Below the pieces are notes generated by a model, which was not told where the DNA came from, did no database searches, and was given only the letters and a program-made list of their open reading frames with translations. DNA of 63,809 nucleotides, counting the filler, from Hausera hauseri (lineage: Eukaryota): the NCBI GenBank assembly GCA_046269625.1. It is 10 parts of 10 records of this genome, joined end to end, with 100 filler letters (N's around TTAATTAATTAA, not from the genome) between each part and the next. Parts side by side here need not be neighbours in the genome. Positions count along the whole stretch, not along the records: positions 26,753 to 35,822 come from JBJURY010471022.1; positions 35,923 to 41,275 come from JBJURY010272841.1; 8 more parts are not named here. One strand, written 5' to 3'. This document shows, in pieces, positions 1 through 63,809 of the stretch. Within the stretch, counting starts at the first letter, position 1; each line of letters starts with the position of its first letter. The position numbers were made by a program, and so were the translations under genes.

Positions 1-282
1 TTTCACTTACAGTATCTTCCATAACTTACCAATTTATTTCTATAGTATAATATAATTAAATAGTTTATATAAACTGAAATCCTGATTTATAATTGTTTAA
101 AACTAAATTACAAAACTTTGCTTTATCAAAAAGAAATAAAATAATAAAAGAAATAAAATATTTATTTACAAAATTATGTACAACTTTTCTATTTATAACA
201 ATTTTTATATAAAAATCTAGAGTGACGATACACATTGGCACCAGTTCTAAATTGTGTTCCTTCTTCCAACCTCTTTTCAGCT

Positions 283-3200
283 TGGGTATATACAGATTTG
301 TATCCATCTGCATGCTTTTTCGTTTGTACTGCCTTCTGACAATCTGCATCCTTTTCTATTTGTGCCCGGACTGCTTCCTGACAAACTGCATCCTTTTCCC
401 AATGTGTGTCTACTGCATTCTGACCATCTGCATCCTCTTCTGTTTGATTCCGTAATGCCTTCTGATCATCTGCATCCATTTCTGTTTGTGTGTATACTGC
501 CTTCTGACAACGTGCAACCTTTCCTGTTTGTGACCGCACTGTATTCTGAGAATCTGCATCATTTATGTTTATGGCAGAACTGCATTATGATAATCTGCAT
601 CCTTCCGGTTTGTGCCTGTACTGAATTCTGACAATTTGCATTCTTTCCTGTTTCTGTCTGTACTGCCTTTTGACAATCTGCATACTTTGTCTTTGTGTTT
701 GTACTGCCTTCTGACAACCTGCAACCTTTTCTGTTTGTGACCGCACTGTCTGCTGAGAATCTGCATCCTTTATGTTTATGTCTGTACTGCCTTCTGAAAA
801 TCTGCAGCCTTTCTGTTTGTGTCTGTACTGTATTCTGAAAATCTGCATTCTTTTCGGTTTGTGACTGTTCTGCATTCTGACAATTTGCATCCTTTTCTGT
901 TTGTGACTGTACTGCCTTCTGACTATCTCCATCCTTTCCCGTTTGTGTCTGTGCTGCCTACTGAAAATCTGCATCTAATACTGCTTGTGTTCTACTGCCT
1001 TCTTACCATCTGCATCCTTTTCTGTTTATGTCTGTACTGCTTTCTTACAATCTGCATCCTTTCTGTTTGTGCATGCACTGCCTTCTATCAATCAGCATCC
1101 AATTTCTTTTGCGTCTGTACTGCTTTCTGAAAGTCTGCGTCCTTATCCGTTTGCGTCTGTACTGCATTCGGACAATCTGCATCTTTTTCCGTTTGTGTCT
1201 CTACTACCTTCTAATAATTTGCATCCAGTCTATCTATGTCTGTACTGCCTTCTGATAACCTGAATCCTTTTCCGTTTGTGTCTCTAATGCCTTTTGACAA
1301 TCTGCTTCCTTTCTGTTTGTGGCTGCACTGCCTTCTGTCCACGGCGTCCTTTTACATTTGCGTCTGTACTCCTTCTGAAAATCTGCATCCTTTACTCTTT
1401 GTGTCTCTACTGGCTTCTAACCATCTGCATCCTTTTCTGTTTGTGGACGCATTGCATTCTGACCATCTGCATCCATTCTGTCTATGTGTGTATTGCCTTC
1501 TCAAAATGTTCATGCTTTCTGTTTGTGTCTGTACTGCGTTTTGACAATCTGCATCCTTTTCATTTTGTCACTGTACTGCATTCTGTCAAGCTGCATCCTT
1601 CTCTGTTTGCGCTAGTACTAATTTCTGACAATCTGCATCCTTTCTGTTTGTATATGTACTGCCTTCTAACAATCTGCATCCTTTCCTCTTTGTGTGTGTT
1701 CTGCCTTCTGATTATCTGCATCCCTTTCCGCTTGTGTCTCTAGTGCCTTCTGATAATCGGCTCTCTTTCTGTTTGTGACTGCACTGCCTTCTGAAAACGG
1801 CATCATTTTTCATTTGCGTCTGTACTGCCTTCTGACAATCTGCATCCTTTACTCTTTGTATTTCTACTAGCTTCTAACCATCTGCATCATTTTCTGTTTG
1901 TGGCCGTATTGCATTCTGACCATATGCATCCATTATTATTATGCGTGCACTGCATTCTGAAAATGTGCATGCTTTCTGTTTGTGTCTGTACTTCATTTTG
2001 AAAATCTGCATCATTTCTCTTTGTGTCTGTAGTGCTTTCCGACAATTTTCATCCTTTTCTGTTTGTGTATATACTGCCCTCTGACAATCTGCATCATTTT
2101 CCGATAGCGTCTGTACTGCCGTCTGATCATCTGCACCCTTTTCTGTTTGACTCTGTACTGCATTCTGACAATATGCATGCTTTTATCTTTGAGTCTGTAC
2201 TGCCTTCTGACAATATGCATGCTTTTTTGTTTATGTCTGTACTGCCTTCTGAAAATATGCATCCTTTTCTCTTGTTGTCCGTACTGCTTTCCGACAATCT
2301 TTATCCTTTTCTGTTTGTGTATTTACTGCCTTCTGAAAATCGGCATCCTTTCTGTTTGTGTCTGTACTGCCTTCTGATAATATGCATCCTTTACTGTTTG
2401 CGTGTATACAGCTTTCTGACAATCTGTATCCTTTTCCGATAGTGTCTGTACTGCCTTCTGATCATCTGCACCCTTTGCAGTTTGCCTCTGTACTGCATTC
2501 TCATAATATGCATCCTTTTCTATTTGAGTCTGTACTGCCTTCTGACAATCTTCATCCTTTTCTGTTTGTGTACATACTTCCATCTGACAATCTGCATCCT
2601 TCCTGTTTATATCTGTACTGCCTTTTGGCAATACGCATCCTTTCTGTTTGTGTATATGCTGCATTCTTACAGTTTGCATCCTTTCCACTGTGTGTCTCTA
2701 TTGCCTTCTTACCATCTGCACATTTTTGACTTGCGCCGCTACTGCGTTCTGATGATCTGCATCCTATCTGTTTATACCTGTACTGCCTTCGGACGATCTG
2801 CATCCTTCTCTGTTTGTGTCTGTAGTGCTTTCCGACAATATTCATCCTTTTCTATTTGTGTATATACTTCCATCTGACAATCTGCATCCTTACTGTTTAT
2901 ATCTGTACTGCCTTCTGGCAATACGCATCCTTTCTGTGTGTGTATATACTGCCTTCTTACAATCTCCATCCTTTTGAATTTGTGGCTGTACTGTATTCTG
3001 ACAATCTTCATCCTTTTCTGTTTGTGTATATACTGCCTTCTCTCTAACTGCATTTTTTCTCTTTATGGCTGTAGTGCCTTCTGACAGTATGCATCCTTTA
3101 CAGTTTGTGTATATGCTTCCTTCTGTCAATCTGCATCATTTACTGTTGTTGTCTGTACTGCCTTCTGATCATCTGCACATTTTTGATTTGCGTCTGTACT

Positions 3201-5260
3201 GAAATCTGACAATCTGCATCCTTTCTTGTTTATGTCTCTACTGAATTTTTACAATCTGCATCATTTCCTCTATGTATCTGTACTGCCCTCTGACCATCTG
3301 CACATTTTTGACTTGAGCAGGTACTGCCTTCGCATGATTTGCATCCTTTTCTCTTTATGTCTGTACTGCCTTCTGACCATCTGCACCCTTTGATGTTTGC
3401 CTCTGTACTGCATTCTGAAAATATGTATCCTTTTCTATTTGAATCTGTACTGCTTTCTGACAATATGCACGGTTTATTGTTTGTGTCTGTACTGCCTTCT
3501 GATAATATGCATCCTTTACTGTTTGCGTGTATACAGCTTTCTGACAATCTGTATNNNNNNNNNNNNNNNNNNNNNNNNNNNNNNNNNNNNNNNNNNNNNN
3601 NNNNNNNNNNNNNNNNNNNNNNNNNNNNNNNNNNNNNNNNNNNNNNNNNNNNNNCCTTTTCCCATTGTGTCTGTACTGCCTTCTGACCATCTGCATCCTT
3701 TTCTATATGAGTCTCTAATGCCTTCTGACAATCTCCATCCTTTTGAATTTGTGGCTCTACTGCATTCTGACAATCTGCATCCTTTCTGATTGTGTATATA
3801 CTGCCTTCTGACAATCTGCATCCTTTCCTCTTTGCGTCTGTTCTGCCTTCTGACAATCTGCATCCTTTCGCTTTCTGCCTGTACTGCCTTCTGACCATCT
3901 GCATCCTTTGCTATTTTTGTCTGTACTACCTTCTGATAATCTGCGTCCTTTCTGCTTTGTATGCACTGTATTCTGACAATCTGCATCCTTTGCGTTTGTG
4001 TCTATACTGCCCTCTGACCATATGCATCATTTTCTACTTTCGTGTATACTGCCTTCTGATAACCTGCATCCTTTTCCATTTGTGTCTGTATTGCTTTCTG
4101 ATCATCTGCATCCTTTCTGTTCGTCTCTGTACTGCCCTCTAACAATGTGCATCCTTTTATCTTTGTGTTTGTACTGCCTTCTTACATTCTGCATTCTTTC
4201 TGTTCATGCTCGTACTCTCTTCTAACCGTCTGCATCCTCTTCTCTTTGTCTCCGTACTGCTTTCTGACAATCTGCATGCATTTCTGTTTGTGTCTGTGCT
4301 GCCTTCTAACAATCTGCATCCTTTTCTGTTTTTGTCCGTACTACCTTCTGACCATCTGCATCCTTTCTGTTCATGTATTTGTTGCCGTCTTACAATCTGC
4401 ATCCTTTCTGTTTGTGTCTCCACTGCATTCTATTAATCTGCATTCTTTTTTGTTTGTGTATGTACTGCGTTCAGATAATCTGCATCCTTTCCCTTTTTGT
4501 ATGTACTGCATTCTGATAATCTTCATCCTTTTCAGTTTGTGTTTGTACTTCCTCCTGACAATCTTCATCCTTTTCTCTTTGTGTGTATACTGCCTTTGGC
4601 AATCTGCATACTTTTGTTTTTGTGTATATACTGCTTTCTGACAAACTGCATCCTTTACTGCTTGTGTCTGTACTGCCCTCTGACCACCTGCATCCTTTTC
4701 CCTTTGTGTCCGTATTCTCTTCTAACAATCATCTTCCTCTTCTGTTTGTGTCCGTACTGCATTCTGACCACTTCCAACCTTTTCCCTTTGTGTATGTGCC
4801 GCATTCTGTAAATCTGCATTCTTTTCTGTTTGTGTCTCTTCTGTCATCTGACCATCTGCATTCTTTTCCGTTTGTGTCTGTACTGCCTTCTGACAATCTG
4901 CATCCTTTTCTGTTTGTGTCCGTACTCTCTTCTAATCACCTGCATCCTTTCTGTTTGTGTCCGTACTGCCTTCTGATCATACGCATCCTTTTTCCTTTGT
5001 GTCTGCACTGCCTTCTGACAATCTGCATCCTTTACTGTTTGCCTCTGTACTGCCTTCTGACAATATGCATTTTTTTGTGCCGTACTGTCTTTTGAAAATC
5101 TGCATCCTCTTCTGTTTGACTCTGTACTGCCTTGTGACCATATGGATCCTTTTCTACTTGCGTCTTTTCTGCCTTCTGATAATCTGATTCTTTTTCCGTT
5201 TGTGTCTTTACTGCGTTCTTGCTATCTGCATCCGTTTCTGTTTGTATCTCCACTGCATTC
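283..5260. repeat. Diverged tandem satellite/minisatellite with a 41-42 bp unit (consensus approx. TGTGTCTGTACTGCCTTCTGACAATCTGCATCCTTTTCTGTT), interrupted by a 100-N gap at 3555-3654
   Basis: The unit recurs continuously for about 5 kb. The many overlapping ORFs (FVSVLPSDNLHPFL / QKAVQTQTEKDADC) are translations of the unit and shift frame at each 41-bp copy. Confidence 0.95.
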
Positions 5261-5881
5261 TAGTAGGGGGAAAATGTTCGATTTTGCGCATGTGCCGAAT
5301 GATAGTGCACATTGTGCACTATCGATCCACGAAGTGCCTAACAATGGTGCCGTTAGGCACCGTTGCCAAGGGCACTTTTGCACTTTTCAATTATTGATCG
5401 CTGCACAGTGCAGTATTGATCGAATCAATCGGAACAAAGTGCTAATCGATAGAGCACATCAATGCGAATCGATTGGTGCACAGTGCAAGTGTGCAAAAGT
5501 CAATGATATTGTGTTTTTCAGTTTTCAAAAGTCGATCTTTGGGCCTCGAGACCGGGTGCAATCGCAAGTGCACTTGATGTTGTATATTAATGTGCAGTAA
5601 GAATTTAAATCGATTGATTGGTTTTTGAATAATTCGCAAGTGAGACAGAAAGCACATAGGCCTTTCCGCTATAAATATTAAATCAATGATATCAAAATGG
5701 TACATGTTCAGGCGTGTACAGTAGACGATGCACTTTCAATCAGTGCACACATCAAGTGTGTATTGATTATCGATCGGTGTGCAGGAGCACTTTCACTTTA
5801 CGAACTTTTGCAATTGTGCAGCGTAGGATTGATGGAATTGATTGGGATCAAGTGCAGTTAGATAGAGCACATCGAGATGCA
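5261..5881. repeat. Palindrome-rich repeat segment (GTGCAC/ATCGAT-rich), possibly the end of a non-autonomous DNA transposon
   Basis: Abrupt change of composition after the satellite. Perfect inverted repeats at 5301-5323 and 5334-5360. Diverged internal duplication of approx. 5385-5465 at approx. 5800-5881. Confidence 0.45.
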
Positions 5882-5981
5882 NNNNNNNNNNNNNNNNNNN
5901 NNNNNNNNNNNNNNNNNNNNNNNNNTTAATTAATTAANNNNNNNNNNNNNNNNNNNNNNNNNNNNNNNNNNNNNNNNNNNN
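5882..5981. other. Artificial contig spacer N44-TTAATTAATTAA-N44 (also at 11585-11684, 17062-17161, 26653-26752, 35823-35922, 41276-41375, 46933-47032, 54691-54790, 59748-59847)
   Basis: The same 100-nt structure, with stops in all six frames, occurs nine times. Confidence 0.98.
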
Positions 5982-6165
5982 TGATGTAAGCCAATACATG
6001 ATATATTATCAACCGAACCTCTAGCCTCTTCTGCTTTTTGACCTAAATGCGGCTGAAGTGGCTTAGAATTGTTTTTAATTTGTCACTCCTGCTTATTTTG
6101 ATGATGCTCTCTTCAGCTGCATTTTTTTTTTGTTGTTATTGCTCAGAAAAGTGATGAATACTCAC

Positions 6166-8834
6166 ATTTAACTTGAAGAACCTTGGAATGTGTCTGGTCC
6201 TTAGCTCCCTTGTACATTATGCTGCACTGTAACGGCTTCCTGTGATCAGCGTGCGTCGGCTGAAAGGTCAGAACAGACGTGGCATTCCACTGGCCTGCAG
6301 TGAGCTGACTGAACATTTGATTCTCTTTTCCAGAGTGACTCCATTTGAAAACAGGAGGAGAGAGGGGGCAGAAGTAGGACACGGAACAGGTAGCAGAGAC
6401 GGTTTCCTCCGCCTTCATCTGGTCTTTCACAGAAAACTGGATGGGCTCTGGCTCACCTGCATCCAAGTAAAAGATCAAAGTGACTTCAAGTGTCTGCACA
6501 TGCAAGGAAAGAGGAAGCCTGTTTCATTTAAAATGAAACCTTAGTTTTATTAATAATAAGAGAGAAGAGATTTTGTCTCCATGAACATTTTATACTTAAA
6601 TCTATGAACACTTGGAAATACTGGCCTCATGTTGTTCTTTTCTCTATTTTACCATAAGTTGTTGCTTTTGACACATGAAAACATTTCATGTGTTTATAAC
6701 ATTTTTAACTTAAGCATGTCGCCATTTTACTGACGCAGTGCATTCTGGGGATCATAATAGGTTACAGTTGAAACTTAAATATAAAGTCAAGGCTAAACAG
6801 TTATAAAGCGGGATGATAAATTTGATTTTTATTAGTTTTTATGTTCTCCACAATATATGTAAGCTCCCAAGTTAATAATAGTGTTATCTGCAGAGCTAAT
6901 ATCATTTGCTCAGCAGCTAAGAAATATAACTTATATATATGTGAATATTAGTTATATAATTAACACTATATCACCATATATGTATATATGAGCTCAGGAG
7001 CTTAATAAAAGCTAACAAGCTAAAGTTGAGGTGAGACTTCAGTGAAAAAGCTCTTTTGTCCTCCATCCCCATTTTCAGTTTTGAGTCATTTCTATTTCAT
7101 CAATGTGCTCCGAAACCAGACATTGTTTAAGATTAACTTTCAAGATGGATTTAGCTCACAACCGAGCATCTAGTAGGTGTTATCATTTACCAAGTATGCT
7201 TTGCATCCTAAATAATTTGGCCATCTCCGTGTGACAATACGTTTTTAAAATTTATTAGACCATAACAGCTTAGAATGTTTTACAGTCTCGATTTTGTAGT
7301 TGAAGTAAATGTTTATTAAATAACGTTGAATTTTACAACTGGAGTTCCCTTAAGAGAGAAACTGCAGAGGAGAGATCTCAATATAGAAATGACAAAATCA
7401 GTTCATCTTCGCTTTTGACTCAAAATTTGGTGTGATATTTGTGTTCTTCATGTCAGTTCTCTGAACATTACATCTTGTGAGATCTCCCAATATGATTTGA
7501 AATGACATATCTCACATTCAGTGAAAGTCACAAATCCTTATATTGCTCAAAAATAAAACTTTAAACATAACACTTAACAAAACATAAAAAAGAATAAAAC
7601 TGGTTTATTTAAGAGGTTTTCCTTAAAACAATCAAAAACTGTGCCAGTTTAATATTTTTTGTTCAATTTCAAGGGTTTAGGTTCAGTAAGGTTCCTTAAA
7701 GTCTGCACCATTTCCTGGAAATCTTTTGCATATGTATAAAAAATAAAAAAAAATGTGAATCTAAACATAAAATGAGGAAGAGAAATTCGGGCACAAACTA
7801 TAATTAGTTGTAAACATGACCCCTTTTATATATTTACAGCTTAATGTTTTCTTTACTCGATGAGATGAACAGAGAAATGTGGTTTGATATTATATACATA
7901 AAACTATATTTGATTTCATTGTTTAAACTTTTCATTTAATTTTTTTGCACATGTATTATCTCACCATCTACAAGTTTTTACCTTAACTTGAGCTGTTGCC
8001 CCCCTTGTGGAGGTCCAATTTTTGCCTTCTTGTAGTGATCTTAGTTTAAAACTCTGGCATGAAAGGTTGTGGGTGAAACACATTCCATCTAAAAAATCTA
8101 GGCCAGGGGTCTTCCTGTGACTCTGGGGTCACATGCCGCCCTTTGGTCCCTATGCAGCGGCTCTGAAGTTTTGACCAAAATGAACAAAAGGCTACATTTT
8201 TCTGTTTTTTTTTTATATCCACAACAGAAAAGGCTAGCTTTAGCAGTTTTACTGTCAATATGGTTGCAAATAATGTGATTAATACTGTCAATAAAAGAAG
8301 TAAAACATGTTGTTTAGTATATTTACTTACTCAACACTGAAATGGAGACTCTTTCACTGTAGGAATAACTGTCGAAGTCCTTCATTTCAATCCTGAACCT
8401 GAAAGGCCCCGTGTCACTCGACTGAAGAGGATCGATCATCAGAGTGCAGTTTTGATTCTTGACGTCTCCCAACAGCTTCGTTCGACTCCTGTAGTTCTGC
8501 TGTATCTCAGATTGTTGTGGGTGAAAGATGGGGACTGTCTCAACAAACCAAATTCCTTTGAACTCAGTGGGGGGCTTCGTTGGATTTGGGTATGAAAAAG
8601 AGCACGGGATCACCACGCAGGACCCTCTCAGACCTTTAACTGAGGATGGCATCGCAGATTTCCATAAAGTAGACTCACTGTCAACAACTGCAATAAAGTG
8701 TAGGAACAAGTGATGAAGTAAAAGTTTCAGAACTAAATCTGATCTAGAGCTGGACCTATATTTGATTAAAAAAAACAAACCATACCTTCACTCAAAAAGC
8801 ATGCACAAAAGAAAACCCAGCCTGAAGCGCCCAT
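6166..8834 (-). CDS. Teleost-type Siglec / myelin-associated-glycoprotein-like gene, 5' part: signal exon 8834-8786, V-set Ig exon 8687-8331, C2-type Ig exon 6456-6166
   Basis: All three exons have GT/AG boundaries in phase 1. Signal exon MGASGWVFFCACFLSE. V-set exon WKSAMPSSVKGLRGSCVVIPCSF...NCTLMIDPLQSSDTGPFRFRIE carries the Siglec F-strand Arg. Second Ig exon ATCSVSYFCPLSPPVFKW...SVLTFQPTHADHRKPLQC. The gene runs off the contig end. Confidence 0.9.
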
Positions 8835-10100
8835 CTTATCTTCAGGGTCCAGTCTGCACATGAAAAAAGTAACACAGAAAATGTTATATGTCGCAGTTGC
8901 AGCTATTTTTATGCCATGATTCGTGATTAGTCAGGTTTCTGTTCCACTTTTGAAGAAACACTTTATCCTGTGAGTTTCACACGTGCATTGGGTGTGTATG
9001 TGTTATTGACCCTCACTCATCAAACGAGCTTGAATTCCTTTTCACACTCTTTTGCAACACTAACTACTTTGAAATTCTCCATTGCAATTTTGCAATCTAA
9101 TTCACTCACTGAAAGTATTTTATATCTTTTCTGTCTCTGGGAATCCCTTGGGATGCTCCTGACAGTGCTGCTGAGGAAAAGGATGTCCGAGTTTCTCTTT
9201 TGACTTTGTTGGAGTTCTCTTTTTACTCATTACTAAATAACTACTTTTTTATGGAGAGCCATTTTATTCAAAATTATTTATATTTATTTATTCATTTTGT
9301 AGTTTTTTGCATCACTTTTATATTGTAAAGATACGTTACGTATTTAGGAGGCTTTTATTTTTAACTCCCTTTTTATTTATTTCATGCTGTTGGTGTTTTC
9401 TCTGTGCGTAGGCATTACGGAAATGATCTGTTTCACCTGGCACCTCTGCAAAATAAAACATTCATTTCTATGAATAAAATGCTAAAAACACAGACATGTA
9501 TGTCAGAGATATGAAACTAAATTGCTCCGGGGGCCACAGTTACTGCAGGCCAACAGTTCAGGAGCAGAACATAATGTGAATAAAGCAAGTATTACAAAGA
9601 TCTGTTACTTTTTAAATAGTTTACTTTGCTGCACTTAATCATGAATACAACATACACTCTAGGTAATATAAGTACTGATAACAAACAATATCCAAAACAA
9701 AAGAACACAATGTGCCTCCTATTAACACAAATATTATTTTTACATCTCTGACTTGCCAAAATTTTAAGCCAATATTATTTTTACTTTCATAGATTTATCT
9801 TCAACTGCTTGTAGCTTTAACTGTCTTGGATGTTTCCAGAAATAGTTTTTACCAGCTTCTAGCCAAGATTTTGACATTTGGTTAAATAACGGTAAATAAA
9901 TTAAATAAATAAATTTCTGTAGATACCACATGTCTATGTCTAACTAAAGGAATTTATAGGAATTAAAGTAAAAAACTGGGGGTGGGGGGGGGGGGGGGGC
10001 TTAAGTAATAACGAACCAGTTGACCACCTTTGCCAAACTTTGCCCACTCATGGACTGGATGTGGCCCGTGGGCAGCCAGTGGAATAACCCTAATCATTAA

Positions 10101-10714
10101 GGCTATAACTTTAGATCTGGGGGGTTATGCTCTAAATGTCATGATCTGTGTTTTGTCCTCCTTGGCTTTTCTAGTGTTTCTATGTTCCCCTGTGTTTCTC
10201 TGCCTTCTGCACCGCCCATGCTCACCTGATTCCTCTTGTGTCTCTCCCAGGTGTTTCTCGTTAGTTCTGCTTTATATTCGGTGTCCTGTCATCAGTCTAG
10301 TGTCGGATCATTGTTTTTATTGTTTGAGCATCCCATGTTCTTGCTCACGTTTCAAGTTAAAGTTAAGCCTTGTAAGTTTTTGAGCTGCATCGTCAGCATT
10401 TTTTGATTTAATTAAAGATTTAGTTTTTTGCATTTTTACTCCTGCCTGCGCCCTGGGTCTTTGCCTCACCGTTCCTGACACTAAAACTCAGCATATCATT
10501 TTCAGCAATAATGCTTAAACGTACAAATGACATTGTAAATTTTTAAGTCAGGTCAAAGTCACCTAAAGACGACAAGAGAGTTGCAGCCGTCTATTTAAGA
10601 AGTTAATTTCTATTGTGTTTGAGCAAATAGTGTCATTTTATTGGGGGAGTTATATTGACTGGATCCAATTATTGTGGGGGTCATAACCCCCCTAACCCCC
10701 GCTGAAATAAATCC
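10101..10714. mobile_element. Non-autonomous DNA transposon remnant flanked by TTAA, with GG...CC ends (Kolobok- or Harbinger-like)
   Basis: TTAA at 10097-10100 and 10715-10718. Inverted motif GGGGGGTTATG (10119-10129) / CATAACCCCCC (10682-10692). The terminal inverted repeats are otherwise weak. Confidence 0.4.
10137..10480. mobile_element. Solo LTR (teleost-type), 344 bp
   Basis: Begins TGTCA and ends TGACA. Exact 5-bp target-site duplication CTAAA at 10132-10136 and 10481-10485. Confidence 0.85.
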
Positions 10715-12659
10715 TTAAACGAATAATAATGCATTGATTTTGTCTTATTTCTTGTAGACTTTTATTTACTTAATAAAATATTTATTCATACATTATTAAT
10801 TATAGTATTTATTTATTACATCTTGAATGAAATGGCTCTCCAAAAAGGAAAACAAAGAGTGCAGCAGACTGGAGTTCACACTGTTCTTTGTTGGCTTATC
10901 TTCTCTTCCTCCTCTTTGTTCATTGATTGACCCTCATTTGAACTTTAGAAAGAAGCAAATCTTCCACAAACAGATCTTGTTCTTCAAGTCTAGCTGATGA
11001 TTCATGTCCTGCTTTTCACCTCTGATGATCAGAGGTAGTTTTGGGTCTGTTTTTATTTATATGGCTTCTGTGCTTATTTTTCTCATACTGAAAAAAATAT
11101 ATAAATATCCTTGTTCAAGCTTTTCACAAAACGACAAGGGGACCTCAACAATCAACATTATAGAGCCAGAACCACACGAGTGTAGTTGTCGTCTAAAATG
11201 TCAAAGCTTCAAATTTTTTATATGAGCAATCTTACAAAGCATACGAACAAAAATTAAAAAATAAACACATTGACAAGAAAAACACAAGACAGTAAAATGA
11301 AACAAGACAGTAAAATAAAATCCTTAATATTTTCTAGAACAGAAAGTGTTCCTTGAAATAAAGTAACTGACCTTAAATTGGTTGTTTCACTGGCAGAGTT
11401 GTACTGAAATGTCCCTTTCTCATTTGATGATGCAGCCAATAAAACTATGCTGTATTTCCTGGTAAAAACTTTTACAAGTTTGAACTAAACACAAAGTGAA
11501 AAGACGTATGTTCTCTGCACTGCATCGAGTAAAAAGTGCCCCTCTTTGCTACTATGGAAGCGAATGTGACAATATATTAAAATTNNNNNNNNNNNNNNNN
11601 NNNNNNNNNNNNNNNNNNNNNNNNNNNNTTAATTAATTAANNNNNNNNNNNNNNNNNNNNNNNNNNNNNNNNNNNNNNNNNNNNATACCATTATTTTGAT
11701 TCGAATTTAGAAATCCTAAGTTTCGTATAATTGACTGCACATATGCTTCCGTGTAATCATTTTTCTCAAAATCCATAGTGTATGTTTCACGATAATCCAT
11801 ATTTCGTGTTAATGTTATAGACTTAACATTTTTGTGAACAAAAGCTGAACAATATTTGGTGTAATCACAATTTATTTGTGATGTTTCCATAAATGTTAAA
11901 AGTAAACAGAGTTATTTTACATTTATGATCTAGCCCTCCCTCTTAATATTAGCCATTTGTTATAAAATAAATTATTTCAAATAATTAGCATGTTTACAAA
12001 AAAGCCAAATTTACACTGTGGCTTTTCATTGCAAAGGGCAACTTTTGCGAGGTATTAAATTGCCCTTTGGTAAATTCCGATTTTTTTTTCACTGTACCCC
12101 AGATGCATCAGCAACCGAATAGGAATCGGATACCGATAAGAATAAAATGAAAAAGGTCTCATATAAATATCAAAAAACATAAGAAAAAGAACTTAAATCG
12201 GTAATATATAAATCTCGGGGCGATGTAAATGAAAAGGTCTATTAAAATGTTAGAATTGTCGAAAACGGGTAATTTTGCCCAAGTATTGTAGATCACATAA
12301 ATATCCAGAAGTCAGGTACGGATGACTCAAAATTAAAAAAATTAGATGAACGAGCTAACATAACTCTCCAACTACTACAGGAAATACAACATAGAAACAC
12401 TTTTCATATTTGTTAATAACATTAATTTTATCAAAAGCAAACAATAATTCCCAGCTCATCACAGCATTGAAATCACGATCCATTAGATATAAGAATCATT
12501 ATTTTTGAAAAACCGAACTAACCCCGATTTTCAATGCCGATCTTTTGCTGATTTTGAAATGTTTTCAAGATTTGTTCTTAACTTCCAATAAAATGCAAAA
12601 TGGGAAATTCTAATATTACCTCGAAAGGATTCAAATAATGTCTGTGTATGTGACATTAC

Positions 12660-13404
12660 CTGTTCAAAACTCTTCTTTTTTAATTCGGCAATTTCATTTA
12701 ATAATTCTGTCGAATTCTGAATTAGTTTACTGTTGGCTACAGAAGTTAAATAAATATTAATAATTTAGAAGAATGACCTGATTTTAATTTGGTTTCAGCC
12801 TTACGATATCTTTCATTATCTGTAATGAAATTTTTTTAAATTACTATTAAAACACATCGTAGAATCGATTTATTGATTTTGTTAGTGACATGAAAATTGA
12901 GTAGAGATTTAGAAAATTCAAGACTATGACTAAATTTTAATTTTAAGACCTGTAAAATTATAAGTAATGTACCAAATAACTGAAATGAAATTAAAGTTAA
13001 ATAATTGTCTGGATCTTTATGAAGCTACAATTTAATTCGTCTATCAAACACCAAACAATGAATCTCCTAAAATAAATTTTAACTTACGCTCGTTCAGTTC
13101 TTTGTTGTTTTTCTTCAATTCGCCAATTTCTGAAATATAAACATTTTAATAATATCATCAAAATTTTTCTGCAATAATTCTGCAATCATCAATCAGAAAA
13201 AGTCGTGAAATTCTGAACAGTCAAAATATTTTCATTTTTTAATTTATTTACCGTAAACAAATTGGCTTAATCATTTAGCATTCCCATCAATTATACTAAA
13301 GATATTCACAAGATTTTATATGTAACATCACTAAAGAAATTTTGTAATCAATTGTAACTTACGACTTTTCAATTCTCCATTGTCTTTCTTCAATCTGTCA
13401 ATTT
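12660..13404 (-). CDS. Putative coiled-coil gene (possibly decayed) built from micro-exons: 13404-13363, 13129-13088, 12819-12778 (42 nt each) and 12736-12660
   Basis: Each exon is bounded by AG/GT. Translations IDRLKKDNGELKS, IGELKKNNKELNE, NERYRKAETKLKS and NSKLIQNSTELLNEIAELKKKSFEQ are heptad-like. A 41-nt intron spans 12777-12737. Confidence 0.5.
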
Positions 13405-15559
13405 CTGAAATTAATAACATTTTAATAATTTCCCTATAATTTGTTTTAATAATTTGGCCTTTATTCGTAAAATACTTCATACTCAGAACAACAGATTTCT
13501 TGATTCCCGCAAATTGTTGGGTAAATATTATAATTAGCTACCGCGTATCGTTTTCTCCAAATTGCAGTAATCAATTTGTTTTAAATCAATATTTCTGAGT
13601 AGTGCTTTCTTCTTTTACCATTTTTCTGTCTGCCATCGTCTAGCCATTTTCTTTCCTCAGATCTTTCCACACTTTAATAAGGAGAGTTACGATTGTCAAC
13701 TGTGGCCTAGTATGTCGGACATATATTTGGAGTTATAGCATCGGAGTCTGGCTGCTCTATCCGCTTTGACCTTAGTCTATGAGTAGATTCTCTTCTCCGT
13801 AGGTTCAACTAGGTCGCCTGTATCTGGCTGATCGAGTCAGTGTCATATCACACCCTTTATCGAAATCGGTATTACAGCAATTTAGGAACGTTAACACCAT
13901 TCATACCGACGGGTACTGATTTCTGTCATTTAAAAGTTGCTATCAACACGAGATTATACAACTGGTACAACTATTCTTCACTCAGAAATATGTACCAATA
14001 TTAACACCATCGGCTCCGCTGACATTATTAAGAAGGAGAATCGAGAATTTTTGATAATAAAATTTTATTAATACTACAAACTACGCAATCTTTAAGCGGC
14101 CTTCTTTTCGTTGCTTAAATGTGCGTACGGAGGATAAGTTATTAATTCAAATAAATTAAAATCTTCTTTACCGGTGTTGTTTGCCTTCCATTTGCATTAT
14201 TCATTTATTCGTATTCCAATTCGCCTATGAAGCAGTGATCAATGTAGTATAATTCGTGGACGTTCAATATCAGTCTTGAATAAGAGTTCAAATGTTGTTC
14301 AGTCGTTAACAGCTGTTTAATTGCTAACTTCTGTGGTCACGAAATTCGTATGTTACCGTTGACCTTCCAAATCCGTTATCTAAACCAGTCGGTAAACCAA
14401 TGGCCTAGGAGCAGGAATATTGTTATGTGCTGGTACAATCGTAAGATTATACTTCGAGGAATTTTTCATAAGAGTTGAAGTCGTAAAAAAATTGTTTGAC
14501 TTTGGCTAGCGATGGCTTATATATCGTCCCATTTAAATAATTGGACTTTCAAATCAGCCTTCGGGATTTTCCAAATTTTAATAGCTGTCTGGTGGAAATT
14601 ATGGGTTTTAGAAAATTAAATTGATCATGAGTATCATCATCGGTGTGTGATTATTTCAATTCAATTCCGGAAATTATCGGGTAATACTGATCGATCTAAA
14701 AAGAAAATAAATAAATCTAAAAGCAAAGTAAATATACTCAAATGAATTACTTACTGTGAACTGCTCCTGCCTGCAATTAATCCGAACTGCTCCTATCTGA
14801 AAAAAAACAATAATAAAAACATAAAGTGATTAGAATTCACTTACCGTAATTGATCGACAAACAATTTTAATGGTGGTTTGATTGTGAGGTTGACTTTGGT
14901 AGAATTTCGTTTGCTTTGTACAATTAAAGGTGATAGTATTAGACTATATATAGCTGATTGAACATAAAGGTTGTACACAAAGTGCTTCGATTGTATTTTA
15001 TGTTTATGAGTAAGCGTATCTTGATTTTGATATATTTTTATCACGGTTATCATTTAAGTGTATTATTATAATTATAATTTGTGATCATTGTCTTATCTTA
15101 TTTCTTAAGTAAACCAAAGTAAGTAAGTAATTGATGTGGATCCTCTACCGTCCAGGTCGAACCAACCTGACGGAAACCTCTAAGTAATTTGAGTGCTAAA
15201 TAAAACATTAAGGTCAATTCAATAAATCCAAGCCCCACAGGCGACTATTGCCCAACATACCACCTATAAGCTAGTGTTAGGTAAGATTAACATCTCTATC
15301 ACCTCCTCATCTGAGTAACAATACCTCACTAACTACGTAACCTTGTTCTCTCCACTAATTTGATTAACGTTTTATTAATAAGTCTCTCCCAGCGCAAATT
15401 GGTGAAGATTGAACAATTTCCATGCTTCGATTGAATGTATATTAAAGCAGTATTTACAGAAAAAGGTATAATTTTTGTTGCTATTTGGTTGCAATAATAT
15501 AATTTTCTACATCTTTTTGTCATTTATTACATTGTACAAATTTATTCATTTTTGAATGA

Positions 15560-16536
15560 TAGATAAGCATCATGATATGACTTCTGTTTTGCTCTCAAAC
15601 ATCAAGATTTTGAAAGATGAAAGGTATACGCAATGTCCAATAGCCTAAAAACGGAACATTTCTCAAAATGTTGTTTCACGGACACTGTCTGGAAAACGTT
15701 CATCGAAATTCAACTCGGGAAGAGTTAAATGCTCATCTACCAGGTACGATCGGACCATAAGAATTGTCAAAAAGAATTCATTTATATCATCCCGGGAAAT
15801 TTAATCAACGTTGCCAGAAGAATATCAAGTTTCTTCTAGGACTATTCGCCGACGTCTGGTTGATGCAGAACTACATTCAAGGAAACCGGCTAAAAGCCAC
15901 TATTAAGTAAATTACAAAAGCGTAAACGTTTGATCTTCTGTCGAAAATACAAAGATTGGTCGCTCGAGCCGTGGAGAATCCTGCTTTCAACTCATGTCGT
16001 CCCTTGTGAAATCTGTCAAGCGACCTAAAGATCAACGTTATTCAACGCAATTTACTGTTCCAACAGTCAAACCCCCTGAATCCATAGTGGTTTGGCATGT
16101 TTTGAAGATAAAGGGAGAGGTTCAATCTGGTTTCTTCTTAAAAACGCCAAAATGAACTCATGAAAGTACAATGAATGTCTCACAGAAAAACTGACAGTAT
16201 GAAAATTTTCAGCACGATTCTGCATCAAGTCATGTGAGGAAGCGGTCTATGGCATGGTTTCGAGCAAATAATATTCAAATAAAAATCATGTGGAGAATTT
16301 ATGGATGGAATTGAAACAAAATGTAGCCTCTCAAAATCCCAAAAGTGCCACAGATTTACGCAGAATTATTGTGGAATCCTGGTACAGAGAAATTACTCCA
16401 GGCTATTGTAGAAAGCTTGCTGATTCATTACCAAGGCGTATTAAGTCAGTTTCATTGACGTTTCTGTATTTCATTATTTGTTAATTACAAATAAACGCCC
16501 TTTGTGGAAATTATGCTAATTTTTTGGCCACGAATG
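15560..16536 (+). mobile_element. Degenerate Tc1/mariner transposon (transposase pseudogene plus right terminal repeat)
   Basis: Fragments across frameshifts: VSSRTIRRRL, KRLIFCRKYKDW, TVPTVK...IVVW, FQHDSASSH, ENLWMELK...CRKLADSLPRRIKSV. It ends ...TTTTTGGCCACGAATG followed by TA. No left TIR was found. Confidence 0.85.
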
Positions 16537-16939
16537 TAAGTCATTTTTAATGAATTGATTGAATGTCATTTATAAAAGATCACTTGGTGTTATTGATATT
16601 TCGACAAAGTGGGAAATCATAAACAACCTTCTATTTATTCCATTCACTGCAAACAGAGGTTACGTGGAATCAGAAACAATTTGACGTTACATAGAGAGCA
16701 CAAATTGTAATTTAGTGACATTTTTTTATGAAATGGGAAATGAATGCCGTATGGTTCCATAGTACATCCAAGATTCGGAAACCGAAATGAACAATGTCGC
16801 AGTGGAAAAATGGACTTCTGTTCAGCTGTTGTACGTTACAAATAATATTTTGATAAAATCCGAACAGAAATTTAATGCAAATTCATCTTTTTATCTCGTA
16901 TCACTTTCTTAAAAACCGAACTTTTGTATGTGTGTAAGT

Positions 16940-17061
16940 CAGGGCTTCTTAAACTTTTTTCATTCACGACCCAATTTATGATTGCGAGTTTCTTGGCGAC
17001 CCCATTTATCATTGCGAGTTTCTTGGCGACCCCATTTATGATTGCGGGTTTCTTGGCGACC
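16940..17061 (+). mobile_element. hAT(Charlie)-like element end followed by a 30-bp tandem repeat
   Basis: CAGGGCTTCTTAAACTTTTT start, then about three copies of CGACCCATTTATGATTGCGAGTTTCTTGG running into the contig end. Confidence 0.55.
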
Positions 17062-17161
17062 NNNNNNNNNNNNNNNNNNNNNNNNNNNNNNNNNNNNNNN
17101 NNNNNTTAATTAATTAANNNNNNNNNNNNNNNNNNNNNNNNNNNNNNNNNNNNNNNNNNNN

Positions 17162-19560
17162 TCAACAGTTGGTTATTGTCTGTACGATTTGTCGTACTCG
17201 ACAGAACAAATTGGACCCGAACTTTCTTGATGCACACGCCAATCTCGGACATGTATTTATAGAAACAAAAATATTCGATAGAGTCGTTGCAGCGTATTAC
17301 AAAGCCCTATAATTGGATTCTGATAATCCCATTTTGCACGAGAACCTTGCATGTGTTTATTACGAAGAGACGGTACGACCTCGCCATCGATAGTTATAGC
17401 AAGGCAATGGAACTACAGCCGAATTTCCCAGACGCGTACTGTAACCTCGCCAATGCACTCACAAAAAAAGAAACGTCACGAAAGCTGAGAAATGCTACAA
17501 CACTGCTCTCAGACAAATCCGAATCACGCAGATTCATTGAACAGCTTGGCCAATATCAAGTGGGAGCAAGGGCTGAACGAGGAGGCTATAAATCCATACA
17601 AGAAAGCACTAGAAATCTACCAAGAATTCGCCGTTGCCCATTCCAATCTTGTCAGTATGTTGCAACTGCAAGGAAATTTACAGACAGCACTCAGTCACTA
17701 TCGTGAAGCTATACATATTTCCCCGAATTTCGCAGATGCTTACTCGAACATGGGTAACGCATTTAAAGAACTACAGGACCTCCCCAATGCACTCCAATGC
17801 TACCAACGGGCAATTCAAATCAAGCCAACATTTGCCGACGCTCATTCCAATTTGTGAAGTGTAAACAAGGACACTGGCAACATCAATGAGGCCATTACAT
17901 CGTACACGTCTGCACTCAAAATAAAGACCAATTACCCGGAGGCGTTTTGCAATTTGACCCATTGTCTGCAGATAGTGTATGACTGGGCAGATTATGATCT
18001 GCTTATGAAGAAATTGGTACGGATAATCCACAAGCAACTGGAGCAAAGGAGATTTCCATCGGTACATCCTCTTCATACTATGTGGCATCCTCTGACACCT
18101 CATCAGAGGAAGGGCATTGCTGAAAGTCATACAAACTGTACCTGGACAAAGTTGCTCCACTCCACAAGCCAAACTACATGTTTGACAAGCATTTTGGTGG
18201 AAAACGTTTGCGAATTGGCTACGTCAGTTCCGATTTTCATAGTCACCCAACAAGCCATCTGATGCAAAGTATTCCCGGAATGAACGATAGATCACGACTT
18301 GAGATTTTCTGCTACTCACTTACATCAGATGACGGTACATCATTCCGACAGAAAATTCAGATAAAGGCAGAATATTTTGTGGGTCTTACAGCAATACCAA
18401 ATAACGGCGATGCTGTCAATCGTATTCCCAATGATAAAGTGCACATTCTCGTCAACATGAACGGGTACAGGAAAGGTGTACCAAACGAAATATTTGCACT
18501 GAAGCCGGCACCAATTCAGGTCATGTGGTTGGGATACCCAGGAAAGGGTGGTGCTAGTTACATAGATTACATCATGACGGATAGTGTCACATCTTCAACT
18601 GAGTATGCCGATGATTATTCAGAAAAATTGGCATACATGTACTATACGTATTTCGTCGGTGATTACAAACAGATGTTCCCTCATCCTACTAACCAGGTTA
18701 TCCTCAAAATATGGGGTTACAATAGCAGATTCAATTTCATCAGTGCATGTGGGTCCAATATCGATCAGATATTTCGTCTGGGTTGTGTGCAGGACTGCAC
18801 ATCAGTTAGTTTTTCTGTTGTGATGTTGGATTCGTTTCATGAGATAAATGACATGATAACAAACAAACGTGAGGTGACAATGATCAACGGCATCACCGTC
18901 ATCAACGGCACGGCCACCACAGAGACCGTTGAGAAATTCGCTGGAGAGAAACATCCATCGAACATCATCATCACATCTAGAAAACATTATAATTTACCAG
19001 ACAATGAAGTCGTGTTCTGCAATTTCAATCAGCTGTATAAAATCGGCCCAGAAACACTTCGCATGTGGGTGAAAATACTCAAGAATCGTCCGCGATCCGT
19101 TCCATGATTGTTGCGATTTCCCGCTGCCAGCGAAACAAACGTGTTCAAGGCATTTTCAGATTTCGGTGTAAAAGATGCGCACTTGCGTTTAATTTTCAGT
19201 GACGTTGTACCAAAGGAGAAATATATGCGACGAGGACAAGCAGCTGACATTTGTCTGGACACTCCTTTATGTAATGGACACACGACAGGAATGGATATTT
19301 TGTGGTCTGGTTGTTTAATGGTCACGTTGCCGGGGAGACATTGGCTAGTCAAGTGGCTTCCAACTAGATGAACACCCTCGGTTGTCCAGAAATGATAGCA
19401 GAGACAGAGGACGAGTATGTCAGTATTGCAGTAAGACTGGGTACTGACCCGAAATTACTGGAATCTGTCAGGAATAAGATATACACGCAGTATGGAAAGT
19501 TTATATATGGAGATCTCGCGGGATGCTGATAATAAAAAACAATCACAGAAAATTACTTGA
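17162..19560 (+). pseudogene. OGT: O-GlcNAc transferase pseudogene (TPR array plus catalytic domain), no introns seen, several frameshifts and stops
   Basis: TPRs ([26 protein letters not shown]), [83 protein letters not shown]-terminal YTRSMESLYME follows a short deletion. Confidence 0.95.
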
Positions 19561-19569
19561 ATAGCAGAA

Positions 19570-19830
19570 GTAATGGCATATTCACAATTGAAAATTATTC
19601 TTATCAGTGCTACTATTGATGTCGAAATGTTCAAAGACTTCTTTCCTTTAGTTTTCCTTCTTGAAGCTGAAGATCGAGCACATCATCTCGGCTATAATTT
19701 CCTCGAGAATGCTATTGAAATGTCGAATTATCAGCCCCGTGATTCAGCAAAAAAGAAAAAATCGAAAAATTACGACGGAGATCAGGAAAGCACTGTTAGC
19801 GATACTGATGAGCTCGATGTAGATTATTAA
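19570..19830 (+). pseudogene. DHX9: Internal fragment of a DEAH-box RNA helicase A (DHX9/maleless-like), motif III region
   Basis: AYSQLKIILISATIDVEMFKDFF...FLENAIEMSNYQP..KKKK matches the DHX9 pattern AYP.VRIVLMSATIDTSMF.EYF...FLED.IQM..F.P..KKKK. Motifs I, II and IV-VI are absent. Confidence 0.75.
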
Positions 19831-20098
19831 TTCCCTAATAACAATTCATCCTCGGCTATCGAAGGAATTGAGCATCTCTGTTCCAGTGCATCCGATAAAG
19901 AGACTGAGTAATTCATCCAAAGGTAGTCCAACTGTTGTTGCAATACATATTAAATTTTATATGAATATTTTGATCAAATTTGCCTATAAAAACTATTTTG
20001 TTCATTCCTCGCAGTTGAAATCATTTGTAAGCATGCCCAGTAAAGCCCAGCAATTTGCCTCTACAGCTAACGACTACGATGAACAGCCAGAGGGGTCA

Positions 20099-23000
20099 TC
20101 GGTCACCCCGAAATTTGGGACTCGCCGCGACGAGGCTGAGGTTCCGGCCGTCCACCCTGCGCCAGTGGGTCAGATGGCGCATTTCGCTTCAGCCCCGCAA
20201 CATGCCTCCGTGCGCACTACTTCTCTCTTCATCTTTCTTTTTCTAAATAATAAACATACATACATACATAACATTGCATTTACACACTGCAACCATTCAT
20301 AACTTCATCTCTATTTTACTCCACTCCTCTGATTTCTACCTTACACAAAGGATCTTTAGTACCCCTCGCTGGAACTCTACAATCTTCATCAACCCACATC
20401 TGTCTTCACATTCACTTCCGTATCCGTGGTAGCATGGATTCGTCATCCGCAATTGACACCACGGACAAACTCATTAAACAACAGATCCCAATCATTCATT
20501 TGCTCAAACAGCGCTTCCAACACCCCTACACAACATCCTTATCACTCATTCACCTTGCACTGAATATTTTCTCGATAGCTAAAACTCTGCTCAAACTTAA
20601 CTAAAACTGCACCAATTTTGACTCCAATTGCAAAACGTCGTCGACTCTTTAGCCAACGCCAACAGCCTTTTTCCACTTACCAGCTTCCATCAAAACTAAA
20701 ATCACAAATATAATCAATATTCTTCAGCACGCTGACCCATATACCCAACTTTATAATGCCGTTCTCATGCTTACTGAGCCTTTAATCTATTCAAGCATTC
20801 AAAGGTTCTTTAACGACAACGCCATGGGCCTTTAGAAGCCTTCTGAATTCTTACGCACATCCTTATCTCACCTCAACACCCTTGGCGTAACCTCTGAACA
20901 CAGTCCCGAGCTTCTTCGTCGATATTTCTTAAATGCATTTCCCCTTCAAATAAGAGCTTTGCTAACTGTGGTTGAAGACTCCACGGCTTTTGACACGCTA
21001 GCCGAACTGGCAGACAAGGCATACGAAGTACTGCATTTACATGTAGCACCAACTATATCTGCAGCGTCGACAACAGATCAACAACAACAAAATCCAAAGC
21101 TGCAGCAACAAATTGCGCAATTACGCACATAAAATAAAACATTGAAAAAAACAATCAACAGTATTAACGACAAACTAAACGCATTAACACTACCTGGACG
21201 GGATTTTTTAGGCCTGCTTCCCCTAATGTATTTAGTCAACGTCGAAGACGGTCGCCTTTGCACGCGCGGTCATTAATTTACTATTATCAGAGCAAATTTC
21301 GTAACAATGCTCAAAAGTGCTGCACCGGTTGTAAATTTTATTTCCCTAATTTCAATACAAGTAACATCTTTTGCATCTACCACTCAAAATTTGTCACAAA
21401 AGCACAAAAATGCCTACCTTTCTATACCTACAGCACACACAATAAGACCAACACTAATAATTTCACACAAAACAGTAGACCAAACTCACCAGCTCCAAAA
21501 AACTAATTTCGCCGCTAGTACACACGGCAAGTCCTAGCAAAGGCAACAACCTGCAAAAACATAGCCGACACATTTCTTTTGCTGTATTCATGTTGGAAGC
21601 AGCAGTCGTCACTCGAACAAAGCAAAACATTAACTTTCTTATAGACATCGGCACAGCAATCTCTCTACTGCCACCAATCACAACACATTCAACACAATTA
21701 CAATTCACAAAAGCAACTATTCACTGAGCTCGGTGAACCCTTACAAATTTTTGGAGTCACCACTTTGACTTTCACCCTCCCACACTTTACAAACATTCAC
21801 ATGAAAATTTACAATAGCTAATGTACACACACCTATATTGGGTTCAGACTTTCTGTCCCACTACAATTTACTTGTAGATTGCAAACAATGTTCCTTAAAG
21901 AGCGGAAATAATCTTAATCAAATCAGCAGCATTTCTATGACCACCCCGGCGATCGCGTCCAGTAAGTCAATAGTAAGGAAAACGACTACCGATTTAAATT
22001 ATTTTTATAATCATTTATTATATAGAAATTTTTATTACGGTGACAAATGCGATATGCCAACTGCGTGGCACCTATTGCTAATAGTACAGCTGCCAACATT
22101 ATCTTCAACACGAACATCATGCACCAAATACCACCCAGTCACAACGGCTTGTCTACAACTCATACCTCAACTGCATCCAGTCACGATGCATCGAGACCAT
22201 CGGATAATTTGTCATCATTGCCTTCTGATCTACAGCAATACATTTCTTCCTCTTGCACGCGTCTGTTGCAAAAGGACAAATCATTTGTACCACCTCAATC
22301 CACCTTTCATCACATAGTAACAGCACATCAAAAATCAATACGGCAAAAGGTCCGTCCGCTATCACTTCGTCGCAGAGAGGCAGTGGAGGCGGAGTTTCTC
22401 GACATTAAAAAATCAGGCATAATTCGAAGATCCAAATTCCTCTGGTCTTCACCACTGCATGTGGTTCCGAAAAAAGATGGCACCTTTCGCCCATGCGGTG
22501 ATTACCGCTAACTTAACACCATAACAACAATGGATGCCTACCTTCTACCATTAATCAACGACATCCTTTACAGGCTCCATGGTGCGACCATCTTTCCCTG
22601 CATTGATCTACACAAAGCATATCACCAAATTCCGGTGGCACCAGCAGACATTCCTAAAATGACTGTATTTACATTTTTCGGCCTTTTCAAATACCTCTTC
22701 ATGTCTTTTGGACTCTGTAGCGCGTCTCAGACCTTCCAAAGTCATATCGATACGGTCCTATCAGGCTTAGACTTTGCCTATCCCTACATCGATGACATGT
22801 TAATCGCATCATCTTCCTCAAACAATACTCTGAACACTTACGCTTAATCTTCCAGCGCTTACACCAACACAATCTGCAAATCAATTTCTCTAAATGCTCC
22901 TTTTTTAAACATAAGGTCAATTTCCTAGGACATGTCATTAGCTCCTCTGGACATTCACCTCAGCCGGACCGCGTCACTCAGCTCAAAAACGTACAACTAC

Positions 23001-26000
23001 CACGTACATCCACAGAGATGCGTTCTTTCCTCGGAAACTTGCATTTTATTCATAAGCACGTTCCGCACTGTTCCTCTTTAACCGCTCCATTTGCATCACT
23101 AAGCTTTGGCAAGAAAAAACAGCCTATTCAGTGGACCGCCAATTTAGTCAATGCTTTTGATCTTCTCAAAGACAATTTGAAAACTGTGGAAATCCTGGCC
23201 TATCTAGACTCCCATGCAGAACTTTTCTTAACCACCGACGCATCCACAACAGCTGTAGGTGCTGTCCTCCATCAAGTCAAAAATGGATCCCATGAGCCAT
23301 TGGAATTCTTTTCGCGAAAATTCAGAGCACAAGAGCAAAGATATTCTACTTTTGACAGAGACTTGCTTGCAATGGTCCTTGACGTAAAACACTTCAAACA
23401 TTTGCTAACTGCACGAACTTTCACAATACAAACGGGCCACAAGCCCTTGCTCCAAATTCTCACCACGAAATCGTCTTCTCCACGTCAGGAGAGGCAAATA
23501 TCGTATTAGTCAACGTTTAATTTTGTAATTAAGCACTTAAACGGAGTCGACAATTTAGTAGCTGACTTTTTGTCCAAATCAATCAGCTCGATTGATTTTG
23601 CACCAATTTTTCCTCAATCCAAACTTCAGCAAAAACAGCCACCTCCTGATATCCTTAAATTTTTTAAATCTTGCAAAACCATCGATGGTGTGGCCTTTGA
23701 TATCTCCAAACCCTATAATCCCAAAATCATTCTTTCTGAGTCGCTTCAAATGAAGCGTTCCACAGCGTACATTCGCTGCATCATCCCGGTATCAAGGCCA
23801 CTTTTCGACTCTTACAACGCCAAGGAGTATGGCGGTTGATGCGCTGTGACGTGCAGGCATGGGTTAGGCAGTGTGTGGCATGCCAAAAATACAAAGTTAC
23901 TAAGCACCTAAAGCCACCGCTGTTTCATTTTCCCTGCACGTCTCGTTTCGAATCTGTTCACATTAACCTTGTAGGCCCATTAACCCTTAGATAACGGCCA
24001 TCAGTTCATCCTCACAATGATGGACCGTTCCTCGCGATGGCCAGAAACCGTCCCGTTTCAGAGCACCAACACAGAAACCATCGGAGAAGTTTTCATTCGC
24101 ACTTTGATCAGCAGGTTTGGATCACCTCACCACATCATTTCGGATCAAGGCCCACAGTTTGAATCCAACCTGTTTAAAGCTCTTGTCAATCGATTGGGAA
24201 TTAACCACATTTACACGTCACCATATAATTCCCAATCGAATATCATCCCCAATACGTTTTCTCGAACGCTTTCACCGAACAATGAAAACCTCTCTCAAAA
24301 TTCTTACTGAGTCCAATGGCAGTTGGACTACACTTCTTCCGTACGTTCTGCTTGGCTGGTGGAACACACCATCTACTTCTACAGGCTGTTTACCTGCAGA
24401 AGCATTATTCGGCACTTCCATTAGATCATTACTCGACTGACTGAGCTGGACAATACTCTTACAGACGAAACTATACAAGCGGCACAGAGACACTTCGGTG
24501 AGATCAGAAAAGACTCATTGTGCGGATTTTTACTCTAATTCACATTGAAATAACGAAGATAAACGATTAAATGAACCCATAAACAGTAAAATCTAAGATC
24601 TTGATAAAACAGACTGTATTTATTTCTTAAGATTCAAAAAAACTAATTTAATAAAACGATCCAATCAATTATTTATCACTATATTATTTCAACACATTTT
24701 ACGACAATGCAGTTTACGACAAAATCCAATTTGAGACCACTTTAGAATTCAATTTTGTGGTGAGAATATAGTAAACGTGACAAATGATGTATCCATATAG
24801 TTTGGGTTAATTTGATAGGAGATTTGATAGATCGCAATTTGCGCTTAAAGTTGAGATCTCGTCTGAAAAATTGGAGATTGACGAGCAACTATCCCAGTGA
24901 GGAAACCGAGCGCACCCACGGCCAACGGTACCACAGTTACACGCAAATAAGCCCTATATACTCGACGATTTATATATTGCCAAGTTCGTTTGGTTAAAGT
25001 ATCAGATGCCGTGTGGCTTTCAACCTCAGTATGTCGGCCCTTACAAAGTAATTCGCTTACAATCCCATAACATCATCATTCTCAAAGACGAGAAAGAAGT
25101 AACCGTTCACATCAATAATACTAAACCGGCCTTCTTCATCGACGACATGTCTCCCATCGAAACTACTTCTCCACCAACATCTTTATACGACGCGCAGCAA
25201 TCCAACAATTCACCTTCCATCTCTGCTCAGTTCTTTAACCCACTTTCTCCTACGTTTTCTCCCAAGGCTTCTACTTCAATTTTTTCTGACAGTTCATCCC
25301 AATTTTCCCCATCCGATTTTGCACCTTCAAGCATTTTAACACCTCCTTCATCCCCTGGTGACAACCTGCTTTCTCCTCTTACAAGACCTCCTCCTCCAAA
25401 CACCACTTCGACTTTACCAATCTCTTCATCTACCCTTTCATCATTCCATACTCTTGCATCCCACCTTTCAAATACTTTCCTTCGCCTTTTCCATTTTTTT
25501 GCTCTCTTCCGTTTTGTCCCTCTTTGCCGTTTTCTCTCTCTCTCTCTCATTCTCCTTCCACACCTTCCTCATCTTCCGTGCTTTCTTTCGCCCTTTCACC
25601 TCACAAATCGTCTTTAATCCCTTTCATTTCCGCTTCGCAACTTCCTCTTCTTTTACTTCTATTCCTATCTCTATTCCTCTTTCTACTGCTACCTCTGTTT
25701 TATTTTCCACTTCCACTCCAACTTCTACTCCAACATTCGTCTCTCTTCCTTCATCCGCCACTACACCTTTTGTCATTCCTTCGTCTTTTAACACTCTCTT
25801 GAATACCTTTAACCATCCGTCTTCAACAATTTCGCTTCCTCCTTCACCTTCTCCTTCTCTTTATTCTGACTCATCTTCGCACGACACAACACTCACAACA
25901 AAATCCGACAATTTCTTTCCCCAACTTCAAACTCTGCAAACAAACACACCGCATGAAGACAAAACATGCAGTGATATTTAGCAAGTATAGCAGGGAAACA

Positions 26001-26300
26001 TTAGTAGAGGGCACCCAACGCCTTGTTCACACTAAGACCAGCTGACACACTTTTTCATTTAGCGCTTGTTTCTTTCCATCCTTTTTAATCTTTATAGTTT
26101 TCGCTTTGCTATGGGGGGTGATGAGGTGCCCACAGCGGCTGGTGCCCTTTGACCCATTTGGTTGGGCACGGCCGGGCCTTCGTTTCCGCCGCGTCGGGCC
26201 CATAGGCGAGCCCCGGTCTTCCGACTCGAGGATTTAAGCAACATCTACAGTTTAACCAGTTGCTGGAGATACTACTGGCAGGCTAAAAATGAATACAGGT
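20099..26300 (+). mobile_element. Decayed Ty3/gypsy LTR retrotransposon, CsRN1/Boudicca-like (gag, PR, RT, RH, IN, 3' LTR)
   Basis: PBS-like CGGTCACCCCG at 20100-20110, resembling the tRNA-Trp PBS TGGTGACCCCG. Gag KPSEFL...LAELADK with CHCC-type knuckles. PR FLIDIG, RT WSSPLHVVPKKDGTFRPCGDYR and YIDD, RH TDAS, IN SRWPE and SDQGPQFES. PPT GGGGGG at 26113-26118, then a GC-rich LTR. The LTR end is approximate. Confidence 0.93.
21497..21537 (+). promoter_or_regulatory. Putative -1 programmed ribosomal frameshift signal (gag to pol)
   Basis: A AAA AAC (21497-21503) lies directly before the gag stop, and the -1 frame is open into the protease. A 7-nt spacer precedes potential pseudoknot stems GCCG/CGGC and CTAG/CTAG. 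Confidence 0.7.
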
Positions 26301-27569
26301 GAAAAGTATACTTTTGATAGAAAATAGCCTGAAATTCGAGCTGTAGTAAGTTGTTGGTCGCTGACACCGCTCGAATCTCTCGCCGGAGTTGCTAATCCTT
26401 TTTGTCAGTATCCGACAATCGAAGTGTTTGCGTCATCTCACACTTTTTCAATATCGCCTCTTATCAGTCACAAGAATACTATCATATCAAATCTCATGCG
26501 AAAATTTAACACCAAAAAAAATTAATTGGACACTAGTTCTCAAGATATTATGAAAATTATGAGGGACTTCGAGATTAAACTTTCAATGCAGGAAGGAAAA
26601 CACAAGACAAATCAAAGAGAACGAATTCAACGGCATGATGAAAATTTGAATANNNNNNNNNNNNNNNNNNNNNNNNNNNNNNNNNNNNNNNNNNNNTTAA
26701 TTAATTAANNNNNNNNNNNNNNNNNNNNNNNNNNNNNNNNNNNNNNNNNNNNGGAGTTGAAAAACATGGAAGATGGTAGAGTGATTCGTAGAAGAGTGGA
26801 ATGGTTGGAAAGAGTGAACAAGGATCATAAAGGAGATGGGAAAGTAATGGAGCAGCAAAAATAAATAATAAGCAAATTATTAATTATTAATTAGTTTAAA
26901 TATTGGATAAATAATAAATACTTTTAAAAACTCTGGACTTATATTTGATTTATGAGCGAAAAGAAAGCAAGTGAATTCCAGGATTTCGATCCTCCAACTT
27001 TGCCGAGCAAAGTCATCTTTACTGTGTTCATCGGAAGAATCGTAAGTCTTGGTAGAATACCTTATGGGTAGGTTATCATTACTTTCAATAATATTAGAAA
27101 GTCATATAATTATTAGAATCAAGGATCAGCTATAAACAAGAAAGATAACTACTACGAAGAATAGTACTAGTATCAAGGAAAAAGCGATAATTCGTTCAGT
27201 AATCACTATCGTACAATACATGTTCGTTTATTACCCTAACAAGTCAAAAATGGATAATCGAGAGGGAAATGGGATGGAATATTCAATGAGCGTACCCTCC
27301 GGATAATGTTATTCGATTTAATAATTTGGTTACAACCGATTGTTTAAATCATGATATAATATGTATATTATGACCACTCTTGAATTGCGTACAATATTTT
27401 GTTATCAATATAAATGTAATCCCAGAGAAATACCATTTTAGTCGACAGTAGTTGGCAGAAATCTCCTGATTTATTCGTGGACGATAGAGAATGAGTGGGT
27501 GCGGTTATAATGGGAGTGCCCTTATCGTCAGACGGTCTGTTAAAACTACAAGACTACATTAAAGGAATG

Positions 27570-28990
27570 TTATCTCATGGGCCGGGCTGCATGAAAAAAC
27601 GATATGGCCGACATAAGTGCCACTAACTACGGGAATTGCACTAACACTCAGTCAGTGGAGTTACACGTGAGACAAAGAAAATTTCGCGATAACATCGATA
27701 AAGACAATTACTCACTGTTGAACGATAATATGGATGCGGCGATCCCCTTATACTATTGCGAAGCAACAGTCAGAATAAATACTAATACGAATAAACATTA
27801 AATGTAGCTGCTAAGTCAAGGAAATCGTGGAATTTATTAAATGTGAGGGAGCTGTCAGACGTTATTATGAACGACCTCTATAAATTCGGAATAGCTGTTT
27901 GTTAGGACTAAGTGACTGAGTGGACGATTGTGTTTCACAGCGTATAGGGATAAATAGGAAATTACCAATTTAACTGTTCCTTTATCATACATCTTGCGGT
28001 AAGATATGGTAGAGATAATACCACAACGTAGAAATGATTATAATGATCCCCACCTTAATAAGGAATCGTAGATTCACCGTTGATATGGGTAATAATATCT
28101 CACTAACTGATTATGATAAAGGCTGGTAGCACTCTTCAGGTATCATATGATCTACGGAATGTGGAATTAGGAACTGGATTATTTATTGGTAAGCATTATT
28201 ACAGCGTAGGTTCTGCATAATTGTTCCAACATTACAACGGAGGAAAAGAAGCAAGACTGCTGAGTCCATATGATTCAAGGTATGCGATACCGATCTAGTA
28301 CATGGATGCATATAACTTGAACTATTTAAGTTCCCCAAACCTCCTAAGGATCCTTTATCTGGAAGGCACAGACAGTTTCGTATTCTCAACCGCCACTGAA
28401 CCTCCAGGCTTTTAGTCTGGCTCACCTAAGTATATGACGATTGTTTGTGTTCGGTCAACCCACAGTTGATAATGAGTCTACCTACAACAGATAATCTAGG
28501 ATATAAATTACGACGTAAGTAATCTAGGACATGAATTATGACGTGAATTACAGTTGGCCGGTCCATGACTGACGATCGTGGACATGAGAAAAGATCAATG
28601 CTATGTCTGGTTATTTGTATGATTGAAGACCTGGGGAATTACTTCATAAATATAACAGTGCCTAGTTGTAAACATTCCAGTCCCATTTTCAGGAAACCTT
28701 GCAGTATCATGATCGAATATCGCTACCTAATACTACTCATAAGTATGAACTTACATGCCGAATGCATAAATTTACACATGAAATGCGCTGTTTAAGCTAT
28801 TGTAATCATTGGTTACCATACCTTCCACGTGTAGTCACTTGGGATTAATCCTAATCACCTTATCTGTAGAAGAATTAATTTCGTTTATCATCTTACCTTC
28901 AGAGATAATACCTAATTTTACCAGTTCCTCAGGCGCAGACAACTTCCAGGTTTTCAGACCGCTATCGGACTCACAATGTTCATTCATTTT
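27570..28990. pseudogene. Highly decayed viral-type (chuvirus-like) glycoprotein remnant: N-terminal part on + (approx. 27570-27950), middle and C-terminal part on - (approx. 28990-28010)
   Basis: Plus strand: C...DISATNYGNC...IPLYYCEATVRI. Minus strand: CESDSGLKTW...GIISEG, GRLIINC...LEVQWRLRIRNCLCLP...NSSSYMHPCTR, then hydrophobic FLIKVGIIIIISTLWYY. The order matches my recollection of chuvirus G motifs. Confidence 0.4.
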
Positions 28991-29039
28991 CGATTAACCC
29001 TTTCCAGGTTATTTTATATGTTAGGACACCAGAGGGAAA

Positions 29040-29560
29040 TAGTTACGAATTAATTAGGTGCAACTCATAACAGCCCAATGCACCTTCTCATATACAGCGC
29101 CTAACTTGATGTATAGCTGCAAAACCTATAGTGTATAATATAGTTGGACTTTCGCTCATGAGTTAGCAGCAATTTTTTTATTCGTGAACCAGGAGGGCAT
29201 TGGCTGATTGGAGCTAAAGGCAGTTGGTCTAACGTATCGTGCTTATTAGCCGGAATGCTCAAATCAACTTCAAAGACGAGTACACGTCTTTGTGTGACAG
29301 TGTCGACAAAAGGCAATTGACTAAATAGGCTGTTTAATTTATCTTTATCGTAAATTCAAACTAAATTCGCAAATGGCCACAGTTGAGATAAAGCCCAGCA
29401 GTACAAATTATTCACATATATATACAAGATCGTTGTGCTTTCATCAGTGGTAACCCTATGCTTATTTACAGAAGTCATGCCACCGCGAATACCCGATTGG
29501 AAAAAATTATACATTTCTGGATCATGAATGTGCTCAATAAGACATGGACTCGTTGTTGTA
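29040..29560 (-). pseudogene. Fragment of a Polinton/adintovirus-type family B DNA polymerase
   Basis: DPEMYNFFQSGIRGGMTSVNKH, LYIYVNNLYCWALSQ, FEVDLSIP..HDTLDQLPLAP, KKLLLTH...YIIHYR. Visibly homologous to 56902-57306. Confidence 0.88.
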
Positions 29561-29714
29561 TGTATTACTGTATATATTAAAACAAAATCACATAATGTCT
29601 TAACAAATGACACAAAATAAAAGGTCCGTGAATTCGGCACCATCCCGTATGGATTCGATTTTATTTCCAATGGTTTAATCAAGTGAATCCACAAATTTTC
29701 CATCTATTTGTTCT

Positions 29715-30160
29715 ATGCAATCGACAACGGTTTTGAGCCAAATAGCGACTGCACACATGTCAAGAGTTCAATTTGTTTCGGTGTCATCGAAACTGTTAAG
29801 TGCAGAAACAGCTAACAATTCAGCGGTGTTACATTTGGCAAGAGGCCGATCAACAAGGCTTGTGTATCGATAAATTGCCATCGTAAATTTTCGTGATCCG
29901 AATGACCGACGAATAATGATTTCGTTGTGAAAGCATATGGCTGTACTTCAACATTAGCACGACTCACCTTGTTGAGAAAACTTGATTTGCCAACATTTGG
30001 ATAACCAGTCATAATGACCGTTCGACCCGATGTATCAATGGGTGGCAAACGACTCAGATGTTGTCTCGATTCTTCCAAATACTGGAATGTGGTTTGCGTG
30101 TTTTTTCTGCCTCATCAACTTCACCATTTTACCGAGAACCAGTCGTTTCAATGTCTATCA
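29715..30160 (-). pseudogene. GTPBP4: Nucleolar GTP-binding protein 1 (NOG1/GTPBP4) fragment
   Basis: LKRLVLGKM...[61 protein letters not shown]. Frameshifted and truncated at both ends. Confidence 0.9.
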
Positions 30161-31152
30161 ACGATAATGATAGTAGTTTTTTTTCAATGTTCTGATTTAA
30201 CCAGCAATTCATTTTGTCGCTTAAATGTTTTGTTAGAAATTCTTCATTAATAACCGGATGGTAGATGAAATCTCTATCGACATCTACAAATACCAATTTG
30301 TCATTAAACGCGATTTGATACTTCCCAAGTGAAGACTAACTAGCAATTCGATCTTTTTCAATGGAAGATGTTTCTTCAAGGTCTTCCAGTTGGTTTTTGA
30401 ATAAGATTTTTCTTCTTAAGGTATTACTAATGTCGCATGTATCACACAGTGTTTTGGGGCCAAAATCTTTGCACTGCAAACTTGAGGCTTTTCAAACCAA
30501 GTATTAAAGTACTCCAAAGATTCCATCAATATTTCTAAAAATTTTCAGTGTAATTGTTGATTATTAAGACAAATTCTAGTCTGCGTGAATGTTCATTTAG
30601 CCGGTAGATGATATCTTCCTGATGCTTTTTCATTAGTCTCAAGGCAAAATTCACACTTCTAAAGTTTTGGAACTATTTAAAGTTGTCTGTCATTATTTAT
30701 GTGTCTGCAATTGTTCGTCACGAAATATTCAATCGTGTGTGTCGTTATTTAACAGAATTAGAAATTTTGCGTGTAACCAACTACATACGTGCGTTAAAAT
30801 GTTAGGAATATTTTTTAACTTGACCTAACATTGATCATTTACTAGCAATTGAAAATGAGGTAATATCACTGGAAAGCTTGTGAAGACATTTAAAAGTACA
30901 TATACGTCCTTTTCATACTTTTGGATTGGATGACACGTAATATGTACCAAGAATTACATCATCTGCCGAAAAAGGTCCAATGTGCACGTATGTATTTCCG
31001 AATAATGATATGGAATAAACATTTACTCGACGTCTTTGTTATATCAACTGTTTTAAAGAAATCTTAAGTAAACCATTCTGAAGAGTGATGATTCTAAAAT
31101 AACTGAGTGAATTATGGTTCTGATTTGATGGTAATTTTCTCGTCTAACTCGA

Positions 31153-31236
31153 CTATCGATCTGACCCGGTGATAGCGGACGCCCAGCTGTGTCCAACCAA
31201 ATCGGCCAAAGGGCACCGGCCGCGCTGGACATCACG
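31153..31236 (-). mobile_element. Solo-LTR remnant related to the 3' LTR of the contig-4 gypsy element
   Basis: Reverse complement GCGGCCGGTGCCCTTTGGCCGATTTGGTTGGACACAGCTGGGC aligns with GCGGCTGGTGCCCTTTGACCCATTTGGTTGGGCACGGCCGGGC at approx. 26134-26177. Confidence 0.8.
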
Positions 31237-31447
31237 CATACATTTTATAAAAAGTTAAGAGGTTCGGGAATTATATTTAAATTTCGAAAATTGTGCACAA
31301 AAATACATTCGTGCAGTTTCTCAAATTTGGTTCTGTATCTGTTATCTCTTTACTTTTCGTGGATTCTAATTAATTTTTCCAATCATTGTGCGCATTTGAA
31401 AATGAAAGACAAATAAATAATAAGGCCAAATGTATATTTGAAGAGAA

Positions 31448-34400
31448 CTAATAACTGCGACCAAACAGAGTGAAATACAGCGGTTTATTTTCACAGTCTT
31501 CACGAACGCATTTATTCCCAAGACCAGCCGGTTGGTCCAGTGGAATACACAAAGATTTCGCACCCATTGCCGGAGCACCTTCTTCCACGACAGCATTTCC
31601 AGCACTAATTTCCTTGATAGAATCTTCACATTTCCTATCACCACAGAACGGTGCCAAAATGAGCATTTTCTTATCGAGTGCCGCCGACAAATCCTTCAAA
31701 TTGTACGCAGTGATGATGTGATCATCTTGTTGTCGTTTCGCCTTTGCAAACATCTCCTTATGGATCGTGTCCAATTTCTCTGGCACCAATTTCTCCACAC
31801 TCTCATCCGGGATCGACTCCTTCACTCCATTGTACCGATAACACAATACGACCTGCTGTTTGACCAGATCTTTCGGTCCAATCTCCAATCGAATCGGGAC
31901 ACCTTTCAATTCCCATTGATTGAATTTCCATCCCGGTAATCGATTATCATCCAAATCAGTAACGACACGCACACCAACAGATTCCAATCGCTGACAAATA
32001 TCGTTGCATTTATCGAGCAATGTCTGTTTGTCATCATCAGTTGACTTGACTGTAATTCCACACGGAATAATGACAACCTGTACATCAGCAACCCGCGGTG
32101 GTAATACAACACCCTTATCATCACCATGGACCATTACAGCCACACCAATTGTTCTTGTTGTCATTCCCCATGAATTCTGATGAGCATATTCCATTGATTG
32201 GTTCTTATCCGTAAATCGAATGTCGTACATTTTACTGAAATTCTGACCCAAATGATGAGACGTCGCACCCTGAATTCCACGACCACTGCCGGCAATGTAC
32301 ACCTCAGTCGTTGTCGTGAAATCTCCACCGGGGAATTTCTCCTTCTCCGTTTTGCGACCCTTAATACAGGGAATGGCCAGAAGATCCTCATAAACATCAG
32401 CATAAATGTCCAGAATTTCGTACACCTCCTTCTCTGCGTCAGCTCGATTTGAATACGCTGTGTGTCCCTCCTGCCATAGGAATTCTCGTGTTCGCAGGAA
32501 CGGTGTCGGCTGTTTGAATTCCCATCGTACGACATTACACCATTGGTTCAATTTCAATGGCAAATCACGATGGGATTTGATCCATTTAGCGTAGTACGGA
32601 TACATGACCGTTTCACTGGTTGGTCGAATTGCGATATGCTCCTTCATTTCCGTATCTCCACTTTTCGTTACCCATGCTACTTCCGGTGAGAAATCTGCAA
32701 TATGGTCCTTTTCTTTGTTCAGATTGGATTTCGATACGAATAATGGGAAATAACATTTCTTTACACCGAGTGCCTTAAATCGTCGATTCAAATACGACTG
32801 AATGTTATCCCAGATCTCACACGCCCACGGACGTAGAATGTAACATCCGCTGATGTCGTAATACTCGATCATTTCGCTCTTTGTGATTACCTCGATGTAC
32901 CATTGAGGAAATGAATCAGCCATTGACACTTCCAAACCCAATCTTGTTTGTTTCTTCAAATTTGCATCTACAGATATGTCAGTTGGTTCCTCGAATTCGG
33001 CTCCTTTGGGTATCTTCTCTTTTGACTCTTGTGCTTTATTCTCTTTCTTTTTCGTTTTCTCATTCTTTGCACCATCCCCACTCTTTGACTTCTCAACTGC
33101 AGCAGTGTTGCTCTTGTCGACTTTCTTCGCTCCACCAGCCGGTCGTTCCTTCTTATTACCCTCAGGAATATTAATCAACACTAACGGATATTCTCTACCA
33201 CCACACTTAGTCGCACTGCCGTATTCCTCATCACAAATGAAATATCCTTTCCTCTGCAACTGGACAATATCGCCTTTTTTCAAATTAGCCAATTCAATAT
33301 CGCCATATAAACAGATTTCTTCTTTCGATTCTTTATTAACGTACTGTTTGAAATCATCATCTTTATCCAACAAACTTTTCGATATCAGTGAGTCATAGTA
33401 AACCGTTGAGACCGGTATGTCAAATAACTGCCTCTCCTCATTCTCACCCAATGGCAGCCACGTTACTTTTTGGGTCTTTTTGAAATCTTTGTCATCCAGA
33501 TTCAATTCGGCATTAACTGATTCGACGGTACCATCTTTTGATTTGTTAATCTTGTTTATTTTCAAATTACCCCAATTGATAAATGTAACATTCGTTTCTT
33601 CAACAAAATCGGCTGCATCGATTTTTTCAACGAGAACATGCGGACTGAACCAAATTGATTTGTTACCAATTTCGGGATTCTTCGGATGTTTTGCAACATC
33701 GGACTTGGTAACTGAATTTTGTCCAGCAACATGAACAACGACGTGATCAACACCACCTGCCAATATGCCGGTATATCGCGGAACGATGGCATCAATAACT
33801 TTTTTATTGAATGCCCAAATTTTATCCCATTCCATAAATACAACAGAGCGACCGAAACCCTGAGAAAGAATAAATTCCTTCAGTCCTTCGATAGTCAGAC
33901 CATGACGAAGTATTCCTCGGACAGTTGGCATACGAGGATCATCCCAACCACTAACATATCCCTGATTGACAATCCATGTCAATTTCCGTTTAGACAAAAC
34001 AGTATTTTGAAGAGATAATCGACTGTAATCTGATATTTCCGGTTTGCGTAAATTGAGCATATCAAGAATTCTATAGAACTGTTCGTTACGATCGTTGTAC
34101 TCGCTCGTCCGCAATGTGTGTGTCACACCTTCGATACTGTCGACAATTGGACAAGCAAAATCGTAGGTCGGATAAACGTTATATTTATCACCGGTTCTGA
34201 TATGTTTTTCTTTTTTGCAGCGGTAAATTGTTGGATCTCGCATACAACCGTTTTTAGACTGCATGTCCATTTTAATTCGGATGCAATATTTCTCACCAAC
34301 TTTTGTCCCGGCTTTCATTTCTTTCCATAAGGTCATGTTTTCGTCAACCGACTGATTACGGCACTTGGAAATTATACATTGTTCACGTTCTTTTCTCATC

Positions 34401-35092
34401 GTTTCGGAATCTGTATTATCGGCATAGGCATTGTTGCTGATTATTAACTGATCACAATAATTCATCAATTCATCGAAATAATCTGATGTGTATGTCAGAG
34501 CGTCGTACGTAATGCCAAGACTTTTAACATCCTCTAAAATGATTTTTTCAAATTCTTCGGATTCTTTTGCCGGATTGGTGTCATCAAATCTCATTATCAA
34601 TTTTCCATCATAATTATCCTTATAATGCTGGTTGATTAACGCTGCTTTGGCATGACCGATATGCAAATAGCCACTGGCTTCCGGAGGGAATCTAACGACC
34701 ACTTTGCCTTTTTCGGCATTTTTCAATGGTATAAACATACCTCCTTCTTCAAATTTTACGTTGCTAGCCAATTTTTCTTGAGCAACTTCTTTTGGCTTTT
34801 TTAACTCCCGTGGTTTTTCGATTTGCGATTTTACATAATTTTTAATGTCGGGTAACGAAGATAAAAAATTCACATATCGTTCAATATTTGACGAAACTGC
34901 CTTGTTTTTCAAATCATTCATAAACTCAGCATTTTTGATTAAAGTAGAATAAACAATCTGGTCAGCTTCAGTAAGACTGTCATTAACTAGAAAAGTTCGA
35001 AAACGAATATTTTCCTCCAGCTGTAAAATTAGATTTGAGAAATCACATCGTTTGGCTAACTGTTTCCAATTTTCAATTTGTAATTTATCCAT
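31448..35092 (-). CDS. EPRS: Bifunctional glutamyl-prolyl-tRNA synthetase, 1214 aa, single coding exon, no WHEP repeats
   Basis: GluRS: RFPPEASGYLHIGH, RFDDTNP, YPTYDFACP, VLSKRKL, GWDDPR. ProRS: KKQTRLGL, IRPTSET, VRWEFK..PFLRTREFLWQEGH, QGATSHHLGQNFS, C-terminal FGRSY. The ORF is intact. A probable 56-nt 5'UTR intron spans 35150-35095. Confidence 0.98.
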   Translation of the reverse strand: MDKLQIENWKQLAKRCDFSNLILQLEENIRFRTFLVNDSLTEADQIVYSTLIKNAEFMNDLKNKAVSSNIERYVNFLSSLPDIKNYVKSQIEKPRELKKPKEVAQEKLASNVKFEEGGMFIPLKNAEKGKVVVRFPPEASGYLHIGHAKAALINQHYKDNYDGKLIMRFDDTNPAKESEEFEKIILEDVKSLGITYDALTYTSDYFDELMNYCDQLIISNNAYADNTDSETMRKEREQCIISKCRNQSVDENMTLWKEMKAGTKVGEKYCIRIKMDMQSKNGCMRDPTIYRCKKEKHIRTGDKYNVYPTYDFACPIVDSIEGVTHTLRTSEYNDRNEQFYRILDMLNLRKPEISDYSRLSLQNTVLSKRKLTWIVNQGYVSGWDDPRMPTVRGILRHGLTIEGLKEFILSQGFGRSVVFMEWDKIWAFNKKVIDAIVPRYTGILAGGVDHVVVHVAGQNSVTKSDVAKHPKNPEIGNKSIWFSPHVLVEKIDAADFVEETNVTFINWGNLKINKINKSKDGTVESVNAELNLDDKDFKKTQKVTWLPLGENEERQLFDIPVSTVYYDSLISKSLLDKDDDFKQYVNKESKEEICLYGDIELANLKKGDIVQLQRKGYFICDEEYGSATKCGGREYPLVLINIPEGNKKERPAGGAKKVDKSNTAAVEKSKSGDGAKNEKTKKKENKAQESKEKIPKGAEFEEPTDISVDANLKKQTRLGLEVSMADSFPQWYIEVITKSEMIEYYDISGCYILRPWACEIWDNIQSYLNRRFKALGVKKCYFPLFVSKSNLNKEKDHIADFSPEVAWVTKSGDTEMKEHIAIRPTSETVMYPYYAKWIKSHRDLPLKLNQWCNVVRWEFKQPTPFLRTREFLWQEGHTAYSNRADAEKEVYEILDIYADVYEDLLAIPCIKGRKTEKEKFPGGDFTTTTEVYIAGSGRGIQGATSHHLGQNFSKMYDIRFTDKNQSMEYAHQNSWGMTTRTIGVAVMVHGDDKGVVLPPRVADVQVVIIPCGITVKSTDDDKQTLLDKCNDICQRLESVGVRVVTDLDDNRLPGWKFNQWELKGVPIRLEIGPKDLVKQQVVLCYRYNGVKESIPDESVEKLVPEKLDTIHKEMFAKAKRQQDDHIITAYNLKDLSAALDKKMLILAPFCGDRKCEDSIKEISAGNAVVEEGAPAMGAKSLCIPLDQPAGLGNKCVREDCENKPLYFTLFGRSY

Positions 35093-35745
35093 ATCTAAAA
35101 CCGAAACGAATCACGGATAAAATGAAAACAAGAATAAAATTTCATCATACCTGCTAAGTCAAAACGTCAACCTCAAACAATTATTTAAACAAAAGTTATT
35201 TAAATATAAATTTATTAAAATCATATTAACGGATATTTTGATGTTATATTTTTTGACAAAAAGTTATGACTCCGTTGCTATGTATAAATGGCTTGAAATA
35301 TACATGACAAACAAACAATTTTAGTCTAATTTACTGATATACTGGGTTACATTTGCATTTGTTAAAATTCAATAAAGCCTTTGATGTTGCTTAATGAATT
35401 TAATAACCTAAGCATACCCGTCTACACACTCAATAGAATTTTAAAAATTTGAATCCTAACTGAGTATCTAACGCCACCTTTAGTTAATTTACAGCATATA
35501 CCCGTCTCTAACTCTAAGAATGGGAGTGAAATTGTGGAACACTTAAAAATTACAACGTTTTCAATTTGTGTACAAAATTATTATTTAAATTTAATTTATC
35601 AATGCAACCTTATATAATTATACTATATATTATTTCAAACGAAAATAAACACAGAGCAATATCTATTTTAATCAATCATATTGAATTCAAAGTTTACAAT
35701 AATTTTCTCAGAAGTTGATTTTTAAAAAATTCAGTTTTCTGACAA

Positions 35746-35788
35746 ATGGCTACTGCACCTCCACCTTATGAAAATTATGAGAAACAAG
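35746..35788 (+). CDS. Possible first exon of a gene divergent from EPRS (MATAPPPYENYEKQ)
   Basis: ATG, a PPPY motif and a CAAG|GT donor near the contig end; very short. Confidence 0.25.
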
Positions 35789-36815
35789 GTGAAATCTGAC
35801 AATTTAATGATCTACTATTTAANNNNNNNNNNNNNNNNNNNNNNNNNNNNNNNNNNNNNNNNNNNNTTAATTAATTAANNNNNNNNNNNNNNNNNNNNNN
35901 NNNNNNNNNNNNNNNNNNNNNNGTGAATTTGCAACCTTATAAAGTAATAGCTCAACCAAGAGGATCTACCAGTTTAACAGTATAACTATAGGTAGATCAA
36001 ATTGAATTAATTATAAATTATATTCGTCTATGATTACATAAGTCAGAACATTTACCAGAAATTTAACCGTGCAAATACTCATTTAAGTTATATCTTCGAG
36101 AAAGTTAGTGGTCACTCCGGCGGAATCAAGCAGATAGAAAGAGATTACTTATTATCGTTCTGAAATTAAAAGCAATGGACAACCGACAGGTGGAATCGAC
36201 CGTGGACCAAGATAATAGTATCGGTAAATATTGTGTTAAATTTTAAATAGATATTAACATTAAGAAATAAATGAAAGTTTATAAAGTTATGCCGCTATGT
36301 TGATATTTTATGTATGTTTCATTTCAATAAAGTATTGACAAAATCGGTACAGTTACTGCTAAGGTAACTTAGATACGATGAGTTGAGTCGTTCTAAGAAA
36401 TTTTGTAGTTTCAAATTAATGGCACTTTAAAACACTTTATGGACAGAAATTGAATGGATCCTTACATATCTAATGAGCGAAGTACAATTGTGCCTCGTTA
36501 TCCGACCATAAACCGTTATAGAAAGCTGGTCACGTTCCGAGCAGTTTTTATTTTTATCACTTTAGACCACTTTATATGAAACTTTCTCTCATCCACACCA
36601 TCTAAACAACATATACAGACTCACATATGTACATAGACCCATGTCCCTCCCTCTCGCCTCCCCCACAGTGTTTTGATAAATGTCCATGAACAAATTCCGT
36701 CTTGCATCCAACAACTTTTTGTCGTCGTCTGCACTCTTCTAGCCTCATTCTGGTGATCACTTTTAGTCAGGACTAGGAGAAAAGTGAAGACCATATTACT
36801 TGTATTTTTTTCTAG

Positions 36816-36951
36816 GTGTTACCCCTGAAATGGAGATCCTGATGCAGAGGAGAATCTATCCATTCCTCCTGATGGTGGTGTCACTCATCGGCATCCTGTC
36901 TTTCCAGATCAGACAGTTTAAACGACTTTATGAGCACATCAAAAATGACAA
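36816..36951 (+). CDS. MARCHF6: Single vertebrate/teleost-like exon of E3 ligase MARCH6 (near the C-terminus)
   Basis: GVTPEMEILMQRRIYPFLLMVVSLIGILSFQIRQFKRLYEHIKNDK matches the vertebrate MARCH6 C-terminal region. Polypyrimidine-AG acceptor at 36814-36815 and GT donor at 36952-36953. Codons are GC3-rich. No other MARCH6 exon was recognised in the contig. Confidence 0.9.
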
Positions 36952-36974
36952 GTATGAATGTTCCGGTCTTCCAT

Positions 36975-37260
36975 CATTTTTTTTGACAATTCTAAAGGCA
37001 ACTTTAAGGAAGCTTATATTTCACACAGAGTTGTACCATATGAGCAATCTTACCCACAATCGGTAGCTGATAGTTTAAGTAAACAGATTGAAAATTTTTC
37101 CGATATGGGTAGTGAGTTGAAGCTTGTGAAGATTCTTAAATACTGTTTCCATATATTTAAAACAAGTCTATAACCCTACTTGTCTAGCAAGTCCTATATT
37201 CAAACACCTAATGCTTTAAAAAATGCAATGACCGTTGTAAATACCCAAAATGAGGGCTGT
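36975..37260 (+). pseudogene. N-terminal fragment of a Polinton-type PolB
   Basis: FDNSKGNFKEAYISHRVVPYEQ...IENFSDMGS...SYIQTPNALKNAMTVVNTQN aligns by eye with FENVEGDRKQWYLSHRAVPY*E...IASYTEKGS...SFIATPAALKQSLSVANVKN at approx. 59045-58775 (-). Confidence 0.8.
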
Positions 37261-37759
37261 AATTCTACCGATAATGTCGACATTGGTTAAACGCTAACAG
37301 AGTCAAGTTGAGGATGATAATTCCAAAAAAATAAATCCAAGTTTCCAAAAGAGCATACTACGTACAAAGTTTATTTACAACAGATATAACGTGAATTGTT
37401 ATGTACGGAAAAATTCAAAACTTAATCAATTTTTAGTCATCAGTTATTTCAAATCATGAATTTATTCATGCTCTTCACGATCCAAATGCAAACAAATAAT
37501 GAGACATTATGGATTTGGCTTCACCAATTTTACTTGTTAAAAACAATTGAGGTAAACTTGCAACAGATTCCAAATAAAAGAAAAGGTCCAAAATAACGCA
37601 ATAAACAAGAAAGAAATGTTTATGCTTCACCAAAATTTTTTGACAAAAAAGAATTTGAAATTGTTCACACACTGTTAAACGTGTCAATTGTAACTTTTGC
37701 AAAATGTTCAAACAAATACTGTTGGCACACCTTTATCTAAGATGACAACTTTTGTATCG

Positions 37760-40700
37760 TATAGTTGCATGGTGGGGAAATACCTTTCACCGATCCGACA
37801 GCCTCAACCAGTGCAACCACATTCTACATCCCCCTCGGTGTCAGGATAAAGACTATAAAGAAAAAAACAAACGCAGGTTATAGTAAGAAAAGGAAAGATT
37901 TGTGGCTATTCGGTTTTGGTATGTGTCAGATGTTGTATTCCATCTATAAATTTCTTCCTACTGTAAGTACTAAATGTCACATGACGTGATCTATTAGATG
38001 TTGCTGCCGCTTGTGGAGTTGTTTGAGGGAGAGATTCTGCAGATTTTGTGGTGTTTTGGGAGGATGTTTTATGAGATGGAAAAAGATCACGCGACGAAGG
38101 CGAAACTAAAGATGGAAGTGAATCGTGCGATAAAGGTGATATGACTGCAGGGTGAGTGTGTGGATGTGCAGGGGATGACGGCGAAGTAAGTGGTGAAGGA
38201 ACAATAGACGGAAGTGAGGATAACTGATTGTGACGCGAGAACGATTGATGCGACGGATCAAAATTATTGAGAAAATTGGTTGATGGCTCGAGGGGATAGA
38301 AGTTAGAGTTAGGATTTGAAACAATGCTGTTATCCTGGTCATCGTCAACGAAGAATGCTGGCTTAAGATTAGAAATGTGTACATTTTGAGGTTTGTCCTT
38401 GCGTAACATAGTAGCGGTGTGCGAGGTAAGGTTGAATAGTTTGTTAGGTTTAACGTATTGAGGACGAAAACCAGAGGGTGACGGATCCTTAAGCCACACA
38501 AACTTGGCTGAGTATAAGTCTTCTGAAATATAGGATTTGTTTTTATTTATAAAGCGGCAAAATGCGTTTGCGTTAATATCTACAAAGTGGGACTGTGCCG
38601 CACGAATAACGTCATCTGACGAACTTTCATCGAGATTGGAGAGCTCAAAAGGGCACGAATTGGTGTCCCAAGGAGAGCCTCAGGTGGAGCACAACATGTG
38701 GTGGTGGGTGGCGTGTTGCGCCAACCGAGTAGCACAAGAGGAAGAATTGAGGTCCAGTTATGATTGTTGTTTGACAAGATTTTCAAAGAAATCTTCATGG
38801 TTCTGTAAAATCTATCAAGAAGACCATTTGCTTGGGGGTGGTACGGTGTCGTATGAAAACTGGCTATACCCAAGTGCTTTACCAGAGATTTAAAAAGATC
38901 AGCTTCGAATTGCGGACTCTGGTCCGTTATTATGTGACGTGGTGAACCAAAACGACTGACCCATATCTTGATAAATGCATCTGCTACAGAGTCGGTGTTG
39001 GTTGATCGAAGAGAAACGGCTTCCGGCTAGCGAAANNNNNNNNNNTTTGAGATGTTTATGAACCTTATATTGTTGACATGCTACACATCCCTTAACCCAG
39101 ACCTGTACATCTGTGCGCATATTCGGCCATGCAACATAACGTTGCAGTAGCCAAAATGTAGCTTTTGAACCCGGATGATGAAGAGAGTGAAAGTGAGTGA
39201 AGGCTGTCTTTTGTAGCAATGGAGCAAGGATGATTTTTTTATTAATCAAGCTGGATGTGTCGTAGGCGATTCCATAGATGATCTCAATCGATTTGAAAAC
39301 TTGAAGAATGTCAGATGATGGCTAATTACTTCTCAGGACTTCAGATGAAAAAATTTTCTGAACTGTAATTGAGTTGACCGACCGCGAAAGAAAGTCTGCT
39401 ACTAAATTCTCGGTGCCTGAAATATATTTCATGGAAAAACTAAACGTGGGCAGGTATGATATCTGTCGTTCTTGTCTCGGCGATGGCTGTTTTAACGCCA
39501 TTATGTGAAGTAAAGGCTTATGGTCTGTTTGAATGGTTAACTGACGTGATAGAAGCAAATGCTTGAAATGCTTTACCGCTGGAACTACAGCCAAAAGTTC
39601 GCGATCGAATGTTGAGTATCGGCTTTCTGGTCACGTTAGCTTTCGGAAATAAAATTTTAATGGTTCATCAACACTATTGTATATTTGGTGTAATATCGCA
39701 CCAGTGGCTGTGATGAAGGCATCGGTGATTAGTATGAGTTCCGCGTTGGGTTTTTGAAAAGCCAAGATTTCAACGGTTTTCAGACCTTCACGAGGGCGAT
39801 CAAATTAATTTACTAGATCGGGAGTCCAGTGGATTAAGTGTCTTTTCTTTTCAGATGAGAGTGGTGCGAAAAGTGCCGTTAGTTCGGAGCAGTGTGGCAT
39901 GTATTTGTGTATGAAATGCAATGTCCCTAGAAAACTCATCATATGGATAGTAGTAGTTGGTAACGTCACATTTTTTAATTGTTGTAAGCAATCAGGCTTG
40001 GGCGAATAACATTCGGGAGCAATTATATGGCCTAAACCGTTGACGCGTTTCTGGAAGAAATTGCATTTGGCGAAATTGATATGCAGGTTGCTTTGATGCA
40101 ATCTGTGGAAAATAATTCTAAGGTGCTCATGATGCTGTTTGATCGAGGTGTAAGCGACTAATAGATCATCTATGTATGGGTGAGCAAAGTAAAAACATGA
40201 CAGAACGGTGTCAATGTGGCGCTGAAAGGTCTAAGATGCACTACGTAGCCGAAAGTCATGAAGATGTATTCATAAAGGCCAAATGGTGTGATGACAACAG
40301 TTTTTGGAATATCATCAGGTACAACAGGAATTTGATGGTAGGCCTTATCCAGATCAATGGTAGAGTAGGTATTGGTGTTATTGAGGCTATAAAGAATATC
40401 CTTAATAAGTGGTAGTGGATAAATATCTGTAATAGTTAGGTTGTTTAATTGGCGATAGTCACCACATGGCCTCTAGGTACCATCTTTCTTTACCACTACA
40501 TGAAAAGGAGAAGCCCACGGTGAATTCGATCTCCGAATGATGTTAGACTTTTCTAGTTCATTGAATTCCTGTTTCACAGCTTTATGTCTGCGTGGCGACA
40601 AGGGTCTGACCTTTTGTTTGATAGGACTCTTATGCTTTGATACTATATGGTGATAAGATGTGGATGGAGGCTTGAAGTTTACGTCCCTTTTAACTATGCA

Positions 40701-41275
40701 AAAGCAAGACGTTGCGATGTATGATTTAATATCGGAGTCTAGAGATAAGAATGAATAAGGCATATCATCGGACGAGACAGTTGCAGTAATTGAGGAAGAA
40801 CAACCGGCATTGCCACGGTCAATATTCAGTTTGGATTTTTGTTTTAAAATTGATTTGTGATTGCTATACTCGTTAGAATTTGACGAGGTATTCAGTATAT
40901 TTATAGAAAAGTGCATTGAGATGTTCGCTAGATTGTCTGCGAGACATATGTTTGGAATTGCGATCAAGTTCCTGCTCAAGACAGCCGTATTTGCAATGGA
41001 CCAATAGATCATGTACGGCAAGAAAATTTGAGCCTATTATATTGGAGATTTAATATTGGCCACGTGGAACTTCCAGACAAACGTATCTGGCAAGTTGGCA
41101 AATGTGAAAGTCAGTTCCGTGGTTCCTGCAACGTGCAACGGTTGCCCACTGTCAGTAAAGAGCGGAGGACAGGAAATTATAGTGGATGTAGGATTGAAGG
41201 ACAAGGGAAGGAGTGAAAAGGCAGCTACTTAATCTATTAGGAATTCGATATGTGAGGTATCTATGCATAACAATG
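37760..41275 (-). mobile_element. Second decayed CsRN1-like gypsy element (PR, RT, RH, IN, PPT, start of 3' LTR)
   Basis: SPWASPFHVVVKKDGT, YIDD, TDHKPL, HSLHHPG...CVACQ, TTPYHPQANGL. PPT GAGGGGGA at 37836-37829 is followed by TG. Confidence 0.93.
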
Positions 41276-41375
41276 NNNNNNNNNNNNNNNNNNNNNNNNN
41301 NNNNNNNNNNNNNNNNNNNTTAATTAATTAANNNNNNNNNNNNNNNNNNNNNNNNNNNNNNNNNNNNNNNNNNNN

Positions 41376-43270
41376 CTTGTTTAATATTGTTGCATTTCCT
41401 GGCTAATTGTAAAGTCTTTTGTTGTTATGGCAGTGGACAGATTATATTTAGTGTGAGAAATTGTAGAAATCTGGCCGCCTAAATAGGACTGCAACAGAAA
41501 AGTAGGATTGTTTATATTGGTTTTATCAGTAAGGTTTTCATTCACATTGGTTAATGGTTTCTTCAATATTGATTTTATAGTTGAGATAGGTTGCATGATC
41601 GGTTGGTTATTAGTAGGGGTAGGCTTTATTGAACTGCTTTTAATGATCCGACGTTGTGTACTATCTACAAGGAGGTTGTAGAAGGATAAAAAATCAGACC
41701 CAAGTATTGGAGATTGTGTATCGGCAACTTCGAAAGTCCAATTGAAAATGTCGGAGAATGGTGGTAAAGTGAATGAAACTTTGGACGTGCCGAAAATGCG
41801 TAAAGCTTGGCCGTTAGCTGTGTATAATTTAGTGTTAGACGGTGAGATGGATGGTACTTTGATGGATGGTGGTAACAAAGAAACAGCAGCTCCTGAGTCA
41901 ATGAAGAAGTTGATTGGTTGATTGGGTTTGGATGTTAAGGAAGCTTTTAATGTGAAAACAGCGTAGGTATGGCTATTAGAATGAAGACCTTTGCCTGTGC
42001 CAGTATGTGTCGAAACACCTGGCGGCTTTGTCAGTTTTTTTGGGATAGTAGGATTTGGTGAGTCGGGAAAATTACGATGGAATTGGTTAAGTCGACTGGA
42101 AAACGTGTAACCGTTCATGCAGTTGCTGGCTTAATTGCTGAACCTCTTATAATAAATTCAAACGATGTAGAATTTTTGAAAAGCTGGTGTAAAGAATTCA
42201 CACCCCAGGCAATATTTGTTGGATTGGTCCTTGAATTTAGTGTGATAATATCACACCATAGGTCGAGTAAGGGACCTAGCGGATCTCGAATTTTGCGATG
42301 AAGCACGGCTATAATTGGGTGTAAATCGACCTCGTCGCGGCATGGATAAATTGTTCAATTTAGAAGTTAAAGCAGAAATGGCTTGGTGTATTGCCGTGTT
42401 TTCAGACCGCAGAGCGTTTATTTGGTTAATTCAGCGCTACGATTTCAGCGTTGGGTGGTGTCAAAGGTGGTTGTAATGTGGCCGCGACGATAGGAGTATG
42501 GTGTATATTTAATATCTCAGCTTTTGTCAGCAAGTTGTGTTAACTTCTCTAACGTAGCGGTGTCTTCAACGACGGTTATTAAGGCGCGTATTTCTTTCGG
42601 CAACGATTGGAGAAAATATTTACCCAGTAAATCGGCATTGTTTGCCTGATTTACTCCTAACTTGTTTATTTGGGTTAAAGATGTTTGTAAAAATTCAGTG
42701 GGTTTTTGATTTCCTATTGTGTTGAGACTTAATGTTGGAAGGCAAAATTATCAGAAAGCTGTTTGCTTTAAGAAACAAGTCGACGATATTATTTGACTTC
42801 AACCAAACCGCATGAAAGTCTAACCACGTCTGGTTGGAGTGTTGCTTGTCGACGAAGTATTCTACGCAAGGTAGATTTACAGTAGACGACGGGTGTAGAG
42901 GTGGATTTAATAGGAATGTCGGCAAAATCTTGTTGGTCTTTAGAAGATGCTTTTGGATCAGATCAACCTAACAGACGGTAGTGTACGGTGAGTATAGATA
43001 TTGAAGATGAATGGGTGTAACTTGTTATAATGCCAGATTGTCGAAGAAAAAATACGTTGTAACTAAGGCGAAAATTAGCGAGAGTTGTTTGTCGCCGTAA
43101 TGTCTGAAAAATTTGCAATTGTTATTGATTTGTGTATGTAGAAGGTTTGCGTATGCTTATTTTCGAATAATAAGACGACAGGAACGAAAATGTCACATAT
43201 GTTGGGCGTGCAGTGTGGTGCATAAAACACGGGTGCGCCCCAAATCCCTGAGCTGTAGTGGTTGGTCTGA
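41376..43270 (-). mobile_element. Third CsRN1-like gypsy element, 5' part (leader, gag, frameshift site, protease)
   Basis: Gag YFLQSLPKEIRALITVVED. A AAA AAC TGA at 42040-42031. Protease FFIDSGAAVSLLP...ILGSDFL. The leader boundary is approximate. Confidence 0.9.
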
Positions 43271-44329
43271 GCATCAAATCATTGTGGAACTTTAGTGAAT
43301 ATGTGCGATGTAATCCAGTGGAACACCCATGTTTCAGTAACGCTGTCGTCCGATACATTGGATCGCTTAAGTTTAAAACGGTCATTATGTGGCAATAAGT
43401 AATGATAGTATTTCTGTTGTTTTAGATCTCTTGTCGAATCCACCAAAACTGGGGGCATTTTCACATAGGGGAAGTCAAAAAATGAGCTGAAAATACTGAA
43501 CACAGTCGATTATCAAAACTTTCTCTTCTGTAGTTAAAGTGGATTGTCTATAATAATTTACGAATAACACATTAGCATTTCCGACTATGTCTTTCAACAA
43601 TACACAATAGCTCTGTAGGAAAATGTTGGAGTTTTTGGAAAACAGGAGTGTTGAAGAGTACGAAAAGTTGTTAATGGAGTTAGAGGAGTTTTCAAAGATT
43701 TTTCTATGGGTACACTTGCTAGAATTTCGAACATGAATCAAAAGATCAAAGTTAAGAAATAAATCATATTTTAAACTATTCGGTCGAAAACAATTTAAAA
43801 AAATGCCTGTTTATTTGAGATAAAGCTTTGGTTAGTGATTCTAGCTGCAACATAAAGGTTGAACGCTTCAGATAAAGAGCGTCTTTATTTACCCATTACA
43901 TTGGTAGTCAAGGGACAACTTAGCATTTATTTGGTTTTCGTCTTTGGCTTTAACCTGCATTCTATTGATTAATGAGAAAACAACCATTCTCGGCCGAGCT
44001 TTTAGCCCTTCAATCGTATTATCTGCCATTTCTCCTCCAATGCGAATAGTATTCTGGCAAACAACTATTGTGGATGAATATCCAATATTATCATTCAACT
44101 GAAATTTCAACTTTTCTTTAGTCATTCATTCCCTTCACTTAAATACTTCAAGACATATTTATTTATTTCTCGGAACGTATCAGTTTCATAATGTTCGTCA
44201 TCAAGGCAATGTATTTGTTCTTCGTAAAAATGCTTTTTGAATGAAACTGCCGGTGTATCTTCCGACGTCATAGATGGAAAGCAAATATAATTAGCATTTA
44301 GATTTTGTTGTGTTATAATCCATGGATCG

Positions 44330-45240
44330 TTATCATTCTGTGCTGCTGATGCAATCGTGACCGACGGTTATCAAGACAACGTAATGAACATAAATTTAAA
44401 CAAGAATTATGCAATTCTAACGGTTGACTAACTTCAGGATAATCAACACCACCATCGGGTAACGATTCACGATATAATCCAAGTGAAATCCCAGGTATGA
44501 TAAAGATATCACTCCAGTCATTAAGTGTATCAGTACCAAAAGTACCATTAGTATCATTGTGGGTTAAATATTGATCATCAATAACAGGATTATTAATATG
44601 TCCATGTAATAAAGTTACTGCAATAAATTTACTATAATAAAATACCTTTATAATGGTGCCGTCAGTATTACGCATTAACGTGCAGTATTTCATTTTCTGT
44701 AATACCGATTTACGTTCGTTGCGATTACATTCCTAGAGATTTTGTAGCAGAAATAAGCCAATTTTCATCAATTCGTGATAACAAACTAGGAATAATACAA
44801 TTATTTATAACAGAAATAGCAGATAATTCCGGAATACCAAATCGTTTTAAAATATATTGTACCGGATTGACAACAGTTCGTGAATTACCGTTTGTCTGAA
44901 ATGGTTGAATAAAATCCGGATTGGTAATAAATCGTAATGGGGAAATGAATCAGATCCAATAGAATGGCGAAACAATGGGAGAAATTCTGTAGCAAATTTG
45001 ATAATAAATGGAGATTAATTTTAGTTTATTTGATAGACGAATATTCGTATGGTCATCAGTAATCGAATTAAATAATAAAGTCTGTGTACAGATATTACCA
45101 TGACAATCCGGTAACCAATTTAATTGTGCTAAAATTTGTCCTTGCTTATGAATAAGAATACGAAATGGACTATCAATGTATTTCATTTGGCATTGGGATA
45201 CGATCAATAATTCAAATAAGATAATTATATGATGAAGCAT
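44330..45240 (-). pseudogene. Decayed ORF of uncertain family, with weak resemblance to the central region of NO VEIN/sacsin-like proteins
   Basis: Long near-open frames: LNWLPD, LRFITNPDFI, QYILKRFGIPELSAISVINNCIIP, VIDDQYL...WSDIFIIPGIS. Confidence 0.25.
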
Positions 45241-47032
45241 TGTTGTAGATAAGAGAAAATTGCCTGACAGTATCAATAAATATATCCACTGATTGGGAAA
45301 TAAGCCATGTACTATTAAAAAGCTACAAGACAATACCCAGTTTATGTAACATCTTTTTGGCAGTCTTATTAATCTCGATATTTCACTAGACAATAGGAAG
45401 AATCTACTTGGTTTACTAAGGAAGTTTTGCACTATTGTAAATTCTCTGCAGCCTACACAAAAGAAACCCGTTGTTGCAACCAACATCTCACCTGCGATCG
45501 TCAAGTACGGCATGACGAAACTTCCTGATGCTCTTTTCGCTGCGCAACCAGAGTTGCCTGGTTGAGGGACCGAAAACGCCCACCTCTTATGCGCTCCAAC
45601 ATTCCCCCGGCATAACGTTACATCCCCTTTCCTTTTTTATTTTTCGCAACAACCAACACGTGTATACACTAGATGCAACATACAAACACTGCACACACTC
45701 TACTTTTCATTATTTTCTTTCTTCGGCACCTCCGACTTTTACGTCATGCATAATGGTTTGACCTGGTTCTCTTCCGATTCTATCATCCTTTGCATTTTGC
45801 AAACATCCAATCATTCATCTCACTCTCCATTTTCTTATAGTTTTGTGAACATTGACGAAACTATTATAACCAGTCCAACATGACAAGCAAGCCTATATTC
45901 GAACAGACTCAATTTTATAATTGAGTTTCATTTCATTGAATATTTTATAATGAAGATTATTTGATTCTATCATGACCTTCGGAAATTATACTTAATTTTT
46001 CTGGTGACATTGGATAATTAATTCTCCTTTGTTGGTATTTTTATGTCAGAAAATTTGTAATATAGACAGTTAAAATTTGTGAAATTTTTTGACTTTTAAA
46101 CTTTGACTCTGGCTTCTGACGCAATTATGATCCAACGTTTTCATGATGGTTGTAAGTGGTCTATTATTTTCATATCACATTTTCAATTGTCAAAATAGTA
46201 TAATCTTCTCATCATTTCATAGATTAAAGACTTATAATTTAATTTCGTTTTGCTTTGTTTTTGTTAAATTTTAATTTACGAATTTAGACACTAAGTGAAC
46301 CGTATAAGTTTCTGATTAACTGAATTTTTATATCTCGCAAGATAATTATTGGGTTGTAATATAAATTCGTTCGTATTTTTATCATTTATTTAATTAAATA
46401 TAATTTTTTTTTGGGTTGAGACTTCTAGGCAAATGTTGCGCAAACCAAAAAAACAATGTTTGGTATGCTCTGGTCCATTTGTTTCACTAGAAGACATAAA
46501 TACTGTCACATTTTGATGTATTACTAGCACGGTTATCTTCTAATTGAAAGGCCAGGGTGTGACCCATCGACTGTGTATCTTTGGACTGAACACCCGTTAC
46601 CCCCAATTTGCCTATTCGTGCATGATTGAGAAGATGAAAGTGCTGTATGTTGTGGGGTTTCTAGGCTTCGCTGACAGATAATACTGTATTGGAGGTTCTG
46701 AGTGGCAGTGCGGAGCAAATCACCAGCAGCTGTTTCCAGTTTCCCGTTGAGGTTCCTCTGGTATTTCAGACTGGTTGGCGCTACTAAATTTTATTGAAAC
46801 TTTGTCTATAATGGGACTGTGTCCAGCTTTAACAAAAACCCTGATCTACCTTTAATTCCACTAACCTGGGTTCTCCTGTATTGTTTGTAGCTAGTGCTTT
46901 CAGTGTCTTGCTCCTTGGATTACCCTGAAGTTNNNNNNNNNNNNNNNNNNNNNNNNNNNNNNNNNNNNNNNNNNNNTTAATTAATTAANNNNNNNNNNNN
47001 NNNNNNNNNNNNNNNNNNNNNNNNNNNNNNNN

Positions 47033-48290
47033 AAACATGCGATTGAAACCAATATGTTTGACGATGTATCTAAGTCAGTATTATAAAATAAAAAAGAAAT
47101 CGATTCATTTCTGAAGTTTTTGGCAAAGAACAAGTCGTAAATCGAGGGATACATCGAATAATAGATGACACAGCGGGAGAAGGAAAATGGGATCGATTAT
47201 GGACGCCGGATGCCTATAACAAAATTATCTTAAATTTGTGGTACAAAATGTGGGTAGGATTTCTAACATTTGGCCAAGTAGCCTCAGCGTTTCTGGCAAT
47301 CAATTTCATTATACAGACTTTAAAAGTTTGTATTAACTCTGTGCTGAATGCTTATGATATCTACAATCTAACGGGACTATCGCTAAGTATAACACATGCT
47401 TTATTTTTCCCAGTCGGTAAATTTATCAAAGCCTACCATGAGACACAGTGGCGAGGTAAATTAGAAAAACATGTTAGTTACAAATCAGAGAAACAATTCC
47501 CAAAGGATACTTCATCAAGCTCATATGACGGTACTGCCCCTAGGTACTATCCTACAACAGGAATTCCTAGAGACAAGAGAAGAAAATTCAAGTTTGCGAA
47601 GCTTAAGCGAAAGGATAAGCACAAATTGCCTGATGCACAGTATGAAAGTAAAACAATGCCTAATTTTAAATTATCCAATCTAACAAACTTAACGGACCCT
47701 TATGCGAAGAAAGAAAACTACATAAAATTATATAGTTTGCCTAAGTACTCTCAAGAAGAGATACGTCAATTCAATATTACGCAAAATATGAAAAATAACC
47801 GAGTAACGTTACCAGTATCACCTAAACTGGGCATGATACCGCAGGTATCTTGTCACCTAGTAAACAGGTGGATAAAAGCTCAACCAGATAGGAAATCCCA
47901 TTATACAATTCCATCAACTAAACCCAGTAATGTGCAACAAAAACATCAAAATATTTAAGCTGTTATCCAGAATTGACTGAACTCAAAAACAAACCAAAAT
48001 GATCAGACAATGATACCCAATATATGGAAAATTTAAGGGTCATATTAGTTAACGGGGAGGCTAGATACTGTTTAGCCAGTTATACTTTGATGAAACCTCA
48101 CATAGATGATAACAAAAACGTTCTAAAATTTCTCGAACTACTAAGAGATAATCGACTTCACACAACAGTTCATTTCGGTACTTTTGACCGAAACGCTATG
48201 GTGGATACGGGAGCTAGTGTTACGTTAATAGCGAAGTAGGAAATTCTGGAAGAATTACAATCTCAAATAAAATTAGCCACCAAAGACTCA
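47033..48290 (+). mobile_element. Retroelement fragment: C-terminal part of a chuvirus-like envelope glycoprotein followed by aspartyl protease-like domain(s)
   Basis: FGKEQVVNRGIHR...LWTPDAYNKIILNLWYKMWVGFLTFGQVASAFLAINFIIQTLKVCINSVLNAYDIYNLTGLSLSITHALF (membrane region). Degenerate PQVSCHLVNRWIKAQPD..SHYTI. Clear retropepsin motif NAMVDTGASVTLI at approx. 48192-48230. Confidence 0.6.
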
Positions 48291-48933
48291 CTTGGTACTG
48301 TGGTGCCGCGGTCGTGGACGCGTTTCGTTTTCTCGACAAAGTGTTGTTTGTAAATCTCAAATCATTGAAGCAGAAGCTCAACAATCTCTTCAACATATCA
48401 GAAAATCATAATATTTTGGACTCATTGACGAATTGACATTCAGCATGCAAATCATCCGCAGAAATTAATCGAGGAGAAAATGCAGATATTTACCGATCTA
48501 ATCCTGATAAAAACGACAAATTCAATATTTTAATTCTGGAATGAAATGACAATTACCAGTGTATAAAACATGAATGTTTCTGTTTTCTCTACAGTTTTTT
48601 CTTTACACGAACGTTTAATGTATATAGTTTGTTGGCTAACATATTAGTTTATATATGTAAATATGTTTGTAAATTTTCTGGAAATATGTATTGATTTAAA
48701 ATAAATAAATAAATAATTTGTGATTCAAGACATTTCATTTCTTGTGGATTTATCTCTTCTATCTCGTCGTCATTTTGGATTTTTTTCTAATGAAATTACT
48801 ACCCATGTCCTTGAAACCACATTGGTGTCAGAACGTTATACAGCAGAAAACTATGTATTACCAACAAGTTACAGAAAGTCTGTCAGCAAAAGAGATTAGT
48901 TTTTATTCACCACTTACATTTACCGATGATACA

Positions 48934-50875
48934 ATGTTTTCTGGGACATTATCAAATAAAATTAAGGCTAGCAAATTTTCCAATTCCGAACCTCAGAGTA
49001 CGTCATCGACAAGTAGTAAACTACTGTTAACAGTTTTATGCCAATTCTGTGGCCAATTTCATGGAAAAGATTTACCACATCTCTATGATTACAATGAATC
49101 AGTTGATTCAACATTATTGTGCATTATTTGTCATCAACCGATAGTCGATCCAATTGATACAAATTGCGGTCATACATTTTGTAAACCTTGTCTGAATAAA
49201 CATTCATCAATTCAAGCGTTGTGTCCCGTTGATAAGAATATAATCAATTCTCAGGAGTGCAAACAGGCATCCAATATCGTTAAAAAATTATTGGATAAAT
49301 TAAAAGTTGTTTGTCCAAATGTGGATTATTGTGAAGAAATTTTATATCGAATGACTTATACCAGTATTTAAAATTCAAATGTCGTGGGGCATTCAAAAAA
49401 GAAATAATCAAAGATAAAACTCAGATAACTGAAGGTGAGCTATGTGAAATAGAAATAATCCGTGTTAATCAATATGACCTTGGGTTCTCTTTTGTCGGTG
49501 GAGTGAACTCACCTCTAAGATGTATTGTTATTCAAGAGATGTGTTTGGACGGATTGATTCCCCAGGATGACAGATTACGTCCTAGTGATCAGCTGCTTTC
49601 GTTAAACGGAATCGACCTCAGTTCAGCTACACACGCTAAAGCGAAACGTGCCCTTTCAGCGCTAATACCGAGGTGTAAATTTGTGGTATTACGCGAATGT
49701 GTTCCTGTTTTCACTGAGCATGAGACGATAGCGGTTGTTCTTTCAAAGAAAAATGATTCACGGTTAGGTATTGCTCTGGATACAAAAAAATATTACGAAG
49801 GTATATACGTACGAAATGTTATTCCCGGTAGTGAGGCTGACATAAATGGATCATTTACAAAAGGCGACAGAATTTTATTTATTAATAATGTTGATATTAC
49901 AAACGAATTTCAAGAGTTTGCTGCAAAATTAATAAAAGAAGCTTCAGTTGATATTTCATTTGTTGTTCAAAGGAGACTGAGTGTTCCCGATGTTGTTAAA
50001 ACCAAAGATGACAGAATTTCCTCAGGGAGCTGGAGCACGAATCAAATGTCAAAAGGTTGTCATTCTGAAATGATTTCTCGGCGACAAGTTGTAACTTTAA
50101 GTAGCAAATGTTCAGAAACTAACAGTCCTAGATCGTACTTTCAAAGTAGAAACACATTTGATACTCAATGGCCGACAGTTGACAATTACCAGAAATAAAA
50201 TTTACAGCCGCAGTTTCCTACGAATGTTCTACGCATTCGGAAGGAGCCAAATGAATCGCTTTCAATTACTGTTGCAGGGGGTTTAAATTCTCACCGCGGT
50301 GACAGTCAAATATACGTTACAAATATATTTCCAAATGGTGTGCTTCACCATTATAAAAGGATTAGAAAAGGCTGTGTATTGATCGGGATTAATCAATACA
50401 CTTCACTTCACTTGTCTCACAAAGAAGCTGTTGATACATTGAAACATGAGTGCTATGGTCATCAGCTTGTTGATCTTCATTACCTTGACGGTCCAGAAAC
50501 GAGTTCAGGTGCTGGTAATTTTATGCCAAGCTGGAAATTTTGGCTCCAGTTACCTTTCTTTTGTTCAAATCCGAAAATTGTTGAATTGAAAAAAAAGAAT
50601 CACCAAGTGTTAGTTTAGGATTCAGTATTGTTGGTGGAATTGATTCAGCTAATTCTATTGACGCAGGGGGCTTTGGGACTAATTTCATTATGATTAAAAC
50701 CATTTCGCCTGGCTCAGTTGCTTGTAAGAACGGAAAATTAAAATGTGGAGATATACTCCTCGAAGTGAATAATACCTCTTTGATGAGTGTTACCCACAAC
50801 GAAGCAGTACTGTGTCTTAAGAAGGCAGTCAATCGTTTTTTTAAGATAATCTCTTGGCCTGGAACTATCGTTTAA
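48934..50875 (+). pseudogene. LNX: LNX1/2-type RING plus 4-PDZ E3 ligase, full length, no introns seen, at least two frameshifts and one stop
   Basis: CQFCGQFH...HLYDY..VD..LLCIICHQPIVDPIDTNCGHTFC, KLLDKLKVVCP, EGELCEIEI...LGFSFVGG, four PDZ domains, F.PSW..WL.LP, C-terminal SWPGTIV. Confidence 0.92.
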
Positions 50876-51039
50876 TGATGATGGTTTTAGTCATTTTGAT
50901 ATTTATGGTCTCAATGATTCTTACGCGTATATTAATTCTGTCTTTCACAAATATTGATTTCACATTTTAACAAGTTAATAAAAGTTATAATTGTATTTGG
51001 ACTTAATCTTCATTTCTTGAATTATATATTACATTTGGA

Positions 51040-52255
51040 TAATTTATGTCAACTTTACAAATGGTGTCAGATATTTATAAAATTCTTAATACAAAACGAT
51101 GCACAGTTTATTCAAGAAAATCACATCCAGCAGCCTTGGAAACATTGTTTGGAGTTCTTTTTAAACATCCCGAATAACGAATAGAATAAACAGCATACGA
51201 AAAATTTTATGAATACTTTAATAAAGATGTTGAAGTATGAGAATGAAGAAAATGCAAACATCTGCGTGAAACTGCTGTTTGATATTCATAAATCTCAATG
51301 TCCTAATTTTTCCAATGAAATCCTCCAATCCTTAAAATTCGTACGAAACGTATATAAAGAATTACAGAATCATACAATCAAAATATTTGCTCAATCTCCG
51401 TATTATGAAGTTGACAATATCGAAGAATTTTCTTTGGAAACAAAGATTTTGGAAACGTTTACCGTCACAAAAACCTTTACGATTCAAAAGGACAATAATG
51501 GAAATCGAATAGAATTTAATCTTATCCCAAAATCGTGTTACTCATTGAAAGTAATGCAAGAAGTCCCCGTTTTATTAGTTTTAATGTACCAATTTCATAA
51601 GTCATACGTTTCGAATGAAATTCTTTTATTTATCCCATTTATGGACCTTTTAAATCTCGTTCCGACAGACGCCCAAAAATGATTTACAGTTCAATGAAAG
51701 TCTATATCTGCATTTTCTGGCTGCTCAATTGAAAGCGTTGTCCTTTCTGGCATGTCGTGAAAATTTTCAAGAAAGCATTGTTAGAGAAACATGCTGATAA
51801 TTTGGTTTAAGGTGTATCAAAGGATTGTCAACATTCCGTCGTACGTTACGGAAGGAGTATTTCATTACAGCTCGACATATTTTAGCAATTCAGGAAATTA
51901 AATCACGATTGCCAGAATTAATGAATGAAGACATTCTCATAGTAAATGGGTTTACAGTTTATCGGTTACTAAGACCAATGGCCTTTAGCACATTAGCTGA
52001 TATAATCCATTGTGTCAAAAACGAATTAAGTTTACCAAAGCAACCAACATATACATCAGCAACATGCATGATGATACTTTGGTTTTTAGTATTCAGCAAA
52101 TGAGCTTAAAATTGTTACTAAATTTAATCGAACCAATAAAAAATTGTGTCCAAATTTCGGCTGATGCCCAGCAAGGTCGGCAAATACTAACGAAAATTTT
52201 GCATGATTTTGTTAAACGACTGGGAAACATCGGCAAGTTTTATCTCCCAAGACTT
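51040..52255 (+). pseudogene. TRRAP: N-terminal fragment of TRRAP/Tra1
   Basis: QFIQE..QQ..K, ENEENANICVKLLFDIHK, IPKSCYSLKVMQEVPVLLVLMYQ, LRKEYFITARHIL, LRPMAFSTLADIIH, IQQMSLKLLLNLIE. About 400 codons with frameshifts. Confidence 0.9.
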
Positions 52256-53094
52256 GGAAAAGAAAGTTTAATCGAATGTATTAAAAAACGAAAAAAAATG
52301 TTGTAAAGTCCGTCGGAGAGGCAACACGGCTTGATCGAGAAGAATTTGAAGCATTATTTATAGTTTTCAAAGGTGTTTATATTGCACCCAGTTGTTGCAC
52401 AACCCATTTGTTGACGCTCGCACCAAATATGAACAGTTATGATCCTGTCCGTCCATATTATGATGCCTGCAAAATAGATTACGAACTCTTTGCCAGGTTG
52501 TTCAAATGTCTTTTACCCTGGGGATGTCCTAATTTTATCTCATTGAGGGTTTTCCGTTTGCTCGATTTGAATCTGGATAACATGTTTAATTTTAAAGAAT
52601 TTGCTTGGATAGTTGGTATCGTACGCATGTGCACTTTGGAGGAAAAATTGAGATTCTTATACCGTCATTATTATAGACCTTGTCTTTTGCCTGGCGATGA
52701 AAAACTATTGAAGAAATCGGAAAATGTATCGTCAATGAAACCTTGGTGTAACTGTCTTGATCACACAAAAAGTGACGGTAGTCATGAATTCGGAATAGAA
52801 CTAACGGAAGCAATGCTTGAATACATTCCAGATAGTGATGAAATAAATAAAGAAGCTAAAGATGGTTTGCCCAAAAAGCCAGAAAAGAATGAGAATATCG
52901 AAGTCAAACCGAAGGTTTCGAAATCACGATCAAAAACTGCATCTATCAAAAATACTTTCCATTGGTTAAAAGACTCCGATAATTTACCAAACATGCAATA
53001 TAACGATATGCTAGAATCGTGGACAGGTCTCTACGATTTTGTAGCTAATAGTGATTCCATGAGCAACACAGTCTCTTCCATGCTTAAAGATTAG
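52256..53094 (+). pseudogene. C-terminal (EF-hand) fragment of a TBC1D8/TBC1D9-family RabGAP
   Basis: KKNVVKSV...EEFEALFIVFK, YDPVRPYYDACKIDYELFARLFKCLLPW, RVFRLLDLNLDNMFNFKEF, LEEKLRFLY. The GRAM and TBC domains are absent. Confidence 0.85.
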
Positions 53095-55295
53095 AAACAC
53101 AGGAAAAGCTTTATAACTTATCTTGTAAATACACACACTGAATTACGATTGGTAAAGAAGCGAGCCGAAGAATTACTTTTAAGGCAAGTGTTATAAAACA
53201 TTTCAGGATGATCACCAAGTCTTTGCATAGAATTTTATGGCAATACTTGGTGGTTCTTTTGTACCGTTGTTATTAAGCGTCAATATATTGAACGCATATA
53301 TCTAATAAATGTTATTGAAGAAACAACTTTATTGCTATGGAAATGTGGACAGTAAACAAACATTAAAAATCGAATGTATGGGTAATTTATTGTGTTATGA
53401 ACACAAAGATTTTCAATTACTTTAAATAAGTGGTGCTTAAAATGTAGTCCGTGGTTAATTATTTAGGGGTCCGTGAACTAGCGTCTATTATTTTATAAAT
53501 GTTGTAAGTGTTATGTAGACATGTGTACATCAAAACGTAGAACGGAAACAATATGAATGTTAAAGCTGATTATCGGCTTCACCTCACCAATGTTTCACGA
53601 AATATTTTTCATCTTTCGGCAAAAAAATCAATCACATCTCTCCAACTGAACTAATGATTTCATTGTTGTATTTACAATAGACATTGATATCAGCTATTTT
53701 TATTAACAAAACGGTACTAATTGCTTTGCAAAATGATCGTTGTTTCGGTGGCCCGCTTAAGAATATTATGGATTTTGGGTATCCTTTTCTAAAATAAATT
53801 TAGGAACCATTGTACTATAATAAATATAATTGAATCAAATACTGGATTACCGTTTTATGCTCATTCTATAAACCGAATTTGAACATATTTCACATATGGC
53901 AGATGTTTTATACTTGCAGACAGATGATTGAATATTGATGTCGTTCTTTAATTTCCGGTTCTGTCCGACGTTTTCTTTTGATAAGAAATATAATAATTTC
54001 TTTAGTTTGTATACGTTTAATTTAGCCGAGTACTTTTTATTATTCGTATTTCTATGATCTTTTGAAATACATGGTTAAAGTTGGTTAACATTATCTGCTT
54101 CATCAAACCCATACTTTGCGTTAAGGGAGAATTTTATCTTGTACGTTTTTTGTTATAAATCAAAAAGACAAATATTTGTAAGATTCTTAAGAAATAAATA
54201 ATAGATATTGCCAAATTATATGACTAATCATATAGTATGATTATCCGAGTAGAAATTGGTCATACCATTTATTTTTATGACGAAGAACCGTTTTTAGGTA
54301 TTTTTAAATTCACAGGAAAATATCTTCATGCGACATTTTCATTATATAATCCACTTGTAACCATTGATACGTTTTTAAATAAGAAAATTAATTTTACGGT
54401 AAATATGGGTTTCTATCAGAAAATTATCAAAGAGGTGCGAAATTTATGCTGAAAACTAATATGAAAATTTTTTTCCGAGAAGCCAAATTAACGCATTCAG
54501 AGCCTTTAAATGTGACGTCATTTCGCATTTGTTCAAATCTGCCCCATTACGTTTAGGAATTTTAAGCTTTTACAAAATTTTCATTACTTTTCTCGAGTTA
54601 ATATTCTTTTAATATTCGATCGTATCTTTTATGTTCTGATGAAATAAAATACCCATCGAATATAGTCTGTGATCACTCATGTGCATAGCCNNNNNNNNNN
54701 NNNNNNNNNNNNNNNNNNNNNNNNNNNNNNNNNNTTAATTAATTAANNNNNNNNNNNNNNNNNNNNNNNNNNNNNNNNNNNNNNNNNNNNATTGAAGGAC
54801 AAAAGTTTACAGAATTCCATTCACAGTTTCCCGAGTTGCGAATGACGACGTATTCAACAACATCGAACAACTTGCTGACGATGGTACCTGACAATATCCG
54901 ATGTCCGTATCGTGATCATGGACCACATTGTGCTTACAAAAAATGTCCACGGCTTTGTATTGACTGTTTCATGCAAATAAATAAATATATGTACGTATTT
55001 ATTTCTTTCTGTTCATGACATATTTAGCAGTATTGGTCAGTTGAATAGTTCAAATACCATAAATACGGGTAGGTTATAATAATAATAATCATGGACTATA
55101 ATGGAAATTGTACACATTACGAATGACTTCAGTAACATTGAGGTAATTTGTATCATTCTGATGAGACAGTACTCACAAAGTAAATATCTATTGTTTGCTA
55201 TGAAAGCAAACCGGTATGAACAAATTTCATATAAATAGAGATGCAATTTCATTTGACGTGTCTTATTTAAAAATGTCTGGAAAACAATTTAGCAG

Positions 55296-55734
55296 GTGAC
55301 AGTCTCTCAAAAAAAGCCAAGGTACAGTGATTATTCGCTTAGAAATTCCCGGTTGTATAATGGATACAACTTACGTTATCTGCGCTACGCTATTCAATTG
55401 CCATTGACGCAAACGGTCAAAATTAAACCGGTGAAATATGGTATATTGGTGAAAAAGATTAGCGACGATGATTTAGATACAATGGAAGATACAATTAGAA
55501 AAGTTGGCAGTGATTTGGCATTGAGTTACTATATCCGAGATACATTGTCGATATTTTCTCAAACGAAATATGGCGAAAATTGTCAGTTCACATGGCGGAG
55601 AAAGAGAAGCAGCAAAAGCAGTTTTGCCACCGGAAGGAGCTAAAGACCGTCTAACATTGAAGTTGAAAGGATACAAGGATCTGCATGGAGTTAAATCACC
55701 ATTATGGAAGATGGGAAAGTTTACGCTCATTTGA
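55296..55734 (+). pseudogene. Small frameshifted ORF convergent with the PolB; possible element-encoded accessory protein
   Basis: Two adjacent open frames (IQLPL..VKIKP...; LPPEGAKDRLTLKLKGYK...SPLWKM) end tail-to-tail with PolB across an AT-rich spacer. Confidence 0.3.
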
Positions 55735-55918
55735 CTTACTTTGTTTTTGATTTTAGCTTATGATTATTAATAAATTTTATTGATTTTGTTTGTTTTTTAT
55801 ATTGTTTCTCGTCACATTAGGCAAAAACAACGAACAATATAAATTATTTATACAAAACAAACAGATCACAATGAATTATCACAGTAATTTGATCTCTCTG
55901 TATCATCAACACCGTGTT

Positions 55919-58900
55919 TTATTCCAAACGCCAATGTCCGTATGCCCAACTCTTATTCCGCTTCACCCACTTACGCTTATCATCATTGCATGATAAAGCG
56001 ACTTTTGAACTGGTCACCGTATACAGCTGGTGCTCAATTGATTGGATGATCGTTTGTGACACAACAGCCTTTGATTGTCCTCCGTCTCCTGCTTCATAGA
56101 CACGGCGATAATTACCAAGGTCGATTTCCATCTAGGCCAACTGAACTGTTTTGGCGCGCATTTTCGGTCCACAGTCAGTTAAAAGGCTATAACATTTTGG
56201 TCGTAGAAATATCCACTCCCTATACTGAAGCCGACCTTCACTTTTATTTTTGAAGCAGCCAATTTTGTTTATGATTGCGTTGCTGTACAATGGATGATTC
56301 TGTGGGTAATTGGACGTGTCCAGTAATCCGTCTGCCATCATTTGCTGCAATAGTGGTTCGAGATTGCCGTTTTCCAGTTCCAAGAAAAAACTGTCTGTCA
56401 CCGACAATTATATTGATCCTGCATCTGCCGCCGCCGATCATTTGCCGGTAACGTGCCAAATCGTGATACTGCAGCTCATACATTCACAACATGCTCAGGT
56501 CCAATACCACTTGTCCTATATAATTTGATCGGTCCAGTACGACTTCTCTGTTTAAAAGCACGGTAACCAATCCATCGGCAATGTGCATTGACTGCCTGAA
56601 ATGTGCCTTGCTCGTGTGCGTAACCAAGCGCTTTTCGCTATTGCATTGGCGTACATTGTGCCGCTTTTTCAGATTCTCCACTGGAAATGTTTTTCAGCTT
56701 GTAATATTCCTTTTCGAACTTTGTTCAAGCTTCTGCCCCTTTCTCCGAATTTCTATCTATGTACGCCTTGAAAATTGGAACTTGAGCAAATCGGATCGCA
56801 CGATACAGCTGTGTGACGCGTACACCCAACTGAATGTAAAATTGCACCGGACGCCAATTATCTGTAATTTTGCTTGGGTTCATGCGTAATAAGCAGCTTC
56901 TTCACCTTCGAGCCCGGCGTACATTGATTGGTGCGACCGGTAGTTTATCCAGAAAGTCATGCAGCTCATCTGGTACCACGAGATTAACCTTTATCGGGTA
57001 TCCGATTGAGCTGTTTTCTGCTGTTGTCGTGTCTGCTCTCGACACATTTTCCAGTATTGTGTTCAGGTCCTGTTTGTTAACTACCCATTCGAATGAACCG
57101 TACGGCAAGGGTTGTGAAAGCGCCCAGCCGTACAGATTACTAATGTCGATATACAACAGTGATGTGGTATCATTACTGGTTACGTGATGCTTGTTGACAA
57201 ATGTCATGCCGCTGCGAATACCAACATCAAACATTCGGTACATATCCGGGTCTTGCAATGGCGCTATATCACGATCTAGTGACATCAGAGTTGATGCCCA
57301 ACTCATTTCGGGTATTGATTAAACGTTGAGTGGCTCCAGCCTATCTTCTGCCAACGCTTTCGCTCGAAACGCCTGGAACACATTGGCTAATAAGTACACG
57401 TCCAGTTTAAGATACTGGTGCATGTACTCCAACATGTTTCTACAGCCAAGTTCTGTCCAAGATTCTTGTGCTCTATGATATTATTCTTCTGTGATGCCTG
57501 TCCGTTGCGGCGGTATTTCCTCTGCTGTCCGGAGTCGCTCATATGATGTTGCAAAGTCATGGAAATATGCCTTTGCTGCGTGCAGTGTGGGGAACTGCGT
57601 TGAGATTATCGGCACATCCGGCAAGGCATTTACCAGCTTCACCAGTGATTCATTGAGAAATTGCAATGAATCAAGGAAGAGTACCTGGAACCGGTTTATG
57701 CGTGCTAACAGGGACAGGTACTTCTCTATTGTTGTTTGGATTATGGACAGTTCCCAGTGCCGAAATCCGTTGATGGCCCATTTAAGTATATGGCGGCAAT
57801 CATAACCTCGGAAATTATGAATGATAACCGGTAGGAATGGCCGCAAACGCCTTGTTAAATTGCATGCGTTGCATGCTGCTCCCAAGTATCGTCCGGTGAA
57901 ATGATCATGGTCCGGTACGAGCCGTTCCTGTGCGTCAAAAGGCTATTTTGTGGCAGAGGTAATATTCATCGGTAGCAGCGAAAAGCAGCGGTTTATATTC
58001 GTCTGTTTATATCAAGGGCTTAGTGCTATTATTACTGTACCATGGTGCGATTTTCGTTTTCACTATCGTTTTCAACTGTTGCAGGAAATCGCGTATACAG
58101 TTCCAACCATGAAAAACGTATTATTGCGGTTGTCCGGCGGCTTTTGGTCGTATACGTTGTGCCGCGGTAGGATTGCTTTGATATCGGCATATACCACATA
58201 TGCCGGACTGTCTGTTTTCGACCAGTCACTGAATCTCAGCTCCTTTTTGACTGACATGACGTACATTGTTGCTTCTGATGAATTTTGTCTGCACAGCGCC
58301 AAATGTTTTCCCATGTCGTTTTTGGCCTGAAACCATGCAGACATGTAGGACATCATTTACAATTTATAAGCTTTTTGATGAATTGGTGGTGATCCATGTT
58401 CAGCAGTCTGTCCAATTTGATTACTGCCACGTAGCGACATTTATCTCCTTGCTCCAACAGCAACAAATTTACCGAGCGTCCATTCGGGTTCCGACTGCGA
58501 TAAATTATATCCACGTGTGGCTTTTTGTATATCTCTTCATCTGCCGGTATTTCTACGATTGTTTTGTACCGGAAAACGTTGATTGCCATAGTAGGATTAC
58601 GCCGTTCAAATGTCGGGATAGATTTCAGTTTCATCGGCATCCAGCTTTCATCAAATTCCAATTCGGAAAAATACTGCCGATACTTCTTTGGACGATTTGC
58701 ATGATTTCTAACCACTTCGTCGTATTTGAATATAGCCAGAATACTGTAAATAAAACAGTATTCGTCGTCGGTATTTTTTACATTCGCTACCGACAGAGAT
58801 TGCTTTAGAGCTGCTGGTGTCGCTATGAATGATTGCCCAGACAATTATATCATATCATTCAACTTTGTTATGATAAAGCCGAGAGTTGCAATTTTTATAA

Positions 58901-59230
58901 TTCTCTAGCCACTACCCTTTTCGGTGTAGCTGGCGATTTTTTCATCCAGCTTCTCGCCTACATCGGCGATAAAATCTTCCTAATATGGTACAGCTCGATG
59001 TGATAGGTACCATTGTTTCCTGTCACCTTCAACATTTTCAAATTTCCTCAAGTGCGTAATATTGCACTTTGCAGTGTTGGTGTTGAAATTTCTCTTTTCA
59101 ATTCCAACCGGTTGCGCACGCTGGACGGAACATGTCTCAATTTTGTTGTTGTTGTTGTTGTTTTCGCCGACATGTTCACTTTTATGTCCACGTATGATCT
59201 GTTCAAATCGTACTTGGCATTAATGTCGGG
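55919..59230 (-). mobile_element. Near full-length decayed protein-primed family B DNA polymerase of a Polinton/adintovirus-like element
   Basis: Motifs in order: VKNTDDEYCFIYSILA, YVVYADIK (exo I), DHDHFTGRYLGAACNACNL (endonuclease VII-like), HNFRGYD (exo II), FLDSLQF, GIRSGMT, YIDISNLYGWALSQPLPYG, YIGQVVLDLS, TDSFF, LRPKCYS, KVALSCNDDKR. Confidence 0.92.
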
Positions 59231-60039
59231 TTCCTATTGTATCTGTTCCTCTTGCTGGTGCTGCTCCTGCTGATCCTGCTGTTGCTCTTCTTGCAGCTCG
59301 GTACTGGTTCTGATGTATTTGTCCAGACTTTTTGATGCCTTACTTTCCCTACTGGTTGTTNNNNNNNNNNNNNNNNNNNNNNNNNNNNNNNNNNNNNNNN
59401 NNNNNNNNNNNNNNNNNNNNNNNNNNNNNNNNNNNNNNNNNNNNNNNNNNNNNNNNNNNNNNNNNNNNNNNNNNNNNNNNNNNNNNNNNNNNNNNATTTT
59501 TGTTGATTCCATTAATATTTGTTTTTTCGACCACCGCTGAAACTGGTCTAAGTGGTCCTGGTGCTCATTGTAAAATTGTTCATATTTGATTTCATCAACT
59601 ATTGAACAACCGGGACAAATATAGACCCGTTTATCGTGCACAGTTGTGGCGCCATAGTATTGCTCCATTGCACTATGGCAATCACCAACGTTGTGCACTG
59701 TACTTGTACAGTACCGTGGGTACATGGGGCAATACACTAACATCATCNNNNNNNNNNNNNNNNNNNNNNNNNNNNNNNNNNNNNNNNNNNNTTAATTAAT
59801 TAANNNNNNNNNNNNNNNNNNNNNNNNNNNNNNNNNNNNNNNNNNNNAAGTTGAAAACGAAACCAGAGAAAAATTCAATATTTTCTAACATTCTTTTTTC
59901 CATTAAACTTTTTAAAAATTATATTATTTTGTATACACATGAAGTATTTAGGGTTATTATACGTACACATTAACTTGTAAAAATTAATTTGCAACTACAT
60001 TTAACCAAGAAAATTATCAAAAAATTTTTGGTCAAATAG

Positions 60040-60093
60040 CCACAAAAGGTCGTACAACTGGGCCGCATGTGGGCCGCGGGTTGGACATCCCTA
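60040..60093. mobile_element. hAT-like element terminus
   Basis: GGCCGCATGTGGCCGCGGGTTGGACATCCCT resembles Charlie-type subterminal and terminal sequence. Confidence 0.4.
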
Positions 60094-60161
60094 CTTTATA
60101 TGCTATCGTAGTATTATTTTTTGATATTACACAATCATTTTAACGCGAATTAATTTGTCAG

Positions 60162-62191
60162 GCATCCGACCAAAACCAAGTAATGTATCAAGGGGATATT
60201 GTTAATCAGATGCCCGTTTCTCTGCAGATTCCATCTCCACATCAACAACAACCACAACCGACTGTTATGAATAGTCCTACAAACGTTCAACAAATGTCTT
60301 TAAGCCATAAATCATCTCTTTCACATGGTCAGTCTATTATTGAGACAGATTCTTTACGATCTCCAAATAAGCAATTTTCTGATTCCAGTCTTGGTGTTGG
60401 GGGTCAGCTAGCTTATTTACCACCAGTGCCACCTCCAACGTGGCCTCCTTCTGATCAGACATCCATGGCTGCACCAGCTAGCATTTCTCCATTTCATCGT
60501 GGTAAATCTCAAATCAACCCTAGTCATGGTCTTCCAAGTCATATTTCTATGAATCAACAACAGTCTCCTCAAAATGGAGATCGAATGAGTCGCGAAAAAG
60601 TAGTATCAGAATTAGGTACAAGTTCTTCGGTATCGTCAAAAGACTGTGTGAACACTATTTCATTCGAACATGAATCTAATGCTAAATTGAGAGAAAAGCT
60701 ACTTAATCAACGAAATACGTTGAAACAGCAAATTTCTGGTGGAAGCAGCAGTCAAGAAGGATTAATGCAAACAAATTCTGATCCAATTTTTACTCAGTCA
60801 CAATTGATTCGTTCAAATTCTTCTGTAGAATCAGCCCAAGAACAAGAATCTAGCATTCGATGTCCAAAATTTTCTAGTCAGTCACCACAAAACACGCCAG
60901 TCCATTTTTCACAATCAACGATTGATGACGGAACAGTTCAAATGCAGCGAGTCTATCCAAATAACATCGGGTATTATATGGACAATGGGAGCCAACAGAA
61001 GCAACAGCAGATTCAGCAACTGCAACCTCAGGGATATATCCTTTTTGAATCAAGTGATTCCAATCAGCTCACTAAAGTCATTTCTCCATACCAAATTCAA
61101 CAGTTTCAGCAACGTTGTCGACCAAATACTTTTCAGGATCAGTCTCCGAGGTCTCAAATGCTGGCTACTGGGGCTGGAATTAATTTTATTGGTCATCAGC
61201 AACAACAGTTCATGGCGACAAATCAAAAATTTCACGGCGGACAAGACGTATCACCAATCCGTGGAGGGTATCGCCAAATATCTTTACAACAACAACATAG
61301 TACGGGTGATGAATGTGCACAATCAACAGAAGGACCATTTTGTATGTCTCCAGGGATGCAATTGCAACAATCACCTATGTCTCCTTTCCCACAAGTTGGT
61401 CTTCATCATTCAGTACAGTTGCAACAACAACAGCAGCAGCAACAACAGCAACAACATCAGCAACAGCAACAACAGCAGCAGCAACAACGAAAATTCCAAC
61501 AACCTTGTCGATCAATTTCTGCAGGTGTTGGCAAAAATTTTGAGTTATCCGGTCAGATGTATTCACCACGTGACAGTCTCACACCACAATCGATGCCAGT
61601 CGGCATGCCAATACAACAGCAACAAACACAGGGTCCTCCAACACCTCAAAGTCCATGTCCAGTGAAGACACCTACACCAATGTCTCCATCATCTAAAGGT
61701 AGTGGGACAGTCCGGTACAATCAGCAACAGTCACAAAGTCCCGTACCAAACAATATTCCCTCACCAATATCGAAACAGCAGTCAAGTCCAATGGTAGATT
61801 CATTGGTCCAACAATATGTTTTATTATCAGTTTCAGAACCAACAACAACACAGTTCGTTCAGTGGAGGAAATGATCAAGATATGATGCAACGATCGTTTA
61901 CTCCAAAATCATGCTCAAGTCATGCATTAACTCCTATTAATAAAGACGAACTTGGTGGTTTCGAACCGCCGGTAATTGTCACCCGTGTCAATATCGATAA
62001 AAAAAGTTTTAATGTTCTGGCCGGTGAGCAACCATCATCGGGGAAGTTAGATATGTCTCATCGGCAAACTATGTTGGCAGCTGAGATATCGAACGCAACA
62101 ACGGACATTAGTCAAAATAATGTGTATATGCCTGGAGTTTCGACGAATTATTTAAAGACGGTATCAAACATGCCATCGGGCTCTCGAATCT
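60162..62191 (+). CDS. Internal exons of a Gln/Ser/Pro-rich low-complexity protein (exons approx. 60162-61793 and 61831-62191)
   Basis: 563-codon ORF with polyQ. A 37-nt GT-AG intron (61794-61830, phase 0) joins it in frame to the next ORF. Acceptor at approx. 60161 and GTAAGT donor at 62192. The family is not identified. Confidence 0.7.
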
Positions 62192-63094
62192 GTAAGTTAA
62201 TTTGTTGATTGATTAATATTTGGTCTATTCCACAATTTAACTGCATATAACTTCTTTCTGTTCTTTTCTTCAATCTTTACTCATTTCCAGAATTGGGTCG
62301 ATCTACTACAAAAATGCAATTTGGCCTAACTGGTTATGGTTGGTTAGCGATGATTTAGCTGTCAGCGTAACATATTTATTAATGTGTCTTGTTTTTCCTG
62401 ATAATTGCTTCGACTATTACTTTTTTAATAACCTTTGCTAACATCTCTCTTCCTGTAGCCTGGTTTCGGCGGCCGTTGAATAAATATTTCTTTCATGTCG
62501 TTTATTATTTTGCTCGTTGTTCTTGTGAAAGCTATTTGATGATATTTAATTAGCCTCATGGTTTAAATTTATAAATTTTTGCGCGCAAAGCAGAATTGTT
62601 CGTGATACTGAAGAATTATTTTGAGAAACTTTTCATTATATTTTTAACCTTTAAATTTTGTCCGATTTTGTACAAGCACGATTGGAATAAAAAACTGCAA
62701 AATGTCCATCCACAACAAAAGGGTAACGAGATATTTCCTCAGTTTGTCACAAGATAATATCGCTTGTCGTGGATCAAAGTTTGTTATGATAAATTGTCAG
62801 TGCATAGTAATGAAAAAAACCTTTCGTTTTAAGAAGGAAAGTTCCCAATATCGGAATTTTCTTTTATTTTGGTTCCTTTGGGATCTCCAAGTGTGTTTTC
62901 AACATATAGTTTCGGTGTCCATGAATTCGCCCAATCATATTCCTAGTCGACATTGTATTTTGTACGTATCTCGGATTTCAAATATATATAAATTATTCTT
63001 TCTCTTATCCAGAGTGTGAATTTGTCGTGGAAATTCGTTCTTTTCCTTTAATTCTGGTTGTACCATTCATCTAGTTTCTTTGACGATCTCTTAA

Positions 63095-63290
63095 TAGTTT
63101 TTCAGCAAGTTTATTATCGGGATCTAAACTTAAGATCTTTTCACAATCTCTGATAGCATCTGGAAGATTACGTATTTCATAGTAACAAGTTGTTCTTCGA
63201 TATAGAACTTTAATATTCGATTCATTATGTTTCAGAGCAGTCATTATGTCACGGATAGCTTCTCCCCACTTCTTTTGTTTTATATATACG
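63095..63290 (-). pseudogene. TPR-domain fragment of co-chaperone type
   Basis: KQKKWGEAIRDIMTALKHNESNIKVLYRRTTCYYEIRNLPDAIRDCEKILSLDPDNKLA. Confidence 0.75.
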
Positions 63291-63329
63291 AATTATTTTC
63301 ACTCTTATCCATTGATTATACTGAATCCG

Positions 63330-63505
63330 ATAATAAACAGAATCGAATGTACATCTCCTAAAAACATTATCATCACGCTCTTTTCCACAATGTACTTCTA
63401 CAATACCACGTTTCGTACCCATCTTCACACAATTGAATGTTTATCGTCGGTTTCTTTTTTATTCATAGGCCGACATCGGATAACTAATTTTACGCACTCT
63501 CCTTT
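63330..63505 (-). pseudogene. N-terminal fragment of a kinesin motor domain (kinesin-2-like)
   Basis: ECVKLVIRCRPMNKKE...KRGIVEV...TFDSVY. It ends before the P-loop. Confidence 0.75.
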
Positions 63506-63809
63506 CTCCAATCTAAATTCTCCAACGTTTTCCCACCAACATCATCTTTTCAATACTTAACGACTGGATATGATTGGTTTTCAACGATTCCAAAATCATG
63601 TGAGTCTATTTTACATTAGCAATGATCTGATTAACTGATAGACGACTTTTCTTCGACATTTCATGCAATTATAAAACAATAGATTTGTAAAACTCGACTG
63701 ACGGCTCTCAACTCACGGTTAGCCATAATTATTCCTGCTCTCTCAGTTCTCCGAACCCTGCCAGGGATCATTCAATCATTATTTTTCACACACATCCAAC
63801 CAACATTTT

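Follow-up and report, generated by a model that had tools for sequence, protein, structure and literature searches.

Chimeric contamination within contigs is a known class of error in draft assemblies (section 2.7 of PMC10978663). Among parasites, transfer claims linking Schistosoma with salmonids, humans or sturgeon have been refuted and others are contested on grounds of contamination or fragmented assemblies, according to the available part of PMC13155389, while the corresponding part of PMC10899095 describes the support for host-plant DNA in cyst nematodes as poor and ambiguous. Foreign cargo of another kind is known from nematode Mavericks, where, according to the accessible text of bioRxiv 10.1101/2022.07.12.499685, it sits in largely complete elements, with the terminal repeat on one side and the integrase on the other. 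Besides PolB, the core genes of Polintons include a retroviral-like integrase, a packaging ATPase, a protease and a capsid gene, as listed in the section of PMC9683012 at hand. Our search of the literature, which covered titles and abstract openings and few subscription journals, returned no paper reporting a confirmed insertion of fish genomic DNA into a fish parasite.

The window analysed here (the whole stretch of DNA, 63,809 nucleotides) consists of ten contigs and artificial spacers, and the finding sits in contig 6 (35923-41275). As in chimeric contamination (PMC10978663, same section), two organisms are met in one contig and a mixed specimen confounds the assembly, but here the host piece is short and flanked left and right by parasite DNA, and one junction has a measurable 21-bp overlap. 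The refuted claims of host DNA in schistosomes (salmonid repeats, mouse albumin, MHC; PMC13155389, available part) likewise concern vertebrate sequence credited to a parasite and contested in the same way, although some of them came from EST libraries or PCR, whereas the present junction lies inside an assembled contig. Like the nematode Maverick cargo of the bioRxiv text, the piece is intron-bearing cellular DNA beside a Maverick-type gene; unlike that cargo, it has no element context, cargo region or whole gene around it, the foreign DNA interrupts PolB, and it is near-identical to a living fish. Taking all routes together, we consider the fish MARCHF6 piece of contig 6 to be very probably an artefact. 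The features of the locus are collected in Table 1.

Table 1. Features of contig 6 and two genes elsewhere in the window.
Feature	Position	Strand	Evidence and remarks
Left flank, parasite-type, non-coding, low copy	35923..36544	.	CpG o/e 1.25; X1-identical contigs; beyond X2/X3 fish contigs
Fish genomic piece, intron - exon - intron of MARCHF6	36545..36996, 452 bp	+	Matches to X2/X3 fish contigs; CpG o/e 0.43
Left terminal 21-mer, candidate overlap with parasite flank (from composition)	36545..36565	.	A/T count, 18/21
MARCHF6 (MARCH6) exon, 136 bp, frame intact	36816..36951	+	AG acceptor, GT donor, Pfam MARCHF6_C
Sole base differing from closest fish	36965	+	G in window; A in X2, X3, X8
Two-way overlap, fish-identical and with seven in-register PolB-like codons	36976..36996, 21 bp	+	Fish contigs and PolB alignments
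Decayed N-terminal fragment of protein-primed PolB (Polinton/Maverick/adintovirus type)	36976..37254 (end approximate)	+	In-frame stop at 37174
KDEL-receptor gene fragment, decayed, in parasite-type DNA	37469..37636	-	Pfam ER_lumen_recept, E 3e-10
Broken gypsy-type LTR retrotransposon, parasite family	37909..41275	-	Reverse transcriptase (RT) and integrase domains
Longer decayed protein-primed PolB copy, contig 9	56135..59668 (ends approximate)	-	Pfam DNA_pol_B_2 (PF03175), E 2e-15, above cut-off; collinear with P0241
Glutamyl-prolyl-tRNA synthetase (EPRS), intact, intronless, 1220 residues	31451-35110	-	About 50-60% identical to animal homologues

CpG is depleted in contigs 1 and 2 (o/e 0.45 and 0.39), against 0.88-1.09 in contigs 3-10. 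Contig 2 codes for CD22/Siglec-like V-set and C2-set immunoglobulin exons and is therefore read, from composition and domains rather than from alignment to a fish genome, as a plain fish contig inside the same assembly; contaminant DNA is thus present there as a separate contig. The parasite-type DNA is probably that of a flatworm or another fast-evolving spiralian. Its EPRS gene groups with tapeworm sequences (FastTree, SH-like support 100) in a tree of 31 hand-picked rows from the best 120 of 7888 matches, which is open to long-branch attraction and in which no row is labelled as a monogenean, trematode, acanthocephalan or rotifer. No WHEP domain was found in EPRS (31451-35110), and its exact sequence is absent from the protein collection.

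Matching the query 36250-37350 against public runs gave 24 listed runs, of which X1, X2, X3 and X8 were compared in detail, all as contigs. None of the 24, which come from the searchable part of the public runs, contains as much as half of the words of this query, and none is an RNA run, so that they have no bearing on expression. An 8,926-bp contig of X2 spans 36545-36996 with a single difference (451/452, 99.8%), a 5,594-bp contig of X3 spans the same interval with 6 differences, and a 522-bp contig of X8 spans 36545-36913 with 7 differences. Because the X2 and X3 contigs match the whole interval and run into unrelated sequence exactly at 36545 and 36996, these 452 bp, with their introns, are genomic DNA of a fish and hardly differ from that of a living one. 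The initial annotation had concluded from the retained intron flanks that the source was genomic DNA and not mRNA, and the flanks indeed lie on these fish contigs, with 1 and 6 differences. Since they match fish DNA, both a retrocopy and a conserved MARCHF6 gene of the parasite's own were rejected as origins. The near-perfect identity to a fish is moreover one of the signs set beforehand as refuting a transfer. A verified transfer would show divergence from the donor or presence in several individuals or species; the piece has 1/452 differences from the X2 fish, and the listed runs each contain less than half of the junction words. The single differing base may be a read error, an allele or a later mutation; the fish-identical contig of X1 stops just short of it, at 36964.

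The exon within this piece was recovered as originally described, with both splice sites and a vertebrate-like MARCH6 peptide. Its borders read tttttttctag/GT and AA/gtatga (exon in capitals), with a pyrimidine tract before the AG. The 46-residue peptide matches Pfam MARCHF6_C (PF23113, E 4e-8), the domain of the MARCHF6 E3 ubiquitin ligase of ray-finned fish, with which it shares 46/46 residues; the identical peptide occurs in 88 of the best 120 homologues listed, every named one of which is a ray-finned fish, and it ends 28 residues short of the C-terminus in most fish proteins. The residues that flank it in full-length fish proteins differ from the read-through of the window, and the exon flanks are therefore intron; the splice sites fall where, in other fish, translation of the genomic DNA departs from the protein. 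Unlike in the fish gene, however, this one exon stands alone and out of context, and lacking promoter, start and partner exons it would be functionless in this contig. A PDB sequence search with the exon gave no match. The remark that its codons are GC3-rich and unlike those of the other genes also held: the exon has a GC3 of 0.64, and seven parasite-type ORFs range from 0.28 to 0.46 (P 8e-4 versus the EPRS rate, though 10 of 1176 EPRS windows reach that value).

Run X1 contains contigs identical to the left flank (36079-36331 and 36309-36522, depth 2.65-2.9) as well as a contig identical to the fish piece (36738-36964, depth 3.0). Since one run carries both, X1 is a mixture of parasite-type and fish DNA; it could be the very run from which the window derives, and it does not count as independent support. 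These depths give no coverage step between left flank and exon, a step that had been proposed as a sign against integration. X1 cover is absent at 36523-36737 and 36965-36980, and no contig bridges either junction among the listed contigs of X1, X2, X3 and X8, neither of which is counted as evidence, the records being filtered. In X2 and X8, where the fish piece is part of longer contigs, there are also diverged parasite-type PolB and gypsy contigs over 36963-39035, which may reflect infection by a related parasite or cross-sample carry-over.

To the right of the exon, homology to PolB begins 24 nt past the donor, in agreement with the distance of about 25 nt given initially, and the reported kinship with the contig-9 copy was likewise found (37% identical, E 2e-13 within the window). 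The relic is 56% identical to P0241, a protein that bears DNA_pol_B_2 (above cut-off) and Endonuclease_7. A full HMMER search with the PolB fragment returned 6 proteins, of which P0242 (G5 repeats) was spurious and was dropped; a word-indexed search with the same fragment gave no match, and a scan of viral contigs with the contig-9 PolB gave no relative. Many distinct, diverged X1 contigs fall on the relic and on the gypsy element, and the relic is a member of a multi-copy parasite repeat family. Its summed X1 depth (about 50,000, versus about 3 on the flank) is not a copy number and is used as "multi-copy" only. The fish genomic origin and the PolB fragment first proposed were correct, but the fish piece is longer than had been thought and the two sequences overlap by 21 bp instead of abutting.

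The initial annotation had suggested capture by a Polinton-like virus, that is, that a Polinton or adintovirus took fish DNA as cargo into the parasite, in the manner of nematode Mavericks. A protein-primed PolB fragment does adjoin the fish piece, and nematode Mavericks do bear intron-containing cargo (bioRxiv 10.1101/2022.07.12.499685, accessible text), but we regard such a capture as extremely improbable, and of all readings it fits worst. The fish DNA cuts into the PolB coding sequence, which it overlaps, and does not lie between a left terminal repeat and an integrase as Maverick cargo does; Polinton-type PolB is present as a fragment only, a 280-bp relic with a stop, and this relic is old while the fish DNA is recent. 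A six-frame search of 35923-36544 and 36997-37900 found no Polinton family, and no integrase, packaging ATPase, protease or capsid linked to PolB (heavily decayed genes could escape such a search); the integrase on contig 6 belongs to the gypsy element. Nor did any self-match within the 5.4 kb of contig 6 indicate Polinton terminal repeats. Capture is thus unsupported: fish DNA has taken the place of PolB's upstream codons in register, the relic itself is degraded, and it is accompanied by neither an integrase nor a capsid gene nor a terminal repeat.

The right junction can be resolved in detail. Among five outside PolB homologues aligned, P0241 and P0246 start at 36976, two start at 36982 and one at 36997. 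In the register of P0241, set by the downstream alignment, there are 3 identities in the 7 overlap codons, none in the 23 codons upstream and 13 in the 20 downstream, and for P0241 as for P0246 the 21-nt overlap has the top score among 864 windows of the fish piece. The contig-9 PolB agrees at 13 of the 23 bases of 36974-36996 (P 0.008) and at 4/29 just upstream, while the nearest listed X1 repeat contig matches 47 bp on 36981-37027 with 3 differences. As fish identity extends to 36996 and PolB likeness begins at 36976, the right join appears to sit on a 21-base stretch belonging to both partners, with fish DNA in the place of PolB's upstream codons. A short word common to both partners, such as is expected at the junction of a chimeric assembly, is therefore present here. 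Insertion into an intact PolB of which the left flank would be the upstream half was rejected, as 0/5 PolB homologues align to that flank.

At the left end, the A/T count of the terminal 21-mer is reached by 5 of the 432 21-mers of the fish piece, the first and the last among them, and both ends are so AT-rich in 1113 of 204320 segments of the fish-like contig 2 (0.5%). With no direct repeat longer than 6 bp and no inverted repeat longer than 7 bp near the junctions, neither a target-site duplication nor a terminal inverted repeat was detected there.

The initial annotation had treated a chimeric assembly as a real option, and with the shared 21-bp word and the fish contig 2 it is now the favoured reading: an assembler probably welded the fish piece between unrelated parasite stretches through short (about 21-base) chance overlaps. 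The sample would be a thinly sequenced mixture of host and parasite, in which host DNA would assemble as islands some hundreds of bases long; the ends of an island could then be joined to parasite DNA by a de Bruijn step at small k or by gap closing. The right join would rest on the 21-bp word shared with the PolB relic and the left join presumably on another short shared word, and pieces welded twice should have AT-rich words and large repeat families at their ends, as this one does. A depth of about 3 gives read islands of 300-530 bp, assuming 150-bp reads. A rough Markov model, trained on about 52 kb and yielding order-of-magnitude figures, puts the number of exact 21-mer matches arising by chance at 0.4-0.8 for each 450-bp fish island in an assumed pool of 1e9 letters of parasite-like DNA; two such matches per island would occur in 5-20% of cases, and at k=31 about 0 matches would be expected. 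With about a million host islands (an order-of-magnitude estimate in which read length and pool size are assumed), doubly welded pieces are therefore to be expected. The smallest k at which short-read assemblers start is by standard 21, a value that we singled out after the data were seen.

The same overlap and composition would fit chimeric library molecules, an artefact too, in which pieces of fish and parasite DNA became linked in the ligation or amplification step (by template switching at shared AT-rich words) and were kept by a permissive low-coverage assembly. With contig depth near 3, the make-up of a contig can hang on single molecules, and the lone difference, at 36965, is 32 bases short of the right end, a position that would suit a read error. 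Still, two events 452 bp apart would be needed, or one event plus an assembler join, and a 21-bp match to one repeat copy would seem easier for a graph than for a polymerase, so that we hold this route to be unlikely.

Some observations count against the assembler join and would suit a real, very recent insertion, in which host DNA eaten by the parasite, probably a flatworm, was patched into a break by microhomology-mediated end-joining with deletion of the upstream part of the PolB relic. The junctions are gap-free in one contig, depth in X1 is alike on left flank and exon, as a real single-copy insertion would give, and one base differs from all three fish compared. End-joining in vivo also uses microhomology and AT-rich breaks, which together with the absent target-site duplication would fit this origin, and the parasite genome tolerates scattered gene fragments. 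On the other hand, an identity of 99.8% with introns leaves no time for decay, whereas the neighbouring relics are 56-64% identical to their relatives, and free host DNA in the same assembly accounts equally for the identity, the gap-free contig and the depth. The 21-bp overlap is also long for polymerase-theta joining, whose overlaps are typically a few bases. Earlier flatworm claims of such transfer failed (PMC13155389, available part), and the search in cyst nematodes gave poor support for host-plant inserts (PMC10899095, available part). We therefore judge a real insertion to be quite unlikely.

If real, the insertion would show at base resolution a rare event, the entry of vertebrate DNA into the genome of an animal parasite, where earlier claims failed, and would offer a PCR-testable assay for how often feeding parasites take up host DNA. 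If it is an artefact, it is a warning that this assembly mixes host and parasite within contigs; whole-contig filtering therefore cannot clean it, and other "transfer" calls from the assembly need read-level checks.

In the rest of contig 6, no credible Pfam family was found in the left flank (35923-36544). The gypsy family reported on this contig was confirmed, the element being 64% identical in DNA to that of contig 4. Several distinct X1 contigs fall on the KDEL-receptor stretch, which seems to be a cellular gene piece amplified as a repeat. Far more X1 contigs fall on a short piece at 36963-37274 than on the sequence around it, as though this piece had been amplified separately. Three of the eight parasite-type contigs each contain a decayed piece of protein-primed PolB (36976-37254, 29359-29703 and 56135-59668), and Polinton-type relics look abundant in the parasite genome.

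Several observations concern other contigs. Intronless, broken copies of housekeeping genes lie at 17263-19104, 48724-50872, 51185-53091 and 29815-30111, comprising an O-GlcNAc transferase-like gene (PF13844), a RING/PDZ gene, which we take to be LNX-like, two further pieces, presumably TRRAP-like and TBC1D9-like, and a NOG1-like GTPase piece (PF01926). They suggest either many processed pseudogenes or an intron-poor, error-rich assembly. A fragment of a Monjiviricetes (chuvirus-like) fusion glycoprotein (47092-47955, + strand, Pfam E 1.4e-12) belongs to the parasite-type genome, as an endogenous viral element or as an env-like gene, and a decayed Tc1-type transposase is found in contig 3 (about 15750-15900, + strand, PF01498, E 1e-6). 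No Rfam family was found in the window. Contig 1 carries a fish-type tandem array of 118 copies of a 42-bp unit (325-5261), after which its right end (5262-5881) turns CpG-rich and scores -24 bits (strongly parasite-like), against about 0 to +10 in the array. This end has no Pfam match; it may be another chimera of host and parasite DNA, or else a fish repeat rich in CpG.

Follow-up and report, generated by a model that had tools for sequence, protein, structure and literature searches.

A truncated envelope glycoprotein and protease fragment, probably a decayed copy of a GAG-ENV-POL/Burro-like Ty3/gypsy retroelement

Introduction

Does a short piece of DNA in which the end of an envelope glycoprotein (G) precedes a retroviral-type protease represent an undescribed kind of retroelement, a known kind, or two unrelated fragments that happen to lie side by side? 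The question was raised by an earlier, sequence-only reading, which proposed a retrovirus-like element with a class III-like fusogen ahead of one or two proteases, possibly within one polyprotein, and considered it a candidate for an undescribed system. The window that we analysed, 63,809 nucleotides in length, consists of short animal contigs chained by linkers of 100 bp (44 N, 12 bp, 44 N), and contigs that adjoin at a linker are not adjacent in the genome. Our analysis indicates that the piece probably derives from a multi-copy Ty3/gypsy LTR retroelement of the GAG-ENV-POL/Burro-like kind with an in-frame env-pol design, as a copy that has decayed and been truncated at both ends. Membership in the GAG-ENV-POL/Burro-like Ty3/gypsy family, taken by itself, is very probable, and this placement is based on G, about 115 aa with identities of 23-36%, and on 45 aa of protease.

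Results

The contig that carries the element spans positions 47033-54690, and the piece analysed begins at the first base past a linker (Table 1). Linkers of the same type are found at several sites of the window, and position 47033 is a contig edge, not an element end. Because the linker severs the element at its 5' side, the sequence 5' of it is foreign to the element; a Pfam scan of the three forward frames of 45899-46932 gave zero matches. The element piece is only about 1.3 kb long, stopping near 48290, and it is decayed at both ends, with in-frame stops at 47089 and 48237 in addition to a stop at 47956 and a frame change. The contig was found to contain no gag, RT, integrase, LTR or PBS, and when the proteins of two relatives described below (L001 and P0029) were compared with 47033-54690 by tblastn, only G was matched, with no RT, RNase H or integrase. 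Likewise, self-blastn of the contig within the window revealed neither a second copy nor an LTR, and no Pfam match was obtained in six frames of 48290-48801, just 3' of the protease. This copy has lost RT/integrase, the greater part of env and half of the protease, and what is left contains stops and frame changes, so that it is incapable of the function that we propose for its family.

Table 1. Features of the element fragment and its borders, in window coordinates.
Feature	Position	Strand	Remarks
Contig-joining linker	46933..47032	.	44 N, 12 bp, 44 N; element's 5' side severed here
C-terminal end of HSV-gB/chuvirus-type (class III) envelope glycoprotein	47092..47511	+	PF24664, 46.8 bits
Hydrophobic transmembrane stretch	47254..47346	+	aa 55-85 of the ORF; Kyte-Doolittle 19-mer peaks 1.4-1.85
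Basic/low-complexity linker	47512..47832	+	In frame with G; no family match
Possible decayed first protease motif, unproven	47833..47913	+	D codon 47887; score 1.7
N-terminal half of retropepsin	48156..48290	+	VDTGAS, D codon 48204; frame differs from that of G; ends near 48290
Repeated segment, nature unassigned	48291..48824	.	Summed contig depth 216-688; 3' of the protease

The glycoprotein lies in a stop-to-stop ORF of 288 aa (47092-47958, +). Residues 29-140 of this ORF match positions 516-630 of the 653-position PF24664 Monjiviricetes_fusion profile with 46.8 bits (E 1.4e-12, cutoff 27), and the top Atlas clusters for G also gave PF24664 (0.93). The piece comprises the membrane-proximal helix, the transmembrane segment and the start of the tail; it has no start codon and is broken upstream, at the same-frame stop at 47089, with tblastn homology starting at 47095. 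A phmmer search of the ORF against 1.84 billion representatives returned 26 matches (best E 6e-7), every one of which is above the PF24664 cutoff. G therefore does not match a cellular membrane protein, a match that had been named as fatal to the proposal, and the reading of a membrane-proximal glycoprotein end was borne out. The motif quoted for it is indeed present, except that four residues, not three, separate FLTFG from AFLAI. The basic linker described as continuing in the G frame was found as well, with 15 K+R versus 5 D+E over ORF residues 140-200; at about 150 residues after G it is longer than a plain tail.

Several other searches, with G or with its relatives, added no relatives. 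A word-index search with G residues 1-150 found nothing among 93 candidate proteins of 505-2000 aa, nor did one with the alignment of the relatives among 2190 candidates of 2770-5000 aa, a length range set by the longest row of the alignment. IMG/VR yielded no relatives of P0007 or of the relatives' alignment A3. The sole match in a PDB sequence search with the relatives' alignment, huntingtin (E 0.011), was rejected as spurious, and an hhalign match was set aside as circular, since alignment A3 includes the window row.

With regard to the proteases, the earlier description of a stop and a frame change followed by a clear VDTGAS retropepsin proved accurate: the ORF ends at the stop 47956-47958, and the D codon of the motif is at 48204 in another frame. 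Using a profile built from 12 protease domains of the relatives P0004, P0007, P0011 and P0029, we found this site to rank 1 of 98,514 six-frame positions of the window, with a score of 31.5. True domains in a leave-one-out test scored 30.3-47.0, while the other gypsy proteases of the window reached 13.9 and 13.8. By Pfam alone the match is only E 0.08-0.18. An HMM covers positions 3-46 of 108 (nt 48156-48290, 19.2 bits), the stop at 48237 falls inside the domain, and the best local match is the RT-proximal protease of L001 (E 0.002).

The degenerate protease-like motif that had been read 5' of the stop fared less well, and is not significant by sequence. The site with its D codon at 47887 scored 1.7, placing it at rank 70 of 98,514 and 2 of 714 locally, where about 0.5 such sites per 714 would be expected by chance; the HMM did not detect a domain at this site, with 896 of 1000 shuffles reaching as high a score. 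It is located 209 codons after the env FGQ motif, and the clear protease about 315 codons after it. In the relatives, the corresponding distances are 192 and 324-326 for the first two proteases of P0023/P0029, 201 for the first protease of L001, and 145, 149 and 388 elsewhere. The spacing of the 47887 site thus resembles that of the first protease of fused relatives, a post hoc likeness that we take as a hint only. Of the "one or two proteases" claimed, one retropepsin half stands and a second one in this copy is unproven.

We then considered whether the order G-protease recurs. Four of the 26 homologues (P0004, P0007, P0011 and P0023) have in-frame retropepsin Pfam matches 3' of G; the other 22, many of them short fragments, have no downstream protease. 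P0029, a cluster mate of P0023, is a 4844-aa ORF with G, seven protease stretches, ankyrin (at cutoff), a C2H2 finger, RT, RNase H and integrase. A metagenome scan with 298 pattern matches led to a single locus, L001, where one natural contig carries a 5'-open ORF of 3426 aa (L001:2-10282) encoding G, three proteases, RT, RNase H and integrase; no Pfam match was obtained in its initial 469 aa. The retropepsin motifs number seven in P0029, three in P0007, two in P0023 and three in L001, and two of those in P0029 are 3' of the integrase. By eye, both P0029 and L001 have additional hydrophobic segments. A weak Bcl-2 match (E 0.2) is found in P0007 immediately 5' of G, within a segment alignable to L001. 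P0005 was not counted as fused; it has a DSG motif 5' of a G end and no Pfam protease match. L001 also has a separate ORF after the polyprotein (L001:10617-12107), with an RNase_T exonuclease match of 26.1 bits at a cutoff of 24, which would make it an accessory nuclease of an env-before-pol element.

The central claim of a G upstream of a retropepsin in a retrovirus-like element is upheld, and in the window copy the two lie on the same strand. As for the suggested single polyprotein, it holds for P0004, P0007, P0011, P0023, P0029 and L001, which are in frame, whereas the window copy is out of frame.

The fold of the glycoprotein was approached through L001, whose G was modelled from an 18-row alignment (pLDDT 70, pTM 0.44); a single-sequence fold was poor (pLDDT 35.7) and was not used. 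Against the PDB, every row listed for this model was herpesvirus gB (best E 8e-12, TM about 0.3), with an rmsd over 20 A, so that the likeness in domain arrangement is loose. Against BFVD, the model matched chuvirus-like glycoproteins (best E 2.5e-33). The predicted class III fold is thus that of the relative's G, and the G of the window is classed by its PF24664 match.

In a tree of G ends (29 rows, 117 columns), the G of the window is sister to five protease-fused rows, with unstarred support (96/69; SH-aLRT 69), and falls within a starred clade of nine rows (100/97), apart from the 20 other rows. By path length its nearest rows are the stand-alone G proteins P0019/P0028/P0024. It is divergent, with an end branch of 1.26 and an identity of at most 29% over 115 columns.

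Lastly, we looked for other copies in the public sequencing run X1, which may be the window's own source sample and has 3574 contig records on 47033-54690. The summed depth was 216-4008 in every bin of 47033-48824, compared with 3-6 for exact-match contigs; summed depth is not copy number. Up to 53 X1 contigs had different letters at one G position. Two diverged contigs, differing at 48 and 53 letters, extend over 47800-48091 and 47872-48197; since they bridge both parts, the junction of ORF tail and protease start is present in other copies as well. Among 8 pieces listed of 3610, no single X1 contig runs from the transmembrane segment to the protease. A one-base length difference near the ORF end is common to five contigs, and the depth differs about tenfold between G bins and protease bins. 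Whatever the intactness of its copies, the element behaves as a multi-copy repeat in its host.

Discussion

The out-of-frame protease raises the question of whether env and pol were ever joined in this family. It is conceivable, and in our judgement improbable, that the family is the same but encodes env and pol in ORFs of their own (GAG / ENV / POL), the stop at 47956 and the frame change being original. Both are present in the sequence, the three rows at the shortest path distance are G proteins with no protease after G, and GAG-ENV-POL is taken as an order of ORFs in the parts of PMC13524379 that we draw on. Against this, the linker exceeds a plain tail, its spacing fits the linker-to-protease distance of the fused relatives, breaks are to be expected in a copy decayed at both ends, and the length difference of one base in five X1 contigs lies near the ORF end.

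A piece of an endogenised chuvirus-like glycoprotein might also have come to lie by chance beside an unrelated gypsy protease in a repeat-rich contig. Arthropod chuvirus-like glycoprotein fossils are commonly flanked by fragmentary Gypsy copies, according to the sections of PMC10084718 consulted, other gypsy fragments do occur in the window, and the tenfold depth gap in X1 would fit two separate pieces. We nevertheless consider a chance junction very improbable, as the order, strand and similar spacing of G and protease recur in five proteins and one contig from elsewhere, the protease scores as in the fused relatives and not as the window's other gypsy proteases do, and diverged X1 contigs link the ORF tail to the protease start. 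A one-off adjacency, which the earlier reading had named as a possible refutation, is thus not what was found.

We give almost no credence to a BEL/Pao element of the Anakin type, in which env would follow pol and the protease would come from a nested or neighbouring element: PF24664-type glycoproteins do occur inside BEL/Pao elements (PMC7642597, in the parts used), but in the relatives G is followed by RVT_1, RT_RNaseH, Integrase_H2C2, rve and a GPY motif, no LTR-like break was seen between G and protease, and the earlier comparison with BEL/Pao elements probably pointed to the wrong lineage, the pol of the relatives being of Ty3/gypsy type by its domain set.

If the fragment is indeed from an in-frame Burro-like element, its family would express a single polyprotein in the order seen in the relatives: gag and accessory domains, an internal signal-like segment, a gB-type env ectodomain, a transmembrane anchor, a basic cytosolic linker, one or more retropepsins, RT, RNase H and integrase. 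An internal hydrophobic segment is discernible by eye 5' of G in the relatives. Such a signal would direct the env ectodomain into the ER lumen, and the env transmembrane helix would stop the transfer, leaving the protease or proteases in the cytosol, tethered to the env tail, from where they may free themselves and pol by cleavage. Env and pol would be produced at a ratio of 1:1, and the trimeric class III fusogen might mediate entry of particles into other cells.

How much of this is already known? The literature is cited here from the portions of each source that were accessible to us. In those of Chary & Hayashi (eLife, PMC13524379), elements of Nematoda, Bryozoa and Platyhelminthes have only HSV/gB-type env, in the order GAG-ENV-POL, with gB-type ectodomains between two membrane segments; GAG-ENV-POL elements are not monophyletic, and ENV-GAG-POL is given for two arachnids. 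The supplement includes 9 flatworm and 10 bryozoan elements, the 9 flatworm ones all from free-living species. In the main text, the terms polyprotein, in-frame and single ORF have no occurrence and protease has one. These "ancient errantiviruses", especially Platyhelminthes C1a (Schmidtea, Macrostomum, Prostheceraeus), share with our element a gB-type env 5' of pol and multiple copies, whereas all that is present in the window is a broken piece with a divergent G. The YQES motif of the fused relatives occurs four times in the env alignments of supplement 2, each time in Schmidtea rows; further likeness was seen by eye only.

Burro / GYPSM1 are giant gypsy-like planarian elements (Arkhipova & Yushenova 2019, PMC6431247) of over 25 kb; their polyprotein of 4,873-5,140 aa places env between gag and pol in a single frame, in the order BCL2-env-PR, and they have BCL2-like, ankyrin, BIR and other accessory domains. 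By HHpred, the Burro env is described there as gypsy-Env-like with matches to mononegavirus fusion proteins, not explicitly as gB. Compared by description, the Burro order fits P0029 (4844 aa, ankyrin) and P0007/L001 (Bcl-2-like stretch 5' of G). A single PR is named for Burro in the part consulted, as opposed to 3-7 DTG domains in the relatives; its gag, BCL2, ankyrin, size and LTRs are beyond the reach of a 1.3-kb fragment. Non-canonical nematode ERVs with flipped ENV-POL (Sacco et al. 2022, as cited in PMC13524379) likewise have an RNA-virus-type glycoprotein 5' of pol in a metavirus, in a different host clade. The mosquito BEL/Pao element Anakin (Dezordi et al. 2020, PMC7642597) shows capture of the same glycoprotein family by an LTR element, on a BEL/Pao backbone and not on the Ty3/gypsy one, with G 5' of the protease, that the relatives of the window's G have. 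Troyka was rejected as a match, as no Troyka encodes env (PMC12440569, in the part seen) and env is present here; the consulted parts of PMC8532177 and PMC12471100 contain nothing on env.

Consequently, the description of an undescribed system does not hold: both env-before-pol and the in-frame form are in print (PMC13524379, PMC6431247), and the fragment is most likely a further member of a published group. What would be new is the presence of 3-7 proteases per polyprotein in the relatives and possibly, though weakly supported, a parasitic-flatworm host. The literature searched, as far as accessible, contained no statement on multiple proteases in an env-pol polyprotein, but Grohme et al. 2018 may already describe several.

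We regard as a rather doubtful possibility the more far-reaching proposal of a distinct, high-copy Burro-like env-protease lineage in a fish-parasitic flatworm, in which tandem retropepsins (two here, 3-7 in the relatives, some of them after the integrase and between membrane segments) would cut a membrane-threaded polyprotein at different junctions, in the manner of alphaviruses. The literature examined, in the portions seen, has no description of such alphavirus-like processing for LTR elements. Were multi-protease polyproteins general, they would give LTR elements a novel strategy for expressing env and pol together and processing them; this point derives from P0007, P0023, P0029 and L001 and not from the window. 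As found, the fragment is one broken, divergent addition to the published group, and the multi-protease gB-type env polyproteins of its relatives are possibly the more interesting lead.

The host was judged from two other contigs. One of them encodes an intact, intronless Glu/Pro-tRNA synthetase (EPRS) of 1220 aa at 31451-35110 (-), which groups with tapeworms in two trees (99, 100), on the longest branch and with three cestodes as the only named flatworms. It has no WHEP match, as in the tapeworm protein scanned, and its identities are non-discriminating (GluRS 63.7% to a cestode versus 63.5% to fish; the best ProRS matches are not flatworms). The gene may be a sign of an intron-poor genome or a retrogene. 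On a third contig, 8326-8787 (-) encodes a vertebrate-like CD22/V-set Ig domain, reminiscent of a fish Siglec-type gene, and the window may mix vertebrate DNA with that of an invertebrate. Taken together, the EPRS grouping and the CD22 domain weakly suggest a fish-associated flatworm as host. In the screen of PMC13524379, 53 of the 55 flatworm rows are listed in the portion used, where only three free-living species are marked as annotated; none of the 48 parasitic-flatworm rows listed is annotated, and an ENV-POL env count appears in three of them, each of 1. If the host is a parasitic flatworm, the known range of such elements would be extended, and a high-copy enveloped element in a fish parasite would, if true, be a candidate vehicle for host-parasite transfer.

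Other content of the window

Downstream of the element, its contig contains gene pieces that are intronless, frameshifted and host-gene-like: RING and PDZ domains at 48724-50875, which we take to be an LNX-like gene, a Tra1/TRRAP central region at 51185-52306, and an ORF without Pfam match at 52285-53094. The PDZ gene and the last ORF look multi-copy, because their summed depth in X1 is mostly 27-99, against 3-6 for exact-match contigs; one X1 contig links 52389 to 53050. The pieces could be retrocopies or captured cargo; searching the Atlas with the PDZ ORF told nothing about the host. The same contig closes with a repeat of very high depth (8720) at 54457-54690.

Elsewhere in the window, two decayed ordinary gypsy elements with protease, RT, RNase H and integrase (21.6-25.0 kb, +; 37.9-42.8 kb, -) are unrelated to the G element and have no PF24664-like match. 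An intronless, frameshifted O-GlcNAc transferase-like gene (Glyco_transf_41) is located at 17263-19104 (+). Broken ORFs at 56905-58844 (-), two pieces of which were scanned without a Pfam match, read to us like a Polinton/Maverick-type protein-primed polymerase and its neighbours, and positions 325-5261 are occupied by a 42-bp tandem array.

Follow-up and report, generated by a model that had tools for sequence, protein, structure and literature searches.

Three co-oriented gene pieces behind an LTR and a shortened primer-binding site in Hausera hauseri

The window analysed is a stretch of 63,809 nucleotides, filler included, from Hausera hauseri (assembly GCA_046269625.1), in which ten parts of ten records are joined end to end. 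One of these parts, the contig from JBJURY010002569.1, carries a head-to-tail train of three gene pieces behind a long terminal repeat (LTR) and a primer-binding site (PBS). All features are summarized in Table 1. The first-pass annotation had named the pieces LNX, TRRAP and TBC1D8/9 in this order, and their identity (LNX, TRRAP and TBC1D9), order and plus-strand orientation were borne out by structure, Pfam and named-protein matches. A search of Rfam yielded no match.

Table 1. Features along the contig at 47033-54690 (positions count along the whole window).
Feature	Position	Strand	Remarks
Fusion-glycoprotein-like ORF, C-terminal part	47092-47958	+	Pfam Monjiviricetes_fusion, E 1.4e-12; summed depth 250-4000 in run X1
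Retroelement aspartyl-protease-like remnant	48003-48298	+	DTGAS motif; ends where the LTR begins
LTR	48299-48821	+	523 bp; perfect 6-bp inverted ends (TG...CA)
PBS, cut to 11 nt	48823-48833	+	Complementary to the 3' end of tRNA-Leu(CAA)
LNX1/2-type copy, near-complete, decayed	48834-50959	+	Zn-RING, four PDZ
TRRAP 5' piece, decayed	50960-52260	+	Database-supported at 51191-52261, human residues about 108-469
TBC1D9 C-terminal piece, decayed	52270-53196 (probable end)	+	EF-hand region onward, without TBC domain
Low-depth stretch	53197-54457	.	Depth 2-8, about 1.26 kb
Very abundant repeat, contig end	54458-54690	.	Summed depth 8757

The LNX copy had been described as a fragment. This description was not upheld, as the copy is near full length and retains its own stop codon at 50873-75. 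The RING region matched the structures of LNX2 and LNX1 best (E 3e-25 and 5e-25), the four PDZ domains follow it in the Pfam search, and the best single-domain match of PDZ3 was again LNX. Possible starts were found at 48853 and 48937, 19-103 nt after the piece begins, and at the other end the piece runs about 84 nt beyond the stop, so that LNX was copied roughly over the width of an mRNA. The 3' limit at 50959 is set by a single contig which ceases to fit there, on the side that we take to be the misfitting one. Within the TRRAP piece, which carries Pfam Tra1_central, 51191-51643 corresponds to human residues 108-254 and 52037-52261 to residues 397-469. We infer that 50960-51190 belongs to TRRAP as well; neither 50936-51181 nor 51074-51181 gave a database match.

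For the last piece the best named matches were TBC1D9 proteins, whose GRAM and TBC domains lie upstream of the part found here. The alignment to them starts at 52270 or 52288 and ends at 53037, and the Atlas search returned EF-hand clusters only, with low recognition. The piece had been thought to end at 53094. It probably extends to about 53196: the stop at 53092-94 is absent from four sibling contigs, and the depth of the siblings falls off near 53195. In six of six tests, however, 53095-53196 showed no significant protein similarity to the homologues. The proposed switch from TRRAP to TBC1D9 near 52255 within one open frame was confirmed as to its place, between about 52250 and 52288, while the single frame is only possible, because the TRRAP ORF and the database-supported TBC1D9 match do not share a frame.

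The sequence in front of LNX had been reported as an unassigned coding-like piece at about 48295-48560. It is not coding but constitutes the front of the LTR, which is followed by the PBS; the longest stop-free run of the piece in six frames was 49 codons. The LTR with its PBS, overlooked at first, is the most telling feature of the contig. The stretch 48299-48717, with an AATAAA run at 48700-48717, was at one stage considered the 3' end and tail of a LINE. Pfam returned nothing meaningful for its frames, and the idea was dropped once the LTR ends and the PBS were found. The LTR is separated from the PBS by 1 nt. By chance 0.0002 inverted ends of 6 bp would be expected at a given place and 0.003 matches of 11 nt to tRNA-Leu anywhere in the contig, both values being computed after the fact. 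We take the sequence after the PBS to bear no likeness to flatworm spliced leaders. A second PBS candidate at 51062-51071 (10-nt match, 0.009 expected by chance) is doubtful: the spacer preceding it, with a low depth of 5.3, is unlike the LTR end, and 595 of 1000 shuffles scored as high. This candidate probably lies within TRRAP coding sequence, judged from the human sequence.

The joint between element and LNX became visible in the contigs of run X1. This run contains a fraction of 0.59 of the words sampled and is possibly the sample from which the window derives, so the two are not independent; depths are summed contig figures and not copy numbers. The 11 nt of the PBS are identical to the opening 11 nt of an antisense probe against tRNA-Leu(CAA) given in PMC7997516. 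Exactly behind 48833 a sibling contig departs from the window; the seven letters that follow in it extend the PBS to a match of 18 of 18 with that probe. The full 18-nt PBS of the sibling and the divergence at 48833 show that the joint falls within the PBS, behind nucleotide 11 of 18. Judged by sequence comparison, the ordinary element carries the full PBS, and the train copy switches to LNX at this point. On the 5' side host sequence is thus joined to LTR-element sequence and replaces the internal sequence. Summed depth over the LTR was 215-685 and dropped to about 35 just past it, versus 2.8-5.8 for exact-match contigs.

Two facts, the start of the train inside an LTR element's PBS and the sense orientation of its three pieces to LTR and PBS (1 in 8 by chance), lend specific support to template switching during reverse transcription. 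We therefore consider it probable that the train was carried by a non-autonomous LTR retroelement, in which copies of host mRNAs took the place of the interior through such switching. Reverse transcription of LTR elements is primed at the PBS and proceeds by two strand transfers, with copy-choice between co-packaged RNAs, as outlined in the consulted parts of PMC6894440 and PMC7175516. For the train, the co-packaged RNAs would have been host mRNAs or transcripts from other copies that already bore cargo, and minus-strand synthesis would have jumped from TBC1D9 to TRRAP to LNX (3' to 5'), either within a single round or, by recombination between copies, over several. The last of these jumps would have led back to the element inside the PBS. 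The second strand transfer pairs through the PBS, and the jump may have occurred at this transfer; otherwise a length of 11 nt may be close to the minimum for priming.

Afterwards the product would have landed in the protease gene of a different LTR element and would have decayed there. The protease remnant in front of the LTR had retroviral aspartyl proteases as nearest Atlas clusters (score 0.91) and no Pfam match, and the ORF at 47092-47958 is read as part of a different, older LTR element. As the LTR abuts the protease remnant behind this fusion-glycoprotein-like ORF and no purine tract was found ahead of the LTR at 48299, a nested insertion is suggested; the pairing of protease and LTR is read across the 523-bp repeat.

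The 3' side fits this origin less well. The TBC1D9 piece is trailed by 1.26 kb of low-depth DNA in place of element sequence, which counts against template switching. Neither a polypurine tract nor a second LTR copy was found in 53197-54457, and within the 1.5 kb before its end the contig shows no return to the element, no 3' LTR and no target-site duplication. This low-depth DNA after the TBC1D9 stop resembles genomic flank and, together with the lack of a 3' LTR before the contig end, would suit an origin at the DNA level. An intact LTR element would have inserted beside an existing cluster of duplicated gene pieces (segmental duplication plus deletion, the genome being intron-poor), and its PBS would then have been fused to LNX by a deletion; later spread could still have occurred by LTR retrotransposition. 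The unequal abundance of the pieces (depth bins of 23-109 for LNX, 1-15 for TRRAP and 39-93 for TBC1D9) points the same way. However, in an element of several kb a deletion would hardly end within a site of 18 nt unless a reverse transcription step or selection for priming were involved, and the three of three sense pieces speak against it too. Moreover, the contig misfit 84 nt past the LNX stop suggests, on the side assumed for it, that TRRAP is not the natural follower of LNX. We regard this course of events as rather unlikely, though it is the main alternative.

The intron evidence bears on the same question. About 4.1 kb of coding sequence in the train reads without introns, and a GT..AG candidate explained none of the five frame breaks or joints tested. 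Near 52596, 54 of 65 short homologous ORFs (up to 200 aa) cease to resemble TBC1D9 within a few residues, versus 2 of 42 long ones, in a comparison that omitted 19 proteins of middle length, 18 of which read on. From these alignments we take the site to hold an intron in other animals; the window would read across it uninterrupted. Six of 52 loose ends of sibling contigs were viewed, and an intron reading was discarded for those at 50598 and 52314, as the first does not begin with GT and the second does not end in AG. An LNX sibling contig (depth 22.5) ceases to fit at 49390 with 74 letters left over, which may represent an intron of the abundant copies.

Nevertheless, the absence of introns from the train is weak evidence, because an intact EPRS gene on another contig has an uninterrupted coding exon of 3.64 kb, with one 56-nt intron candidate just before the start. 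Such long exons favour the DNA-level origin by weakening the intron argument. The organism may be intron-poor. We assume that the train contig and the EPRS contig derive from the same animal. The intact EPRS groups with cestode EPRS proteins (support 99; FastTree, 38 of 121 sequences), and a further contig of the window carries CD22/siglec-like immunoglobulin exons. From the EPRS tree and these exons the window is read as DNA of a flatworm, probably a parasitic one and perhaps a monogenean, mixed with fish DNA.

The possibility that the train is a chimera of assembly or amplification, joined through repeats at low coverage, was weighed against the contigs of run X1. The exact-match contigs are only 2.8-5.8 deep, the LTR and two of the cargo pieces are repeats, and the pairing of the protease flank with the LTR spans the 523-bp repeat. 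The LTR/LNX and LNX/TRRAP joints were not bridged by any of the 8 pieces listed of 157. In contrast, the TRRAP/TBC1D9 joint was bridged by a 283-nt contig (52104-52386, depth 5.8) that shows zero differences and extends by more than 100 letters to either side of it; a second exact contig covers 51765-52080.

The lesions gave a divided picture for the claim that the pieces are decayed. Run X1 contains the window form at 49348 (total depth 26.8, of which 22.5 with an extra letter), at 52034 and at 53093 (total depth 138.5, of which 133.1 with another letter), which argues against a chimera. At 50197 and 51184, however, the X1 contigs examined show only the other letter, so that the stops at these two positions are supported by the window alone, as a chimera would allow. 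A break inside the PBS would not be expected of a chimera, and we hold this explanation to be very improbable. The train itself is a dead mosaic of pseudogenes, in which nothing points to a function.

On 48730-53330 a total of 156 X1 contigs were aligned, 39 of them at least 99% alike, 42 at 95-99%, 40 at 90-95% and 35 below 90%. The high LNX depth reaches to about 50577, and the last PDZ domain with the spacer shows only 3-6; the TBC1D9 depth ends near 53195, with 2-8 beyond 53196. LNX siblings are about 99% alike (3 of 255 letters differ), and single TBC1D9 positions are covered by up to seven distinct contigs. One sibling departs from LNX at 50598, two enter TBC1D9 at 52314 from other sequence, and one skips 52390-53049 (660 nt) with three shared letters and without GT..AG ends. 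Every piece thus has diverged siblings in run X1, some with different neighbours, and these differing neighbours indicate that the train is one mosaic among several and not a fixed unit. By analogy with Drosophila retrocopies and Bs1 (PMC5131818), the many siblings with other neighbours would fit a secondary amplification accompanied by reshuffling. The genome-wide reach proposed in the first-pass annotation draws its support only from the siblings in this one run and from further contigs of the window on which an LTR accompanies cargo. Word-index protein searches with the TBC1D9 and LNX pieces found neither parents nor other copies, the LTR-end pattern and the TBC1D9 piece were not found in metagenome contigs, and LNX gave only generic RING matches in viral contigs.

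A bolder and rather doubtful version of template switching would make such reshuffling a standing process. A flatworm family of non-autonomous LTR elements would keep only the LTR and a minimal 11-nt PBS, with an interior formed by a pool of host mRNA copies reshuffled in each round. 5'-complete mRNAs would be captured at the second strand transfer via a cDNA end joined to the tRNA-copied end of plus-strand strong-stop DNA. If true, an animal would possess a permanent system that shuffles genes on a large scale.

It is typical of Helitrons that gene pieces occur in many copies and share one orientation, and the pieces of the train have this appearance. A Helitron or a Pack-TIR DNA transposon might therefore have made the train, the LTR having arrived beside it later or by coincidence; Pack-TIRs are known from animals (PMC8277862), and the contig ends in a very abundant repeat. 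A scan for the 3' Helitron signal gave five weak hairpin-plus-CTRRT matches in the contig but none at the train ends. No terminal inverted repeats were found around the train, no introns were carried along, and the cargo abuts the PBS, all of which leaves capture by such transposons with little credit.

Equally little weight is given to LINE-made processed pseudogenes, or free cDNAs, end-joined at one break beside the LTR. LINE retrocopies are often 5'-truncated, and the TBC1D9 piece is 5'-truncated and all pieces are intron-free. However, no A or T run of at least 9 was found in the contig, the TRRAP piece is truncated at its 3' end, and the supposed LINE tail at 48299-48717 was overturned by the LTR ends and the PBS. 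Of the three mechanisms offered in the first-pass annotation, template switching gained ground by the PBS start and the uniform sense orientation, while Helitron capture and cDNA end-joining gained none.

With template switching as the preferred origin, the train would be an instance of LTR-mediated capture that covers three genes and roughly 4.4 kb, in the flatworm phylum, for which our literature search found no report of this process. From the PBS-internal joint the capture could be assigned either to one particular step of reverse transcription or to the minimum of sequence that priming requires. If the siblings really swap cargo, they would offer many natural products for the study of exon shuffling driven by reverse transcription. 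The literature search returned no precedent for a joint in the PBS; the yeast primary papers (Derr 1991, Schacherer 2004, Maxwell and Curcio 2007) may describe one. The terms 'PBS' and 'primer binding' are absent from the text and nine of the ten supplement files of PMC5131818. A single joint at a single locus does not establish a new variant of LTR-mediated retroposition.

The closest known system is LTR-mediated retroposition as presented in the consulted text of Tan et al. 2016 (PMC5131818), where switches onto host mRNAs replace the interiors of LTR elements. There, as in the train, partial host-gene copies lie in the element interior without poly(A) and two or more parent genes can be combined; the copies described there can also re-amplify non-autonomously, which may hold for the train as well. 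In those cases part of the internal ORFs was replaced, and both LTRs and microsimilarity were shown, whereas here only the 5' LTR side is seen; the 5' joint lies inside the PBS, and three genes of about 4.4 kb in total are involved, one of them near full length. According to the same text, maize Bs1 likewise holds pieces of three unrelated cellular genes in an LTR element of several copies. In yeast Ty1 retrosequences (PMC7175516, part consulted) the reverse transcriptase of an LTR element also copies cellular RNAs into processed pseudogenes, but these are experimental and mostly single-gene. Helitrons and Pack-TIRs share the multi-copy mosaics of gene pieces, and the train differs in that it lacks Helitron ends and terminal inverted repeats and its cargo abuts LTR and PBS. 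The process itself is known from flies, mice and maize, and what distinguishes the present case is the PBS-internal joint, the size of the cargo and the apparent swapping of neighbours.

The intact EPRS gene is followed downstream by a stretch that we read as an LTR head carrying cargo, of a family different from that of the LTR preceding the train (the decayed LNX, TRRAP and TBC1D9 pieces). The stretch was found 75% alike to the 3' LTR start at 26127-26210; after it, a NOG1-like GTPase piece (Pfam MMR_HSR1) and then a weak DNA polymerase B scrap were identified. EPRS itself clusters with cestodes in the tree, lacks the WHEP domain and is encoded by a single coding exon of 3.64 kb, with a 56-nt GT..AG intron candidate immediately 5' of the ATG. 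The coordinates are summarized in the table.

Features of the window by position
Feature	Position	Strand	Basis or remark
Long degenerate tandem repeat	1-5200		Window start
CD22/siglec-like immunoglobulin exons	6143-8787	-	
Decayed OGT, scrap, gypsy RT-RNaseH-integrase, LTR start	17162-26652	+	Intron-free OGT
LTR head with cargo, other family	31231-29356	-	~220 nt downstream of EPRS
Intact EPRS, ~1210 aa	31448-35150	-	Pfam domain search and tree
MARCHF6 exon	36816-36951	+	Pfam MARCHF6_C; on contig 35923-41275
Decayed protein-primed DNA polymerase B	54791-59747	-	With endonuclease VII-like motif

Further gene pieces were observed near gypsy elements. The decayed OGT, devoid of introns, and the scrap after it, presumably of DEAH helicase likeness, sit upstream of the RT-RNaseH-integrase of an element whose G-rich tract and LTR start were located at 26113-26119. 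Another gypsy element has its purine tract and LTR start at 37828 (-), and the MARCHF6 exon lies ~0.9 kb behind them, in antisense. The exon, which we take to be vertebrate in look, possibly represents fish DNA within a parasite retroelement, or else a chimera. It is flanked by AG/GT, and the surrounding DNA is intron-like. For the CD22/siglec-like exons a fish origin is likely.

Within the train, a second 10-nt match to the tRNA-Leu(CAA) primer-binding site was found near the TRRAP start (51062-51071; chance expectation 0.009), with CA and 2 nt directly before it. This match is probably a coincidence within coding sequence; alternatively, TRRAP mRNA could contain a cryptic priming site here. 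In the sequencing run X1, the fit of an LNX sibling contig (depth 22.5) to the window ends at 49390, with 74 letters left over, and the window copy shows a short linker from the RING region to the first PDZ. The window copy may have been internally deleted, or the siblings may carry an intron or insertion. One X1 contig leads out of the abundant contig-end repeat (54690) and, with 36 letters of other sequence in between, returns to 53358; the low-depth tail after the TBC1D9 piece would be either tandemly copied or present at a second locus.

Sequence comparison related the DNA polymerase B at 54791-59747 to the scrap at 29382-29493, and we assume this element to be Polinton-like.
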